NCBI GenBank assembly: GCA_020349945.1
Contig: CP070704.1
Location: 509,700 to 573,699 of the forward strand
Direction of reading: 5' to 3'
From: Deltaproteobacteria bacterium
GTDB taxonomy: Bacteria > Desulfobacterota > DSM-4660 > Desulfatiglandales > B25-G16
Length of the DNA stretch: 64,000 nucleotides
Made by a program: the position numbers and the translations under genes
Shown: piece after piece, positions 1 to 64,000 of the stretch
Layout: each line of letters opens with the position of its first letter
Numbering within the stretch: the first letter of the stretch is position 1
Notes under the pieces: generated by a model
Databases searched by the model: none
The model's input: the letters and a program-made list of their open reading frames with translations, nothing else
Told to the model about the DNA's origin: nothing

Positions 1-112
1 CCGGTGAAGGCGGACACGTAGAAAAATTGTGATGAATATTGTGTAACGGCCGGTTACATAGTAGGGCGAGCACTAGTATTATTTAATATGGTCAGCAGAG
101 ACAAAATCTCCT

Positions 113-1129
113 ATGGGATTTGTTGACGAGGATGAGATCACTGTAAAGTCAGGTGATGGGGGAGCTGGTTGCATAAGCTTTAGGAGAGAACGATTCATAC
201 CAAAAGGGGGGCCTGATGGCGGGGATGGCGGAAAGGGTGGAAATGTTTTGTTCACGGCAACCAGAAGGCTCTATTCCCTATACGATCTCGGCTCTGTGCG
301 TTATTTTAAGGCCCAAAATGGCAGGCCCGGGGGAAGTAAGAATAGGTCAGGGAAAAAAGGCAGGGATATCGAAATCCTGGTCCCAGTAGGGACCATGGTG
401 AAAGACAAGGAAACAGGAGAACTACTGGCTGACTTGGTTCACGACAACCAGCAGATGGTATTGATGGAGGGTGGACAAGGCGGTAAAGGAAATAAGCATT
501 TTGCTACTGCAACCAACAGGGCGCCCAGGCTTGCCCAGGAGGGTCAGAAGGGAACAGAAAAAAGACTCAAACTGGAGCTCAAACTTATCGCAGATATAGG
601 TATCATAGGTTTACCCAATGCCGGCAAATCTACACTTCTATCATGCCTTTCCAATGCACATCCCAAGATAGCTGACTACCCGTTTACAACCCTTGCCCCT
701 AATTTAGGGGTTATTGTCTTTGATGACGAACAATCTCTTACCATTGCCGATATTCCGGGCCTCGTGGAAGGTGCAAGCAATGGGAGGGGCTTAGGGCATA
801 GATTTTTACAACATATTGAGCGGACCTCCTTTCTTCTCCATATGCTGGATATACATCAGCCAATTTCTGAAGATGTGCTCAAAGATTTCTTTATCCTACG
901 GGAAGAATTAAGGCTATCCCATCCATCCCTGGTTAAAAAGGATCTGGTGATATTGATAAACAAGATTGACCTAATTCCCAACAATAAGAGAAGTATCGAG
1001 GAAACGTTCCATTCCTTTCATGACCTTGGCTATGAGTGTCTGGCAATCTCTGCTCTTACCGGGGAAGGATTAGAGGAACTCAAACAGGTGTTAAAGGATA
1101 AGGTCCTTCCATTCCTGCACTCCGGTTAA
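113..1129 (+). CDS. obg: GTPase Obg/CgtA
   Basis: 338-aa ORF. Glycine-rich Obg fold (GDGGAGCISFRRE, GGPDGGDGGKGG) followed by G-domain motifs GLPNAGKST, DIPG and NKID. Confidence 0.95.
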   Translation: MGFVDEDEITVKSGDGGAGCISFRRERFIPKGGPDGGDGGKGGNVLFTATRRLYSLYDLGSVRYFKAQNGRPGGSKNRSGKKGRDIEILVPVGTMVKDKETGELLADLVHDNQQMVLMEGGQGGKGNKHFATATNRAPRLAQEGQKGTEKRLKLELKLIADIGIIGLPNAGKSTLLSCLSNAHPKIADYPFTTLAPNLGVIVFDDEQSLTIADIPGLVEGASNGRGLGHRFLQHIERTSFLLHMLDIHQPISEDVLKDFFILREELRLSHPSLVKKDLVILINKIDLIPNNKRSIEETFHSFHDLGYECLAISALTGEGLEELKQVLKDKVLPFLHSG

Positions 1130-1147
1130 AGACACATTACCAAGAAA

Positions 1148-2287
1148 ATGAACCATTCAAGGAAAGATTTGCTCCACCCTGTTAAAAGGGTGGTTATTAA
1201 GATTGGAAGTGGGGTACTGACAAAAAAAGAGGGTCTAAACCTGGATATTATTCAAGCCCTTTGCGAAGATATCTGTCACCTTATGGAAGAAAGAGGGCTG
1301 GAGATTATTCTTGTATCTTCAGGTGCCATTGCCTCTGGCATAAAAAAGATGGGACTTTCCCAAAGACCACAATCCATTTCCCAACAACAGGCCGTTGCAG
1401 CAATAGGTCAAAGCAGTTTGATGCTTGCCTATGAGGAGGCCTTCAAAGGGTACGGCAGGAAGGTGGCTCAGATATTGGTTACAAGGGATGACCTCACCAA
1501 CAGGAGGAGATATCTCAATACACGGAATACCATTTTTACCCTCCTTAACTGGAAGGTTATCCCGATCGTCAACGAAAATGATACTGTTGTAGTAGATGAG
1601 ATAAAATTCGGTGACAACGATAATCTTAGTGCTATGATGGCTAATCTCGTCGGGGCTCACCTCGTTATTAACCTCACGAATATAGATGGTCTTTTCGATG
1701 ATGATCCCAGAGGGAATAAAGATGCGCATCTGATTCACTTAGTCGAAAAGGTGACAGGCAAGATAGAGAAAAATGCATGCGCCATCCCAGGCCCTTTAGG
1801 AAGGGGTGGCATGGAAAGCAAGGTTACGGCAGCCAAGGATGTAGCCATATGCGGAATTCCGACCATCATCGCCAATGGTCTGAAAAGGAACATAATCAGC
1901 ACAATCTTTGAGGGGAAGGAGGAAGGAACCCTCTTTTTACCTCAACTTACCCCAATGCGGAGTCGCAAGCACTGGATTGCCTTTACGAAATCACCAAAGG
2001 GAAAGATAATGATAGACAGGGGCGCAGAAGATGCCCTGGTCAAGAAGGGCAAAAGCTTACTTCCTTCTGGTATAGTTGCTGTCTATGGGAGATTTAACAT
2101 CGGAAATTCCGTAACCATAATAAATAGAGAAGAAAGAACCCTTGCGGTTGGCCTTGTCAATTATCCCTCAACCGATGTAGAAAAGATTTTAGGACTTAAG
2201 AGCTCGGAGATAGAAAAGACATTAGGATACAAACATGACGATGAGGTCGTTCACAAGGATAATCTCGTTCTCATGAAAAATCCGTAA
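1148..2287 (+). CDS. proB: glutamate 5-kinase with C-terminal PUA domain
   Basis: 379 aa. Amino-acid kinase motifs (VVIKIGSG, VNENDTV, FGDNDNLSA). Lies immediately upstream of proA. Confidence 0.95.
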   Translation: MNHSRKDLLHPVKRVVIKIGSGVLTKKEGLNLDIIQALCEDICHLMEERGLEIILVSSGAIASGIKKMGLSQRPQSISQQQAVAAIGQSSLMLAYEEAFKGYGRKVAQILVTRDDLTNRRRYLNTRNTIFTLLNWKVIPIVNENDTVVVDEIKFGDNDNLSAMMANLVGAHLVINLTNIDGLFDDDPRGNKDAHLIHLVEKVTGKIEKNACAIPGPLGRGGMESKVTAAKDVAICGIPTIIANGLKRNIISTIFEGKEEGTLFLPQLTPMRSRKHWIAFTKSPKGKIMIDRGAEDALVKKGKSLLPSGIVAVYGRFNIGNSVTIINREERTLAVGLVNYPSTDVEKILGLKSSEIEKTLGYKHDDEVVHKDNLVLMKNP

Positions 2288-2324
2288 TCCTTTACCAGTG
2301 ATCTTACCATAATCCTCAGGAGGT

Positions 2325-3587
2325 GTGGAGGTGGATCTCAATGAAATGATAAGGGCCATGGCAAGAGATGCTAAGGTTTCTGCCAGGCTTTTAAGGGTTG
2401 CCAAGAGGGGCGAAAAGGACACTGCCTTGGAGTTCATGGCAGAGAATATTCTTTCGCGGAAGGAGGAGATAATTAAGACAAACGCTCAGGATGTCTCCTT
2501 GGCCAAGAAAAAGGGACTTAATCCAGCAATGATAGATAGGTTAACCCTCAATGAAAAAGCAATTACCTCAATGGTTACCGGATTGAGGGAAGTGGCTGCC
2601 CTTCCCGATCCAGTAGGTGAGGTAACCGGTATGTGGAAAAGACCAAATGGATTGCAGGTGGGACAGGTAAGGATCCCCTTGGGGGTGATAGGCTTTATCT
2701 ATGAGTCCAGGCCTAATGTAACCGTTGATGCAGCTGCCCTCTGCCTCAAATCAGGCAATGCAGTCTTATTAAAGGGCGGATCTGAGGCCATAAACTCCAA
2801 TTTAATCCTGAACGAGATCCTAACAGAGGCAATGAAAAAGGCCAATCTACCAGAAAAATCCATACAGGTGATCCCCTCTACTGAGCATGAGGCCGTTGGT
2901 ATTCTTTTGGGTATGGATGATTATGTTGATATGATTATTCCCAGGGGTGGGGAGGGTCTGATCAGCTTTGTTGCTGAAAATTCAAAGATCCCGGTATTAA
3001 AACACTTTAAGGGTGTCTGTCATGTCTATGTAGACGAATTTGCTGACCTAGAGATGGCTCAAAAGATATGTCTTAATGCCAAGGTACAAAGACCCGGGGT
3101 CTGCAATGCGATGGAAACGATGCTGGTGCATAATAAAATAGCCCCTTCCTTCCTGCCAGGCATGATAAAAGCCTTCAAAAAGGCAGGAGTTGAAATAAGG
3201 GCCTGTGAGGACACCCTCAGGCTTGTTCCCGACCTGAAATTAGCCAAGGAAAGTGATTGGCCGGCAGAGTTTTTAGATCTTATCCTGACGGTCAAGACTG
3301 TTAAGGATATGGATGAGGCCCTGGATCATATTGACAGATACGGTTCTAATCACACGGAGGCAATTGTTACCAATGATTATGAGAGGTCTAAGGAATTTCT
3401 AGAAAAGGTGGATGCCTCAGTAGTCTTGGTAAATGCCTCTACCCGGTTTAACGATGGCTTCGAGCTTGGTTTAGGTGCGGAGATTGGGATCAGTACATCG
3501 AAGCTGCATGCCTATGGACCAATGAGTCTAAAGGAGCTGACCACCACAAAGTTCATTGTATTTGGATCCGGACAGGTAAGGACGTGA
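2325..3587 (+). CDS. proA: gamma-glutamyl phosphate reductase
   Basis: 420 aa with an aldehyde-dehydrogenase-type fold. Catalytic-Cys region [13 protein letters not shown]. proB-proA synteny. Confidence 0.95.
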
Positions 3588-4240
3588 AATTAGGTATCCT
3601 GGGAGGGACCTTTAATCCGATTCATTTTGGTCACCTGAGGGTGGCTGAGGAAATAGGTGAGGATTTGGGCCTTGAAAAGGTTTACCTCATACCATCTGGT
3701 ATTCCACCACACAAGAGCCCCTATCCCATTGCTGACTTTTCCCATCGCTTAGAGATGGCAAGGCTGGCAAGTAACACCTCACCTCTCCTTGAAGTGTGGG
3801 ATATTGAGGGGAAAAGGCCTGGTTTGTCTTACTCCATTGAAACACTGAAACTATTCCATTCCCATTTTGGATTCAAACTTGAACTATTTTTTATCATTGG
3901 AATAGATGCCTTTATGGAGATAAAGACCTGGAAGGAATACCAGGACCTCTTTAGGTATGCCTCTTTTGTTGTTATTAATAGGCCAGGGTATAATAGAGAA
4001 GAGCTTTTTACCTTTCTTGACTCCCTTACCGCTGGCTTTGTATGGAACCCTGAAAGAAAGTACTTTTCCCATCCATCGGGAAATATCTTACTTAAAAGAG
4101 ATACAACACTAATGGATATATCAGCGAGTAGAATAAGGGAGATGGTAAATAAGGGGAAATCTATTCGCTTTTTGGTACCGGAGGCAGTAAGAGAATATAT
4201 AGAAAAGGTAGGTTTATACCTGGTTCATGAATTCGCTTGA
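3584..4240 (+). CDS. nadD: nicotinate-nucleotide adenylyltransferase
   Basis: [11 protein letters not shown] (HxGH motif) and ISASRIR near the C-terminus. The GTG start overlaps the proA stop. Confidence 0.9.
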
Positions 4241-4601
4241 TAAGGCCCTTCTATGTGTTAATATCATCCTTGAAAGGAAGGCGACTGACCTTGTTCTGTT
4301 TGAGGTTGAAAAGTTAACTTCCATAACCGACTACTTCCTTATTGCCAGCGGTAAATCCAGCAGACAGGTCCAGGCCGTTGCCGAACATCTCCAAAGAAGA
4401 ATGAAAGAGGAAGGTCTCAGGCCTTTTGGCGTAGAGGGCGAAAGGGATGGCCACTGGATATTGTTGGACTATGGTGATGTGGTGGTTCACCTCTTCTATC
4501 AGCCAATAAGAGAATTCTATGACCTTGAGGGGTTATGGATTGAGGCCCCAAGGGTGGAGATAGACAAGAGGGCTATTAAGCCTGCTCCGCAACCTATGTA
4601 A
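4227..4601 (+). CDS. rsfS: ribosome silencing factor RsfS
   Basis: 124 aa with the typical RsfS core (ITDYFLIASGKSSRQVQAVAE, WILLDYGDVVVHLF). Conserved nadD-rsfS pairing. Confidence 0.9.
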   Translation: MNSLDKALLCVNIILERKATDLVLFEVEKLTSITDYFLIASGKSSRQVQAVAEHLQRRMKEEGLRPFGVEGERDGHWILLDYGDVVVHLFYQPIREFYDLEGLWIEAPRVEIDKRAIKPAPQPM

Positions 4602-4692
4602 TTTTAGGCCTGCCGAAGGCGCCAGTGAGCAAACATATGTAACGAGACAAGCCCTGTGAGATGCAAAGTCTCCACAATGGCTGGAATAACGA

Positions 4693-6090
4693 GTGTCAAA
4701 GGTGAGCATTAAGAACTTCTTCATCCTTCTTACGGCCCTCTTTATAACGGGCGTTTCTCTAGTAGAGTCTCGGGGCGCATTTCTATCTCCAGAAGAGGAA
4801 ACTCAGCTCGGGGATAGGTTTCTCAGGAGCATAACATCCCAGTATGAGCTCTCCGACTATCCTTATATAGTTCAGTATATCAATGAGCTTGGTTCCTATC
4901 TCGGTCGCCAAATAGAGGTACCGTATTTCCCGCTCAACTTCTACATCGTAAAAGAGGATGACATTAATGCATTTGCAGCTCCTGCCGGTCATGTATTTAC
5001 CTTTTCAGGCCTTATTAAGGTCACGGACGATGTCGATGAGTTGGCCGCTGTACTGGCACACGAGCTTGGCCATGTAAGTGCCAGGCACCTAGCCGTCAGG
5101 ATAGAGAGATCCAAGAAGATCGGGATGGCCACGATGGCTGGTGTCCTGGCGGGAATCCTTGCAGGAGGTAAGGCGGCTGGTGCCCTTACGACCGGCTCGA
5201 TAGCTGCCGGGATCCAGGCTGAACTTGGCTACAGCAGGGAGGACGAAAGGCAAGCTGACCAGCTAGGGTTTAAATACGGCCATAGCGCCAGTTTTGACCC
5301 TCGGGGAATGTTAAGCGTATTAAAGAAGATACAAAGGCAGAGCGGGTATGGAACGGGGGAGATCCCTCCTTACCTCCTAACCCATCCAGGAGCAGCGGAG
5401 AGGATGGCCGCTATCGAGGCAATGCTACAGGGATATGAGAAGCCACCTGATACTGATAAGACGAAAGAGCTCCGCGCGAGGTTTCCGATTTTTCGTACGA
5501 TGCTCGTTGCCCTCTGTCATGATAAGGAGGCGGCTACAAAGGAGTTTCGAAAAGGGCTTTCTGCTGATCCCGAATCTTTTATGGCCCATTATGGCCTCGG
5601 GCTTGTCCTGGAAAGGGAGGGGCTCGCTGATGAAGCCCTGAATCACCTTAAGATAGCCTTGAGGCAGGAACCTGGCTCCGTGCCTATCATGTATGCCATG
5701 GGCAAGGCGTATCAGACCGCCGGTCAATACGAAGACTCCATATCTATCCTAAAGAAAGCACTCGAGCTATCACCCCAAGATAAGGAGATCATGTATCTTC
5801 TGGCCCTATCTTTACAAAATCTTGAGCTATATGGCCAGGCCTCCAAAATCTATGAAAGATTGGCCTATCTTCCACCAGTCAAAGAGAGGGTCTATTATAA
5901 CCTTGGCCTGGTCTACGGACGACAGGGGAAGTTAGCCCTGGCTCACTATAATTTAGGGATCTATTCCACCAAGTTGAACAAGAGGGAAGAGGCCCTTTTT
6001 CATTTTGAAAAGGCAAAAGTGCTTGCAGGGAATGAACCAGCTCTCCAGGAAAAGATTGATAAGGCCTTGATGGATCTTAAGAGATTGTAA
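4693..6090 (+). CDS. M48 family zinc metalloprotease with C-terminal TPR repeats (BepA-like)
   Basis: N-terminal hydrophobic signal, HELGH zinc motif, and a C-terminal half made of TPR-like repeats (AHYGLGLV, YAMGKAYQ, YNLGLVY). Confidence 0.8.
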   Translation: MSKVSIKNFFILLTALFITGVSLVESRGAFLSPEEETQLGDRFLRSITSQYELSDYPYIVQYINELGSYLGRQIEVPYFPLNFYIVKEDDINAFAAPAGHVFTFSGLIKVTDDVDELAAVLAHELGHVSARHLAVRIERSKKIGMATMAGVLAGILAGGKAAGALTTGSIAAGIQAELGYSREDERQADQLGFKYGHSASFDPRGMLSVLKKIQRQSGYGTGEIPPYLLTHPGAAERMAAIEAMLQGYEKPPDTDKTKELRARFPIFRTMLVALCHDKEAATKEFRKGLSADPESFMAHYGLGLVLEREGLADEALNHLKIALRQEPGSVPIMYAMGKAYQTAGQYEDSISILKKALELSPQDKEIMYLLALSLQNLELYGQASKIYERLAYLPPVKERVYYNLGLVYGRQGKLALAHYNLGIYSTKLNKREEALFHFEKAKVLAGNEPALQEKIDKALMDLKRL

Positions 6091-6205
6091 TCCCTCTACC
6101 ACGATCCTAATTTCTCCAGTTTCACCCGCTTCTGTTGCACTAGTGCATCCAAGTCCGGATATCGTAAGACGCTATCAGTCTATTTAGATCTACTGCCTTT
6201 CCATG

Positions 6206-6234
6206 TTGACAACATGGTGCCAATGGCGTAAACC
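6206..6234 (+). promoter_or_regulatory. putative sigma70-type promoter overlapped by a perfect 8-bp-arm palindrome
   Basis: TTGACA (6206-6211), 17-nt spacer, weak -10 TAAACC. The palindrome CCATGTTG-A-CAACATGG (6201-6217) covers the -35. Confidence 0.3.
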
Positions 6235-6388
6235 CTGTTAGAAGTTTTGAATCGAGCTTTAAACCACGCCACAGTGGATGTTTACTATCTACCGTGGCAT
6301 GCTCAAGCTTATTGTTTTTTCTTTCTGACAGGGTAAAGGAACTCTGTCCTTACGCGCTAAATCCTGAAAACGAGAAGGAGAAGGGGAT

Positions 6389-7879
6389 ATGCCATTAATG
6401 ACACCAGGAGAATTCGAGGAATCTCTAAAGGACCTGAAGCCCAGGGTCTTTATGAACGGGGAAAAGGTGGGCAATATCCTTGAAAATAGGAACACCCGAA
6501 CGGTTGTGGAAGCCAATAAGGCAAGCTATGCCTGGGCCTTAGACCCGAAATATAAGGATATCATGACATGCTATTCTCCCCTTATCAGTGATGTGGTCAA
6601 TCGCTATACCCATGTGAGTGCAAGCGCTGAGGATCTGGTAAAGAAGGCTGAAGCAGGCACCTTTACCGCAGAGATGCTGGGGACGTGTATATACCGTTGC
6701 GTAGGGTATGATGCCTTCCACTCTCTAGCCAGTACTACCTGGGAGATGGACAGGGATTTGGGGACAGGGTATCATCCCCGCTTCATAGAGTACCTCAAGA
6801 TGGTTCAGAGAAAAGATCTATCCGTGGCTGGAGCGCTTACCGAGCCGAGAGGTAAACGCAGCCAAAAGACCTTGGACTGGCCCGACCCTTATCTTTCACT
6901 CAAGGTGGTCGACAAAAACAAGGAGGGTATCGTCGTTCGTGGGGCAAAGATAAATATCAGCGGCGCCTTTGCCAGCCATGAGCTTGTTGTTCTACCCCAG
7001 GCTGCCCACTTCGAGGGTGAGCAAGATTACGCCATAGCATTTGCCACACCACCCGATGCCGAGGGCATTACCTATGTGTGCCAGTATTCGCCATATTCCG
7101 CCGAGAGAGATATGGCCGAAGATTTAGAGGAACTGGGAAATCCCGTCTTCGGCCAGCGAGAGACATCCATGGTCATATTCGACAACGTATTTGTTCCATG
7201 GGAAAGGGTATTTCACTGCGGGGAGTACGGCTATTCCATCAAGTTTGTGACACGATTCGCCAAGACCCACCGCATGACCTGTGGTGGGACATGTAAGGTG
7301 GGTTTCATGAATCAGATCATTGGGGCCGCAAAACTGATTCAAGAATACAAGGGTTTAGACAAGGCAACACACATCAATGACCAGTTGATGGAGATGGTCG
7401 TTTTGAGGGAAACAGGTCGGGCCTGTGGTATGGCCGCTGCCACCAGGGGCGTGGAAGAACCTCCCGGATCAGGCGTCTTTTTGCCGGATGAGCTAATGGG
7501 TAATGTTTCCAAGCTGAACATCTGCAATGCCTTCTGGAGGGTTATGGCGCTGGCCGGAGACATCGGCGGTGGCCTAATCGTGACAATGCCTTCAATCAAA
7601 GAATTGAAAAATCCCAAGGTGAAGGATTACGTGGAAGAATTTTACAGCTTCGGCTCTGATGAACCCACGGAAAATATCATGAAGGTTCATAAACTCCTCC
7701 AGTACTGGACGGCTGGCCAACATGGTGTAGCTACGTGGCATGGGGCCGGACCGGTCATGACTCAGAAGATTATGCTACAGAGGGTCATAGACTACGAGCG
7801 CGAAAAAAATATTGTCAGGCAGACATTAAAACTCAAGGAAAAGAGGGCAAAAGACAGTAAGGGTGCATCAGAGAGCTAA
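6389..7879 (+). CDS. 4-hydroxybutyryl-CoA dehydratase / 4-hydroxyphenylacetate hydroxylase family protein (AbfD-like)
   Basis: 496 aa. CxxxC motif (GTCIYRCVG) and a later His/Cys cluster (THRMTCGGTC) match the AbfD [4Fe-4S] ligand pattern recalled from memory. Overall length and N-terminus are typical of the family. Confidence 0.75.
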   Translation: MPLMTPGEFEESLKDLKPRVFMNGEKVGNILENRNTRTVVEANKASYAWALDPKYKDIMTCYSPLISDVVNRYTHVSASAEDLVKKAEAGTFTAEMLGTCIYRCVGYDAFHSLASTTWEMDRDLGTGYHPRFIEYLKMVQRKDLSVAGALTEPRGKRSQKTLDWPDPYLSLKVVDKNKEGIVVRGAKINISGAFASHELVVLPQAAHFEGEQDYAIAFATPPDAEGITYVCQYSPYSAERDMAEDLEELGNPVFGQRETSMVIFDNVFVPWERVFHCGEYGYSIKFVTRFAKTHRMTCGGTCKVGFMNQIIGAAKLIQEYKGLDKATHINDQLMEMVVLRETGRACGMAAATRGVEEPPGSGVFLPDELMGNVSKLNICNAFWRVMALAGDIGGGLIVTMPSIKELKNPKVKDYVEEFYSFGSDEPTENIMKVHKLLQYWTAGQHGVATWHGAGPVMTQKIMLQRVIDYEREKNIVRQTLKLKEKRAKDSKGASES

Positions 7880-7892
7880 AAAGGGGATAATA

Positions 7893-9815
7893 ATGAAAGA
7901 TGCTATGGTCGTATTCCAGCCCTCTGGAATGAGGGGAAAAGTGCCTTTAGGTGAGACCCTCATAGAGGCTTCCCGAAGACTTGGAGCTGATATTGAATCC
8001 CTTTGTGGAGAAAGGATGCTATGCGGCAAGTGCAAGGTAAGGATTGAGGAGGGAAGGGAAAATCTTACCGAATTTCAGAGAGAAGAGGGAAACTTTATAT
8101 CTTTAGCTGAAAGAAAGGGAGGCCTTCGTCTTGCGTGTGCAGCTAAAATAACCGGAGATGTCCTTGTATTTGTGCCTGAGGAGACCCGGGCATCAAAGCA
8201 GGCAATAAGAAAGGCCCCTACCAAAAGGCCGATAAAGATCGATCCAGCGGTAAAACTGTACCCTCTGACCCTAAAAGAGGCCTCTATCGAGGATCCTTTA
8301 GGGGACTGTGAGAGACTCAACCAGGCCCTGGAAGAGCGATATGGATTGAAGAATATGAGCCTTGACCTTGAGGTGCTCAAGTCACTGGGCACAATCATAA
8401 GGAAAGGGAACTGGGAGATCACAGTTTCTATATGGAACAGCAGAGAGCTGATCAGAGTCCAGCCAGGAAGGGTAACCAATGCCTACGGACTGGCTGTCGA
8501 TATAGGGACTACAACAGTAGCCGGCTATCTTTGTAGCCTTGCTACCGGTGAGGTTTTGGCAACCTATTCCTTGATGAATCCCCAGGTGACCTATGGAGAG
8601 GATGTTATGTCACGAATAGCCTATCATATGATGCATCCAGACGATGGTTTACACAAGATGAGTCAAGCTATTGTTGAGGCCCTTAACAGCCTTGTTGTAA
8701 ACACAGTGAAAGAAACCAGCCTTACACCTGATGACATTGAAGACATGACAGTAGTTGGCAATACTGCTATGCACCACATCCTTTTAGGGATCAATCCTGA
8801 ATATGTAGGAACTGCCCCATTCCCTCCAGCCATCCATCACTCCATTGATGTTAAGGCCAGGGATATAGGAATCCGGATTAATCCATCATCCTATATCCAT
8901 ATTCTGCCCATTGAGGCTGGTTTTGTGGGAGCAGACAATGTAGGTCTATTAATCGCCGAAGAACCTTACAAAAAGAAGCCTATATGTTTGCTCATTGATA
9001 TCGGCACCAATGGTGAGCTCGTTCTTGGGAACAGGGACAAGCTTATGTCCTCATCATGTGCTACTGGCCCGGCCCTTGAAGGTGCACAGCTCACCTTTGG
9101 CATGAGGGCAGCCCCTGGTGCCATTGAACGGGTTATAATCGACCCAGAGACCCATGAGGTGAACTTCAAGGTAATTGGCAGGGATGAATGGTCCAAATAT
9201 TCCAGACCCGGGGAGATAAAGGCAAAGGGAATCTGCGGCACTGGTGTTCTTGACAGTTTGGCTGAACTTTACAGGGCCGGTATCATCTCAAAAAGCGGTG
9301 CCTTTAGCAAAACGCAAAGATCAAAGAGGTACAGGATAAACCAAGAAAATAATCAACCAGAGTTTGTGATTGCGTGGAAGGAGGAGACCTCTATCGGTCG
9401 GGACATCACCATCTCCCTTAAGGATATCAGGCAGATCCAATTGGCTAAGGGGGCTATCTACACTGGTTGCAAGCTCATGATGAGGAAGAGAGGAATAGAT
9501 AGTGTGGATAGAATTATTTTGGCTGGGGCCTTTGGGAGCTATGTCGATCCAGAAAAGGCTTTAATCATAGGCATGATCCCCGATTGCGATCTAAAGAAGG
9601 TATATTCTGTGGGTAATGCAGCAGGAGATGGGGCGAGGATTGCCCTTTTAAACAAAAACAAAAGGGCCGAGGCAGATCGCATCGCCAAACAAGTGGAATA
9701 CATAGAACTCACAGTAGAGGAGGACTTTCAAATGGAATTCACGTATTCCCTGCAACTTCCACACATGAGGGATACATTTCCTCACCTTAAAGGGATAGTT
9801 CCCGATGATAGCTAA
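7893..9815 (+). CDS. [2Fe-2S] ferredoxin-domain / ASKHA ATPase-domain protein (RACo-like, DUF4445 family)
   Basis: N-terminal plant-type 2Fe-2S motif (CGERMLCGKCKV). ASKHA phosphate motifs (GLAVDIGTTTV, LLIDIGTNGE). I prefer ATG 7893, preceded by AAAGGGG, over the GTG at 7863 given in the ORF track. Confidence 0.7.
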   Translation: MKDAMVVFQPSGMRGKVPLGETLIEASRRLGADIESLCGERMLCGKCKVRIEEGRENLTEFQREEGNFISLAERKGGLRLACAAKITGDVLVFVPEETRASKQAIRKAPTKRPIKIDPAVKLYPLTLKEASIEDPLGDCERLNQALEERYGLKNMSLDLEVLKSLGTIIRKGNWEITVSIWNSRELIRVQPGRVTNAYGLAVDIGTTTVAGYLCSLATGEVLATYSLMNPQVTYGEDVMSRIAYHMMHPDDGLHKMSQAIVEALNSLVVNTVKETSLTPDDIEDMTVVGNTAMHHILLGINPEYVGTAPFPPAIHHSIDVKARDIGIRINPSSYIHILPIEAGFVGADNVGLLIAEEPYKKKPICLLIDIGTNGELVLGNRDKLMSSSCATGPALEGAQLTFGMRAAPGAIERVIIDPETHEVNFKVIGRDEWSKYSRPGEIKAKGICGTGVLDSLAELYRAGIISKSGAFSKTQRSKRYRINQENNQPEFVIAWKEETSIGRDITISLKDIRQIQLAKGAIYTGCKLMMRKRGIDSVDRIILAGAFGSYVDPEKALIIGMIPDCDLKKVYSVGNAAGDGARIALLNKNKRAEADRIAKQVEYIELTVEEDFQMEFTYSLQLPHMRDTFPHLKGIVPDDS

Positions 9816-10013
9816 ATCAGTATCGGCACGTCAAACATACTCGCCATCTTTAAAGGCTAAAGGCCTAAGAGTATGTGTCAAGTTCTCTCGGGCAAGATTC
9901 ATCTGCCTTGTTTTTCCTGTATAAATCTGCCTAATCCCAGCTTTAGCATGTGCAGGGGCTCGCCCCAGGCTGATTTACGATTCTTTATTTAGAGCCATTG
10001 TGTAGCCCTTTGA

Positions 10014-10042
10014 TTGACATGGATTCTCTAATCGGTTAAAAA
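10014..10042 (+). promoter_or_regulatory. putative sigma70-type promoter upstream of cobO
   Basis: TTGACA (10014-10019), 17-nt spacer, TAAAAA (10037-10042). Confidence 0.3.
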
Positions 10043-10084
10043 ATGTGTACAATTGAAGTATTCAAATTCTGAAATGAGCACTTC

Positions 10085-10612
10085 ATGGAAAAAGAGGATA
10101 GTCTTGGTCTGGTTCAGATCTATACAGGGAATGGAAAGGGAAAGACAACCGCAGCCCTTGGTCTGGCTGTAAGGGCCGCCGGGCATAATCTCAAGATTGC
10201 TATTATTCAGTTTATGAAGATGTGGGATTATGGAGAGGTAAAAAGCCTCAGGAGGCTCGGTATTGATCTCTTTCGCTATGGAACATCAGGGTTTGTTGAC
10301 TCGAAAAATCCATCACCTATAGACCTTGAGCAGGCCGACAAAGCCCTATCCAAGGCCGAAGAGCTTATAGAAAAAGGTGACTACGATATCCTCATTTTAG
10401 ATGAGGTCAACGTGGCCCTTGATTTCAAGCTCATACCCTTGAAAAGGGTGATTGATCTTTTGGACAAAAAACCGGATAATCTCGAGCTGGTCCTTACCGG
10501 ACGAAACTGCCCCCAGGAACTCATCGAGAGGGCTCACCTTGTCTCCGTTATAGATGAGATCAAGCACCCTTTTCAGAAGGGGATAGAGGCAAGAAAAGGG
10601 ATTGAGTTTTAA
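10085..10612 (+). CDS. cobO: cob(I)yrinic acid a,c-diamide adenosyltransferase (CobO/BtuR type)
   Basis: 175 aa. P-loop GNGKGKTTAALG, followed by ILDE and the conserved C-terminal block of the CobA/CobO family. Confidence 0.85.
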   Translation: MEKEDSLGLVQIYTGNGKGKTTAALGLAVRAAGHNLKIAIIQFMKMWDYGEVKSLRRLGIDLFRYGTSGFVDSKNPSPIDLEQADKALSKAEELIEKGDYDILILDEVNVALDFKLIPLKRVIDLLDKKPDNLELVLTGRNCPQELIERAHLVSVIDEIKHPFQKGIEARKGIEF

Positions 10613-10631
10613 TGAAAGGAGGCCAAATTAC

Positions 10632-12527
10632 ATGTTCATCACCCTAATGAGAAAGCATACCAAAGGTATCATGATTAAGGTAATGGTAGGGCTCATCGCC
10701 GTTGTCTTTGTCTTTTGGGGTGTATATTCAATCCGGGAGAGGCCTGGTTCAAAGATCGCCTATGTTAACGGCGATCTGATCACGGGCCAGGAATATGAAG
10801 CAGTGTATCGGGATATGCTCGATGCATTACAGAAACAGTATGGAGAATACTGGAATGATAATCTAATAAAGGTATTTCAGCTCAGGAAAAAGGCGCTGGA
10901 CAGCCTGATAGATAAGAGATTAATCAGTCAGGAGGCTGCCAGGCTCGGCCTGAAGATCACGGATGATGAGGTATCCAATGCTATTCTTACCTACCCTGCC
11001 TTTCAAGTAAATGGGGGGTTTGACGAGGGAAGGTATAGGTCTCTTTTGAGGTATAATAGGATGGAACCAGAGGACTTTGAATCAGGGATAAGATCGGAAT
11101 TGTTAGGGCAGAAAATTCATCACCTTATCAAAAGCTTTTTCCCCATAACAGACATGGAGGTTATGAATTACTACACCCATGGAAAAGAGAAGATCAACAT
11201 TGGTTTTGTCTCCTTCAACCCAGGGGATTTTAAGGAAAAAGTAGAGGTAAAACAAGATGAGAAAGAGGACTATTTCGAGGAAAATAAGGAGAGATACAGG
11301 ATTTCAGAAAGCATAAAAATAGCCTACCTTGCCCTCGACCCATCTGACTTTGTGGACAACGTAACTGTCACAGAAAAGGAGATATCAGACTATTACGAAT
11401 TAAATCAAGAAGGCTTTAAAGATCCGAAGCAAATTAAGGCGCGCCATATCCTTTTTAAGGTATCGCCGGATGCATCTGAATCAGAAGAGACGGAGACAAA
11501 AGAGAAGGCACTTGCCATACTGAAAAGGGCAAGACAGGGAGAGGATTTTTCAGAACTTGCCAGAGAATATTCTCAAGATCCTAGTGCCTCAAAAGGAGGG
11601 GATCTCGGCTATTTTAAGATGGGTACAATGGCTAAGCCCTTTGAAGAACTGGCATTCAGTCTTAAATCAGGAGAGCTCGGTGGGCCAATAAGAAGCAAGC
11701 TTGGCTGGCATATAATTAAGGTCGATGATATTAAGGATGCCACTATTAAGACACTCGCCGACGTTCGAGATCAGATAGTAGCTACCTTAAAGAAGGATAT
11801 AAGCCGGGACCTGGCACATGAAAGGATCCTGAGTCTGGTAGATCAGATGCCATACGATATTGATTTAGCCTCCTATGCAGCCCAGCATGGGCTTACGGTA
11901 AATGAGAGCGATTATTTTCCCAAAGAAGGGGCCATACCAGGACTGGGAACGGATGAAAGGCTCAAGAAATCTATCTACTCCTTAGAGAAGGGGGAGGTAA
12001 GCGAGGTCATCGAACATAAGGGTACATTCAATATCATCCAGGTCGTTGACAGCAAGGATTCCTATATTCCAGAGATGAGTGAGGTATCTGATCAATTGCA
12101 TAAGGATTTCATAGATCATCTATCCCTCGTTGCTGCAAAAAATGAGGCAGAGGGTTACCTTAAGGAATTACGGGGGGGTGCTGATTGGTTCGAACTGGCT
12201 AAGAAGAAGAACCTAAAGACAGATGAGACAGGCTTCTTTACCAGAGGGGAGAATATACCCAAAATCGGTTATGCACCATCACTACGTGAGGTCGCCTTTT
12301 CGCTCTCATCTCAAAATAGATATCCGGATCAGGTCTTTGAGGTAAATAAGAAGGTCTGTATTATTAGATGGCTCGATAAAGAAGGCATCAATAGAGAGGA
12401 TTTTGATAAAGAAAAGAAGTCCTTTGAGCAGGCTCTCCTTTTAACAAAGGAGAGAAGGGTATCTAGTGCCTGGCTTCAATCCTTAAAAGACAAGGCAGAG
12501 ATAAAGATTGTAACCCCTCTCGAATGA
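10632..12527 (+). CDS. ppiD: periplasmic chaperone / peptidyl-prolyl isomerase PpiD-like
   Basis: N-terminal membrane anchor, SurA-N-like region, and a parvulin domain (ARHILF, GGDLGYF, GWHIIKV). ATG 10632 follows AAAGGAGG. Confidence 0.8.
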   Translation: MFITLMRKHTKGIMIKVMVGLIAVVFVFWGVYSIRERPGSKIAYVNGDLITGQEYEAVYRDMLDALQKQYGEYWNDNLIKVFQLRKKALDSLIDKRLISQEAARLGLKITDDEVSNAILTYPAFQVNGGFDEGRYRSLLRYNRMEPEDFESGIRSELLGQKIHHLIKSFFPITDMEVMNYYTHGKEKINIGFVSFNPGDFKEKVEVKQDEKEDYFEENKERYRISESIKIAYLALDPSDFVDNVTVTEKEISDYYELNQEGFKDPKQIKARHILFKVSPDASESEETETKEKALAILKRARQGEDFSELAREYSQDPSASKGGDLGYFKMGTMAKPFEELAFSLKSGELGGPIRSKLGWHIIKVDDIKDATIKTLADVRDQIVATLKKDISRDLAHERILSLVDQMPYDIDLASYAAQHGLTVNESDYFPKEGAIPGLGTDERLKKSIYSLEKGEVSEVIEHKGTFNIIQVVDSKDSYIPEMSEVSDQLHKDFIDHLSLVAAKNEAEGYLKELRGGADWFELAKKKNLKTDETGFFTRGENIPKIGYAPSLREVAFSLSSQNRYPDQVFEVNKKVCIIRWLDKEGINREDFDKEKKSFEQALLLTKERRVSSAWLQSLKDKAEIKIVTPLE

Positions 12528-12579
12528 AAAGACAAACCCGGGTCGTGAATACTTTCCCCTTGACATAATTTAGGAATAC

Positions 12580-13755
12580 ATGTTTATTCCCATTGTCTCT
12601 TTAGAGCAGGCAAAAAAGGAGAATAGAAAGGTGAGGCCTTTAAGGAACACCCTAACGAGCTCAATGATCGTGTGCCTTGTTTTTCTCATCCATCCCGCTG
12701 ACGCCCAGGCGAGAGACGTTGCTGAAAGTTCCTATCATGGACAACTTGGAAGAAGTCCAGCCCTTGGTGGGTGGGGTAATGGTCTTGGGATGCTGGAAAA
12801 GTGGGACGCCTTTAATAATTTTAGCTTTGAAAAACAGGGGAGGATTAGAGGGTGGAAGCAAAAGTGCGGTCAATGTCATACCTCCACCTACAGGGATCCT
12901 GCAACTGGAAAGACTGACTGCCGGCTCTGCCATAAGACCAAGGATGGCAAAGGGAAACCAACAGTTGCCCAATGCGCAAGGTGCCACCACACCTATGGTA
13001 CGCTCAAGAGAGGGGATATGTTTGATGAAGAACATGATATCCATATAGCAGTGGGAATGAGGTGCCATGATTGTCATGAGAGATTAACAGATCCCCATAG
13101 CAATCACCAGTTTGCCAAGGGATATGCCATTGATACAACAGAGAACACCATGGAGGGGACCCTTTCCTGCACAAAATGCCACGAGGAAAAGCCCCATACC
13201 GGTCTTTCTGAAGGTGAAATCCTGGACGGCAAACATGTTGAGAGAATAGCATGTGTAACCTGCCATACCGGTCCGAGGCCGGGCAAAGCCATAAAGAGCA
13301 GAAGCTGGAATAAATATACCAAAGACGGCAATCCGGTAACAGAAAAAAGACAACCTGGATGGATTCCAAAACATAAATGGTACATTGGAAGGAAGTTAGG
13401 TCACCTTCCTATTCTAGGGGCCACGGATCTCATGGCCAAAATCTATCCCTTTAATGTGGTTGCCGTAACCTGGTTCATCGAAAGAGGTGATGCTGAACCT
13501 GAAGATGTCATCATTGTCCCTGAGGTCAAGGCGGCAGATGCCAATAATGATGGAGAAACCACGGTTGAGGAGATGCGGACATACGAGAAAGGAAAATACA
13601 GGGATGCCGCATTGGTTACCAAAGAGTTCAGTTTCAGCGTAACCCACTCCGTTGTTCCAAGTGAACAAGCCTTCAATTGCAAAGATTGTCATGGAAAGGA
13701 TGCCTCCGTGCTCAACTGGAAAGAACTTGGATATGATGGCGATCCCTACTATTGA
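12580..13755 (+). CDS. heptahaem c-type cytochrome, exported
   Basis: Seven CxxCH motifs (CGQCH, CRLCH, CARCH, CHDCH, CTKCH, CVTCH, CKDCH) and a hydrophobic signal region. The true start may be the GTG at 12631, which lies after AAGGAG. Confidence 0.85.
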   Translation: MFIPIVSLEQAKKENRKVRPLRNTLTSSMIVCLVFLIHPADAQARDVAESSYHGQLGRSPALGGWGNGLGMLEKWDAFNNFSFEKQGRIRGWKQKCGQCHTSTYRDPATGKTDCRLCHKTKDGKGKPTVAQCARCHHTYGTLKRGDMFDEEHDIHIAVGMRCHDCHERLTDPHSNHQFAKGYAIDTTENTMEGTLSCTKCHEEKPHTGLSEGEILDGKHVERIACVTCHTGPRPGKAIKSRSWNKYTKDGNPVTEKRQPGWIPKHKWYIGRKLGHLPILGATDLMAKIYPFNVVAVTWFIERGDAEPEDVIIVPEVKAADANNDGETTVEEMRTYEKGKYRDAALVTKEFSFSVTHSVVPSEQAFNCKDCHGKDASVLNWKELGYDGDPYY

Positions 13756-13824
13756 TCAATAACCTGCTCCCATCCCTCTGGTATAAGCCTTCCTGTTCCA
13801 GGGTGGAGGGCATTTTTACGTGCC

Positions 13825-14181
13825 TCACGGTTTCCAGTTGGGATTTCCGGGATGTGTACCGGCGGCAAATTCCTCATCATTGGTGAATCCGTCGCCATCA
13901 GAATCCAATGCGCCCAACCCCTTTGTATATTCTTCCCCGGCTGGAATGGCAATCCTTTCATAGTCCTGCCCAAAGGCATTCCGTTTCCCTCCTCCTCTGG
14001 GATCAACGTGGCAGGTGCCACACCCAAAACTCCGAGGGATATTCCCTGTACGGAATGGCTTGCCTGATACAGCCGAGATCGTTGCTAATGAAAACACAGC
14101 ACAAATGAAAAGGGCCATTAGGTACCTGAGTACCCGCTTTCTGGATATGCTCGCTTGCATCATGATGCCTCCTTTAACCAA
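13825..14181 (-). CDS. small exported monohaem c-type cytochrome with a Ca-binding-type loop
   Basis: 118 aa. Signal peptide, a single CGTCH motif, and a DSDGDGFTNDEE loop. Confidence 0.65.
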   Translation of the reverse strand: MVKGGIMMQASISRKRVLRYLMALFICAVFSLATISAVSGKPFRTGNIPRSFGCGTCHVDPRGGGKRNAFGQDYERIAIPAGEEYTKGLGALDSDGDGFTNDEEFAAGTHPGNPNWKP

Positions 14182-14512
14182 ATATTCCCCTGCTCATATA
14201 CCTAGACACTATCCTAAATTATAATGTCATTTTTCAGCTGCCTTTGTAAAGAGTCTCGGGATCCTTCTCTTGGATTGGAAAAAATGCGACTCCCCATCAA
14301 ATACGTAACCCCCTGGTGACGTTATGATCTAGGATGTTCGATCACATTTATGCTGGGACAAAATTTGTGGGCCAATCAGCGTTTTGACCTCTTCTTCCTC
14401 AACAAGGAGATCATAGCTTATAGAGACAGAACAGACATTTCTTATTGTCTGTGAGGTCACGAGCAGATGGTCACATACGGCCCAGCCTGCCTCCGTATCT
14501 TGGCCTTTCCCA

Positions 14513-14542
14513 TTGACACGGGCACCTCCTTTACCATATACT
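14513..14542 (+). promoter_or_regulatory. putative sigma70-type promoter for the usp gene
   Basis: TTGACA (14513-14518), 18-nt spacer, TATACT (14537-14542). Confidence 0.35.
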
Positions 14543-14649
14543 ATCTTGTCCGAAAGCCTATTCCCGTCATTGAATGGGTGTTCCTGTGGGGCACCTTAGC
14601 CATCTGAGGCAACGAGCCAAGGAAGACTGGCTCAGGAAAGGAGTCAAAC

Positions 14650-15564
14650 ATGTATCGATACAAGCGAATTTTGGTAGGGATTTCCTTCGCTCACCAGGAC
14701 GGATCGTCTATCCGCTATGCAGCCCTGATTAGCCGGATGGCCAGATCTCAGAAGATTATTTTTCTCCATGTTGCCAGCTCCCTGGATGTTCCAGAAGATC
14801 TTCGCACGGAGTACCCAGATTTGTTCCAGCCCGTTGATGAATATGCGAGGCACGAAATGGAGGCCCTTGTCAAAAAATACTTCGAGGGCTATCCCGACAC
14901 GCAGATTGAGTATGATGTTGTCGAAGGGTCCCCACTGATCGAGTTCTTGCGCCGAGCTAAAGAGCAAGAAATAGATCTCATCGTGATGCGAAAACGACGC
15001 AGACCAACGGCGGGCGGAACCCTGTTCGAAAAACTTGCCCGGAAGGCACCCTGCTCGGTGCTTTTCGTCCCTGAGGGAAGCAAGGCCTGGTTCACGAATA
15101 TCCTCGTTCCAGTAGATTTTTCAGAAAACTCACTCGACGCAATGGACGCAGCCGTAGCCATTGCATCGGCATCTGTCGGGATACAGGAGATCTACTGTCT
15201 CCATGTCTATAGTGTCCCTATCGGCTATTCCAGGACCGGAAAGAGCTACAGACAGTTTGCCCAGATCATGAAAGGGCATGCAGAAAAAAACTATCAGGAA
15301 TTTATTAGGAAAATTGATCTGAAGGGCCTTTCCGTAACCCCCATTTTTAAACTGGAGAAAAAGGCATACAAGGGCATCGAGGGTGTAATCAAAGATCTCC
15401 AGAAATGTCTCCTAGTCATCGGGGCAAGGGGAAGGAAAGCCGGGGCTGGGGTCCTGCTTGGGAGCGTAACGGAACACCTAATCAGAACCACGACCACTCC
15501 CCTGCTGGCCGTAAAAAAGAAGGGTACAGGTATGGGCCTCCTTGATGCGCTGCTCAAATTGTAG
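14650..15564 (+). CDS. tandem universal stress protein (2x UspA domain)
   Basis: 304 aa with two Usp repeats. The second ends in the ATP-binding-type motif GARGRKAGAGVLLGSVTEHL. Confidence 0.85.
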   Translation: MYRYKRILVGISFAHQDGSSIRYAALISRMARSQKIIFLHVASSLDVPEDLRTEYPDLFQPVDEYARHEMEALVKKYFEGYPDTQIEYDVVEGSPLIEFLRRAKEQEIDLIVMRKRRRPTAGGTLFEKLARKAPCSVLFVPEGSKAWFTNILVPVDFSENSLDAMDAAVAIASASVGIQEIYCLHVYSVPIGYSRTGKSYRQFAQIMKGHAEKNYQEFIRKIDLKGLSVTPIFKLEKKAYKGIEGVIKDLQKCLLVIGARGRKAGAGVLLGSVTEHLIRTTTTPLLAVKKKGTGMGLLDALLKL

Positions 15565-15739
15565 AGAAGGCCCCAATGAAGGTGTCAGCCTCAGGTCTTG
15601 CCTTCATGTACATCCTTCGCCACAGGGCTTGTTCGTCTGGTAGGGCTAATCTTTATACCTCTCTTCACGGATGGTCGTGGACTTGAATCCATCTGGCCGC
15701 GTGTTTATGCAAAACAGTAGAAAAGGAGGCAACTAACTC

Positions 15740-16378
15740 ATGGCCCACTATGAAGCCATAAAGGAAAGGGTACAAGAACTAGCTGAAAGAGCCTGGGACG
15801 TTCCGACCATTGAGGCCAGGTTCACAAGACTAACTGTGGAGGGTATCCCCACCAAGACCCTTGAGCTGGATGAGGTTTTAGCCAACAAGCAGCAAATCCT
15901 GGACCGTGTTCAGCGGCGGGGCGAGGAATATGAATATCTCAGCCACAGTTGCGCCAAGGGTTCAGCCTTGGCCGTGATGGAGGAATTCGGTCTCGGTAAT
16001 ATGGGGATTATTAAAGCCCTGTCTCCATTTCCTGGCTTCGGTGTTACTGGCTGGATATGCGGGGGCGTGACCGGAGGACTGATTGCCCTTGGTCTCTTTT
16101 TTGGCAGCGATGACTTGCTGAACTACGAAGGCACAGGAGCCGCTATGACTGCTGCACGTAAATTTATGCCCCGGTTCGAAGGGGAATTAGGTTCTGTATT
16201 ATGCCCTAAGATACATGAGAATGTGATATTCGGCCGCTACATGGACCCCAGAGCCAGCGACGAGAATTTTGAGGCCTTCAAGAGGGAGAAGGGCTACGAA
16301 AAGTGTGCCCTACCCACGGGGATAGGTGCCAGGCTTGCCGCTCAGATTATCATCGAAGGCATGCTCTCTGAAGGATGA
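15740..16378 (+). CDS. C_GCAxxG_C_C family putative redox protein
   Basis: 212 aa. The SHSCAKGSALAV block and the later WICGGVTGG block resemble the C-GCAxxG-C-C family signature. Confidence 0.55.
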   Translation: MAHYEAIKERVQELAERAWDVPTIEARFTRLTVEGIPTKTLELDEVLANKQQILDRVQRRGEEYEYLSHSCAKGSALAVMEEFGLGNMGIIKALSPFPGFGVTGWICGGVTGGLIALGLFFGSDDLLNYEGTGAAMTAARKFMPRFEGELGSVLCPKIHENVIFGRYMDPRASDENFEAFKREKGYEKCALPTGIGARLAAQIIIEGMLSEG

Positions 16379-17073
16379 GCCTCGTCTTCAGGCCCGGTAG
16401 CTAACATCATAACCGGTTTCCCCTCTCGTATGACCCGATCCACAATCGTACGGGTATAGACCCTCATAGTATCACCACCGCTCTTTTTGAGTATGGGAAT
16501 GAGTCCTGAAATCTCTCCTGTCTCATCATCAAGCAAGATAAAGACACCTCTGGCAGTTCTTTTCAGGAGCTCCAGGATATAATTCAGTATCGTTTTCAAG
16601 ATCTCATTGATATTATGATCTGCATGCAGTGATTCCATTAAGGCACTTGATGCCTTATAGATCAGCTCCATATTTCTCAGTGCAGCCTGGGGTCTATCTT
16701 GCAGAAAGCTTTCAGCCTGTTCACTGGCCTCTCGCCAAACATCTGGTGGGCCCGTACGACCCAGGTCTTTCTCGCTGACTTCCCCGGAAGCATCAATTGG
16801 CATTGACTCCGTAGTAGCGGACTCATCCTCAGCGGAGGCCCTGTCTAGAGAGACGACCACATCACCAAGGGTAATGGGATGGCCGTTTTTGCTGTTTAAA
16901 TCCATAATGAAGTAGGCATCCCCTTTCCTGCTGATCTTTGCATGTTTGCGGGAGACAGATCTATTCTTTATTTGGATGTCATTATCAGGGGAAGGTCTCA
17001 CAGAGATGGCATCGGCTCTCAGCTCAAAAGACCGGCCTCTACCAAGTCCTCCTATAATAGTGATTTTAGACAT
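16342..17073 (-). CDS. FHA-domain protein with GAF-like C-terminal region
   Basis: N-terminal FHA signature (GRGRSFEL, VSRKHAKI, YFIMDLNSKNG). The C-terminal 100 aa are GAF-like. The 3' end overlaps the convergent upstream gene by 37 nt. Confidence 0.6.
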   Translation of the reverse strand: MSKITIIGGLGRGRSFELRADAISVRPSPDNDIQIKNRSVSRKHAKISRKGDAYFIMDLNSKNGHPITLGDVVVSLDRASAEDESATTESMPIDASGEVSEKDLGRTGPPDVWREASEQAESFLQDRPQAALRNMELIYKASSALMESLHADHNINEILKTILNYILELLKRTARGVFILLDDETGEISGLIPILKKSGGDTMRVYTRTIVDRVIREGKPVMMLATGPEDEAHPSESMPSMII

Positions 17074-17314
17074 GAAATCTCCTCCTTTGGCGGGGACGCT
17101 AATACAGAGTAATTTCAGTAACTTTGCAATTTTCTCATAGCATAAGAAAGCCCGGATGGCAAGCCGTCAGGGCTACTAGATTCTGCCTTGAAAGAGGGCT
17201 CATGAGCTTGCTTATTTTTCGGCATTGCTTCATAATGAACTTTAATCCAGCCTTATCTTGACAAGGCTTATTTGGTTCCTGATTAACTAATTTAATAAAT
17301 AAACGTGACGTAGC

Positions 17315-18817
17315 ATGATGCCGAAAATGGTTGATTTGGAAACCTACCAGCCGTGGCCGGTAGCTTACCAGTTAAGGTACTCAATCTTGGAAAAAGTCAA
17401 GAAAGGAGAAGACCCATTACCAGACATTCAAGGCAGGCAGGAGGTAAAAAAGGATGTCTTGAGGGCCTTGTTATCTGGGTCTCATCCCTATTTAGTCTCA
17501 GAAGAGGGCACTGGCAAAACAAGGCTGGCCAGATCAGTAACTAAGCTTCTACCACCAGTCCCGGTTATCACGGGTTGTCCTTATAATGACGACCCAAAAT
17601 GGCCATCCAGTCTTCTCTGCCCAAGATGTAGAACCAGTAAAGATCCAATCAAAGAATATGGCATCGAATTACTCAGAGGAGGGAAGAGATTTTCTCGGAT
17701 CCAAGGTAATGAATATACAAATGAGGCGAAATTGTTGGGGTTAAAGGACATCCAGGCAATTGCCCAAGGCAAAAGTCCGTCTGACCCTGAGGTTTTCACT
17801 GGAACCGGAGTCTTCAGGGCCAGTCGGGGAATCCTGTTTGTTGATGAGCTGCCGGCTATTAGAACCAAGGTCCAAGTTCTCTTGCACCCAGTTCTGGAAG
17901 AGAAAAAGGCAATTCTGGAAGAATATAACTGGGAACATCCTTTGGACTTGCTCTTAATAGCTACTGGTAATCCAGAGGGTTTCTCCCATGTTAATGAAGT
18001 CCCTCGGCCTCTACTAGACCGACTAGAGCTAATCTACATGGATCTGCCTGAAGAAACAGTGGAAAAAGAAATCATGCTCAGGGAAAAATTTAGGATAAAG
18101 GATTATGGCCAGCTGGTTGAAAAACCAGGGCCTTTATTCTATCCAGCCTTGGAAGAGTTGGAAAGAAGGGCTGCCCTCCCCTGGTGGATTATGGATTTGG
18201 TCAATAAAGCAGTCAGGCACAGCCGAATTTGCCGTTGGTTAGATAAAAAGGCTTCGATAAGGGGAACTACCAAAGGGCTGGATCATACCTATGCCTCAGT
18301 CGAATTGGAAAATCGAAAGGTAGCTAATCTAAAAGATGTCTATCAGGGACTAAAATTGGCCTTACGAGGAAGGATTGGCCTAAGAGCTGATCTCATAGAT
18401 TTTGAAAAACCAGGAGAAGGTTTTGGAAAAACTGATCAAGTAACCGAGGATTTGCTCTGGAATGCATTAGAAAATCTTGATTTTCACTATGACACAGACC
18501 AAGAAAAGCTGACTGGTGAGATAACTTCCTTATTCTCCAATGGGTTAAAGGACGTTACCGAAAAGCTTCAAAGATACCAAGAATTAAACAGCCTCATAGA
18601 GCAAATGAAAAAGATGGGCCAAGAAAAGGTAACCGATGATTTGAATGAAACAGAGAAGAAATTATTCTGCTCTCCAGACAAGGCCGATAGGGAAGTGTTG
18701 GCAGAGTATAACTATTCAGCTTTGGAGACTCTAGTCAATCTGGCCTGGCATAAGAGAATGATTAAGGAGGAAATAATTAGAGGAAAGGTTTTTATTCCTC
18801 AAATGGCAAAATGGTAG
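17315..18817 (+). CDS. ChlI/BchI-like (MoxR-class) AAA+ ATPase with Cys-rich insert
   Basis: Walker A EEGTGKTRLA, Walker B ILFVDELP, ATGNPEG and PLLDRLEL blocks. The ChlI-like segment CPYNDDP...CPRC follows the P-loop. Confidence 0.75.
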   Translation: MMPKMVDLETYQPWPVAYQLRYSILEKVKKGEDPLPDIQGRQEVKKDVLRALLSGSHPYLVSEEGTGKTRLARSVTKLLPPVPVITGCPYNDDPKWPSSLLCPRCRTSKDPIKEYGIELLRGGKRFSRIQGNEYTNEAKLLGLKDIQAIAQGKSPSDPEVFTGTGVFRASRGILFVDELPAIRTKVQVLLHPVLEEKKAILEEYNWEHPLDLLLIATGNPEGFSHVNEVPRPLLDRLELIYMDLPEETVEKEIMLREKFRIKDYGQLVEKPGPLFYPALEELERRAALPWWIMDLVNKAVRHSRICRWLDKKASIRGTTKGLDHTYASVELENRKVANLKDVYQGLKLALRGRIGLRADLIDFEKPGEGFGKTDQVTEDLLWNALENLDFHYDTDQEKLTGEITSLFSNGLKDVTEKLQRYQELNSLIEQMKKMGQEKVTDDLNETEKKLFCSPDKADREVLAEYNYSALETLVNLAWHKRMIKEEIIRGKVFIPQMAKW

Positions 18818-20106
18818 AGAGGAGATCCGAAACATTGGAGATCTGCAAGAGATGTTTGATTGAGCAGCCTCAAGAGAGCAGCGTTTTACGTGAGATTGCC
18901 AACTCTAAAAATCGCTCGCTTCAAAACTTGCTCAGGCAACTTCAATATAGGGGGAGTAGTTTAAGAGAAAAGGCCACTCAATATGCCAAAAAGCGATTAG
19001 AGGAAACAAGGGAAAAACAAGCCGCATATGAGGAAAAGTTAAAACAATATGAAGAGAAGTTAGCCTCTCAGATCATGGACAGAATCTTACAAGGAGAAGA
19101 GGTGGATAAAGTTGCGGAAAGCATAGCCAGAGATAAGGTAAGAAGAGAATTAGAACAGCAGATAAGACAGTTAAGGTGGCAGCCAGGGGAATTAACCGAT
19201 CAAGACCTAGAAGAAAGCTTAAAAGAATATATTGACCAGGGGGATATTGATTTAGAAAGAGGGAAGATTAGGATAACCCCAAAAGGGGCGAGAAAAATAG
19301 CCAAGAATATTTTGAGAAGAATCTTAGAAAACCTGTCCGAGAAGGAGATGGGTGCTCATAGCATAGAAGAAACAGGTCACGGTTCAGAGCTCTCTGTCAC
19401 CTCAAGGAAATATGAGCCAGGGGATGAGTATGATAAGATCGATTTCGAGGAAACTTTTCTGAGTGCCTTAGAGAGAAACGCCTCACAAAGGATAAGAGCG
19501 GGAAATATTTCCTTGGAATTAGAAGATTTTCACGTCTACGAAGAAATACATCAAACCAAGATGTGTTGTGGGCTGATTATAGATGAGTCGGGCAGTATGA
19601 GCGGAGATAAGATAAATGCAGCCGTAGACACAGCCTTAGCCCTATCTGAGCTGATCAGAAGGGAGCCAAAAGATTGGCTGAAAGTTTATCTGTTCTCTTC
19701 CCGGGTTAGAGAGTTGCCCTATTACGAGATTTTGAACGCCAGTTTTTCTGGCGGGACAACAGATATAAGAGCGGCCATGAGGGCATTCAGAAAAGCTGTC
19801 TTCGCAGAGAAAGGAGATAAACAGGCCTATCTCATTACAGATACTGATCCTAATACAGAAGATGCAAGGTTTGTGGGGTTTAAGCGGGCAGTTGCTGGAG
19901 TAGTGCGGGAATCTCTCTATTACCGACAGGCTGGCATCACCTTGAACATAATTATGCTAGACCAAAGTCCCCGGTTGAAGGAGTTGGCCTCCATTTTGGC
20001 CAGAAAAAATCTAGGCAGGGCTTTCTTCACCTCTCCCCTGAGATTAGGAGAAATGGTCGTTGAAGATTATCTAACCAGTAAAAGGAGAACCTGTCGATGG
20101 TTTTAA
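18811..20106 (+). CDS. VWA-domain protein (CoxE-like) with long coiled-coil N-terminus
   Basis: MIDAS motif DESGSMSG (19582-19596 encodes DESGS). A YEPGDEYD block precedes the VWA domain, as in CoxE-type proteins. The start overlaps the AAA+ stop by 7 nt. Confidence 0.75.
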   Translation: MVERRSETLEICKRCLIEQPQESSVLREIANSKNRSLQNLLRQLQYRGSSLREKATQYAKKRLEETREKQAAYEEKLKQYEEKLASQIMDRILQGEEVDKVAESIARDKVRRELEQQIRQLRWQPGELTDQDLEESLKEYIDQGDIDLERGKIRITPKGARKIAKNILRRILENLSEKEMGAHSIEETGHGSELSVTSRKYEPGDEYDKIDFEETFLSALERNASQRIRAGNISLELEDFHVYEEIHQTKMCCGLIIDESGSMSGDKINAAVDTALALSELIRREPKDWLKVYLFSSRVRELPYYEILNASFSGGTTDIRAAMRAFRKAVFAEKGDKQAYLITDTDPNTEDARFVGFKRAVAGVVRESLYYRQAGITLNIIMLDQSPRLKELASILARKNLGRAFFTSPLRLGEMVVEDYLTSKRRTCRWF

Positions 20107-20143
20107 GGGACTTGGACATCTTAGCGATGTTCTTTTCAAGATT

Positions 20144-21049
20144 ATGAACATAAACGGGCTGAGAATTATGGAGCCATCTTTACTGAAATCATTAAAATTA
20201 CTGAGGGAGACTAAAGAGGTAGTAAGCGAAGAAGACCTTGCCGAGAGGATTAAGGAAGACCACGGCTATGTTAAAAAGGCCCTCAAGAAACTAGTTGAAG
20301 GAAAAATCATAACTAAGAATGGGGAGCTTTATAGATACCACGAGACCTCAGGTAATGAAGAATTCTTTAAGAAACTGCAGGCCGTCTATGAAAAGGCCAT
20401 CAAAAGGCCCAGGATAGAATTGATTGTGAGAGGTCTGCTATCTGATACTGAACAATCGTATCCATATCAATGTTACAGGAACAGGGTCGTGTTGTTGAAA
20501 GATGGATTTGCTATACCTTACCTGTTTCGCCTGAAAACGTTACTAAAATTATTGGAGGATGAAGGGTTCGACTCTGAAGAGATAGATGGCTTTCTCAAAG
20601 AAGAGATAGAAAAGGGCTGGATGGGAAGGGTTGAATTTTACCTCGGTAGTAAAGACAAGATATCCTCACCGTTTCCGCCTTGTATGCCCTTTTACTGCCT
20701 TTGGTTCGAGGAAGGGAGCAGGATTAGAATGTATGGAAGAATTCGAGAAATGGAGCTTGTGGTCGTCTACCACGGGAAACGGATATCCACTCTTGCTGCC
20801 TACCTCTCTAAGATCAAGCAAATGAGTTTAGAAGAGTTGGAAGAGTATAAAAGGCTATTTAGGGAAAGATGGAGAAGCTTGGGGTGGTCTATGCAAGAAG
20901 AAGAGTACCTGGTGGGTGAATATCCCCTTGAATTAGCCAATCCTGCCAAAGAGTACTTGGTTAGAGAAAAGCCGGAGATAGGAAAGAAGATCTCAGATGA
21001 GGCGTTTCACAGGTGGTTTACATCTAAGGCTTATTCTAAAGGACGATGA
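20144..21049 (+). CDS. hypothetical protein with N-terminal winged-helix domain
   Basis: 301 aa. The N-terminal 70 aa look like a TrmB/MarR-type wHTH (LLRETKEVVSEEDLAERI...KKLVEGKIITKNGELYRY). I recognise nothing in the remainder. Confidence 0.5.
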   Translation: MNINGLRIMEPSLLKSLKLLRETKEVVSEEDLAERIKEDHGYVKKALKKLVEGKIITKNGELYRYHETSGNEEFFKKLQAVYEKAIKRPRIELIVRGLLSDTEQSYPYQCYRNRVVLLKDGFAIPYLFRLKTLLKLLEDEGFDSEEIDGFLKEEIEKGWMGRVEFYLGSKDKISSPFPPCMPFYCLWFEEGSRIRMYGRIREMELVVVYHGKRISTLAAYLSKIKQMSLEELEEYKRLFRERWRSLGWSMQEEEYLVGEYPLELANPAKEYLVREKPEIGKKISDEAFHRWFTSKAYSKGR

Positions 21050-21183
21050 CCCTCCTTACAGGATTTAGCTTTCTCTTGACAATGGCTGATACGCTCTGGG
21101 ATAAGAATACCATTCAGAATAACCTCCATCCGGGAGGATAGATAAGACAAAGGCGAAAATTGATATTCAGAAAGGAGGCTACC

Positions 21184-21756
21184 ATGGAAAAAAACAAAAT
21201 CGGTGCAAAGCCCTTGCTGTATCCCATGCCCACCACATTGGTTGGAGCCAACGTGAGTGGTAAGCCGAACTACCTGGTCATTGCCTATTGTAATATTGTG
21301 AACTACAATCCTCCCCTCATCTCGGTATCCCTTCTTAAGAACCACTATACGCTCCTTGGGATCAAGGAAAACCGCACCTTCAGTGTCAATATCCCCTCAG
21401 CGGAGATGGTAAAAACCGTTGATTACTGTGGCCTGGTATCCGGCCACAAAGTGGACAAGTCCAAGCTCTTTAATACCTTCTACGGCGCACTCAAAACCGC
21501 TCCAATGATTGAAGAGTGTCCGCTTAATCTGGAATGCAAGCTCGTCAGGACCCTCGAATTCCCGGAAAACGAGGCTTTTATCGGGGAAATTGTCGAGGCA
21601 TACGCAGAGCAACGATACCTAACCAATGCCCTGCCGGACATCAAGAAGTTGGATCCCATCATATTCTCCTCGCACGACTATAACTATTGGAAGGTTGGAG
21701 AAAATCTCGCCAGGGCATTTCATGTGGGAAAGGAGCTCATATCAGAGAACGAGTAG
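21184..21756 (+). CDS. flavin reductase-like FMN-binding protein
   Basis: Split-barrel flavin reductase pattern (YPMPTTLVG...GKPN...SVSL...HYT...I). ATG 21184 follows AAAGGAGG. Confidence 0.8.
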   Translation: MEKNKIGAKPLLYPMPTTLVGANVSGKPNYLVIAYCNIVNYNPPLISVSLLKNHYTLLGIKENRTFSVNIPSAEMVKTVDYCGLVSGHKVDKSKLFNTFYGALKTAPMIEECPLNLECKLVRTLEFPENEAFIGEIVEAYAEQRYLTNALPDIKKLDPIIFSSHDYNYWKVGENLARAFHVGKELISENE

Positions 21757-21762
21757 AAAAAA

Positions 21763-21787
21763 GGAGGCCTTTGTGCCAAAGGCCTCC
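21763..21787. terminator. bidirectional stem-loop terminator between convergent genes
   Basis: Perfect 11-bp stem GGAGGCCTTTG / CAAAGGCCTCC with loop TGC, an A-run upstream and a T-rich tail downstream. Confidence 0.7.
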
Positions 21788-21849
21788 TCTGTAAACTGGG
21801 GGTTAAGGAATTTCTCCGTGGGCCTTATTGCTCCGTTCTACCCCTGACC

Positions 21850-23256
21850 TCAACTCACCAACTCATCGCTAATGAGCAAAGAGCAGAGGGTCATGTTCTG
21901 TGCCCCGATATTGCCGGTTGGAGCAAACATTTGCTCACCCCAGGCCCCGGCATTTCCTGTGATAGCAGGACGCCCGAGCAGGCCCATGATCTTATCGAAG
22001 TTTTCTTCCGTCTTGCCCTCTTTGGTCTGGAGGATAGTCAGGCGCTCTACACAGTTGAACCCGACCATGGCCGACACTTTGCTCATCCCCTCATAATTCA
22101 AGGCCCATTTAAGGCTCTTGATGTTGTCCTCGATGACCGTATCTGGAGTAGCCTCGAGCAGGTGAACCGTGGTGCCGAGTGGGGTAATACCACCTACACC
22201 CAGTCCATTCTTTTCCTTGATGTACATAAAGGGATCTTTGATCCAGATCCACTCGGGAAAGATGTGCTCTTGCACACCGATGGGGTTCCACTGGTTATAA
22301 GGAGGCATCCCCTTGGTCAGGATATGTTCTTCAGGGGCACCCGTCCAATCTAACCACACCTTTCCTGCAGGTTTCCCGTCGATCTCATAGATCTGGCGGA
22401 AGCCATCACCTCCGGTCACTATCCCAAATTTTCCAGCCACTGGCTTATAAGCAATGCCGCAACCATAACCCATCTTGACCGGGCCGGAAAAGACAGTGAT
22501 AACGATGGCATCGTTATAGGCCTTTCCGCCGAAGAAGAGCAACGATTTTCCCAATGATCCGTCATCCCCTGCGCAACCTCCGACCAACGGGGCCCAACCG
22601 ATCACGTCCTGTATCCCGTAAATCTCATAATCCACTACCCCCTGATAACCGTCATCCATCATCATGACTGAATAAGGGGCATGCTTGACCAGGGCTGGAC
22701 CTGGTTTTACCCTTCGGAGATCCTTCCAGGGGTTATAGTTCAGGTCCTTGATAGCGTCAAGCGTCGCCTTCTTGGCCGCTGCCCTGGGATCCGCCTTGCA
22801 GCCAGTGCCCAGGCCGATTCCAACCTTGAGATGATCGGACTGCAATAGGAGGACGGATACAGACTTGGGAAGGCAGCCGGCAGAACTGATGCTATAGCCA
22901 CCGCCATAACCTGTGGTCTGGCCAACCAGGCGGACGTCGTTACCAATGACGGAGATCACCCCAGCCAACACGCTGTCCAAATCCTTATAGGGCGGCGCCG
23001 CAAAAACGATCGCGAGGTCCGGCTTCTTGACCTTCTTTTTGGCCATCGCAGCCGCCTCGCTACCCGCCTTTTTGGGAGACGGATCAGTACTATAGCCATC
23101 GGCAGCCGAGACTATCCCTCCTCCTGCTGCCTCTGCCTGGGCTAGATCAAGGCCCGGGAGTCCGGCCATGCCCCCCATGAGCGCTGCGGTGCCAGCATAC
23201 TGAACCGTCTTCTTCATAAAATCTCTTCTACTTATCCCCTCTTCTAGCATTTTCAT
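21850..23256 (-). CDS. Tat-signal protein with FIST-like domains
   Basis: 468 aa with a twin-arginine motif (SRRDFMKK) plus an h-region ending AQAEA. The body resembles FIST_N/FIST_C (DLAIVFAAP, GQTTGYGGG). The family call is tentative. Confidence 0.45.
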   Translation of the reverse strand: MKMLEEGISRRDFMKKTVQYAGTAALMGGMAGLPGLDLAQAEAAGGGIVSAADGYSTDPSPKKAGSEAAAMAKKKVKKPDLAIVFAAPPYKDLDSVLAGVISVIGNDVRLVGQTTGYGGGYSISSAGCLPKSVSVLLLQSDHLKVGIGLGTGCKADPRAAAKKATLDAIKDLNYNPWKDLRRVKPGPALVKHAPYSVMMMDDGYQGVVDYEIYGIQDVIGWAPLVGGCAGDDGSLGKSLLFFGGKAYNDAIVITVFSGPVKMGYGCGIAYKPVAGKFGIVTGGDGFRQIYEIDGKPAGKVWLDWTGAPEEHILTKGMPPYNQWNPIGVQEHIFPEWIWIKDPFMYIKEKNGLGVGGITPLGTTVHLLEATPDTVIEDNIKSLKWALNYEGMSKVSAMVGFNCVERLTILQTKEGKTEENFDKIMGLLGRPAITGNAGAWGEQMFAPTGNIGAQNMTLCSLLISDELVS

Positions 23257-23798
23257 TTAGCTCCCTCCTTTCAATTAAAATTTACGTGTGTTTAATCCCC
23301 CAGTCAGCAGAAATCTGGCACAAGTGAGATTGTTTGTCAAGCAATTTCGGAATACTGTTATAATGAGAACCAAAGATGCACCTTTCACAGATCTAAATCC
23401 GACACAGTTGCAAGAGGGCTTTCTTCACGCGCAGGTTAACTCGCTCCTTGGAGGGCATCTGTGGAAATCATGTTCTGGTATAGCGACGAGTCGGTTTGGA
23501 TGGAAAAGCTCAGGAGCGAGGATTTGGATTTAGTCCACCTTTAAAATTTCACGAACAAATCATATTTTTTCCCTTGACATGTAATGGCTTTTTTGGTACG
23601 CGTGTACTTTATCTTTGTTACACATGCTTTTCCCACCATGTAACGGGTTCCCAATGGGATTGTGGATGGAGAGACGTCTCAAAATGTGCCTACCAGGCCC
23701 CTAACGGGGTATTCGCTGTTTCCGTTAGGGGGTAAGAAGCTTCTCAATAGTAATAATATCCAAACACCGTAAGTTATGTGCAGGACCTGCCTAATAAT

Positions 23799-23820
23799 TC
23801 GGCATGAGACGACATGCCGA
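23799..23820 (+). promoter_or_regulatory. perfect 8-bp hairpin in the leader of the FeS-AOR operon
   Basis: TCGGCATG-AGACGA-CATGCCGA, ending 83 nt upstream of the FeS gene start. Confidence 0.3.
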
Positions 23821-23902
23821 GCATTATCAGGGGTGAAAAAGCGCGATTCAGGGAAAAAGTAAGTCGTTTCTGCAATAACGAAAACGAAAAGGAGGTGCAG
23901 CC

Positions 23903-24640
23903 ATGATTGATCCGAAGAAAATGGGAAAAAAGGAGGAATCGGATCTCAAAGAGAAGATCACAAACCCCACACGGCGGGACTTTGTGAAGGGAATGGCTAT
24001 CGGCGCAGGTGCCTTAGCCTTAAGTCCCCTCCTGCGCAGTCGGGCAGAGGCAATAGACTACGATAACTTTGCCATCAAACAGGCCCTCCGGGGCGAGAAG
24101 GTCGGAGCGGGACGAGTCTCTCACGATTACCGGCTGTGTGTGGGATGCCGGGTCTGTGAGATGACCTGTGCCTATTACAACCAGAAGGAAATCAATCCAT
24201 TTAAGTCTCGCATCAAGATTTACACCTATCAGCCCGAGGTCTGGGTGGGTGTCGTGTGCACACAGTGTGGGGATAGGCCCTGCATGAACGCCTGTCCGGT
24301 AGAGCCCGATAAGGATGGCAGGAGGGCACTGTACGAAGACCCCAAGGGCAAAGGCCTGGCTGTTGACCGTGATAGGTGTATCCAATGTGGGCAATGCGTG
24401 GGAGCCTGCGCAGCACAGAGGAACAGCAGTCTCAGAATGACCGAGGAGAATTATCCCGACGGGTGCACCCTATGCGGTGGGGACCCACAGTGCGTCAAGA
24501 AGTGCCCCCAAGCTGCCCTTTCGATCTTACCTCGCACGACCGATGGGAAGTATGCAGCTAAACCAGCCGACATTATGGCAGCTGAGGCTATTGAAACCCT
24601 TTATGGGGGACCAAAGACCATCGTGGATAATTGGAAATAG
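23903..24640 (+). CDS. Tat-signal four-cluster 4Fe-4S ferredoxin-type subunit (NrfC/HybA/DmsB-like)
   Basis: TRRDFVKG twin-arginine signal. Four Cys groups: CVGCRVCEMTC, CTQCGDRPCMNACP, CIQCGQCVGAC and CTLCGGDPQCVKKCP. Confidence 0.85.
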   Translation: MIDPKKMGKKEESDLKEKITNPTRRDFVKGMAIGAGALALSPLLRSRAEAIDYDNFAIKQALRGEKVGAGRVSHDYRLCVGCRVCEMTCAYYNQKEINPFKSRIKIYTYQPEVWVGVVCTQCGDRPCMNACPVEPDKDGRRALYEDPKGKGLAVDRDRCIQCGQCVGACAAQRNSSLRMTEENYPDGCTLCGGDPQCVKKCPQAALSILPRTTDGKYAAKPADIMAAEAIETLYGGPKTIVDNWK

Positions 24641-24678
24641 ACCGATACCCACCACATGAAGAAAGGAGGTAAAGAGAG

Positions 24679-26460
24679 ATGGCTGGAGGATATGTAGGAA
24701 AGATCTTGGAGGTCGATCTGACTACCAAGACAATCAAGAAGACACCGTTGAATACGAAAGATGCGGAGATGTTCATCGGTGGAAGGGGCTTAGGGGCCAA
24801 GCTTCTCTGGGATCGAACCAAGCCGGGAGGACACTACCTGGATCCTGATACCCCGATCTGCTACATGAGCGGCCCGGTGAATGGTCTTCCGGCGCCGGGT
24901 GCTGCTCGACTGACCATCGTGACCAGGTCTGCATCGACGTTTCCCAAGAGCAATTCCAAACACACTGGTATCGTCCATACCAATTGTGGCGGTCGCTGGA
25001 CCCCGGAGCTGAAGTTTGCCGGATACGATGCCGTGATCGTCACCGGGGCCTCTGCTAGCCCGGTTGGCATTGCGATTGAAAACGACGATGTGAAGATCGT
25101 ACCTGCGGGTAAGTACTGGGGCATGGGTACCTATGACTTACAAGATGCCCTGGATGCGGACTTTGGTCGGCGCTATCAGACCGTCTACATCGGGCCGGCA
25201 GGAGAAAATTTGGTCAGGTACGCCAATATCCTGACGGAGATCCACCACGCCTGTGGCAGGGGTGGAAGCGGTGCGGTCATGGGTTCCAAGAAGCTCAAAT
25301 TCATCACCGTAAGAGGGACTAATGGTCTTTCCATCGACAATATGAGGACCTGGCAGGCTGCCAATAAAAAGGCGTGGGACGAGGTTATGTCCAGTGGCGG
25401 CTATAATGAATGGAAACGGTTGGGCACTGGCATGGTGGTGACCGGATCCAGCGACTGGGGCTCCGAGGCCGTGTATAACTTCAAGGAAGGCACCTACGTG
25501 TACGCCGATGATATAAGCACGGAGAAGGCGCTCAGGAACCTCTGGGTCGGTAATCACGCATGCTTCATGTGTCCCCTCGCCTGCCTGCACAGGGGCGTGG
25601 TCCGAAAAGGTCGTTTCTCCGGGATGACCCATGATGGTCCTGAGTATGAGGGTGTCATGATGGGCGCCAACTGTGGCGTCAGGGACCTTGCCGGGTGGCA
25701 GGCCAACATTGCAGCGGCCGATGACTATGGCCTCTGTTATATCTCCATGGGCAATGTGATCGGCTTCGTCATGGAATGCTTTGAGAAGGGCGTCATCACC
25801 GCAGCAGACCTGGATGGCATCTCGCTGAAATGGGGCGATGTGGATGCGATGCTTGAGATCCAGAAGAAGGTGGCCTATGGCACTGGTTGTGGAAAGCTTC
25901 TGGGCCAGAACCTGCGAGCCCTGGTAGCGGCATGGGGCAAAGGCTGTGGAGACTACGCCATGGAGACCAAGGGCCAGGGATTCGCGGCCTGGAATGTGAG
26001 GGCCTTAAAGGGCTTTGAAACCACCTATGCCACTGCCAACCGGGGGGCCGATCATCTCGAGGGCGTTGATATCTCTATCCAGAACACGCGGATAATGAAC
26101 GACGCCCTTGGCATCTGCCTCTTTCAGCAACTCTGTGGGCTCACACCTGAGACCATGAAGGATCTGCTCAATGCAACTACCGGTTACAGGCTCGGCATGG
26201 ACGATTACTGGAAGACTGCGGAGCGCCTGTTTACCTTGGAGCGGAGCTTCAACGTGCGTGAGGGCTTTAGCAGGGATGACGACACTATCCCTCCACGAGC
26301 GTTTAAGGAAGCCCTGTCCGTTGGGGCCGCCAAAGGGGCCATCCTGAACTATAAGGACTTCAACCAGCTGTTGGATAAGTACTATAAGGATCGGGGCTGG
26401 GATAACAAGGGTATTCCCACAAAGGCCCGATTGAGCGAGTTAGGGTTGGATTTCGTTTAG
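24679..26460 (+). CDS. aldehyde:ferredoxin oxidoreductase family tungstoenzyme (AOR-1)
   Basis: 593 aa. AOR N-terminal domain (KILEVDLT, GGRGLGAKLLW) and the AOR alpha-helical domains. No signal peptide of its own. Confidence 0.9.
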   Translation: MAGGYVGKILEVDLTTKTIKKTPLNTKDAEMFIGGRGLGAKLLWDRTKPGGHYLDPDTPICYMSGPVNGLPAPGAARLTIVTRSASTFPKSNSKHTGIVHTNCGGRWTPELKFAGYDAVIVTGASASPVGIAIENDDVKIVPAGKYWGMGTYDLQDALDADFGRRYQTVYIGPAGENLVRYANILTEIHHACGRGGSGAVMGSKKLKFITVRGTNGLSIDNMRTWQAANKKAWDEVMSSGGYNEWKRLGTGMVVTGSSDWGSEAVYNFKEGTYVYADDISTEKALRNLWVGNHACFMCPLACLHRGVVRKGRFSGMTHDGPEYEGVMMGANCGVRDLAGWQANIAAADDYGLCYISMGNVIGFVMECFEKGVITAADLDGISLKWGDVDAMLEIQKKVAYGTGCGKLLGQNLRALVAAWGKGCGDYAMETKGQGFAAWNVRALKGFETTYATANRGADHLEGVDISIQNTRIMNDALGICLFQQLCGLTPETMKDLLNATTGYRLGMDDYWKTAERLFTLERSFNVREGFSRDDDTIPPRAFKEALSVGAAKGAILNYKDFNQLLDKYYKDRGWDNKGIPTKARLSELGLDFV

Positions 26461-26494
26461 TATCTGATCCCCTTCAGGCGAGTCTTGACTAACG

Positions 26495-26532
26495 TAAAGG
26501 TCCCGGGTAATCCCCGGGACCTTTACTCTTTT
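26495..26532 (+). terminator. Rho-independent terminator after AOR-1
   Basis: 13-bp perfect stem TAAAGGTCCCGGG / CCCGGGACCTTTA, loop TAATC, followed by CTCTTTT. Confidence 0.75.
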
Positions 26533-26550
26533 ACCTTACTTCGGTATCTT

Positions 26551-26678
26551 CCCCCATTCTGCCTAAGCTTCAGATAGGTAAAGAACGTGCCCCAGAACCG
26601 GAAGGCCTGCCTGTGGAACCGCTTCCCAATCGCAGACCCAAAGAAAGGCCATCCCAATCTCCGATGATATCTCGCAAA
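26551..26678 (-). pseudogene. orphan 3'-end fragment of a ThiF/E1-like gene (direct-repeat copy A)
   Basis: 117/128 nt identical (hand alignment) to 28981-29108, the 3' end of the intact E1-like gene. It translates to ...RYHRRLGWPFFGSAIGKRFHRQAFRFWGTFFTYLKLRQNGG. Confidence 0.8.
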
Positions 26679-26845
26679 GGGGTGTGTTTGTGGATGACAT
26701 CAAGAGGTTCTTGAAAGAGGATATTCAAGAACCGGCCTATCATATAATTCACAATAGTTAGGAGGTGATATGGGGTCGCGAACATCATGAGCAAGTCATA
26801 GGCCTCTTTTGAAAAACCTTTAACCCGTATATGGAGGTATCAGAG

Positions 26846-28585
26846 ATGAGCAAAATCCTACGCGTCAACATGACGGATCTCACAGCAAGGTATCAGGATG
26901 TGCCCGTGAAGTACAAGCTCATGGGTGCGCGTTGGCTTACCTCGTCCATGGTGTCCGATGAGGTCGAGCCCACCTGCCACCCCCTGGGGCCTACCAATAA
27001 GTTGGTGTTTGCCCCGGGTATCGTTACTGGCACGGCCGCGCCTACCAGCGCCCGTATCTCGGTGGGCAGCAAGTCGCCACTGACCGGCACGATCAAGGAA
27101 TCCAATGCTGGCACCAAGTTCAGCCCCATGCTGGCCAAGCTGGGCATCAAGGCCGTCGTGGTGGAAGGCCAGCCCAAGGAGGGTATGTGGTACCTTCTGG
27201 AAGTCACCAAGGACGGCGCTCGACTCTTGCCAGCCACTGATCTGGCCGGCAAAGGGGCCTACGCCACCACTAACGCCCTGATCAAGAGGTACGGCAAAGT
27301 GGGTGTGTGCTGTATCGGCCTGGCCGGCGAGATGAAAATGGCCATGGCCGGCGTGTGCTTTAACGACCTGAGCGATCGCGCTAGTCGTTACTCGGGTCGC
27401 GGTGGGCTGGGGGCAGTGATGGGGACCAAGGGCCTTAAGGCCATGGTCGTGGACAACAAAGACGGCCCTGGCGTCAGTATCGCTAACCAAGAACTCTTCG
27501 GTCAGGGTTGCAAGAAACTAACCGAGGCCCTACAAACCCACGCCATAACCAAGCCCAAGGGGGCCCTAAACACTTACGGCACGGCGGTCTTGATCAACAT
27601 CCTGAACGAGGCCGGTGGTCTGCCCACCCGCAACTTCGCCAGCGGAACCTTTGAGGGCGCGCCCAAGATCGCCGGCGAGGCGATTTTCGAAGGCAACAAG
27701 CAGCGCCTGGGCAAGGAGCTTTACAACCACGCCTGCAGCCCTGGCTGCATCATCCAGTGCTCCAACACCTGGCATAACCCTGACGGCAGCGAACAGGTCT
27801 CCTGTCAGGAATACGAGTCAGTGTGGGCCTTTGGGGCCAACTGCGGCATCGATGATCTGGACGTGACTGCTGAGCTGATCCGTATCAGCAACGACCTGGG
27901 CGTTGACACCATTGAGTCCGGCGGCACCATCGCCGTGGCCATGGAGGGCGGCCTGGCCAAGTTCGGTGACGGGCAAAAGGCCATTGAGCTGATGCAGGAG
28001 ATCGGTAAGGGCACACCCCTGGGCCGCATCCTGGGGCAGGGTGCCGCCTTCACCGGCAGGGCCTTGGGGTTAGTCCGGGTGCCAGGAGTCAAAGGTCAGA
28101 ACATGCCTGCCTACTCCCCACGGGCGGTAAAAGGCATTGGCGTGACCTATATGACCAGCACCCAGGGAGCCGACCACACTATCGGCTACACCATCGCTCC
28201 GGAGATTCTCTCTGTGGGCGGCAAGGCTGATCCCTTGAGCCCTGAGGGGAAGGCTGAGTTGTCGCGTAACTTCCAGATAGCCACTGCCTTCCTGGACTCT
28301 ACTGGCTACTGCGTGTTCATTGCCTTCGCTATCCTGGATATCCCTAAAGGGTTTGAGGGGATGGTACAGAGCTGTGCCGCAGTGCTGGGGACTAACTGGA
28401 CGGCCGATGACGTAACCCGCATCGGCAAGGAGATCCTCAGGAAGGAGCGGGCCTTTAACGAGGCTGCCGGCTTCACCAGGGCGGATGACCGCCCCCCAGA
28501 GTTCATGCGCTATGAAGCACTCCCGCCCCACAACAAGCTCTGGGACATACCCAATAAGGCACTGGACAGCGTCTGGGATTTCTAG
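26846..28585 (+). CDS. aldehyde:ferredoxin oxidoreductase family tungstoenzyme (AOR-2)
   Basis: About 580 aa of classical AOR layout (KILRVNMTDL, SVGSKSPLTG, GGLGAVMG). Visibly GC3-rich. ATG 26846 follows GGAGG. Confidence 0.9.
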   Translation: MSKILRVNMTDLTARYQDVPVKYKLMGARWLTSSMVSDEVEPTCHPLGPTNKLVFAPGIVTGTAAPTSARISVGSKSPLTGTIKESNAGTKFSPMLAKLGIKAVVVEGQPKEGMWYLLEVTKDGARLLPATDLAGKGAYATTNALIKRYGKVGVCCIGLAGEMKMAMAGVCFNDLSDRASRYSGRGGLGAVMGTKGLKAMVVDNKDGPGVSIANQELFGQGCKKLTEALQTHAITKPKGALNTYGTAVLINILNEAGGLPTRNFASGTFEGAPKIAGEAIFEGNKQRLGKELYNHACSPGCIIQCSNTWHNPDGSEQVSCQEYESVWAFGANCGIDDLDVTAELIRISNDLGVDTIESGGTIAVAMEGGLAKFGDGQKAIELMQEIGKGTPLGRILGQGAAFTGRALGLVRVPGVKGQNMPAYSPRAVKGIGVTYMTSTQGADHTIGYTIAPEILSVGGKADPLSPEGKAELSRNFQIATAFLDSTGYCVFIAFAILDIPKGFEGMVQSCAAVLGTNWTADDVTRIGKEILRKERAFNEAAGFTRADDRPPEFMRYEALPPHNKLWDIPNKALDSVWDF

Positions 28586-28601
28586 CCTGGAGCCGGATAT
28601 T

Positions 28602-28637
28602 GGAGCGGGGATCGGTTTAAGCTCCAATCCCCGCTCC
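28602..28637 (+). terminator. stem-loop between AOR-2 and the beta-grasp gene (terminator/attenuator candidate)
   Basis: 11-bp stem GGAGCGGGGAT / ATCCCCGCTCC. A competing 7-bp pairing is TTGGAGC / GCTCCAA. Only a weak T tract follows. Confidence 0.35.
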
Positions 28638-28653
28638 CTTTGTGAGGACGAAC

Positions 28654-28959
28654 ATGATCGAGATTTACCTCTACGGCAAGCTACGACGCTTTGCTAGAGA
28701 TCAGGACCCCACCGGGTATTCCGTCGTCCATAGCATAGTGCAAGCGGGGGACAGCATCCAAGGTGTGCTAAAGCGTCTGGGTATCCCTATGGAAGAGGTG
28801 GGGAGGAACATCTTCCTCAACCGGCAATACTCTGCCCTGACGAGACGTGTCAAGGATGGCGACCGCCTGGCGGTGTTCCCGGACAACATGCAGCTGCTGT
28901 ATAGCTGGTATTTTGTGAAAGTGGGTGAGGACCATGAGGTTAAGAAAGATAAATCCTAA
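28654..28959 (+). CDS. ThiS/MoaD-superfamily beta-grasp protein (Ub-Mut7C-like), no C-terminal Gly-Gly
   Basis: IEIYLYGKLRRF...GIPMEEVGRNIFLNRQ...VKDGDRLAVFP matches the beta-grasp pattern. A 25-aa tail follows and ends KKDKS rather than GG. Confidence 0.6.
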   Translation: MIEIYLYGKLRRFARDQDPTGYSVVHSIVQAGDSIQGVLKRLGIPMEEVGRNIFLNRQYSALTRRVKDGDRLAVFPDNMQLLYSWYFVKVGEDHEVKKDKS

Positions 28960-28970
28960 TATATCCCCTG

Positions 28971-29906
28971 TCAACATTTCCCCCCATTCTGCCTGACCTT
29001 CAGATAAGTAAAGAACTTGCCCCAGAACCAGAAGGCCCGCCTGTGGAACCACTTCCCAATCGCCGACCCAAAGAAAAGCCATCCCAATCTCCGATGATAT
29101 CTCACAAATCGGCTGAACCGGGAGACCGAGATCTTCCCTCTCCTCACGTACCAGCACCGAGGTGCCTTTTTTGAATCCCATTTCCCCGAGGCTATCTTCA
29201 AAATCTCCAATGCCGCAAGGCTGGCCATCATCCATTCAACAGGGCAAAAGAGGGCAAGAGGTCGACGCCCTTTAAAATATTCCCAGAACCAGTCCACCCG
29301 CCAATCACCTGCTGTAATGAGCCTATATTGGGCACACTGGTAAACCGTGGAGCGCATTACCCGGCGCAGACCCTCATAATCAAGCTCCGGTATGCCTAAG
29401 ACCTTCTCTATGGTCGGACCCTTCTCTTTGAATACGCTAACCCATCCCATTGAGCCTGAGGGCAAGCATAGAACAGCGGGTTTTCCATGCCTTCTCGCTG
29501 CACGAAAAAGCAGGATGCTATAAGCCAGATCGTCTACGGCCGGGATAACAATATCGGCTGTGGGGATCAATTGATTCATCTCTTCCTCTGAGGGGAGATG
29601 ACTATGGATGTTGACCTTCGAATTCGGGTTGATCGAGAGGATGGTATCCCGGATTTGTGCGACCTTACTTCGGCCAATGGTATCTGAAAAGCAGCAGATC
29701 TGTCGATTCATGTCAGAAGGAACATAGACCCCCTCCCCTGAGATAATAAACTCCTCTACCCCGCTGCGGGCCAAGATCACAGCGATGGTTTCTCCTGTGC
29801 CAGTATCTCCTCCGATCAACACACGCGTATGCCTTATGCGCTGCTGCTCGCCCTCGGTGAAGACTCCATAATTTCTTTGAAATAATGTCCTGTAATCCAC
29901 ATCCAT
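28971..29906 (-). CDS. ThiF/HesA/MoeB-family E1-like protein, paralogue 1 (altered glycine loop)
   Basis: 311 aa. NMNRQ-type block (DMNRQICCF) and AVDD. The glycine loop reads GGDTGTGE instead of GxGxxG. No CxxC pairs. The C-terminal tail is rich in Trp, Phe and Arg. Confidence 0.8.
   Translation of the reverse strand: MDVDYRTLFQRNYGVFTEGEQQRIRHTRVLIGGDTGTGETIAVILARSGVEEFIISGEGVYVPSDMNRQICCFSDTIGRSKVAQIRDTILSINPNSKVNIHSHLPSEEEMNQLIPTADIVIPAVDDLAYSILLFRAARRHGKPAVLCLPSGSMGWVSVFKEKGPTIEKVLGIPELDYEGLRRVMRSTVYQCAQYRLITAGDWRVDWFWEYFKGRRPLALFCPVEWMMASLAALEILKIASGKWDSKKAPRCWYVRRGKISVSRFSRFVRYHRRLGWLFFGSAIGKWFHRRAFWFWGKFFTYLKVRQNGGKC
28981..29108 (-). repeat. direct-repeat copy B (3' end of intact E1-like gene)
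   Basis: Partner of 26551-26678. The two copies bracket the AOR-2 plus beta-grasp segment. Confidence 0.8.
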
Positions 29907-29928
29907 GAAAAGGTCTAGTTGAGTGGGC

Positions 29929-30891
29929 TTAAGGTCTGGCGGGATGCTGAGGTCTACGTTGCTCGCGGCGTTTCACCCATGGATAATAGAGCCTCCACCA
30001 TGCCGCTTGGAGTCCCTCCTGAAGGGGGCCGAAGCGACTCTGGAACACCCACCACATGAACCTCCTTTGCCATACCAGTAAGGTTTGCAGAGAGGGTCCA
30101 TTGATGCGATTGATCCGGATCTTTTCCCTGGTGATGCTCCAGTATCTCGGCGAGGCAACGAGCTTCCACTTTCCGCTGAAGAATTTCAAGGCCTCCAGGG
30201 CCCCGAGGGAGGAAGCGAGCCATACAACAGGACAGATCTGGGCTAGGGGGAATCCTTCCTCCATGAATCCCCGGTAGTAATCGATTCGCCAATCCGCAAT
30301 CGGGACATAGAAATATGTCCAAAACTTGTACTTTCGGATCTGTGCCGTTTCTCGAAGTTCCTCGTACGTAGCAAGTTTCGGGATACCCTCGATATCCTCT
30401 GGAGAGGGCCTATCAGGCGGTATGATGCTCACATTTGCCCAGGTTCCCGAGGGAACGACCATCAAGGCCGTCTTGCCCAGTTTCCGGGCATCCCGAAAAA
30501 CGAAGATGCTGAATGAAAAATCATCGGCGGCTGGAAAGACCAAGTCGACTTGGGGAATCAGCTGAGCGATCTCGGAATGGTTCAACAGATCTTCATGGAC
30601 CTCCACCTGGGCCTCGGGGTTGATCCGCAAAATCTGTTCTTTGATAACCTGCGCCTTGTTTCGGCCGACTGTATCAAGAAAGCAGGCAATCTGCCGGTTC
30701 ATGTTCGCTGGCTCGTAGCGATCGAACTCTATGAGCACAAAGCGGCTCACCCCTGAACGGGCCAGCATGATGGCTACCGATCCACCAATCCCCCCACAGC
30801 CTACGATCAGAATACTGGCGTGCCGGATCCTTTGCTGTTCGTCCCTTGAAAAGATTCCATAGTTCCTCTGAAACAGCTCTTCATAATGCAT
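29929..30891 (-). CDS. ThiF/HesA/MoeB-family E1-like protein, paralogue 2 (canonical GxGxxG)
   Basis: 320 aa. VGCGGIGGS, NMNRQIACF and AADD blocks. No CxxC pairs. Trp/Arg-rich C-terminal tail. The start overlaps the stop of the upstream membrane-protein gene by 11 nt. Confidence 0.8.
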   Translation of the reverse strand: MHYEELFQRNYGIFSRDEQQRIRHASILIVGCGGIGGSVAIMLARSGVSRFVLIEFDRYEPANMNRQIACFLDTVGRNKAQVIKEQILRINPEAQVEVHEDLLNHSEIAQLIPQVDLVFPAADDFSFSIFVFRDARKLGKTALMVVPSGTWANVSIIPPDRPSPEDIEGIPKLATYEELRETAQIRKYKFWTYFYVPIADWRIDYYRGFMEEGFPLAQICPVVWLASSLGALEALKFFSGKWKLVASPRYWSITREKIRINRINGPSLQTLLVWQRRFMWWVFQSRFGPLQEGLQAAWWRLYYPWVKRREQRRPQHPARP

Positions 30892-31558
30892 TGCCCTCTT
30901 CCTTCTCGACCCCTTTCTTCCTCCTATAAAATCTCACGGGTACCCATCCGTGGGTTAACGATGAGAGCACACAGAGGATCCCGGCACTGATTGCCAAATA
31001 ATATGATGGTAGAAAATACGTATGAACGATTACCCTCGCCATATCCCGAAAAATAATGAACTGCCCTGTTACTGGCTGGCCTATCCTGTGGGTGCCAAAA
31101 AGGAGGGATCCATAAAATCCCGCGATGTAAATGAGCATCAACACACCGCTCGATACAATATAGAGCCTCCCCTTCTTTCCAGCCATAGTACTCCCCCAGA
31201 AGGCAAGGAACAGGTACCCTAAGAGGGCCAAAAGCAGGATCACGACTACTGGAAGGGGTGTCTCGATAATATACCTCACCCCTTCTATCGGGAGATCATG
31301 GCTCAAGATGAATGCATACGCGTCAATGCTATGACGCCCTTCCCGGACAGTTGCATGCCACCAAGGATGAAAGAGGCTCGCAGCAAAGCCAACTCCTGCC
31401 AGAAGCCCCAAGGGATTATAGAGGGTCAATTCATGGAAGTGCCCAGAGAGGACCCTTAAGAATCCCCGAAACCCCTTAATCTCTTGACCCTCTTGTTCCA
31501 ATCTCCTCCGGGTGGAATCATCTATCAGGACCCTGATCAAAGGGCTAAATAGTTTCAT
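30881..31558 (-). CDS. polytopic membrane protein, unknown family
   Basis: At least four hydrophobic helices. ATG 31558 is preceded by AGGAG and avoids overlap with the upstream gene. The ORF track extends to 31642. Confidence 0.55.
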   Translation of the reverse strand: MKLFSPLIRVLIDDSTRRRLEQEGQEIKGFRGFLRVLSGHFHELTLYNPLGLLAGVGFAASLFHPWWHATVREGRHSIDAYAFILSHDLPIEGVRYIIETPLPVVVILLLALLGYLFLAFWGSTMAGKKGRLYIVSSGVLMLIYIAGFYGSLLFGTHRIGQPVTGQFIIFRDMARVIVHTYFLPSYYLAISAGILCVLSSLTHGWVPVRFYRRKKGVEKEEGNAL

Positions 31559-31581
31559 TTCCAGCTCCTCTTGCTGTGTTG

Positions 31582-31989
31582 CTACGTTGACGGTAGTGAA
31601 AAGAATGGTCTTGCAGAGATCGGGCCATAGGTTTCCCCACATCCCATGATAACCAGTTTATAGAAATACGTGGATTCACCAGGCAGTCTTTTGTCAACAT
31701 ATCTATATTCCATACTCTCTTGAGCATAAGGAACGGTTGCTATCTCGCTATATGGCCCGTCAGCAAAACTATCACTGCGAAGTATTTGAAAGGTAGCCCC
31801 CTTTTCAAAAGGGGCCTTTACCTTCCACCTTAGCTTTACTGCTCGATAAAGGGATTGAGCCTTGAAATCGGAGATTAAGGCTCCTCCTGGATCCTTATCC
31901 CCCGAGGTTGCCATAGCTGGCAATATTGTGAAAGTAGCCACGGCCGCCACAATGACGGGAAATAGATATTTCATCATGCTGTCTTTCAT
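31582..31989 (-). CDS. small exported beta-sandwich (Fn3/Ig-like) protein
   Basis: Signal peptide (MMKYLFPVIVAAVATFTILPAMA). Pattern LRWKV...FQILRSD...YRYVD...TYFYKL. Start is ambiguous (31989, 31977 or 32037). Confidence 0.5.
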   Translation of the reverse strand: MKDSMMKYLFPVIVAAVATFTILPAMATSGDKDPGGALISDFKAQSLYRAVKLRWKVKAPFEKGATFQILRSDSFADGPYSEIATVPYAQESMEYRYVDKRLPGESTYFYKLVIMGCGETYGPISARPFFSLPST

Positions 31990-32084
31990 TACCTCCTCGT
32001 CAAACCTAAACAATAAAACTAGCCCCACCCACTCCAAAACTAAAAATCAGTAGCGAGATGGATGGGGCTATCTAACTAGGGGAT

Positions 32085-33266
32085 TTAGATGATTATCTTG
32101 ATATCACCATCGTTTCTGGCATAGCCTATGCCCAGTTTAACCGCATGGGCTATCTGGTTAACATGCCAGGCGTCCATGGTGATCTTATTCTGGACCGTAG
32201 GATACCATTCTTGCAGGAGCTTAATCCCCCATACATCATTGGCCACTTGATCGCCAGAGGCAAGGACAAAGCCAGGTTTCACCATCTCGCCATGAGAGGG
32301 TCCACCGCTGATAAATGACCTGCGCCCATCCATGACAATCAGGTCAGGACGGAATGGCAGATTGATCTCAGCCGCCTGCTGGCCCACAAAGACGTGATTG
32401 AAGTTGTGGAGGTGTCCTCCCCTATCTGCACGGTGGAGTGTTCCCACTGACAGCTTCAGGCTCTGGGTAATGTGGCCCAAGAAATGGGTCTTCATGACAG
32501 GCGTATAGATGATCTTATCGAAATCCCGAAAGTCCGCAGGATATGCAACCGTCCCGTCACCACCGCCGAATCTTCCCAGAAATTCCGCCTTCTCGTTTGT
32601 GATATTCATCCACTTCATCTTATCCCAGTCATGAAGGGCGACACCATTAGCTTGACACACCTTGTCATAGCCCACAATCTTGATAACCCTTTCCGTGGGT
32701 CCCCATGGTCCACACGAATCGGCCACGGTCAAGTTTGCGTACCCCTCATCCTGGAGCACCTTGATCAGGGCGTCGAGGAAGTTGGGGTCAGTGCCCCCAC
32801 CTGGCCATGGATCAGCAGTATTCATATTGGGTTTGATCATGATCTTATCTGTCTTCTTAAGGGCCTTCCCAAAACCGCCAATCTTCTTGACCGCCTTGCT
32901 TATATCCCCTTTCAGGTCTTTATCCAGTGGCGCGGAGCTAACGATGCTGACCAGGGACTTGCCTCCCTCAGAGTAGTAGTTTGGGTGCAGATGGGACCAT
33001 TTAACCGGCTTCCCACCGTTTATCATCTCCTCAGGGTCTTTATCGAAATACCCCTTTGGAAGCGGTGCGTTACCGATAAACTCACCGTACGCATCAAGCT
33101 GTACATCCCTCATCTGCCAAACACCTGTCTGTGCAGGCTGATCCAGATCATCTACAGCATGGGCATTTTTCCTCAAACCCAAGAGACCAACGGCAGCAAC
33201 ACCTGCTCCACAATACTTGACAACGTCCTTAAAAAAATTCCTGCGTGTTACGTCCTTGAAATTCAT
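32085..33266 (-). CDS. Tat-signal DUF362-domain protein
   Basis: TRRNFFKD twin-arginine signal. DUF362 blocks (IMIKPNMNT, PVMKTHFLG, LIVMDGR, ASGDQVANDVWG). Confidence 0.8.
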   Translation of the reverse strand: MNFKDVTRRNFFKDVVKYCGAGVAAVGLLGLRKNAHAVDDLDQPAQTGVWQMRDVQLDAYGEFIGNAPLPKGYFDKDPEEMINGGKPVKWSHLHPNYYSEGGKSLVSIVSSAPLDKDLKGDISKAVKKIGGFGKALKKTDKIMIKPNMNTADPWPGGGTDPNFLDALIKVLQDEGYANLTVADSCGPWGPTERVIKIVGYDKVCQANGVALHDWDKMKWMNITNEKAEFLGRFGGGDGTVAYPADFRDFDKIIYTPVMKTHFLGHITQSLKLSVGTLHRADRGGHLHNFNHVFVGQQAAEINLPFRPDLIVMDGRRSFISGGPSHGEMVKPGFVLASGDQVANDVWGIKLLQEWYPTVQNKITMDAWHVNQIAHAVKLGIGYARNDGDIKIII

Positions 33267-33651
33267 TTTCCTTCCTCCTTCCCGGCCCAGTCTATCTGGG
33301 CCAGTTAAATATTACGGTCACCTCTCATATATCCCAATTAGAACGGTTCCCTTCCCCCACCCCCTTTCTATCCTTTTTATCAAGCGACATTTTTTGACTA
33401 CGTTATTTTGATATAGGCTGAAAAGTCAACAGTTTTTTTCCTCTTTTGATAAAAACTTGAGATAAGATCTATTCAGAAAGAGGTACTAATAGTAATTATT
33501 CTCGGTTATTTAAATACTTGAGAATAGAGTTGTCAAGCACCTTTTCGTTTTCTCGCAAAAAGGACCTGACTGTATGACCCGCGGATCGGAGCAAAGATGC
33601 TGAACTAATCATTACAGATGCTCTCAAAGACTTCAAAGGGCCCTTTATGTT

Positions 33652-34311
33652 CTAAAAAGGCCAGAGAAAACAACAGCCTCTTCTTTGAAATTCTCTTTCG
33701 CAGGAGGCCAATTGGCCCTTATATGTCCTTGCCCTACCTTCAACCTTACGGGCTACCTGTAATAACCATGCCTTTTTTCGATAAGACTTTCGGTTAAACC
33801 CTCCATGACCCTCATGATAGGCTAAATAGAGATGGTATGGATCCTTTTTTGATATCCTGCACCTGAGGTAACTCAAATGGCAGTACCATCCAATAAAATC
33901 AAGGCTATCCTCAAAATCATCCCTATCAGCCCCTGTGTTGCCCCTGCTCTTACGGTACTCTTCCCATGTCTCATTACCTGCCTGTGTATATCCATAAGCG
34001 GAAGAGGGGCGAGGACCAGGGAAAATCCACAGACAACTACCGCGGGGTGGTCTGGCATCAGCCCTGAATTTTGATTCCTGATGGATAATGGCCATCAGAA
34101 CAGGTATGGGTATACCCCACCTCCTGGAGGACCCATGTGCGCTCTTGTACCATTTTGGATTTTCCCTGAAGACCTCGCAAATATTGTAGATATGTTTGGG
34201 TTGGGGAATGGTAGCACACCCATGAAAAAGGATGAGCACAAAGCAGGCAAAAGATATAGGAGCAAATCTGTAGAGGTCTTTCCGCCTTCTAACCTTAGCC
34301 ACCCTTTTCAA
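33652..34311 (-). CDS. lipoprotein with lytic transglycosylase (SLT)-like domain
   Basis: Lipobox-like LFHGC. IIHQESKF catalytic-Glu block, then AYGYTQ. Confidence 0.65.
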   Translation of the reverse strand: MKRVAKVRRRKDLYRFAPISFACFVLILFHGCATIPQPKHIYNICEVFRENPKWYKSAHGSSRRWGIPIPVLMAIIHQESKFRADARPPRGSCLWIFPGPRPSSAYGYTQAGNETWEEYRKSRGNTGADRDDFEDSLDFIGWYCHLSYLRCRISKKDPYHLYLAYHEGHGGFNRKSYRKKAWLLQVARKVEGRARTYKGQLASCEREFQRRGCCFLWPF

Positions 34312-34993
34312 ACCTAGCCTTTACCCGGATGGTAATCTCAGGCCTTTCAAGATAATTGGTCTTCAGCTTCAAAAAACCCCGGTAGGTCCCCACTGTGTTG
34401 GGGATGCTGGTAAAATGGATCCTGAATTCCCTCCCTGCCTCAACCTCCTCTATACTGTAAGTCACTTGTTTGCTGAGGCTAAAATGGCTTGGTTCAAGCT
34501 TCAGGGGTTGGTTTTCTCCCGCCCTGACTCTGACGGTCTTGGTGATTTCTCGATCCGCCGTTCCCCTCAGGTAAACGTATCTGGGAGATAGATGGATGGG
34601 TACCTTAACAAAGGCCTTAATGGTTAATACTTCAACATTCTTGCGTGGGTCATTGGTGTAGACCGTGGCTTCTTTCCGGATGTCATCCCTGTAACCTCTG
34701 GTCTTTATCCTTAAGGTAATCTTTCCCTCCCCTCCGGGGGGGATGGTCCTGTCAAAGCGGGCCACTGCACAGCCTCAACCAGGGCTGACCTTTTTTATCT
34801 CAAGGGTACGGTCACCCACATTACGAACCGTAAAGGTGTGCTCAATAATCTCGCCCTGTTTAACCTGTTGAGCATCAAAATATTTATCCTCTAAAACCAT
34901 CCTTGGCCCAATGACCTGCTGGGCCCAACCTGCGGTGAGGTTGAGGATGATCCAGGCAGTCAGCAAAGAGCTCCCATACAGTAGCTTTATCAT
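34295..34993 (-). CDS. exported DUF1573-like protein with in-frame TGA (candidate selenoprotein, otherwise a pseudogene)
   Basis: The 72-aa and 156-aa ORFs are in the same frame (699 nt = 233 codons), separated by a single TGA. The joined sequence reads ...LEIKKVSPG-[TGA]-GCAVARFDRTIPPGGEGKITLRI, matching the DUF1573 xCGCxxx...PGxxGxI pattern. Confidence 0.6.
34775..34777 (-). other. in-frame UGA aligned with the first Cys of the DUF1573 CGC motif (candidate Sec codon)
   Basis: Read directly: ggt TGA ggc tgt gca gtg on the minus strand. Confidence 0.5.
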
Positions 34994-35190
34994 ACTCCCA
35001 CCCTCTTCACCATAACCTGTACCCGAAGATCACTTTTCTCTATTTTTGGATTGATAGAATTATTTCTTGCTCAAAGGAGTATAATGGAGGGGGTCTTGCG
35101 TGTCAAAACCCAATTTACAGACAATGACCCCAGCTCCCGAATCCATAAGGGCATACTCAGGAAAAACCATTTGTGCTAGCTCTAAAACTG

Positions 35191-35808
35191 CTATTCTACA
35201 ACCACAAGTGTTACTCGGCGGTTTATTGCCCGGTTGCTGCTGTTGGTATTGTCCGCAACAGGCTTAAACTCACCGTAGGAAAAGGTGTTCATGCGGTGCA
35301 GTGGTATGCCCTGCTGTGTGTGCAGGTAGGAATAGACTGCCTCAGCTCTGGCCTGACCCAGCCTCAAGTTATACTCTTCAGGGCCGATGCTGTCAGTATG
35401 TCCTTGGATCTCGATGTAGACATCTCTGTTTTCTGCCTTCAAGCGTCCAGCAAGTCCGTCGAGGGCCGCTCTTGCTTCTTTGGAAAGATCGCTCTTGTCA
35501 AAGCCGAAATGGACCGCCTCATCCGTGAACGTCACCTCATAAAGGAGCTTGCCCTCGGCAACCTTGCCCGCCTCCACAGCCCGCGCGAGCGCCTCCTCGC
35601 CCAGCGCGAAGAGCTGCTCGTTTTTTTCCGCGGCCGCCTCCTTCAATTTGGCGATTTCCATCTGATTGGCCTCAACCTGCTCCTGGGTCTCTTCGATCCT
35701 CTGAGCGATCTGCTCCCTGACGTACTTCTGAGTGGCACACCCGGTCACCCCAAACCACACAATTCCTGTCATGACCGCAAAGGCCAAAAGGGATTTCTTC
35801 ATAACCAC
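35191..35808 (-). CDS. OmpA-family lipoprotein with coiled-coil linker
   Basis: Lipobox VTGCA. C-terminal OmpA domain (HTDSIGPEEYNLRLGQARAEAV, NRRV). Confidence 0.85.
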   Translation of the reverse strand: MVMKKSLLAFAVMTGIVWFGVTGCATQKYVREQIAQRIEETQEQVEANQMEIAKLKEAAAEKNEQLFALGEEALARAVEAGKVAEGKLLYEVTFTDEAVHFGFDKSDLSKEARAALDGLAGRLKAENRDVYIEIQGHTDSIGPEEYNLRLGQARAEAVYSYLHTQQGIPLHRMNTFSYGEFKPVADNTNSSNRAINRRVTLVVVE

Positions 35809-35933
35809 TCCTCCCCCTATCTTGATTCACCTGATACTATATTCTTTCACCTTGAGGTCTGGTTGTAAAGCAAAATGTGTGCCTACCTGATGCATAGCCA
35901 GCCACTCCAAGGGCCACTATGAGAAATTCCCTT

Positions 35934-36190
35934 TCACCCTCTCATCAACATCTGCCTTACACCCTTACAGTATTCGTGACTTTCCCGATCCGTCGACACA
36001 ATATCGATTTCCGAAGGGGAAGAAGCCCCGAGACCAAGCTCAACGGCTCTTTCAGTCTGCTCCTGCTCTAAAATCTTCCAATTCATAATAGCATCATTGC
36101 TTCCCAGTACCTTCAGGATGGGAAGCCCAACAGCATTTGTGGCCACGCGGTCGGTTGACCCAAGAAATAGGACGGTTCCAGGAGGTTTTT
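35934..36190 (-). pseudogene. C-terminal remnant of a DUF362 gene
   Basis: The frame opens directly after a TAA and reads PPGTVLFLGSTDRVATNAVGLPIL...AVELGLGASSPSEIDIV. This parallels the C-terminus of the intact DUF362 protein (PGFVLASGDQVANDVWGIKLL...AVKLGIGYARNDGDIKII). Confidence 0.4.
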
Positions 36191-36245
36191 ATATGTTTGA
36201 CAACAGAGGGCTCGTCAAAATAAGATATGCCTCAGGGAGAGGTGA

Positions 36246-36635
36246 ATGATCTATAGATTTCTGGCCGATCTCACCATCGTATTACATTCTGTCTGGATCT
36301 TGTTCCTCATATTTGGATTCATCCTCGCCTTGATAAGACCAAAGATTGCCTTCCTTCATGTAGCAGGGCTTCTTTTTGCCATGTTTTTGAATATCATGGG
36401 ATGGTACTGCCCATTGACCTACTTAGAAAATTACTTGTACTCCTTAGATGATTCCCCATCAACCTATACCGGGCCATTTATTATGAACTATTTAAACCAT
36501 CTCATCTATCCGGACCTGCCGGAGAAGTACATCAGAATTGGAGACATACTATTTTTGTGCCTCTATTTAATCGGTTATGCCTATCTTGCAAAAAGATATC
36601 ACATCTTGAAGCGTATCAGGGGTAAACATGAATGA
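36246..36635 (+). CDS. DUF2784-like small membrane protein
   Basis: 129 aa with three or four TM helices and the conserved GWYCPLTYLE block. Confidence 0.65.
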   Translation: MIYRFLADLTIVLHSVWILFLIFGFILALIRPKIAFLHVAGLLFAMFLNIMGWYCPLTYLENYLYSLDDSPSTYTGPFIMNYLNHLIYPDLPEKYIRIGDILFLCLYLIGYAYLAKRYHILKRIRGKHE

Positions 36636-39108
36636 TATCAATCCAATAAACTATAAGATCCACCTGGAGCCGGATCTAAGGACCTTGAAATTTTCGGGGA
36701 GTACTGAAATTCTGCTTGAGGCTTTAAAACCGGTCACTGAAATTACACTCAATGCATCGGAGTTGGCCTTCTGGGGTTGTAAGGTCTGGATGGACTCCAA
36801 GTTCATAGAGTGCCCATTTTATGTTGACACACGCAAAGAGAGGATCAGGGTCTGCCTCCCAAAGGAGATGACTGGAAGGATAATCCTAAAAACCACCTAC
36901 GTCGGAGAGATAAACGATAGGATGGTCGGTTTTTACCGGAGCAGGTACAGTGCTAAAGGCAGGGAAAAATACAGTGCGGTGACACAATTTGAAGAGAGTG
37001 ACGCACGAAGGGCATTTCCATGCTTTGACCATCCAGCCAAAAAGGCGACCTTTGATATTGAGATGGCCATCGATGAAAAACTCATTGCCATATCCAACGG
37101 GCCAATAACTAAGGAGAAACGCCTGCCGGACGGAAGAAAGCTCATAACGTTCCAGCAAACACCGAAGATGTCCACATACCTGCTTTTCTTCGGCGTTGGT
37201 GAGTTTGAGTTCATTGAGGACGTTGATGAAGTCCTTGTTCGCATAGCAACCATGCCTGGAATGACAAAACACGCCATATTTGGGCTCGAATTTGGCAGAA
37301 AGGCCCTGGAGTTCTGTGAGGATTATTATGGCATGAAATATCCTCTTCCAAAGCTTGATTTGATTGCCATCCCGGATTTCGCAGCAGGGGCAATGGAGAA
37401 TTGGGGTGCTATTACGTTCCGGGAAAACCTCCTGCTTCACTATCCGAATGTCACATCCAAGGCAGGCGAGCAGAGGATATGTGAGGTTATTGCCCACGAG
37501 ATAGCACACCAATGGTTTGGAAATCTAGTAACACCCTCTGATTGGAAATATCTTTGGCTGAACGAGAGCTTTGCAACGTACTTTGGTTATGGCGTTGTAA
37601 CACACTATTATCCTGACTGGGACATATGGGATCAATTTCTCCACGGCCAGACCGATAAAGCACTTGAAAGGGACGCCTTACAGGAAACATTTCCAATAGA
37701 GCTCCCTGGAGGAGAACACGTCGTCATTAACCCCAGTACAGCCCCGATCATTTACGACAAGGGGGCAAGTATCTTACGGCACATTGAGGGATATGTGGGT
37801 GAGATTGCCTTAAAAGCGGGGCTCAGATACTATCTCATGAAACATCAATACGCATGCACATCAAGTCATCACCTATGGGAGGCCATCGAAGAGATCTCAG
37901 AAAAGCCCGTAACCACAATGATGAAGAGCTGGATTGAACAGTCAGGATTCCCACTTGTTGAGGTTAAAAGGGATGCCAACAAACTATCCCTTACACAGAG
38001 GAGGTTCACCTATCTACCAAAGGAATCAGACCAGTTATGGGCCGTCCCGGTCACTGTCAGGGTGTTTTATGATAATGGCGAGGCAAGAACAATAACGAGC
38101 CTTCTTGAGAATAAGAACATGAGCATTGATATCGGAGGAAATGCCTGTGCATACAAGATAAATTATGGACAGACCGGATTCTACAGGGTCAGGTACCATG
38201 AAAAGGGTGACCTGTATGAACTCGGCAAACGAGTGCTGAGTAAAGAACTTCCGCCAGAGGATAGGTGGGGTCTTCAAAACGATCTTTATGCCCTGGTGAG
38301 AAGAGGTGATGCCTCAGTGGATGATTACCTGGAGTTTCTTTCCAATTATGAAAATGAGGACGCCTTCCTGCCTCTCATGAGTATTGCAGACAACCTGTTT
38401 CAGGCATACCTTGTCCTGGAAGGAACACAGCGGAGGAGGGTTGCATCCGTTGGGAAACCATTGCTTGAAAAGGCGGTCTCGAATATTGGTTATGAACCTC
38501 ATACAGGCGAGAAACATACAACATCTATACTGCGAGACCACATTATGGTACATGCAGTGATGTACGGTTCAGAGGGTGTCGCGGGGTTCGCATGTGGTAA
38601 ATTTTCGGCCCTAATGAGTGGAACGCACATCCACCCCGACATCATGAAGAGCACCATGCAAATCGGGGCCTTGTACGGTACCAGCAAGACCTTTACGTGG
38701 TTTGATCAAAGACTCAAATCTGCTGAAAGTGAGCATGAAAGAATAAACATACTCATAGCACTGGGGGGCTTCGGTGGCGAGGCTTTGATCGAAAAAACCC
38801 TAGAATACATTCTCAAGAAGGTACCAGACAGAAACAAGTTTATCCCCATAGCGTATATGGCCTCAAACCCACATGCCATACCCTCTCTGTGGGAATGGTA
38901 TGTTTCTCACGTGACCACACTAGAGCAGTTCCATCCAGTTCATTATGAGAGGGTCATCGAAGCAATCGTTCCCGTGTGCGGCATTGGAAAAGAACAGCAG
39001 GTTAAGGACTTCTTTGAGGACTACATGAGACAAAAGGAAAAAGCCAAGGATGTCATAAAATTGTCCCTCGAAAAGCTGGAGATAAATTTCAGGATGAGGG
39101 TCTCGTGA
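36628..39108 (+). CDS. pepN: M1 family aminopeptidase (aminopeptidase N-like)
   Basis: GAMENWG exopeptidase motif, HEIAHQWFGN...WLNESFA zinc motif, and an ERAP1-like C-terminal domain. Confidence 0.9.
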   Translation: MNDINPINYKIHLEPDLRTLKFSGSTEILLEALKPVTEITLNASELAFWGCKVWMDSKFIECPFYVDTRKERIRVCLPKEMTGRIILKTTYVGEINDRMVGFYRSRYSAKGREKYSAVTQFEESDARRAFPCFDHPAKKATFDIEMAIDEKLIAISNGPITKEKRLPDGRKLITFQQTPKMSTYLLFFGVGEFEFIEDVDEVLVRIATMPGMTKHAIFGLEFGRKALEFCEDYYGMKYPLPKLDLIAIPDFAAGAMENWGAITFRENLLLHYPNVTSKAGEQRICEVIAHEIAHQWFGNLVTPSDWKYLWLNESFATYFGYGVVTHYYPDWDIWDQFLHGQTDKALERDALQETFPIELPGGEHVVINPSTAPIIYDKGASILRHIEGYVGEIALKAGLRYYLMKHQYACTSSHHLWEAIEEISEKPVTTMMKSWIEQSGFPLVEVKRDANKLSLTQRRFTYLPKESDQLWAVPVTVRVFYDNGEARTITSLLENKNMSIDIGGNACAYKINYGQTGFYRVRYHEKGDLYELGKRVLSKELPPEDRWGLQNDLYALVRRGDASVDDYLEFLSNYENEDAFLPLMSIADNLFQAYLVLEGTQRRRVASVGKPLLEKAVSNIGYEPHTGEKHTTSILRDHIMVHAVMYGSEGVAGFACGKFSALMSGTHIHPDIMKSTMQIGALYGTSKTFTWFDQRLKSAESEHERINILIALGGFGGEALIEKTLEYILKKVPDRNKFIPIAYMASNPHAIPSLWEWYVSHVTTLEQFHPVHYERVIEAIVPVCGIGKEQQVKDFFEDYMRQKEKAKDVIKLSLEKLEINFRMRVS

Positions 39109-39138
39109 TCTACCCTCAGAAACCCCGCCCTATTCCAT

Positions 39139-40053
39139 CTATGGGTTGTTTGACCCATTATCCCCATTGAGGGTTTTCAGGGCAAGCATGAGCGCCTGGG
39201 TTCCTGACCGGCCATGTCCCTGGGCCTGAACCGCAAGGTATAACTGGTGGACCAGGGCCAATCCCGGCAACGATAGGCTCACTGCAGCAGCCTCTTGTAA
39301 GGCTATGCCCATATCCTTGATGAAATGCTCCACGAGAAAACCAGGCTCATAGTCCCCGCGGACTATACGCGGCCCCAGGTTGTTGATGGACCAGCAAGAG
39401 GCCGCTCCCTTACCGATGATATTGATCACAGACTGTTTATCCAGGCCTGCCTTAGCGGCGTACAACAGGGACTCGCACGTTCCAATCATGGTTCCTGCAA
39501 CAAGGATCTGATTGCACATTTTCGTATGCTGTCCTGCCCCTGCCCCACCCATATAGGAAATCGTTTTTCCCATCAATTGAAAAAGAGGCAGCACCGTTTC
39601 AAAGGCCGCTTTATCGCCCCCTACCATGATGGCAAGGGTCCCATCTCGGGCTCCAATATCACCGCCTGAGACAGGAGCATCCAGGCTATAGATCCCCTGT
39701 TCTGCAGCAGACCGGGCAATTCTTTGAGCTAAGCTGGGTCGACTGGTCGTCATATCCACCAAAATTTTGCAGGGACCTTTACCCGAAAGGATCCCTGTCT
39801 CTCCCAGGTAAACTTCCTCCACATCGGCAGGAAAGGCGACAATGGTGAATACGATTTCAGAGTTGGCTGAAACTTCAGCGGGCAATTCACACCAGTGGGC
39901 CCCATCCCTGAGCAATCGCTCTGCCTTACTTCTCGTACGGTTAAAAATATAAAGCTCATGTCCAGCCGCCTGTAGATGACCGGCCATTGCCGCGCCCATA
40001 ACCCCTGTACCGATCCAACCGATTTTCATCATGCTACCACTCCTTTCTTGCAT
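39139..40053 (-). CDS. NAD(P)-dependent 3-hydroxyisobutyrate / 2-hydroxy-3-oxopropionate reductase family dehydrogenase
   Basis: Rossmann start [18 protein letters not shown] and the 6PGDH-like NAD-binding family layout. The start is probably at the MMKIGW methionines (about 40032). Confidence 0.85.
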
Positions 40054-40169
40054 GGGAAAAAGAATTCTGGCCTCTCACAAGAGGGAACGCGATGCAGTAT
40101 TAATCTTTTGAGTGTATGAGTCAACATTCAACTTTGAACCGAAGATTCGGATTTATTAACCTCAAGCTC

Positions 40170-40931
40170 TTATACGAAACGGTATAGTGCCATCAGAGCG
40201 CCTGCAAGCAAGACAACGGACAATAAAACGTAGTCCCTCCAGGTTACCCGGAACTCCGATACAACTGAGCGCTTTTTGCCTTTCCCAAAGCCCCTCGACT
40301 CTAAGGCCACGGCCAGTTGATCAGCACGGCGAAGGCCGCTTGCCAGCACTGGCACAATAATGGGTACGTAATGCCGTATACGCCTTAGTATACCACCGGA
40401 ATCAAGGTCCAGGCCGCGGGCCTTCTGGGCCATCACGATAGCCTGCCCTGTCTCTATAAACAGAGGAGTCAAGCGAAAGGCAAGCGTCAGGGCAAAGCTC
40501 ACTGCAAAGGGTATCCCCAGCTTGGATAACCCGTATGTAAAGTCTTCGATGGGTGTGCTCGTCAGGAAGATGATCGCCGCCAGGACAAAGCAATTCAATC
40601 GTATGCCGATTGTAATCCCGTACAACAGGCTTTCCTTCATAATAACAAGCGGGCCCAGGGTACACAGGGCAGTTTGACCTTTATAGAAAAAACTCCAAAG
40701 TACTATGCTCATGACAAATAGCAGGATCATGAGCTTATAGACGCGGACAAGGTTACCTCCTGCTCGGGCCAAAAGGGCCGCAGAGAACAAAAGTCCGAAA
40801 TATGGCAGGACCTCGACCGGCCTGTCCGCGAAAAATGGAGGCACAAATGCAGCTGCCAGGCCGATGAGCTTTGAAACTGGATTCGCACGTTCGAAAAACC
40901 CCCCTGTTGGATGATAAAATGCCAGGCTCAC
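40170..40931 (-). CDS. ecfT: ECF transporter transmembrane (T) component
   Basis: 253-aa CbiQ/EcfT-like membrane protein with the ARG...R coupling-helix region (AQKARGLD). Overlaps the ATPase gene by 4 nt. Confidence 0.85.
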   Translation of the reverse strand: MSLAFYHPTGGFFERANPVSKLIGLAAAFVPPFFADRPVEVLPYFGLLFSAALLARAGGNLVRVYKLMILLFVMSIVLWSFFYKGQTALCTLGPLVIMKESLLYGITIGIRLNCFVLAAIIFLTSTPIEDFTYGLSKLGIPFAVSFALTLAFRLTPLFIETGQAIVMAQKARGLDLDSGGILRRIRHYVPIIVPVLASGLRRADQLAVALESRGFGKGKKRSVVSEFRVTWRDYVLLSVVLLAGALMALYRFV

Positions 40932-42604
40932 TGCACCCTCCTTTCAAGAGATCGGGCCAGTTCAGGAACGGTAAGGGCCGAGAGCCCGTACATACACCCT
41001 AATCGCACGCAAGGTGGGGCGATCAGGCTTGTCCGGGAAAGCAAATCAGGCCTGCTGAATATCCCTCGGGCAGTACCATCGCCAATTATTTTTCCCGAAT
41101 CCAAAAGTACCACGCGACGCGCGTAACCAGCCGCAACCTGCACGGAGTGGGTGATGATGACTATGGTGTGCCCTGCCCTGTTCAGCGTGGTTAAAAGGTC
41201 CATCATGGCAATCTGCTCTTGAGCGTCCAGACCTGTGGTCGGCTCATCCAGTATGAGCACTTCCGGTTCGCAGGCCAGCACACAGGCCACGGCAAGTTTC
41301 TGGCGTTCTCCTTTGGTCATTACGAAAGGATCGACTTCTTCCTTTCCGGCAAGTCCGACAGACTCTAAGGCAGCAGAGACCTTCTGGGGAATGTCCCTCT
41401 CAGATATCCCGTAGTTGCGTAAACCGAAGGCCACTTCTTCGAATACATTTGGCGCAAAAAGCATTTGGTCCGGGTTTTGAAATACGAAGCCAATCCTCCG
41501 GCCCATTCTTGCTGGACCGATCTCCTCAACTGGAGTTCCCTTGAATAGGACACGGCCCGACCCTGGTTGCAAAAAGGCATTGAAATGCATAACCAGTGTT
41601 GTTTTCCCAGAGCCGTTTTGGCCAAGAAGACAAACGAAGTCACCCTGCCTTATTTCAAGAGAAATGCCTCGTAAAACCGGCACGTTGGGGGTGTAGGAAA
41701 AGTGGAGGTCTTCAGTGGCTATCAGGGGAGCTCCTCCAGGTTCGGGTACTTCAGCACCTGTGGGGCCTGACTTTGGTACAAACCCCTCCCTGTCGAGAAC
41801 CTCTTTTGCCTCCTCAACAGAAAGGGGGTGCCCCCGTAATCCCAGCAAGGAAAAGAGGGCGAGCATCTGTGGCGCAAAGAGCCCGTTGTAAGTGCAGAAC
41901 TCCGGATCCGATAGGACCTCTGCCGGCTTCCCGCTCGCGACAATGCGTCCATCGCCCATAACAACCACACGGTCAGCCCGGATCAGCCTCTCGGTATCAT
42001 GCTCAACAAGACCCACACTGTTTCCAGAAGCCACAAGCCGTTCCAGGATATCTAAAAGCTCTCTTCTGCCGATCGGGTCTAGATCCGTAGTTGGCTCATC
42101 ACACAAGAGCAGATCCGGATTAAGGCACAATACGCTCGCCAGCGCAAGCCGCTGTTTCTGTCCACCGGAAAGGCTCTGAGGCTCACGGTCAATCAAATTG
42201 GATAGCCCAACGACCTGCACAACCTCATCGATTCTCCGTTGCATGGTTTCTCTGTCAATACAGAGATTTTCCATACCGAAGGCAAGCTCGTGACGCACGT
42301 TGGTTGAAAAGAGCTGGGCTTCAAAGTCCTGAAATACCGTCCCAATAGTGCCTGCTAGCTCGGCAACGCGCCTTCTTCTTATCGGTTCCCCCCTGAGGAG
42401 AATGTCGCCGGAAAACTGTCCCTTGAAGAGCTTAGGCACAATCCCTGAAATGCATTTTACAAGGGTAGATTTCCCTGCGCCGGTAGCTCCAGCGATCCCG
42501 ACAAACTCGCCTTGATCGATAGAGAAATCTACCCTGTCCAGGGCGATCTTCCTGCTACCACGATATGTGAAGGAAACGTTCCTGCAGGAAAGGAGGCTGC
42601 ACAT
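40928..42604 (-). CDS. fused duplicated ECF/ABC ATPase (EcfA1-EcfA2)
   Basis: Two complete ABC cassettes: GATGAGKST / LSGGQKQR / LLCDEP, and GQNGSGKTT / KGERQK / LILDEP. Confidence 0.9.
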   Translation of the reverse strand: MCSLLSCRNVSFTYRGSRKIALDRVDFSIDQGEFVGIAGATGAGKSTLVKCISGIVPKLFKGQFSGDILLRGEPIRRRRVAELAGTIGTVFQDFEAQLFSTNVRHELAFGMENLCIDRETMQRRIDEVVQVVGLSNLIDREPQSLSGGQKQRLALASVLCLNPDLLLCDEPTTDLDPIGRRELLDILERLVASGNSVGLVEHDTERLIRADRVVVMGDGRIVASGKPAEVLSDPEFCTYNGLFAPQMLALFSLLGLRGHPLSVEEAKEVLDREGFVPKSGPTGAEVPEPGGAPLIATEDLHFSYTPNVPVLRGISLEIRQGDFVCLLGQNGSGKTTLVMHFNAFLQPGSGRVLFKGTPVEEIGPARMGRRIGFVFQNPDQMLFAPNVFEEVAFGLRNYGISERDIPQKVSAALESVGLAGKEEVDPFVMTKGERQKLAVACVLACEPEVLILDEPTTGLDAQEQIAMMDLLTTLNRAGHTIVIITHSVQVAAGYARRVVLLDSGKIIGDGTARGIFSRPDLLSRTSLIAPPCVRLGCMYGLSALTVPELARSLERRVQ

Positions 42605-42610
42605 GACGGC

Positions 42611-43420
42611 CTAAAGGAGGATTGCGCCCAGAAGGATAAGCAGCAGCCCAGGAGCCATTCCGCCTGCAACGGCCATTGTCCCCTTTGTCCCGCTTGCAAA
42701 TGCTGTTACACCGTAACCCACCCCGAGCGCTTCGCAGCTTATTATCAAGCCGGCAGAAAATGCGATGAATGCACCTGCAATGCAAAGAATCCCACCGACC
42801 CTGGCTGCTTTTCGTCCAAAAGGCCCGGGCTCCTCATCTACGCCACCTTGCTCCAGTATCTGGAAATACAGGAGCCCCCACATGCCTACCCGTTCGTAAA
42901 GCAGGGCTAACAAAATCGTGGAGATTGCTGCTGAGGCTATGAGATTATTTACGGCTATGATCGGGCCGAGGGCGCCAAAAGGGGCAAGCCTGATCAAATC
43001 AACTCCCCACCCGATAATGGAACCGATTACAAGACAGCTCGTGACCAGGATAATTCCAAAAACCAGCCACCCTTTCCCTCCGGATAATACCGGGTTTTTG
43101 TGCCCCATAAAGGCTCGCCAAAGTGCATAAGGCAGGTAACCATAGAAGAAGTTTCCGATAAAACCGAAAAGGCTCCCCGGACTGAGCATACCTCCTAAGG
43201 CATCTGCTATAACGTTACCGAAACCCGCCCCCCACGCTGTCGCAGGGCCAAAAAGGAAGCTCAAAACAACCGGAATTGCTGCTCCTGGGCGCACTTCGGT
43301 CAAACCGGGGATGATAACAAACCCCTTGAACGGAAGCATCACTGCGACATAGGCAGCAGCGCTGATTGCTGTCATAACGATCATTCGCGTGTTCTGCCAC
43401 ATGGTGAAAAGCTCGCGCAT
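42611..43420 (-). CDS. ECF transporter substrate-binding (S) component, possibly QueT-like
   Basis: Multi-TM protein directly upstream of ecfA-ecfT. The EVRPGAAIPVV...FGP...GNVIAD block resembles S components. Substrate is not assignable from sequence. Confidence 0.55.
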   Translation of the reverse strand: MRELFTMWQNTRMIVMTAISAAAYVAVMLPFKGFVIIPGLTEVRPGAAIPVVLSFLFGPATAWGAGFGNVIADALGGMLSPGSLFGFIGNFFYGYLPYALWRAFMGHKNPVLSGGKGWLVFGIILVTSCLVIGSIIGWGVDLIRLAPFGALGPIIAVNNLIASAAISTILLALLYERVGMWGLLYFQILEQGGVDEEPGPFGRKAARVGGILCIAGAFIAFSAGLIISCEALGVGYGVTAFASGTKGTMAVAGGMAPGLLLILLGAILL

Positions 43421-43686
43421 CTACAATGCCTCTTGAGCCTCAAGTCGACACTGAGGGTCAGGCCCCGAAATAGTACAATCGGATAAAGGCAGTACAGCCT
43501 TAGAGGGTAAACCTTAGCCCAAAATCAGCTCATTGGTCAAGGAGTTTTGCCGGAGTCTACTTTCCCTTGATCCTTGTCCTATTCGATACTATACTACATG
43601 CATTACTCCCTTCACATGAAGGCGTTCACGTATTGCTTGAAGGAGAAAACTAGATTAGGGAGTTCACTCAAGAACAGATTGCGGCC

Positions 43687-45033
43687 TTGTCGGCTTTCGT
43701 AGGGCCTGACCGGTTTTCGGTCGGTCAATCCAGTCGCGAGCTTCACCTTCACGATATCTCTCCTCACCTTGGGGCCCTGCCAGCGGGCATTATTTGGCCC
43801 AGGATCACCGAGGAGGTCAGCCACATCCTCACCTGGACCTATGACCAGGGTATTCCAATCACTCCCTGGGGAGCAGGCACCAGTACAGAAGGGAATCCTG
43901 TGCCCACCCGGGGCGGTTTGGTGATGGACTTTACTCGGATGAATGAGATCTTGGAGATCCGTCCCCAGGATCTTCAGGCCGACGTTCAACCCGGCGTATT
44001 GCGAAAAGAACTGAATCGTCAGGCAGGTAAATACGGCCTGTTTTTCCCCCCCGACCCAGGTGCAGACGCTACTATCGGTGGCATGATTGCCAACAACGCC
44101 TCTGGAGTGCAAACCGTCAAATATGGCGCCACTAAAGACTATGTGTTGAAGCTGACGGTGGTTCTCCCTCAAGGCAAGGTGATCCATACAGGATGCAAGG
44201 CCGGCAAGTCTTCCTCAGGTTATGATCTTACTCGCCTGTTCATTGGATCGGAAGGCACACTGGGAGTTGTGACCGAGGCCACGCTCCGCTTGACTGGCAT
44301 CCCCTCACACCATTTAGCTGCGATCATTACCTTTGACGACCTGGAAAGCGCAGCCAGGGCTGTGTCCGTAATGATAGGCTCAGGCTTAGAACCTGCAGCT
44401 CTCGAGCTGTTGACACCCGGATTAATCAGTCTCATGAACAAGGAAAAGCAGGTCGGCCTCAGGGAGGTCCCCAGCCTTTTCTGCGAATTTCATGGGATCA
44501 GTAAGGTTGCCTTATTGGAGACCTCTGGTCTTGCAAGGGAGTTAACACAGAGCTGCGGCGGCACCAGTTTCAGATTCGGCGTTGAGGAACGAGAGCGAGA
44601 GGACCTGTGGCGTGCCCGACATGAAGCATGGGAGACAATCCACCGTGCCCATCAAGGCAAGGAAACGCTCATCGTTGATGCGGCTGTTCCCATCTCCCGT
44701 TATCCGGAGATGGTCATCTTTTCCCAACAGCTCGTGGAAGAACGCAATGTTGCCGGATATGTCTTTGGCCATGCGGGTGACGGCAACCTACACGTTGTCA
44801 TGACAGGAGACCCTAAAGATGCGATGGAATGGTCTGCTCTGGAAGATATCAATGATCGCATTGTCACGCGAGCCATTGAATTGGGAGGAACATGTACAGG
44901 CGAACACGGTGTTGGCATTGGGAAGCGCAAATTCATGGAACTCGAGCACGGCCAGAGCTATCACCTGATGAGGCGTATTAGTGAATTGGTGGACCCCAAA
45001 CGCTTAATGAACCCGGATAAGATCTTTATATGA
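43687..45033 (+). CDS. FAD-linked oxidase (GlcD / D-lactate dehydrogenase family)
   Basis: PCMH-type FAD-binding domain (PWGAGTSTEGN, GGMIANNASG, GSEGTLGV) and a C-terminal FAD-oxidase domain (GTCTGEHGVG). Confidence 0.85.
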   Translation: MSAFVGPDRFSVGQSSRELHLHDISPHLGALPAGIIWPRITEEVSHILTWTYDQGIPITPWGAGTSTEGNPVPTRGGLVMDFTRMNEILEIRPQDLQADVQPGVLRKELNRQAGKYGLFFPPDPGADATIGGMIANNASGVQTVKYGATKDYVLKLTVVLPQGKVIHTGCKAGKSSSGYDLTRLFIGSEGTLGVVTEATLRLTGIPSHHLAAIITFDDLESAARAVSVMIGSGLEPAALELLTPGLISLMNKEKQVGLREVPSLFCEFHGISKVALLETSGLARELTQSCGGTSFRFGVEEREREDLWRARHEAWETIHRAHQGKETLIVDAAVPISRYPEMVIFSQQLVEERNVAGYVFGHAGDGNLHVVMTGDPKDAMEWSALEDINDRIVTRAIELGGTCTGEHGVGIGKRKFMELEHGQSYHLMRRISELVDPKRLMNPDKIFI

Positions 45034-45184
45034 ACATCCCTCATTCCTGATCCCCAAATTGTCCTCACTATGATGCGAATTTGCGGCGCGATTGCGCGTA
45101 GTTGAGAATCTCCCGATTGGCGATACCGACCGGCTCGCAACCGTGCATTACATCCAAGATAGACTTGATGTCGGCCGCGCGTCT

Positions 45185-45976
45185 CTATTGGCGTGATCTT
45201 TTCCTGCACCTGCGACGAAGCTCGGTGACCGCCTTGCTTACTGCACTGTAGAGTACCCAGATGTCGCCGGAGTAGCAGATAAAGTCAAAGCCCGCCTCAA
45301 AGAACTCCACCCCCTGCTGGACGGTTGGAACCAGCCGGCCAAGCGACTTGTTATACCGTTTGCAGACATCAACGATCCGCTCTACCGCCCCGGTGAATTT
45401 GGGGTGGTCGAACTGCCCGGGTATACCGAGGGAACAACTGAGGTCTAAATGCCCCACCCACAGGCAGTCGACACCATCCAGTGCAGCTATAGCGTCGGCA
45501 TTCTCCACCCCCTCGACAGTCTCAATCTGGGCAAACAGCGCTGTCCACCTGTTTGCGGCCGCCAGCTTTTCCATAACAGGACCAGGCTGGTAGCGGTCAT
45601 GCGCTATTTGCAGGGCAGCGCCGCGCCGTCCCTCCGGGAAGTACTTCATCCACTGGAGCGTATGCTTGGCCTCCTCGGCAGAGCTCACCATCGGCAGCAT
45701 AATGCCCTCTGCGCCCACATCACAGGCGCGAGATACATGGTGTCCTTCCTTGGAAGGAACGCGGACAATAGTTGGCAAATTGGCTGCCTGCATGTAACAG
45801 AGCATGGCCTTAACCGTATCAAAACTGAAACCACTATGCTCCATGTCCAGTAGCACAAAGTCGCACCTGGCGGCCTTGAGGATCTGCCCGATCCCGGGTG
45901 TAGTGAATTCTCCCACATAGTGCCCGATCTTCAGATCACGCCTGCTGGCCATGTCTTTTATGGCGATGTGCTTCAT
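45185..45976 (-). CDS. HpcH/HpaI family aldolase
   Basis: 263 aa with the family blocks D.EH, VRVP and IMLPMV. Confidence 0.8.
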   Translation of the reverse strand: MKHIAIKDMASRRDLKIGHYVGEFTTPGIGQILKAARCDFVLLDMEHSGFSFDTVKAMLCYMQAANLPTIVRVPSKEGHHVSRACDVGAEGIMLPMVSSAEEAKHTLQWMKYFPEGRRGAALQIAHDRYQPGPVMEKLAAANRWTALFAQIETVEGVENADAIAALDGVDCLWVGHLDLSCSLGIPGQFDHPKFTGAVERIVDVCKRYNKSLGRLVPTVQQGVEFFEAGFDFICYSGDIWVLYSAVSKAVTELRRRCRKRSRQ

Positions 45977-46081
45977 GTCTGACCTTCCTCCTGTCTTCTC
46001 GCCGAACAGTCAGGTTGGGCTGGTGGCTCGTTTCATAATTCTTGCATGGCGTCATTGATTTTCGGCACTGGCACCGAGGAC

Positions 46082-46852
46082 CTATACGTTCCAGAGCTCA
46101 AGTAGAAACCTTCGGCTGACCTCCAGGTATTCAAATTGCACCCTGGAATCATCACAAAACACCTCCAGGGTAATAGTCCCATCATACCCAGTTGCCTTCA
46201 AGGCGTATACGGCCTTCTTCCAATCAATGCTTCCAACTCCCAGGGGTATATGGTGGTCCTCGGTTGATCGGTTATCCGAAAAATGAACATGCATGATGTG
46301 CCTTCCCAAATACTTGCAAAAGATCCCCCCATCGTCTTTTCCCATATTTGCATGGCCGAAATCAAGATGCACCTTCAGCCCGGAAACCTCCCCCAGAAGT
46401 GCCTTGAACGTTGAAACGCAGTCAAAGGGATGTATGAAGTTTTCAAGAACAAGGGTGAGTCCGTAGGAATCTGCCATCTCTACGATCGGCTTTAGGGCAT
46501 CAATGTTGAGCGCAACAAGGGCCTGCTTCATGCCCGGTGGACAGGAATAGCAAGGATGGATATTCATGATCTTTGCCCCCAAGGCCGAAAAGATCTTTGC
46601 ACACCGTTCCAATTCCCTTAGACAGGCCTTTCGGACCCCCTTAATTGGATATGCATAGGGCAGGCAAGGGTCGGTATGCCCCACAACGAACAGGCTATAT
46701 TTGTCAAGGAGTGAAAGTACCCTATCGATATCAAGGTCCAGGGCCTTGGGACCTTCAATCGTAAGGTCCACAAACTCGTAGCCGGCCTCTCCAAAGGATG
46801 TAATCTCATCATAGACAGAGGCCGAGGGATCATTCATGACGCCGATTTTCAT
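46082..46852 (-). CDS. sugar phosphate isomerase/epimerase (xylose isomerase-like TIM barrel)
   Basis: 256 aa with the typical layout (LENF...H.DFGHAN...H.SDN). Confidence 0.8.
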   Translation of the reverse strand: MKIGVMNDPSASVYDEITSFGEAGYEFVDLTIEGPKALDLDIDRVLSLLDKYSLFVVGHTDPCLPYAYPIKGVRKACLRELERCAKIFSALGAKIMNIHPCYSCPPGMKQALVALNIDALKPIVEMADSYGLTLVLENFIHPFDCVSTFKALLGEVSGLKVHLDFGHANMGKDDGGIFCKYLGRHIMHVHFSDNRSTEDHHIPLGVGSIDWKKAVYALKATGYDGTITLEVFCDDSRVQFEYLEVSRRFLLELWNV

Positions 46853-46902
46853 TACGCATGATCTCCTTGCCTATTAGCGTCAGATAGGAATGATGAGAAA
46901 CA

Positions 46903-48003
46903 TCATCTATTCCTAAATACCATACATTCATAAATCCCTATCCCCTTTATCTCCTCACCTGCTATATTGAGACTGGAGTCAGCCCAGATACCGTAATAGG
47001 CAGGCCTGGACACCAGATATTTTATGAGCCATGTAATAACAGGATTAACCCCTTCCAAGAGGTCCCTTCTATCTATCAGCCCCTTTGCCTTCAGGATTAC
47101 CTGAAAGGGATTATGTTCTTCGATGGACCTTATGGTTATTTCTGATGGATACCTGATCTTGCTTACTTCATCCCTTCGAAACCCGCTTGGAGAAACCTCT
47201 ATTAAATTATTAGAGCTCTGCATTATCCTATTTGCCTTGGCCAACATAAAGGATCTAACCGAACGTTGTTTGAAACACGTGTCCATAAACACGATCATAT
47301 AGTCGTCAGCAAAGGCCCTGCCCCAATACCACTTCGACAGCACATCATCCACAAAGAGCTTATTGCCCTCCCCCACCTTCCAGTAATTATGGTCGTGGTA
47401 TCCAAGGGCCCTGTCAAGCTCATATGTCTTACTGTTGAAGTCAAAGGCTCCTGCCACCCGTGCCTTTGGCACTGGAATGATCCAGGAGAATGCAGCCTGT
47501 TTCCCACCTCTTACTATACTAACCTCATCTCCTAAGGGTTTCCAACCTTCAATTTCACTCCTGAAGGTAAGCCTTGCCTTGAATTCATCAGTGTTAATTG
47601 ACAAATGATAGAGAATGTCCCCATTAGAGGGCTCGTACATGACATGAAATTCATCCTTAAATCGGACATCACAAATGCCTCTTGAGCCATGAAAATCGCT
47701 TAAAGAATATCGCCTGGCTAAGCCGTGCCTTGTACCCCCTGTCTGAATCGAAAGAGCCAGTTGCGGGTAAAAAGCTCTTCTTAAGGGGTCTGTACCCAGA
47801 TGGGCAACTACTTTTAGTATGACGTTATTGTGAAAATCAATAATGTCAAAGTACCACCATTCAAAATTGCCTGCCTCTGCATTGTTCAAGTGAAAACCAT
47901 CATCTGATGGCAGTACCTTCAATCTTGAAGTATCGGTAATCGACTGGGTGGTATCAACTATACCATCGCCTTCAATCACACCTTTATGAATATAATCCAT
48001 CAC
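46903..48003 (-). CDS. hypothetical protein, CrtC/AttH-like (lipocalin-type) fold suspected
   Basis: The FEWWYFDI block near the N-terminus is typical of the hydroxyneurosporene-synthase/AttH superfamily. Otherwise unassigned. Confidence 0.4.
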   Translation of the reverse strand: MMDYIHKGVIEGDGIVDTTQSITDTSRLKVLPSDDGFHLNNAEAGNFEWWYFDIIDFHNNVILKVVAHLGTDPLRRAFYPQLALSIQTGGTRHGLARRYSLSDFHGSRGICDVRFKDEFHVMYEPSNGDILYHLSINTDEFKARLTFRSEIEGWKPLGDEVSIVRGGKQAAFSWIIPVPKARVAGAFDFNSKTYELDRALGYHDHNYWKVGEGNKLFVDDVLSKWYWGRAFADDYMIVFMDTCFKQRSVRSFMLAKANRIMQSSNNLIEVSPSGFRRDEVSKIRYPSEITIRSIEEHNPFQVILKAKGLIDRRDLLEGVNPVITWLIKYLVSRPAYYGIWADSSLNIAGEEIKGIGIYECMVFRNR

Positions 48004-48063
48004 CTGTATCCAGCCATCAATCGCTTACATGCCAGGCTCACCGGGCCATGGCCACAAGGTCGT

Positions 48064-48954
48064 TTACGTTTTGTGAACCCTGCCCAGTCTCAGGTGCGTG
48101 ACGCCTTCAATGGAGGCCAGTGGCGCCACCACTGCCAGCATCTCTTTTTCGACATCGGCATCCCGGACCACTCCCACCGCACGGGTGCTCCCCTGGCTGT
48201 CCAGCAAACCAACCAGCCGATGCAGCAGACCATACTGATCTTCCTGCCACGAGTAGGGATTGACCATAATTCTAAGGTTCAGGGGCATGGTAAAGAGATT
48301 GGCACCTTCAAGATAGTGACTCAGGCTGCGTTGGCGATACAGTCTTCTTTCTTCCGTACTGATGCTGGATGCAGCCTCCGAGGCACTGAGGCGATGAATC
48401 TCCATATCCTGCCTGGAGTGAAACGCATTGAGCAGGGGACGCAGCTCCTTTCCCCGTTCCAGGAGGATCACATGTCTGGGCTGGGTTAATTCCACCTTGT
48501 GATATTTGAGCTCCAGCGCTGCGCCGCCCGTCACAAACCCCGTAGTGTCCACAAGGATATGGACCGAACCCTTGTCTCTGGCCCATCTCAGTGAGCGGAC
48601 AAGGCCGCTTAATAAGGTAAGAAAATGGCCCTGGGGAGAGAAGTCTCCTACAAAGTGCAGCATCTCAGCTTCGGCAGGCGATTTGAGCTCCCCTTTCACC
48701 ACGCAAGCCCCTACGCAGGCAGGAGGGCCCACGGAAGACTGACCCACATCAGAATCTACAACAGCCGTAGGCGCATGGGATGCCAAGGAGAAAGCCAGGT
48801 TACGGATCAGGGTGGTCTTGCCCGTATCGGTCGCCCCGAATAATAACGTAACACCTGGCCGATCTCTGAGGCACTTGAGTAAGCCCTCACCTTCGGCGGT
48901 GTGCCCAAAACTCATATCGATCTGTTGTTGCATAGCTGCCTTGGCCGGTCCCAC
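48064..48954 (-). CDS. Clp1/Grc3-like P-loop protein (putative polynucleotide kinase fold)
   Basis: LLFGATDTGKTTLIRNL (P-loop) is followed by VVDSDVGQSSVGPP and ILVDTTGFVTG. This order matches the Clp1_P domain as I recall it. Confidence 0.55.
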   Translation of the reverse strand: MGPAKAAMQQQIDMSFGHTAEGEGLLKCLRDRPGVTLLFGATDTGKTTLIRNLAFSLASHAPTAVVDSDVGQSSVGPPACVGACVVKGELKSPAEAEMLHFVGDFSPQGHFLTLLSGLVRSLRWARDKGSVHILVDTTGFVTGGAALELKYHKVELTQPRHVILLERGKELRPLLNAFHSRQDMEIHRLSASEAASSISTEERRLYRQRSLSHYLEGANLFTMPLNLRIMVNPYSWQEDQYGLLHRLVGLLDSQGSTRAVGVVRDADVEKEMLAVVAPLASIEGVTHLRLGRVHKT

Positions 48955-49002
48955 CGCCTCCTTCTTGCCTTATGAGGATGCGACACCGTAGTTCCGGAAC
49001 AA

Positions 49003-49425
49003 TCATACACGCTCTGGCGCTCCCGGGATTCTGTATATGGCACCAACCTTCTGAAGGGCCTCCAAAGTCCACTCCCCGCCGACATTCTGTATAACCCACT
49101 CCAAGAATGCCCAGATATCTCTGTCGATACCCTCACCGGAGATTGTACGTCCGCCTCCACCTGCTGACCGCAAGCAGATTTCTATTCCACTTAGCCCCCC
49201 TGGCTCTTCCGCAACTGGGCCAACCCTGTAAACCATACCCGAGGCCCCACGGAAAAAAAGACCGCCCTCGGCGCGCTCGAGTTCACGTCGGAGGAAGGCA
49301 TTGAATTCCGGGTAATGCCCCAGAGACTGCTCTATGAGCACCCGTTCCTCTTGGGTCCCCACCCAACCAGCCTCTTCGCGCGTGATCCATTCAATTCTTA
49401 TCTCGATTTCTCTTCCTTTATCCAT
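49003..49425 (-). CDS. hypothetical 140-aa protein
   Basis: This is the C-terminal part of the 290-aa track ORF. The internal ATG at 49425 overlaps the hydrolase stop (TGATG). The upstream part of the long ORF lies antisense or out of frame within the hydrolase gene. Confidence 0.45.
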   Translation of the reverse strand: MDKGREIEIRIEWITREEAGWVGTQEERVLIEQSLGHYPEFNAFLRRELERAEGGLFFRGASGMVYRVGPVAEEPGGLSGIEICLRSAGGGGRTISGEGIDRDIWAFLEWVIQNVGGEWTLEALQKVGAIYRIPGAPERV

Positions 49426-50342
49426 CAGGTCTGGTCCAGCAGCGCTAGGATCTCTCCAGCGATCTCCTTGGGCGCATCTTCCTGAATGAAGTGCCCGCCG
49501 TCTGGAATCATACTGGGCGGTGAGCAGTCGGGGATCAGCTTCTGGAAAAGATAGGCGTTCGAGGGCGGGAACACGATATCCCTCTCGCCCCAGAGGAGCC
49601 GACACGGAAAAGGTAGGGCCCGCAACCCCTCTTTTATCCCTTTCATCCGCTCCCAGTTGAGATCTCCGGGCCTGAGCGGGATATTGCGCGTAAAGGCCAG
49701 CATGCCGATCCGGCTGAGTGGGGAAGAAAAAGGCAGACGGTAGCCATTGAGCACCGCCCCCTTCCTGAGCCGTTCCCTGTTGCGGACGGTGCTGAGATAG
49801 AGCCCTCGCTCCACCAAGGCGTTTTTGCGGAGGAAAAGATGAGCCCCAACCAATGGCGCATGGAGCATCCGCCACGGCATGACCGAGGCATGGAACTCAG
49901 AGGGCTCGGGCCAGGCCCAGGTGTTCATGATCAACATCCCGGCAACCTTATCCGGATATTTCAGAGCGTAGCTCAGGCCGATCGGTCCGCCCCAGTCCTG
50001 CACCACGAGAATGACCCTGCTCAGCCCCATCCCGTTGATGAACTTGGTCATTACCCGGATATGGTTCTGGAGCGTGTACCAACGCTCGTCCCGCGGCTTG
50101 TCGGATAGGCCAAATCCCAGATAGTCCGGGGCCACCGCACGGCACACATGGGATATCCGGGGTATGATCTCCCTGTAGAGGAAGGACCACGTCGGGTTGC
50201 CGTGCAGGAGGATAACCGTGGGTTTACCTCTGTCTGCACCCTCGTCCACGTAATGTATCCGGTGGCCTTGGACCTCCATCCAACGGCTCCGGAAAGGATA
50301 GATCTCCCGAATCTGGGCAGGAAGCTGGATCGTACTCACCAT
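49425..50342 (-). CDS. alpha/beta hydrolase, haloalkane dehalogenase-like
   Basis: HGNPTWSFLYR and VVQDWGGPIG (Asp nucleophile) motifs, with a C-terminal GHFIQED block. Confidence 0.85.
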   Translation of the reverse strand: MVSTIQLPAQIREIYPFRSRWMEVQGHRIHYVDEGADRGKPTVILLHGNPTWSFLYREIIPRISHVCRAVAPDYLGFGLSDKPRDERWYTLQNHIRVMTKFINGMGLSRVILVVQDWGGPIGLSYALKYPDKVAGMLIMNTWAWPEPSEFHASVMPWRMLHAPLVGAHLFLRKNALVERGLYLSTVRNRERLRKGAVLNGYRLPFSSPLSRIGMLAFTRNIPLRPGDLNWERMKGIKEGLRALPFPCRLLWGERDIVFPPSNAYLFQKLIPDCSPPSMIPDGGHFIQEDAPKEIAGEILALLDQT

Positions 50343-50499
50343 CCATCTATTACCACATTGAGCAAGGTTATCGCTACCTTAAATTCTTGTTTACCATGCA
50401 TTTTATCACTATCTCAAAGGTCTTCAAGAAGGACAAATCCCACCAAGAATTACGAATAGTTTAGAAGGATAGTGTGTCTCATGCAGAAGAGATAGAGTT

Positions 50500-51432
50500 T
50501 CAGAACCATTTTTCATGGAAGTGGCACTCAAGCCGGATAGGTATCTCTGCCTGCATTGTCCCCACCTGATTCTTGCACGCACAGGTGGAAATGACCTCGT
50601 AGCCGATGGCGCGTGCTATCCTTGCCATACGACTGAGTCGATTTGCTTTTTCGGAAAGGGGCAGGGAAAACCCGGTACCACTGGCAATCGGCTGACTTTC
50701 ATTCATCGCGACTAAAGACTGTCGCAGCAAAGGGAACGCAGCAAGCTTGCTCTTGAATCCATTGCGGTAGAACGCATAGGAGAAATTCACCGCCTGCACC
50801 CCCCAGGCCTTTGCCTCCTCCAAAAGCTGCGAGATACCGTCCTCGGTGTCGTCCATATCGGGGAAAAGCGAGTCTGCCTTGAGCGTGATGTGCACACCGC
50901 TCTGTGCGATTTGCTCAGTCCCGCAGAGCACCACAGCATCGCCGTCCCATTTGCCGCGCAGCCTTTCCCTGGCATTCGGGGCGTTTGGCTCGAGAAGCCG
51001 GTTTCGCTCCTCGCTCAGGCTTGAGAGGGAAACCGTGTAGGATACCTGATCGGGATACTGACTGAGAGACTTGACGATTCCAGGTGTTGCCAGGGCCTTT
51101 GTAGAGATTACCACAAACGTGCCTGCACGAAGGGCGCCACGGAGTAGCTCTTCGGCACGCTTCACGACCACCGGATGAAACGGATCGCTCGCAGAGGATA
51201 AAAAGAGCCGCCTCGGCCACTTCTTGACACCCGCAATGGCCTCCTGGGACACCGCACTAACCCCACCGCCCGAAAAATTCCTGAACCCTACCGCGTAACA
51301 GTAAGCACATGCATGGGGACATCTGCCCCTGAAAAGGTTGGTGGTATAAAGCCGGCTCGCTCCGTTTCCACTACAAGGCAAAGCCACGGGCCTGAATGTA
51401 AGGGTTTCTCTGCTCTCAATTGTAGCCGTCAA
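50500..51432 (-). CDS. radical SAM protein (COG1533 / SplB-like 'DNA repair photolyase' family)
   Basis: The CPHACAYCYA (Cx3Cx2C) motif sits in the family-typical context LFRGRCPHACAYCYA. Confidence 0.75.
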   Translation of the reverse strand: MTATIESRETLTFRPVALPCSGNGASRLYTTNLFRGRCPHACAYCYAVGFRNFSGGGVSAVSQEAIAGVKKWPRRLFLSSASDPFHPVVVKRAEELLRGALRAGTFVVISTKALATPGIVKSLSQYPDQVSYTVSLSSLSEERNRLLEPNAPNARERLRGKWDGDAVVLCGTEQIAQSGVHITLKADSLFPDMDDTEDGISQLLEEAKAWGVQAVNFSYAFYRNGFKSKLAAFPLLRQSLVAMNESQPIASGTGFSLPLSEKANRLSRMARIARAIGYEVISTCACKNQVGTMQAEIPIRLECHFHEKWF

Positions 51433-51476
51433 GATTTCCTACCTCAAGTCCTAGATAAAGGCATGGCTCCTCCCAT

Positions 51477-52397
51477 TCACGGCTCAACCAGAATCTTGAT
51501 CTCATCCCCCTTTTTGGCGGTCAGGGCCTCGAATCCCTCGGTTGATATCTGCTCAAGGGGGATAATCCTGGTGACGATTGCCTCGAGTGCAAGGTCCTTC
51601 TTGGTTACCCACTCCAGCGCAAGCCCAGGATCGTGTGAGTTGATGCCGATCATGGTCGTCTCCCGGCTGACAAATCCAAGCATGTGGAGCTTCACCCGAT
51701 CGGTAAATATCCCGCCCACAATCACCGTGCCCCGGTACTTTAGGGATGAAAGGCAGTCCTTCAGGCTCTCCTCCACGCCTACCGCCTCCATTGCCACATC
51801 CACGCCATTGCCTTCGGTCAGCTCTCTCATCTTCGAGGAAATCCTGACCTCCAGCGGATTGAATACCTCAGTGGCCCCAAGTTCTGTGGCCTTTTCTCGG
51901 CGTTTCTCCACGATCTCCGTCATGTAAACTGTCTCGACCCCCGTGGCCTTTAAACCCATCAAAAGCATGAGCCCAATCGGGCCAGCCCCGGCGATCAAGA
52001 CCCTGTCAGTTGGCTTGACCCCCACCCTCTTGATACAATACGCTGCGACCGCAAGAGGCTCTAACACGGCCGCCCGCTTCCAACTCATCCCCTCGGGTAT
52101 CTTTATCATCTCCTCCTGGGGACACACCATATACTCGGCATAGCCGTCCTTGCTGAAGGCCAGCACTCGGTCCTTAACCCCAAACCCCTGGAGCTCTGGG
52201 CCTGGCTCTACGATCTCACCACAAGCCTCATGTCCGAAGGGGCTTTTTGGAAACAGGCCATGAAGGTATTCATGGAGATCGGAACCGCAAATGCCGCAGT
52301 ACTTGACCTTTATCTTCGCCTCCCTCTTGCCTGCCTGAGGCTCCCTGACCTCCTCCACCCGGAGATCTCTAATGCCATGGTATACAGCCATCTTCAT
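51477..52397 (-). CDS. zinc-dependent medium-chain alcohol dehydrogenase
   Basis: CGICGSDLHEY, GHEACGEIVE, and a GAGPIG Rossmann motif. Confidence 0.9.
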   Translation of the reverse strand: MKMAVYHGIRDLRVEEVREPQAGKREAKIKVKYCGICGSDLHEYLHGLFPKSPFGHEACGEIVEPGPELQGFGVKDRVLAFSKDGYAEYMVCPQEEMIKIPEGMSWKRAAVLEPLAVAAYCIKRVGVKPTDRVLIAGAGPIGLMLLMGLKATGVETVYMTEIVEKRREKATELGATEVFNPLEVRISSKMRELTEGNGVDVAMEAVGVEESLKDCLSSLKYRGTVIVGGIFTDRVKLHMLGFVSRETTMIGINSHDPGLALEWVTKKDLALEAIVTRIIPLEQISTEGFEALTAKKGDEIKILVEP

Positions 52398-52571
52398 GAA
52401 TCGATCCCTCCTCTGTTAGACCTGATCGGTCGATACTGAGACTCCCTCCTCATAAAGGAATGAGACGACAAATTCCAGAGATTCACGGTGAAGGGATTCT
52501 CCTTTAAGTTGGCATAGTATAAGGATAAAGGCGGTTGTGAGTCAATGGGAAAGCCATCGCGCGATCTATAC

Positions 52572-52600
52572 TTGACACACAACAGTTTCTTTCCTATTGT
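52572..52600 (+). promoter_or_regulatory. putative sigma70-type promoter with about 150-nt leader before the CBS/ACT gene
   Basis: TTGACA (52572-52577), 17-nt spacer, TATTGT (52595-52600). Confidence 0.3.
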
Positions 52601-52759
52601 CTCTGAGACAGGCTGACCTCTTATCTATAAGCGATCGCCGACAAAGCGAAGGAAGCATCTTATGTAATTGTTAGAGAGGGGGCTATGCCATCTCCTTTGG
52701 CCTTGATCAAAACGCAAGGGGCATAAGTCTCTAACACATCACGGAAGGAGGGAGATACA

Positions 52760-53413
52760 ATGTATGTGGGTCTAAAAATGCTCACCACGGTGGTTACGGT
52801 AACTCCCAAGACACTGCTCCACGAGGCGCATAACCTTATGGAAGAAAACAGGTTATGGATGCTTCCCGTGGTGGACAAGGACAAGCTCGTGGGCTATCTT
52901 CAAAAAGAGGACGTGCGGGCAGCATTACCCTCCCAGGCAACCATGTTAGACCGATATGAGCTTCATACCGTTCTGGCAAAGCTCACCATACAAGAGCTCA
53001 TCCAAAAGGACGTTGTTACCGTCGCCCCAGAGACTGAGATCGAAGCTGCTGCCGAGCTCATGGCCCGGAAGGAGCTGCCTGGCCTAGCCGTGGTGGATTC
53101 CTCTAACAGGCTGGTCGGCTATATTGACCGCCGTATTATGTTGGATGTGTTGGTGGAGGAAATGGGACTACACCGCGGGGGAAAACGATTTGCCATAGAG
53201 TTCAAAGACAGACCCGGTGTAATGGCAGAGGTGGCGAATATCATCAGTAATATGGGAATCAATTTTGTTTCCGCGGCCAGCTTTTATCACAATGATATTT
53301 GTATCTTGGTCTTTCGCGTCCAAACCGATGACCTGTCCCCCATCATCAAGACCCTAAAAGACCGAAATTACAGCATAGTGGGACCTGAGTACTTTGCCGA
53401 GGAATGGAGTTAA
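52760..53413 (+). CDS. CBS-pair plus ACT-domain protein (AcuB-like)
   Basis: Two CBS motifs (LPVVDKDKLVGY, LAVVDSSNRLVGY) and a C-terminal ACT-like domain (DRPGVMAEVANIISNMGINF). Confidence 0.8.
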   Translation: MYVGLKMLTTVVTVTPKTLLHEAHNLMEENRLWMLPVVDKDKLVGYLQKEDVRAALPSQATMLDRYELHTVLAKLTIQELIQKDVVTVAPETEIEAAAELMARKELPGLAVVDSSNRLVGYIDRRIMLDVLVEEMGLHRGGKRFAIEFKDRPGVMAEVANIISNMGINFVSAASFYHNDICILVFRVQTDDLSPIIKTLKDRNYSIVGPEYFAEEWS

Positions 53414-54384
53414 ACTGTAATATACGATGTATTGACTACATTTATGGGCGAACCTGACAGGAAGGCCTTTATATTTTCTGTTGTCGCTGTCATCAGTTTC
53501 TGGCGTGCAGTCAGGGTTGCCCACGCGATATGGGGCGTTATCAGGCAGTTCCGTGCTGTTACCAGGAGATTGCCTGATTGCATTGGCTCCATCGAAACCA
53601 CATCTATTGCAGCCCCTGCTATTCTGCCGGTGTTCAATGCCTCCGCCAGATCATTTTCGTTCACCAATCCACCGCGGGCGGCGTTGATGAAAAAGGCCCC
53701 CTTTTTCATCAAGCTAATCAGATCCCGATTAACAAATCTCCTGTTGTCGGGAGTTTGAGGACAGTGAAGGCTCACAACATCAGCTTCGGCGAAAAGGTCC
53801 TCTTGCGACTTCCAGTGGAATGGCGTGTAGTCAGGGGCATCACCCTGCTGGGGATCGAAGGCCAGCACCTCCATGCCAAAGGCGTGGGCCAGTTCTCCGA
53901 CACGGCGGCCGATCCGTCCAAAGCCCACAATGCCCATTGTTTTACCTGTTAAAAGAATCTGTGGCGTTTTCCAGAAGCTCCAATCAGGTGATGCGGCCCA
54001 TTCACCAGCCTTCACAGCTATATCATGAATTCCGACATGATGGCAGAGTTCTAACAGCAGGGCGAAGGCAAACTGGGCCACCGAATCTGTACCGTATTCG
54101 GGAACATTGGAAACGGGAATACCTCGCTCACCAGCCGCAACAATGTCCACAATGTTATAACCCGTCGCCAGGACCGATATGAAGCGCAGTTTTTGTAATT
54201 GTCTTAAGGTCTCAGCAGAAAGCGGCATCTTGTTTGTCAGTATAATCCCCGCCTCCCGTGTGCGCTCTAAAAGCTCATGAGGAGCCGTCCGGTCGTAAAC
54301 CTTGAGTTCACCGAGCTTACCGACCGCATCCCATGAATTGTCACCAGGATTCAGGGTATAACCATCCAGAACGACAATTTTCAT
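53410..54384 (-). CDS. D-isomer-specific 2-hydroxyacid dehydrogenase (glycerate dehydrogenase-like)
   Basis: GIVGFGRIGRRV NAD motif, the catalytic blocks ARGGLV and TPHIA, 324 aa. Confidence 0.9.
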   Translation of the reverse strand: MKIVVLDGYTLNPGDNSWDAVGKLGELKVYDRTAPHELLERTREAGIILTNKMPLSAETLRQLQKLRFISVLATGYNIVDIVAAGERGIPVSNVPEYGTDSVAQFAFALLLELCHHVGIHDIAVKAGEWAASPDWSFWKTPQILLTGKTMGIVGFGRIGRRVGELAHAFGMEVLAFDPQQGDAPDYTPFHWKSQEDLFAEADVVSLHCPQTPDNRRFVNRDLISLMKKGAFFINAARGGLVNENDLAEALNTGRIAGAAIDVVSMEPMQSGNLLVTARNCLITPHIAWATLTARQKLMTATTENIKAFLSGSPINVVNTSYITV

Positions 54385-54539
54385 CCTCCACTGCCTCCCT
54401 GCTTATTTCCTGCAATTCCCTTCTTGGTCAAGGAAGTATAGGAGAGTGAGGCCTGTGCGTCAAGCCAGAAACTCTCGTAACATCTAACCTCCTACTCTCT
54501 CGACGACTCCCTTTTTCCCTCTGCCCGATTCACGGATAT

Positions 54540-55226
54540 TCACGTGCTTGCAGTTTCCTTTTTCAGGACCAGACAGCACAGCACGCCAACAAACCGAATT
54601 CTGCCCTCCTCGAACAGGGTGAAACGGCCCAACAATTCAAAATCCTTAGTGCTATAGAAGGGCTCCTCGAAAGCATGGAGCCACAGAAGCAGCATCTTGA
54701 ATGTGCCGAATTCACGGGCCGTCTCCTTCAAGACAGATGACGGCGTGTCGCTTACAAGGTCATACATCAGGGCATAACCACCTTGCTTGAGCACCCGGTA
54801 GATATCGCCTAACGCGGCCTCTGGATCCCTCCAGTGATGAATGGATCCGGTGCTCACCACCGCGTCAAAGGAGTCATCAGCAAAGGGCATATGCCTGGCA
54901 TTACCTTCTTGAACCTCGATGACCTCGGAAAGTCCCGCGCTTGCCATGTTTTTCCGGGCCTTAGCTACCATAGAGGCGGAAGCATCCAAACCGGTTAATC
55001 GCAATCCTGGGGAGTTTTGATGGAGCTTCAGCAACAGCCAACCTGGCCCTGTGCCAACGTCTAGGATGTTCCCTCCTGGGCAATAGCCTAATATGTCCCT
55101 GGCTACCAGCTCATAAGTGCGCTGAAAGATACCGGTTTTGCTTATCGCATTATAAAATGCGGTGCCCGGCCATGGAATGCCTTCACAATGGAAGTATTTT
55201 AACAACCTGCGTGCCGGTGAAAGCAT
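54540..55226 (-). CDS. class I SAM-dependent methyltransferase
   Basis: ILDVGTGPG motif I, and the downstream FDAVVS / LKQGG blocks. Confidence 0.85.
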   Translation of the reverse strand: MLSPARRLLKYFHCEGIPWPGTAFYNAISKTGIFQRTYELVARDILGYCPGGNILDVGTGPGWLLLKLHQNSPGLRLTGLDASASMVAKARKNMASAGLSEVIEVQEGNARHMPFADDSFDAVVSTGSIHHWRDPEAALGDIYRVLKQGGYALMYDLVSDTPSSVLKETAREFGTFKMLLLWLHAFEEPFYSTKDFELLGRFTLFEEGRIRFVGVLCCLVLKKETAST

Positions 55227-55336
55227 GACTATCCATCCATTGCCTTGTAGTTACCTCCGAATGCCTGATCCGTAACCTAAGGACCACGCTTTACCGCCTC
55301 GCCTTGACCGATGAGCAAACCCACATTCGCTGGAAT

Positions 55337-55362
55337 TTGTCAAAAATAAAGATTTGACCCCT
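55337..55362 (-). repeat. palindrome-containing intergenic repeat, copy 1 (inverted, core only)
   Basis: The reverse complement AGGGGTCAAATCTTTATTTTTGACAA is identical to the core of copy 2. Confidence 0.7.
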
Positions 55363-55681
55363 CAGCCCTCTCAACGCACAGCTAGCCCCCTATGTGATCG
55401 CCTGACAAGAAGTATGGAGGAAAATTTCCGTGTAATCCACCGTATTCTCCCTTTTGCCCAATTACAGAGTACGTCGGATTATTAGAATCAGTTTTCAGGA
55501 GAATTGTCAATAGATCGAGGTTTGGCATGAATTCTCTGGTGAGCAGGTGATTGTGGCGATTGCCCCTACAATACAGACTCCCTGCAAACATGACAAAGGT
55601 CTCTCCAACACAAAAGCAGGACCCTACGGATCCTGCTTTTGTCAGCCCTATAGGTAGTATACCAGGGCTTTGGGCGATTTG

Positions 55682-56092
55682 CTATGCGGTGAATTCGGTC
55701 ACCCAGAAATCATGCAGGTTGCAGAAGCTGGTGGCATACATCTTGGCACCATGGGAGGGCTCTAGCTCATAGGTAGAAATGGCTTTTTCGTCAGAGGGGT
55801 AAAAGGTCTTTTCACCGATCACCTTACCATCTGCGGTTACCAGGGTATGGCGGACAATATAGTGTTTTTCAGACATGGGATGCTTGGTGGTAATGGTGAC
55901 CTTCAACCCATCCACTTGCACCTTCGGCGCATGGCTGCCTTCCTTGCCTGCCCATCTCCCAGGGTTTTCGGCCGTATAGACAATGCCCTCCAGAAGCACC
56001 CCGGAAGACGCAAAGACCTTCACGGAGCTGCCAAGAACCATCCCGGTGGCCACCAGAAGTGATTTCCTCAAAAAATCTCTCCTGTCGTTCAT
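55682..56092 (-). CDS. Tat-signal superoxide reductase-like protein (desulfoferrodoxin/neelaredoxin iron-centre domain)
   Basis: RRDFLRK twin-arginine signal. SOR ligand blocks EGSHAP, HPMSEKHYI and CNLHDFW. Confidence 0.75.
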   Translation of the reverse strand: MNDRRDFLRKSLLVATGMVLGSSVKVFASSGVLLEGIVYTAENPGRWAGKEGSHAPKVQVDGLKVTITTKHPMSEKHYIVRHTLVTADGKVIGEKTFYPSDEKAISTYELEPSHGAKMYATSFCNLHDFWVTEFTA

Positions 56093-56411
56093 GACGTACC
56101 TCCCTTGATTGTGTTATTTTTCCCGTCTCTCCACCTCTCTCATAAGGCAAAAAGGGGGAATGATTCGTATCTAGAACGAGGCAAGTTTGATGCCAGACAT
56201 TCAGGACTTTGATGTCAGACGAGGGAGGTAAGATCCAAAAACACCAATAGAAAGAGCCACTTATGGGCTCAGCATCGGTGGCTTTAAAAAATCATTCTGC
56301 CTGATTTCTTACCAGCTTATCAGTGAATGGGGCTGTTTGACTGTCTGAAATTAGACTGAAGGAAAGAGGGCAGATGTAATATTATCACCTTCCTTCAATA
56401 CCTTATGTAAT

Positions 56412-56427
56412 AGTCTAAGCTTAGACT
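56412..56427. promoter_or_regulatory. perfect 16-bp palindrome AGTCTAAGCTTAGACT with extra TTAGAC half-sites nearby
   Basis: Read directly. Additional TTAGAC copies at 56351-56356 and 56441-56446. It lies in an 850-bp non-coding gap. Confidence 0.35.
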
Positions 56428-56458
56428 CATATGTATTGTTTTAGACACTAAGATCAAT

Positions 56459-56521
56459 AAAGAAATAGGGGGTCAAATCTTTATTTTTGACAATCTTTCA
56501 AAGTTCTCGAAATCTTATTCG
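56459..56521 (+). repeat. palindrome-containing intergenic repeat, copy 2 (about 60 bp)
   Basis: AAAGAAATAGGGGGTCAAATCTTTATTTTTGACAATCTTTCAAAGTTCTCGAAATCTTATTCG. Internal hairpin GTCAAA-N8-TTTGAC. Confidence 0.7.
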
Positions 56522-63579: not shown

Positions 63580-64000
63580 ATGGCCCGGTTGAGGAACTTC
63601 TTTGCAACCCGATGGGGGATTAGTGGGGTCGGGGCCTTTATTGGAGTGCTTGCCCCGCTCTTACAGAAATGGGGCAATCCCGGAAATATGGGCATTTGTG
63701 TGGCCTGCTTCGAGAGGGATATCGCAGGGGCCATTGGAATCCATCGCGCATCTGTTGTTCAGTACATGAGACCTGAGATTATCGGTTTTGTCCTAGGCTC
63801 ATTGATCGCCGCCCATCTCTTCAGGGAGTTTCGACCGCGAGCCGGCTCCGCCCCTATTGCGAGATTTGTGTTGGGTGCCTTTGCCATGATCGGGGCCCTG
63901 GTCTTCCTGGGATGCCCGTGGCGCGCCCTGTTAAGGCTTGCCGGCGGTGATGGAAACGCCATTTTCGGGCTGCTCGGGCTGATCTTCGGCATCTGGATCG
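63580..64000 (+). CDS. YedE/YeeE-family membrane protein (sulfur/selenium-related transporter family), 5' partial
   Basis: My own translation: MARLRNFFATRWGISGVGAFIGVLAPLLQKWGNPGNMGICVACFERDIAGAIG... This matches the YedE-type GNxGxCxACFxRD block. The ORF runs off the window end and is absent from the ORF track. Confidence 0.65.
   Translation, partial: MARLRNFFATRWGISGVGAFIGVLAPLLQKWGNPGNMGICVACFERDIAGAIGIHRASVVQYMRPEIIGFVLGSLIAAHLFREFRPRAGSAPIARFVLGAFAMIGALVFLGCPWRALLRLAGGDGNAIFGLLGLIFGIWI

Follow-up and report, generated by a model that had tools for sequence, protein, structure and literature searches.

Across the 93 related loci that we compared, the conserved unit around the E1-like genes of the window (the whole 64,000-nucleotide stretch of a Deltaproteobacteria bacterium contig, CP070704.1, analysed here) is made up of three genes and not five, namely a four-helix membrane protein (MEM) and two E1-like paralogues, P2 and P1 (Table 1). 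We hold this architecture with good confidence. No paper describing the MEM-P2-P1 module was found in the literature, so the novelty claimed by the first-pass annotation stands for the module itself, which we consider undescribed, but not for the linkage of E1 and ThiS genes to genes of tungsten aldehyde oxidoreductases (AOR), as AOR-linked ThiF/ThiS pairs are already known (PMC1779556, PMC13328260). The best overall explanation, a three-gene E1 module acting as an accessory of AOR/WOR systems, we rate at somewhat below an even chance, and the proposed role in AOR/WOR maturation lower still.

Table 1. Features of the AOR region and the E1 module, with positions in the window.
Feature	Position	Strand	Remarks
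Tat-signal 4Fe-4S small subunit, WorS-like, partner of AOR_a	23903..24640	+	TRRDFVKG motif
AOR_a, AOR/WOR-family large subunit	24679..26460	+	translation detects AOR genes in other loci
Strong hairpin terminator 3' of AOR_a	26494..26526	+	14-bp stem, 9 GC pairs
Remnant copy of P1 3' end, tail codons 267-310	26546..26678	-	133-nt direct repeat
AOR_b, single-subunit AOR	26831..28585	+	in cassette between two P1 3'-end copies
Beta-grasp protein, Ub-Mut7C/ThiS-like, "WorX"-type	28642..28959	+	Pfam Ub-Mut7C 3.9e-9
P1, E1-like, predicted non-catalytic partner	28971..29906	-	311 aa; Pfam ThiF 1.7e-27
P2, E1-like, predicted catalytic adenylyltransferase protomer	29929..30891	-	320 aa; Pfam ThiF 2.6e-38
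MEM, four-helix membrane protein	30881..31558	-	AF2/Foldseek; claudin-like topology; mechanical ORF to 31642
Exported 130-aa protein, lineage-specific neighbour	31582..32037	-	likely start 31974; signal peptide MKYLFPVIVAAVATFTILPAMA
Tat-signal DUF362 protein, lineage-specific neighbour	32085..33266	-	Pfam DUF362 2.6e-34

The five minus-strand reading frames on which the first-pass annotation built its proposal are present in the ORF list of the window, and on re-reading, their order, motifs and coordinates were as claimed, including the 11-nt overlap of the MEM stop with the P2 start. What was not supported is the five-gene block as a functional unit: MEM-P2-P1 is conserved, while the DUF362 and 130-aa (beta-sandwich) genes are missing from all 86 more distant loci (a set including 80 loci from one-genome-per-species scanning; many loci belong to related MAGs, and the counts are not independent) and are found with the module only in the close relatives L088-L091, whose identity is about 80% or higher. 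On this reading MEM-E1-E1, together with the two exported proteins, would activate something in the cytoplasm that then crosses the membrane to reach a periplasmic cofactor-bearing enzyme, and several observations suit it. The five genes are tightly spaced and a hairpin scan found no strong minus-strand terminator inside the block; L088 and L089, whose E1 proteins are about 80% identical to those of the window, keep the order DUF362-130aa-MEM-P2-P1 and have no AOR there; of the five proteins, DUF362 has changed least (84-88% identical in both loci); and other Tat-exported proteins (Fer4-AOR, an RdhA-like protein), or in L030 and L040 an amidohydrolase with an RR-motif N-terminus, adjoin the module elsewhere. 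However, in L088-L091 the surroundings of the module are syntenic as well, in L088 and L089 over much of the region (SLT_4 and DUF1573, and in L089 also OmpA, DUF2784 and peptidase M1), so descent alone can account for the linkage, and the transfer across the membrane is purely hypothetical; we regard this reading as improbable. The DUF362 and beta-sandwich proteins are exported neighbours specific to the source lineage. The assignment of the former as a Tat-DUF362 protein was borne out by its Pfam match and its twin-arginine motif (TRRNFFK), while the 130-aa protein, for which an Fn3/Ig fold had been claimed, has neither a Pfam nor a PDB sequence match; its homologues are found only in L088 and L089 (63-65% identity), with gene calls matching it in size and position in L090 and L091.

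The adenylation site of P2 is complete, with the canonical GCGGIGG loop (30781-30801), Asp57, NRQ, Lys79 and the AADD block, and these motif residues are invariant in 21 homologues and in 72 locus-encoded orthologues. P1 is 41% identical to P2 and carries an altered loop, GGDTGTGE (29790-29813), in a form that is itself conserved: G-D-S/T-G-x-G-E is present in 26/26 P1 orthologues with GxxGxG retained, which rules out random decay. The ribose-binding Asp of P1 is not conserved, while NRQ/K/DD and the N-terminal Arg are kept. By direct reading, both proteins have the NRQ and DD blocks and both lack the CxxC pair, as the first-pass annotation had stated. The P2-P1 order is kept in approx. 28 loci, and there are three independent in-frame P2-P1 fusions (L028, L033, L092), the two that were compared having different linkers. 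Because of these fusions, a P2-P1 heterodimer is supported at the sequence level, and with it the earlier suggestion of one active and one degenerate protomer. The tails of about 50 residues, rich in Trp, Phe and Arg, are likewise real and conserved across homologues: the last 50 residues of P2 (whose tail forms two Trp/Arg-rich helices at residues 268-312) contain 11 Trp/Phe/Tyr, 10 Arg/Lys and 2 acidic residues, those of P1 contain 15, 12 and 0, respectively, and across the family the tails hold, in circa 48 residues, a median of 8-11 aromatics and of 9-12 basic residues.

An intact domain paired with an altered one, and natural single-chain fusions, are also features of eukaryotic E1s (SAE1/UBA2, NAE1/UBA3, UBA1). 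Unlike these, P2 and P1 lack both a catalytic-Cys and a ubiquitin-fold domain, the P2-P1 fusions begin with the intact domain, and NRQ, K and DD are retained in P1; with 41% identity between them, P1 and P2 are a bacterial duplication independent of the eukaryotic E1s.

The AF2 model of P2 (pLDDT 86.6) shows a generic E1 fold with MoeB, ThiF and MccB as top fold matches. Compared with E. coli MoeB/ThiF, the fold is alike (Foldseek E 1.6e-15, target-normalised TM 0.81), and the P-loop, Asp, NRQ, Lys and DD adenylation motifs are common to both; MoeB has no essential catalytic Cys, and the E1 pair is alike in this. This closeness, together with source annotations of family members as "molybdopterin/thiamine biosynthesis adenylyltransferase" and single-copy E1 members in housekeeping neighbourhoods, could mean that the pair is an ordinary soluble replacement for the housekeeping sulfur-carrier E1, its tails being dimerisation or stability elements and MEM an unrelated neighbour. 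It seems quite improbable. Identity to MoeB/ThiF is only about 20%, the Zn site and an adjacent carrier are absent, and some 60 residues (150-215) form an additional helical insertion besides the 50-residue tail. The curated cut-offs place neither E1 in MoeB, ThiF, ThiF_fam2 or TcdA, and those of MoeB, ThiF and ThiF_fam2 are missed by far (for TIGR02354, 82.7 bits against 152.2). The nearest profile is the uncharacterised PRK08223 (NCBIfam NF006077), for which we found no assigned function and no literature; it is the top profile for every tested member from Desulfobacterota, Chloroflexota and Hadarchaeota, at 119-151 bits with a cut-off of 266, in an alignment confined to the N-terminal circa 170 residues. 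Additionally, a search of 5.8 billion proteins gave only 217 clusters of this rare family at E <= 1e-10, MEM is next to an E1 gene almost without exception and their reading frames overlap, and a conventional E1 co-occurs in L006.

MccB (microcin C7 synthetase) is the top PDB sequence match (1.7e-19), and the fold matches include PaaA and AclA, which could suggest an MccB- or PaaA-like enzyme modifying a short precursor peptide. However, the likeness to MccB is limited to the nucleotide-binding half with its GCGGIG loop (aligned from residue 99 of MccB and residue 8 of P2 onwards), P2 lacks the N-terminal peptide-clamp domain of about 90 residues, and the genomic context is different, with no exporter or immunity genes. 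The gaps of -11, 22 and 23 nt leave no space for a precursor gene inside MEM-P2-P1, and clustering of near-E1 ORFs of at least 70 aa gave no conserved small partner, so that RiPP-type chemistry is very hard to believe.

MEM most likely starts at M29 (31558, giving 225 aa), as its homologues do. It has no Pfam or NCBIfam match, and all of its 82 homologue clusters are named hypothetical. In the AF2 model (pLDDT 86.5), a periplasmic beta-sheet and N-terminal cytoplasmic helices accompany the membrane helices, and Foldseek ranks claudins and TARPs first (E 3.5e-5, TM 0.41-0.53). The modelled fold thus looks claudin-like, with no resemblance to an enzyme or transporter: four TM helices and an extracytoplasmic beta-sheet from two outer loops are shared with claudin/TARP/PMP22-type proteins. 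The claudin signature is W-LW-C-C; the bacterial MEM does not have it (PWW, no Cys pair), has an extra cytoplasmic N-terminal helical region, and is only 10-17% identical to these proteins, and the likeness is likely convergent or very remote. In 34/35 loci, and also in 6/6 MEM-seeded loci, no more than 145 nt separate MEM from an E1 gene, often with a stop/start overlap, and its conserved residues lie on both membrane faces, as the five-gene reading would also expect. It is present in 24 of the 26 loci with a Tat-exported AOR or membrane polyferredoxin, and in two of the ten with a cytoplasmic AOR.

An AOR/WOR gene within 7 kb is the commonest conserved neighbour (39/75 family loci); detection used the AOR_a translation as query, and Pfam AFOR_N/AFOR_C matches the AOR genes called at L001, L004 and L006. 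These loci involve three different AOR types in Desulfobacterota, Chloroflexota and one Peptococcaceae locus. The AOR genes, cited by the first-pass annotation as merely near, were thus under-weighted. A co-directional Fer4(Tat)-AOR-E1-MEM order occurs in at least 15 loci, including a Chloroflexota operon, and Tat-Fer4 homologues adjoin AOR and E1 genes in 19. In the window, AOR_a with its Tat small subunit resembles, by analogy, the exported class V WORs (PMC13328260). Against a role tied to AOR, the module also occurs with no AOR within 7 kb in L088, L092 and L093, and so do single E1 genes that lie among housekeeping genes; the Moco riboswitches of L008, L016 and L028 are directed towards the AOR operon and not MEM-E1, and the 20 flanking ORFs scanned contain no Moco biosynthesis genes.

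The beta-grasp protein, earlier named as a possible E1 partner, is not supported in that part. Its family alignment has a conserved VFPDxMQLLYKWYF end and no C-terminal Gly-Gly, it is found without any E1 in L087, and its place is with AOR_b and not the E1 genes. The AOR_b/beta-grasp cassette looks like a later insertion; duplicate copies of the P1 3' end flank it on both sides (the remnant is 91% identical to 28976-29108 in nucleotides and 82% in amino acids), and AOR_a would originally have been convergent with P1. The same AOR_b arrangement, with a gene called with Pfam AFOR_N/AFOR_C, is present in L090 and L091. No gene for a GG-ended carrier exists in the window, and one lies near the module in only 1/86 loci, L006, where a conventional full-length MoeB/ThiF-like E1 stands beside ThiS together with the P2-type E1; since this ThiS has a conventional E1 beside it, the P2-type E1 there is not simply its activator.

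Known AOR-linked ThiF/MoeB and ThiS/MoaD ("WorX") pairs (Iyer, Burroughs & Aravind 2006, PMC1779556; the 2026 WOR classification, PMC13328260; T. kodakarensis TK2117/TK2118, PMC11323500) likewise have an E1-like gene directly beside AOR/WOR, and the Chloroflexota Fer4-AOR-E1 order mirrors the Fer4-AOR-ThiF-ThiS of Thermoplasmatales. The place of the module in the gene order is that of the ThiF-ThiS pair beside AOR genes in other organisms. Those pairs, however, combine a ThiF_fam2/MoeB-type E1 with a GG-ended ThiS, while the E1 here is of another clade, co-occurs with such a conventional pair in L006, has a membrane protein instead of ThiS as fixed neighbour, and comes with a degenerate paralogue and aromatic tails. 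AOR-adjacent E1 and ThiS/MoaD genes have been attributed to tungsten cofactor synthesis (PMC1779556; PMC13328260). With the archaeal E1/Ubl pair TK2117/TK2118, pyrophosphate was formed by the E1 only with Ubl present, and deletion of the Ubl gene impaired W-cofactor-dependent enzymes, which supports a W-cofactor role experimentally (PMC11323500).

A metabolic function must also be weighed, in which the membrane-bound E1 pair would work at the membrane interface and adenylate a carboxylate of a lipid or of a hydrophobic small molecule, such as the acid made by the aldehyde oxidoreductase next to it or a starter acid for ACP, with MEM docking the enzyme or delivering the substrate. Carboxylic acids are the products of both AOR and xanthine-dehydrogenase-family aldehyde oxidoreductases (genes of the latter family adjoin the module in L072 and lie near it in L089), and Syntrophales loci have AOR, Fe-alcohol dehydrogenase and SCP2 lipid-carrier genes beside MEM-E1-E1. 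In five Dehalococcoidia loci, the order E1-MaoC-ACP-KAS-SDR-E1'-GT1 (GT1, glycosyltransferase) points to acyl chemistry. Furthermore, aromatic and cationic tails fit an interfacial enzyme, no Ubl partner is encoded near the module, DUF362 shares a Pfam clan with the N-terminal domain of LarA, a 2-hydroxyacid racemase (PMC11770544), and small N-acyl amino acids are substrates of some ThiF-like enzymes (PMC12596934). Still, ThiF-like activation of plain fatty acids or ACP loading has no known case, with none in the outline of a 2025 review; CoA-transferase, thioesterase and beta-oxidation genes are not consistently linked; the product of a Tat-exported AOR would arise across the membrane from the E1; single E1s sit in housekeeping contexts; and archaeal homologues occur in sulfur-transfer contexts, those of Hadarchaeota between HcyBio/NIL-Fer4 sulfur-incorporation genes and a SepCysS-like gene. 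We consider this function rather unlikely.

Returning to AOR/WOR maturation, the xanthine-dehydrogenase-family genes beside or near the module, which stand for further pterin enzymes, and the sulfur context of the Hadarchaeota homologues count in its favour; the scarcity of GG-ended carrier genes near the module and the Dehalococcoidia gene order count against it. We propose that P2 and P1 would form a heterodimeric E1-like adenylyltransferase of the ThiF superfamily, in which P2 would bind ATP/Mg and adenylate a carboxylate, while P1, with its altered nucleotide loop and lost ribose-binding Asp, would be the structural partner that gives the N-terminal Arg in trans. Because there is no crossover-loop Cys, no Zn CxxC motif and no rhodanese domain, an external nucleophile would be needed to resolve the acyl-adenylate. 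The cationic and aromatic C-terminal helices, together with MEM, a putative claudin-fold scaffold translationally coupled to P2, would keep the dimer on the cytoplasmic side of the membrane. To hypothesize, the module would be an accessory of pterin-dependent AOR/WOR systems, chiefly exported or membrane-bound ones, and its most likely job, a possibility which we put forward only tentatively, may be the ATP-dependent activation of a sulfur-carrier or cofactor-related carboxylate in AOR/WOR maturation.

The genes for MEM (a four-helix, claudin-like membrane protein), P2 (an E1-like protein with an intact ATP site) and P1 (its altered paralogue) form a conserved three-gene module, characterised by the intact adenylation site of P2, the altered paralogue, natural fusions of the two, C-terminal tails, a claudin-like partner and enrichment beside genes for tungsten aldehyde oxidoreductases (AOR). 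In the window, the module belongs to a run of five minus-strand open reading frames (28971-33266), all in one direction. Direct reading of the sequence gave the same five frames as the first-pass annotation, with the same glycine-loop coordinates, 11-nt overlap, NRQ and DD blocks, and absence of CxxC motifs (the structural zinc site of MoeB/ThiF) from both P1 and P2. Both paralogues pass the cut-off of Pfam ThiF (PF00899, 28.1; P1 96.5 bits, P2 131.9 bits), share 41% identity from end to end and keep the motifs of the ThiF/E1-like superfamily, i.e., the Rossmann-type nucleotide loop, the NRQ arginine, the lysine and the Mg-binding aspartate of the DD block.

Genes of the module and its surroundings in the window
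Feature	Position	Strand	Assignment
AOR_a	24679-26460	+	AOR/WOR family
AOR_b	26831-28585	+	AOR/WOR family
Beta-grasp protein	28642-28959		Ub-Mut7C/ThiS-like type ('WorX')
P1	28971-29906	-	Pfam ThiF
P2	29929-30891	-	Pfam ThiF
MEM	30881-31558	-	
DUF362 protein	32085-33266	-	Pfam PF04015, 119.5 bits (cut-off 24)

The adenylation residues of P2 are all kept (N-terminal Arg9, G31xGGxG36, Asp57, Asn65-Arg66-Gln67, Lys79 and Asp123); these ATP/Mg residues are invariant in 21 homologues, and the motifs are also kept in 72 orthologues from related loci. The only cysteines of P2 are C32, C70 and C220, with none between residues 71 and 219, and the protein therefore has no crossover-loop cysteine, zinc site or rhodanese domain. 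A canonical ubiquitin-type E1 was rejected because there is no catalytic cysteine in that stretch, and because the length and the model of P2 correspond to an adenylation fold plus tail only. The AF2 model (pLDDT 86.6) has a generic E1 fold, which matches MoeB, ThiF, MccB, AclA, PaaA and UBA5 about equally, with 17-24% identity.

Family membership was judged by the curated cut-offs of NCBIfam HMMs, and these place neither paralogue in MoeB, ThiF, ThiF_fam2, TcdA, UbaA or another family with a name. For MoeB, P2 and P1 scored 71.5 and 46.5 bits (TIGR02355, cut-off 376.55) and 84.0 and 61.3 bits (NF004281, cut-off 266); for ThiF_fam2/ThiS adenylyltransferase, the usual AOR-linked E1, they scored 82.7 and 57.6 bits (TIGR02354, cut-off 152.2) and 108.6 and 80.2 bits (NF006395, cut-off 159). 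Scores for TcdA (ct6A dehydratase; NF011696, cut-off 304) were 66.1 and 35.0 bits, although some source annotations of family members carry this name. Both P1 and P2 and their homologues in Chloroflexota, Dehalococcoidia, Hadarchaeota and Desulfobacterales always had the uncharacterised PRK08223 as top-scoring profile, but with only 97.5-150.8 bits against a cut-off of 266, membership in this family was rejected as well. Placement of the two proteins in a known clade such as TcdA or MoeB, which would have told against the first-pass annotation, is not supported by these scores; the module is like MoeB/ThiF at the adenylation site, but not by any curated test of the named families. An MccB-type RiPP adenylyltransferase was also discarded, as P2 aligns from its residue 8 but MccB from its residue 99, and the N-terminal peptide clamp is missing. 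The short intergenic gaps of the module leave no room for a precursor peptide gene, and clustering of ORFs of at least 70 aa gave no conserved small partner near the E1 genes.

In P1, the loop G-D-S/T-G-x-G-E replaces G-C-G-G-I-G-G in 26/26 orthologues, in which the ribose-binding aspartate is no longer conserved, while NRQ, the lysine and DD are retained. Judged from the sequences, P1 is not a decaying copy; its changed loop and the loss of Asp57 suggest that it may be unable to bind ATP, though NRQ, K and DD are still there. In their last 50 residues, P2 and P1 have 11 and 15 aromatic, 10 and 12 basic, and 2 and 0 acidic residues, respectively. These tails, which fold into two helices in the P2 model (268-283 and 288-312), are a conserved trait of both paralogue groups and also of the bacterial members that occur in single copy; the Hadarchaeota homologues have none.

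The tandem P2-P1 order with short spacing recurs in about 28 loci, and in three assemblies of different lineages the two are joined in frame into single polypeptides (L028, 652 aa; L033, 689 aa; L092, 640 aa), with linkers that differ between L028 and L033. Conserved tandem and fusions are Rosetta-stone evidence in favour of the proposed heterodimer of an active and an altered E1, and we infer that P1 and P2 associate in this way. The fusions do not bear on catalysis by P1, which is predicted to be the non-catalytic partner. Eukaryotic E1s likewise contain an intact and an altered adenylation domain, paired and fused; unlike them, the module has no Cys domain and no UFD.

MEM probably starts at 31558 (225 aa), which matches the starts of its homologues. 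Pfam gives no match, and all 82 close homologue clusters are unnamed; when 1.84 billion representatives were searched exhaustively with a profile, 46 MEM-type clusters (58-230 aa) and no MEM-E1 domain fusion turned up. In the AF2 model (pLDDT 86.5), there are four transmembrane helices, the two outer loops join in a beta-sheet, and the N-terminus forms helices on the cytoplasmic side. Since its only significant PDB fold matches are claudins and TARPs (E 3.5e-5; a loose TM of 0.41-0.53), the model points to a scaffold and not to an enzyme or transporter; the claudin/PMP22 signature motif of loop 1 is, by eye, absent. MEM lies no more than 145 nt from an E1 gene in 34 of 35 E1-seeded loci, and the E1 gene or genes directly follow it in all six MEM-seeded loci, with overlapping called genes in L092 and L093. 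In the nearest relatives outside the species, P1 is followed by another MEM paralogue with 56-58% identity to MEM (MEM-P2-P1-MEM2; L088 7966-8643 and L089 10821-11486); this second copy is absent from the window, where AOR genes lie downstream of P1 instead.

The first-pass annotation had proposed a larger unit of five genes, with the DUF362 protein and an exported 130-aa beta-sandwich protein added to the module, but this block was found only in close relatives. With tblastn and phmmer, the DUF362 protein, the beta-sandwich protein and SLT_4 had no match in 86 loci; DUF362 and beta-sandwich genes recur only in L088-L091, where E1 identity is about 80% or more. The flanks of L088 and L089 are syntenic with the window (SLT_4 and DUF1573; in L089 also OmpA, DUF2784 and peptidase M1). 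Because the two genes are limited to such syntenic surroundings, the block appears only shallowly conserved, and shared descent can explain the linkage. No strong minus-strand terminator was found within it. The Fn3/Ig assignment of the 130-aa protein found no confirming match, the exported 130-151-aa protein has no Pfam assignment, and no PDB relatives of the DUF362 protein were found. Beyond the block (34295-34993, minus strand) lies a DUF1573/OS_HP2-family gene which matches the NCBIfam 'OS_HP2 family (seleno)protein' and contains an in-frame TGA (34775-34777, context SPG-TGA-GC); the TGA probably encodes selenocysteine, in which case the exported product would have about 232 aa, and the counterpart in L090 and L091 was split in two by pipelines.

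Neighbourhoods were compared across 93 loci from metagenome contigs and one genome per species; the related sequences come almost wholly from MAG or metagenome contigs, with ORFs called mechanically. AOR/WOR is the commonest conserved neighbour, found within 7 kb in 39/75 loci of the family, a count that is not phylogenetically corrected. Three kinds of AOR occur by the module: a Tat-signal Fer4 protein with AOR, an AFOR_N protein with membrane polyferredoxin, and a cytoplasmic AOR accompanied by ferredoxin, Fe-alcohol dehydrogenases and SCP2. MEM stands beside E1 in 24/26 loci with exported or membrane-linked AOR vs. 2/10 with cytoplasmic AOR, numbers which genome kinship inflates. An operon of one direction encodes a response regulator, Fer4(Tat), AOR, E1, MEM, a small CxxCH lipoprotein, an RdhA-like Tat Fe-S protein, NuoE, NuoF and a 670-aa membrane polyferredoxin; it is present in L049 (5900-17730), about 15 other Chloroflexota loci (L050-L069, L076) and the Peptococcaceae locus L061, and looks like an undescribed respiratory-type complex around an exported AOR.

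We propose that the module would activate a carboxylate, as a heterodimeric adenylyltransferase tethered to the membrane. Tentatively, and as the leading reading, it may serve as an accessory or maturation factor for AOR/WOR, and possibly for other pterin enzymes, probably via sulfur-carrier chemistry. This reading is drawn because E1/ThiS genes adjoining AOR are familiar from earlier work (PMC1779556, PMC13328260), a role in tungsten-cofactor synthesis is supported by experiment for an archaeal E1/Ubl pair (PMC11323500), and archaeal homologues of the module lie among sulfur-incorporation genes (in Hadarchaeota, between HcyBio/NIL-Fer4 and a SepCysS-like gene).

The lack of a nearby carrier gene speaks against AOR/WOR maturation, as does the conventional E1 alongside in L006. 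A carrier may lie in another part of the genome. No GG-ended small ORF of the MoaD/ThiS kind was found in the window, and a GG-ended ThiS beside AOR and a P2-type E1 was found only in L006 among 86 loci searched; there, the second E1, adjoining ThiS, is a conventional full-length MoeB/ThiF-like protein, and two kinds of E1 therefore coexist. The beta-grasp family ends in a strictly conserved VFPDxMQLLYKWYFxK with no Gly-Gly, and its window member is therefore unlikely to be a thiocarboxylate sulfur carrier of the usual kind; sources name this AOR-linked family 'molybdopterin converting factor small subunit'. As an E1 substrate it was rejected on the missing C-terminal GG, on its E1-free occurrence in L087 and on the duplicated P1 3' end that flanks its cassette. 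The duplication is a 133-nt direct repeat, 91% identical, between AOR_a and AOR_b (26546-26678) and at the P1 3' end (28976-29108), and its upstream copy is what is left of a P1 tail, as a pseudogene fragment (82% identical in amino acids). Because it is bracketed in this way, the AOR_b and beta-grasp cassette looks like a later insertion at the end of P1, before which P1 and AOR_a would have been convergent, with the hairpin at 26494-26526 between them. The G+C of the AOR region (24001-28000) is 0.56 vs. 0.47-0.50 on the flanking DUF362/SLT_4 side, which fits later arrival of the AOR genes here. In L087, a 29-aa remnant of the AOR_b C-terminus (7844-7930, 79% identical) lies just upstream of the beta-grasp gene, the AOR itself being gone.

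Modules without AOR (MEM-E1-E1 in L088, L092 and L093) also count against AOR/WOR maturation, as do the Moco riboswitches, which face the AOR operon, not MEM-E1, and the ACP/KAS context in Dehalococcoidia. AOR is missing from L089 as well. Single E1s also occur, in housekeeping regions. No Moco biosynthesis genes were found among 20 flanking ORFs scanned, and only two loci, too few to build on, have a MoCo-carrier-like cpYpsA gene placed between AOR and the E1s. Moco/W riboswitches were found neither in the window nor in seven Chloroflexota loci. Three Moco/tungsten-cofactor riboswitches (RF01055), all on the minus strand, are present in L008 (2945-3065), L016 (9047-9164) and L028 (9061-9179); control of the module by these was rejected, as they lie upstream of the divergent (Tat)Fer4-AOR operon and face it, on the strand opposite to MEM-E1-E1, with which the intergenic region is common. 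In L007, at about 0.9 kb upstream of MEM, the opposite strand carries a c-di-GMP-I-GGC riboswitch (RF03167; 8445-8529, minus strand; 60.4 bits, gathering score 59).

The Dehalococcoidia context is shared by five loci (L072 4673-16537; L051, L058, L059, L070), in which MEM and the E1 pair come after a xanthine-dehydrogenase-family enzyme. The order is xanthine-dehydrogenase-family Mo enzyme, FAD subunit, MEM, an unknown 376-aa protein, E1, MaoC dehydratase, ACP, KAS, SDR, a second E1 with degenerate loop, and GT1 glycosyltransferase, which places the E1 pair among acyl/lipid-type biosynthesis genes. The main rival, albeit an unlikely one, is that the module activates a hydrophobic acid or the carboxylate of a lipid at the membrane; AOR and xanthine-dehydrogenase-family aldehyde oxidoreductases both yield acids, and SCP2, alcohol dehydrogenases and ACP/KAS genes are among the neighbours. 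It is more doubtful still that MEM and the P2/P1 heterodimer are a new kind of membrane-embedded adenylation machine serving enzymes outside the cytoplasm. ATP would then be spent at the cytoplasmic face to activate a carboxylate (of a carrier protein, cofactor precursor or lipid), and the acyl group would be used in a step tied to exported AOR/WOR, RdhA-like and DUF362 proteins, which work where ATP is lacking. The DltA-DltC-DltB pathway has an analogous logic; here, an E1-like pseudo-heterodimer and a claudin-like protein would stand in instead.

Literature searches on the module, PRK08223, PDB 9EGB/9EGC/9EGD and the Chloroflexota operon brought up no paper that describes the module. The linkage of E1 and AOR genes is already published; no description was found of this clade, the altered paralogue, the tails or the obligate claudin-like partner. 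Little is known of how tungsten AOR/WOR are matured, least of all in the exported class V, of which no native enzyme has been purified so far (PMC13328260), and a putatively membrane-tethered E1-like module beside AOR/WOR in two phyla is a concrete candidate accessory factor. It is unusual for a claudin-like protein of bacteria to have a fixed enzyme partner, and a bacterial pair of intact and altered adenylation domains, with natural fusions, parallels the presumed route of origin of eukaryotic E1s. Should the substrate prove to be a carboxylate of a small molecule or lipid, the range of chemistry known for ThiF-like enzymes would widen.

Follow-up and report, generated by a model that had tools for sequence, protein, structure and literature searches.

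The 64-kb stretch of DNA analysed here (the window) carries on its minus strand an intact member of the known OS_HP2 family of DUF1573 proteins, in which an in-frame UGA at codon 73 very probably encodes selenocysteine (Sec), judging from the comparison of homologous sequences. Membership of this family is the correct call for the gene, and no new family is involved.

Translation of positions 34993–34295 gives a single frame of 232 codons that closes with TAA and is interrupted by one internal stop, TGA, at 34777–34775. Two minus-strand ORFs, of 72 aa (34993–34775) and 156 aa (34765–34295), each correspond to one half of this frame; the sequence at the internal stop reads ...KKVSPG-U-GCAVARFDRTIPPGGEG... 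or, in a longer form, ...EIKKVSPG*GCAVARFDRTIPPGGEGKITL.... The first-pass annotation of the window had described the two ORFs as lying in frame and split only by the TGA at 34775–34777, and had given the joined sequence around it; the translation agrees with it on both points. The layout by itself is not unusual and carries no special signal, since open frames flank a TGA in the same manner at 23 sites when the six frames of the window are considered. What makes the TGA at 34777–34775 stand out among the 23 is that homology runs across the stop. The other 22 were rejected as selenoprotein genes, being either gene ends or parts of non-coding frames, and a six-frame TGA survey of the window found no other plausible gene with an in-frame TGA. 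The features of the locus are collected in Table 1.

Table 1. Features of the OS_HP2 locus, in window coordinates.
Feature	Position	Strand	Basis or remarks
SLT_4 transglycosylase gene, downstream of the OS_HP2 gene	33652–34311		Overlaps the end of the OS_HP2 gene by 17 nt
Complete OS_HP2/DUF1573 selenoprotein gene (predicted)	34295–34993	-	ATG at 34993; putative Sec-UGA is codon 73; stop TAA at 34297–34295; single frame, Pfam and NCBIfam matches
Second, C-terminal Ig-like beta-sandwich domain (predicted), residues 130–232	34298–34606	-	AlphaFold2 model of P0055; duplicated in homologues
DUF1573/HYDIN-VesB-like Ig domain, residues 34–129, spanning the UGA	34607–34894	-	PF07610, PF22544, NF041425
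Conserved hairpin, best SECIS candidate, overlapping the I-P-P-G-G-E-G codons	34724–34743	-	RNAalifold consensus, pairing, codon bias, −13.3 kcal/mol
Weaker proximal helix, alignment columns 14–19 with 29–34	34744–34764	-	Paired in 81 % of cells, with both sides changed in 17; −5.7 kcal/mol in the window, one mismatch
UGU Cys codon, completing the U-G-C motif	34769–34771	-	Cys in every one of the 134 unique Sec-form sequences
In-frame UGA predicted to encode selenocysteine, residue 73	34775–34777	-	Frame and TGA/TGC conservation across loci
Probable Sec-type signal peptide, residues 1–24	34922–34993	-	Read from sequence; MIKLLYGSSLLTAWIILNLTAGWA, then QQ
OmpA-family lipoprotein gene, upstream of the OS_HP2 gene	35191–35808

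Profile scans of the joined protein were run with Sec entered as Cys. In Pfam, it matched PF07610 (DUF1573) over residues 34–129, with 72.7 bits against a cutoff of 26.1 and with the match spanning codon 73, as well as PF22544 (HYDIN/VesB Ig-like) over residues 30–127. It also matched the NCBIfam model "OS_HP2 family (seleno)protein" (NF041425) over residues 35–130, with 107 bits and a curated cutoff of 100. OS_HP2, for "Olavius symbiont's hypothetical protein 2", was described in 2007 as a new selenoprotein family of the delta-1 and delta-4 symbionts of Olavius algarvensis (Zhang & Gladyshev, PMC1976440). The Global Ocean Sampling (GOS) analysis of 2008 lists it as "OS_HP2, pfam07610, UxC", with two Sec forms against 354 Cys homologues (PMC2398784), and a "DUF1573 domain-containing protein, UGC" appears among the selenoprotein families in reviews of 2022 (PMC9312934) and 2026 (PMC13188914). 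The gene had been put forward at first pass as a candidate new selenoprotein, DUF1573 not being regarded as an established selenoprotein family. That premise is wrong, because of PMC1976440, PMC2398784 and the later listings, and the claim of novelty is refuted by the NF041425 match and by the papers published since 2007. We found no report of experimental selenium incorporation for any OS_HP2 protein, the papers cited here describing the family by sequence analysis only.

A protein search returned 296 matches, and about 100 of the best 120 were gene calls of 147–171 aa that begin just past the TGA, as expected of a gene caller that treats UGA as a stop. The few full-length matches had at the aligned column either Cys (P0054, P0055, P0056, P0060, P0064, P0065 and P0076) or "W" (P0002, P0005, P0006 and P0059). 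The "W" calls are artefacts that arise when TGA is translated under genetic code 4: P0002 (locus L165) has TGA in its DNA, and translation of this locus with code 11 does not give the stored protein. At the DNA level, a genome scan using one genome per species retrieved 208 related loci, and all of the best 80, which were those examined, have TGA at the same codon (80/80; 44–95 % protein identity). These 80 loci are from MAGs of Desulfobacteraceae, Desulfobacterales and Desulfatiglandales and from the cultured strain NaphS2. A metagenome scan, seeded deliberately with Cys forms, gave 78 loci with TGA and one with TGC out of 79. Of the 159 homologous loci from the two scans, all assembled independently and with 41–95 % protein identity, 158 have TGA, and the motif PG-[U]-GC...PPGGEG is at the conserved position in all 159. 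TGC occupies this codon in five Cys forms (L081, L161, L162, L163 and L164), four of them fetched on purpose and one coming from the two scans. When aligned with the Cys forms, the UGA of the window coincides with the first Cys of their C-G-C. This agrees with the first-pass claim that the UGA falls on a conserved Cys of the DUF1573 CGC motif, and a search for Cys or TGA at the aligned column, which had been proposed together with that claim, thus yielded TGA in nearly every locus and TGC in rare homologues.

The sequences on both sides of the TGA diverge in the manner of coding DNA. Mean pairwise differences at codon positions 1, 2 and 3 were 0.37, 0.27 and 0.62 over the 40 codons that precede the TGA and 0.27, 0.25 and 0.56 downstream of it, and an in-frame stop within 40 codons upstream of the TGA was present in one of 146 loci. 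The low divergence at positions 1 and 2, together with the near absence of upstream stops, therefore indicates that the two halves are one gene under purifying selection.

The best candidate for a SECIS element is a hairpin, UCCCCCCC-GGA-GGGG(A)GGGA, located at 34743–34724, that is, 31–50 nt downstream of the UGA. The first-pass annotation had placed a GC-rich bulged hairpin at about 34723–34743, some 32 nt past the UGA; the one found here, starting at 31 nt, is also the alignment consensus. In an RNA alignment of the 75 nt from the UGA onward in 78 loci, the RNAalifold consensus was a single hairpin in alignment columns 35–54, which correspond to window positions 34743–34724. The hairpin can be drawn in two registers, with a 3-nt GGA loop in the window's own minimum-energy fold and with a 4-nt N-G-G-N loop (34736–34733) containing two invariant G's in the family consensus; the stem, with a bulge, has 7 bp in the family consensus and 8 bp in the window's own fold. 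Across the alignment, 97 % of the hairpin cells were paired, and compensatory changes to U-A were observed at the column pairs 39–48 and 38–49. Reading from the alignment, a change of Pro to Leu in locus L046 pairs with one of Glu to Lys, and a change of Pro to Ser in L066 is accompanied by a shift in the register of the stem, the pairing being kept in both cases.

Part of this pairing potential follows automatically from the Pro-Pro-Gly-Gly codons. Because these codons are complementary by nature, codon choice at the stem positions was compared, as a control, with that in the remainder of the 143 genes concerned. In the stem, Pro was encoded by CCC in 81 % of cases at columns 37–39, vs. 34 % elsewhere in the same genes; Gly by GGG in 85 % at columns 46–48, vs. 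24 % elsewhere; and Gly by GGA in 84 % at columns 52–54, vs. 28 % elsewhere. For the Gly in the loop (columns 43–45), GGG was used in 2 % of cases at the site, vs. 24 % elsewhere in the same genes, and GGC, GGA and GGT were about equally frequent; the loop codon thus avoids GGG and is otherwise unconstrained. The nominal P-values of these biases are inflated, because related sequences were treated as independent. A codon choice that is biased in the stem and free in the loop is the pattern expected of selection on RNA structure. Compared with dinucleotide shuffles, the folding energy of the hairpin (−13.3 kcal/mol) had a z of −1.15, and that of the 81-nt region a z of 0.26 vs. shuffles, neither of them significant; the case for the hairpin rests on the comparative data because these energies alone do not differ significantly from those of the shuffles.

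The consensus model of the bacterial SECIS (bSECIS) by Zhang & Gladyshev, as summarised in PMC13188914, has an apical loop of 3–9 nt with a G among its first two nucleotides, 4 bp or more in the upper stem, a minimum free energy (MFE) of −7.5 kcal/mol or lower and, for "most" elements, a distance of 16–37 nt from the UGA to the loop. The window hairpin agrees with this model in loop size, stem length, loop G and energy; its loop lies 38 nt (consensus register) or 39 nt (window fold) past the UGA, 1–2 nt outside the range of 16–37. About 13 % of the bacterial selenoprotein entries of BSepDB are without a canonical SECIS. Hairpins were on average weaker in the Cys forms (n = 5), that of L161 being identical to the Sec-form hairpin. 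The weaker proximal helix at 34764–34744, whose loop is without a conserved G, may belong to the SECIS as a lower or accessory element. A further hairpin adjoining the UGA, in alignment columns 4–18, was rejected, as it showed no excess over shuffles.

The N-terminus of the protein resembles a signal peptide, as had been noted at first pass, and homologues have equivalent basic-hydrophobic N-termini with A-x-A-like end sites; the window protein is thus likely to be exported via a Sec-type signal peptide. An AlphaFold2 model of P0055, a natural Cys-form homologue (51 % identical), had a pLDDT of 89.7 and consisted of two all-beta sandwich domains. In this model, the C-G-C (U-G-C in the window) is in a short turn between strands 65–72 and 76–81 and is followed by the PPGG loop; because of this position in a turn, the U/C-G-C would be an exposed motif at one end of domain 1 and not a buried structural disulfide. 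The window protein is accordingly predicted to consist of two tandem Ig-like beta-sandwich domains, with the U-G-C in an exposed turn. The alignment shows a duplication of the C-terminal domain in P0003, P0004 and P0031. A Foldseek search with the P0055 model retrieved Ig domains of the HYDIN/ASH type and PDB entry 2qsv, an uncharacterised protein of Porphyromonas gingivalis, and a sequence search of the PDB gave no meaningful match.

With respect to selenium metabolism, the window ends within a gene for a YedE-family putative selenium transporter, whose 5′ part (63580–64000, plus strand) matched TIGR04112 with 208.6 bits (cutoff 200), bearing out the earlier assignment of a YedE-family gene to the window end. 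ARAGORN found no tRNA-Sec, and no tRNA genes at all, in the 64-kb window; a Pfam scan of the 30 larger ORFs besides OS_HP2 gave no selA, selB or selD, and there was no match to Rfam families in the window. For a genome that spans several megabases, the absence of sel genes from 64 kb says little. Desulfobacterota are reported as having the largest known bacterial selenoproteomes, in line with the first-pass remark on large selenoproteomes in many anaerobic deltaproteobacterial lineages.

The genes surrounding OS_HP2 in the window (OmpA, SLT_4, DUF362 and ThiF) recur together with it only in very close relatives (loci L003, L095 and L099), and for this reason no functional linkage is proposed for them. 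The commonest arrangement elsewhere, present in ca. 60 other loci, is Rex–OS_HP2–RNase HI, from which the window differs. Genes for rhodanese, DoxX/MauE-like and ACR3 proteins are near OS_HP2 in subsets of loci, and thioredoxins adjoin one Cys form; these neighbours could point to a periplasmic role in sulfur, arsenic or metal handling.

We considered three other readings of the UGA. That the TGA arose as an error of sequencing or assembly, or through a recent mutation of TGC/TGT that inactivated the gene and left a pseudogene, has a negligible probability: a base error is conceivable in a single window, and rare homologues do carry TGC, but the same TGA recurs in the 158 of 159 loci that were assembled independently, and purifying selection operates in frame on both flanks. 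The UGA might instead be a genuine stop, ending an exported peptide of 72 residues and followed by a separate 156-residue protein initiated at the GTG at 34765. Most database entries of the family do have this form, being gene calls of ca. 156 aa that start at that GTG/ATG, and some competition between termination at UGA and insertion of Sec is probable, which counts for this reading. Nevertheless, such a split would sever one Ig-like domain between adjacent strands and leave the 156-aa product without a signal peptide, whereas the Cys-form homologues are continuous; moreover, the supposed start is a conserved Val/Met codon three past the TGA that is replaced by TTA in L004, ACA in L017 and CTG in L020. 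Taking both sides together, we hold separate translation of the two halves to be very unlikely.

It is likewise highly improbable that the UGA is recoded without selenium as Trp, Cys or Gly, either by near-cognate suppression or through an altered code, even though the public gene calls with Trp (those named above) and the failure to find Sec machinery in the window would fit. TGA is the commonest stop of the window ORFs, ending 20 of 50, and the genetic code is for this reason taken as standard, the Trp calls being the code 4 artefacts already described. In addition, the residue aligned with the UGA is the Cys of a C-G-C, forming a classical Sec/Cys pair; the downstream hairpin appears to be under selection at the RNA level; and the YedE transporter gene, a marker of selenium use, is in the window. 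The conservation of the TGA, the coding signature on its two sides and the standard code thus exclude in practice a sequencing error, a pseudogene and a code reassignment.

In the preferred reading, with the UGA translated as selenocysteine, SelB bound to Sec-tRNA(Sec) would read the codon, being recruited with its Sec-tRNA(Sec) by the hairpin at 34743–34724. The product would then be exported by means of its N-terminal signal peptide and fold into two tandem Ig-like beta-sandwich domains, and its U-G-C would lie exposed beside the PPGG loop, where a turn links two strands of the first domain. As to function, we can offer, with low confidence, only a guess: a selenol/thiol pair in the periplasm of a sulfate-reducing bacterium of the Desulfobacterales type, which would either form a selenylsulfide reversibly or act as a ligand of a soft metal or metalloid.

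A broader and tentative suggestion, which we consider possible but doubtful, is that the two-domain OS_HP2 clade is an almost obligate-Sec group of exported Ig-like selenoproteins whose SECIS lies inside the PPGGEG codons, just past the canonical spacing. If true, this would represent a class of bacterial SECIS that departs slightly from the canonical one, and one stretch of sequence would be under a tight dual constraint, from protein and from RNA. In practical terms, gene callers still split or truncate OS_HP2, most public entries being 156-aa fragments and some having Trp for the UGA, and recognition of the full 232-residue selenoprotein corrects this annotation error. The near-universal TGA in the clade, the support for the hairpin at the codon level and the confident two-domain Ig-like model are modest refinements, and not a discovery.

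At the level of fold, both beta-sandwich domains of the OS_HP2 model resemble the HYDIN, ASH and PapD-like Ig domains and 2qsv, although with only 10–15 % identity; these proteins are without the U/C-G-C motif and bring no functional information. With the canonical bacterial SECIS of the E. coli fdhF type, the window hairpin shares its location within the coding sequence downstream of the UGA, a small loop, G's in the loop and an MFE below −7.5 kcal/mol. It differs in its spacing, of 38–39 nt vs. 16–37 nt, and in that its stem is built almost wholly from the codons for Pro-Pro-Gly-Gly-Glu-Gly, the most conserved peptide motif of the family.

Cys-containing PF07610 proteins, for example those of Bacteroidota and Planctomycetota, share with the window protein the Ig-like DUF1573 domain, the C-G-C, the PGxxG loop and N-terminal export signals, but have Cys where the window protein is predicted to have Sec. 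In contrast to the excess of Cys forms in the GOS data (PMC2398784), the ratio is reversed in the two-domain clade of the window gene, with 158 TGA vs. 1 TGC among the retrieved loci. Compared with the OS_HP2 family as described, the window gene is alike in its pfam07610 domain, its U-G-C motif, its TGA at the conserved codon of the family and its type of host, the deltaproteobacterial sulfate reducers, which are today placed in Desulfobacterota. It shows no family-defining difference, and only its gene neighbourhood sets it apart.

The public records of OS_HP2, the DUF1573 family to which the predicted selenoprotein belongs, are systematically mis-annotated. Four public JGI gene calls (P0002, P0005, P0006 and P0059) carry a Trp at the Sec column, that is, the alignment position of the in-frame UGA, an effect of applying genetic code 4 to the TGA. 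In the DNA of P0002 (locus L165), this codon is at position 357. Most of the remaining public entries are fragments of ca. 156 aa. In the alignment of the homologous proteins (A1), P0003, P0004 and P0031 also show their C-terminal Ig-like domain duplicated in tandem.

The predicted selenoprotein gene is flanked by two cell-envelope genes (see table), and its stop codon lies within a 17-nt overlap with the SLT_4 gene. These surroundings are common only to the close relatives L003, L095 and L099. Just downstream are a ThiF pair, a 253-aa ORF without a match in Pfam and a DUF362 gene, whose product may carry an export signal; outside this genome, none of these adjoining genes is a conserved neighbour of OS_HP2.

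Features of the window around the predicted selenoprotein gene
Feature	Position	Strand	Remarks
HpaB/4-hydroxybutyryl-CoA-dehydratase-like gene	6389-7879	+	
RACo-type gene (reductive activator of corrinoid proteins)	7863-9815	+	2Fe-2S domain
Multihaem cytochrome c gene	12580-13755	+	
Aldehyde:ferredoxin oxidoreductase (AOR-family) gene	24679-26460	+	First of tandem pair
Aldehyde:ferredoxin oxidoreductase (AOR-family) gene	26831-28585	+	Second of tandem pair
Two adjacent ThiF-family (E1-like) genes, 253-aa ORF, DUF362 protein gene	28971-30891 and 32085-33266	-	
SLT_4 lytic-transglycosylase-like gene	33652-34311	-	Flank of selenoprotein gene
OmpA-family lipoprotein gene	35191-35808	-	Other flank
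CdhD-like gene (CO dehydrogenase/acetyl-CoA synthase delta subunit)	58711-59880	+	
LysR-type regulator gene	62524-63417	+	Upstream of YedE-family gene
YedE-family putative selenium transporter gene, 5′ part	63580-64000	+	TIGR04112, 208.6 bits (cutoff 200)

The YedE-family gene is incomplete, since the window ends inside it. The multihaem cytochrome c and CdhD-like genes are consistent with an anaerobic genome of the sulfate-reducer type. The RACo-type gene directly follows the HpaB-like gene, an unusual pairing.

In other genomes, the commonest order is Rex, OS_HP2, RNase HI and an acidic zinc-ribbon protein (e.g., L049, L051, L023, L119, L059 and L065 among loci L001-L160); among the 165 retrieved loci, the three partners occur near OS_HP2 in 64, 62 and 52 cases, respectively. 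Subsets of loci have nearby genes for rhodanese (23), DoxX/MauE-like proteins (19) or ACR3 arsenite efflux (17). Among the homologues with TGC at the Sec column, L164 is flanked by thioredoxins and L163 by a rhodanese.
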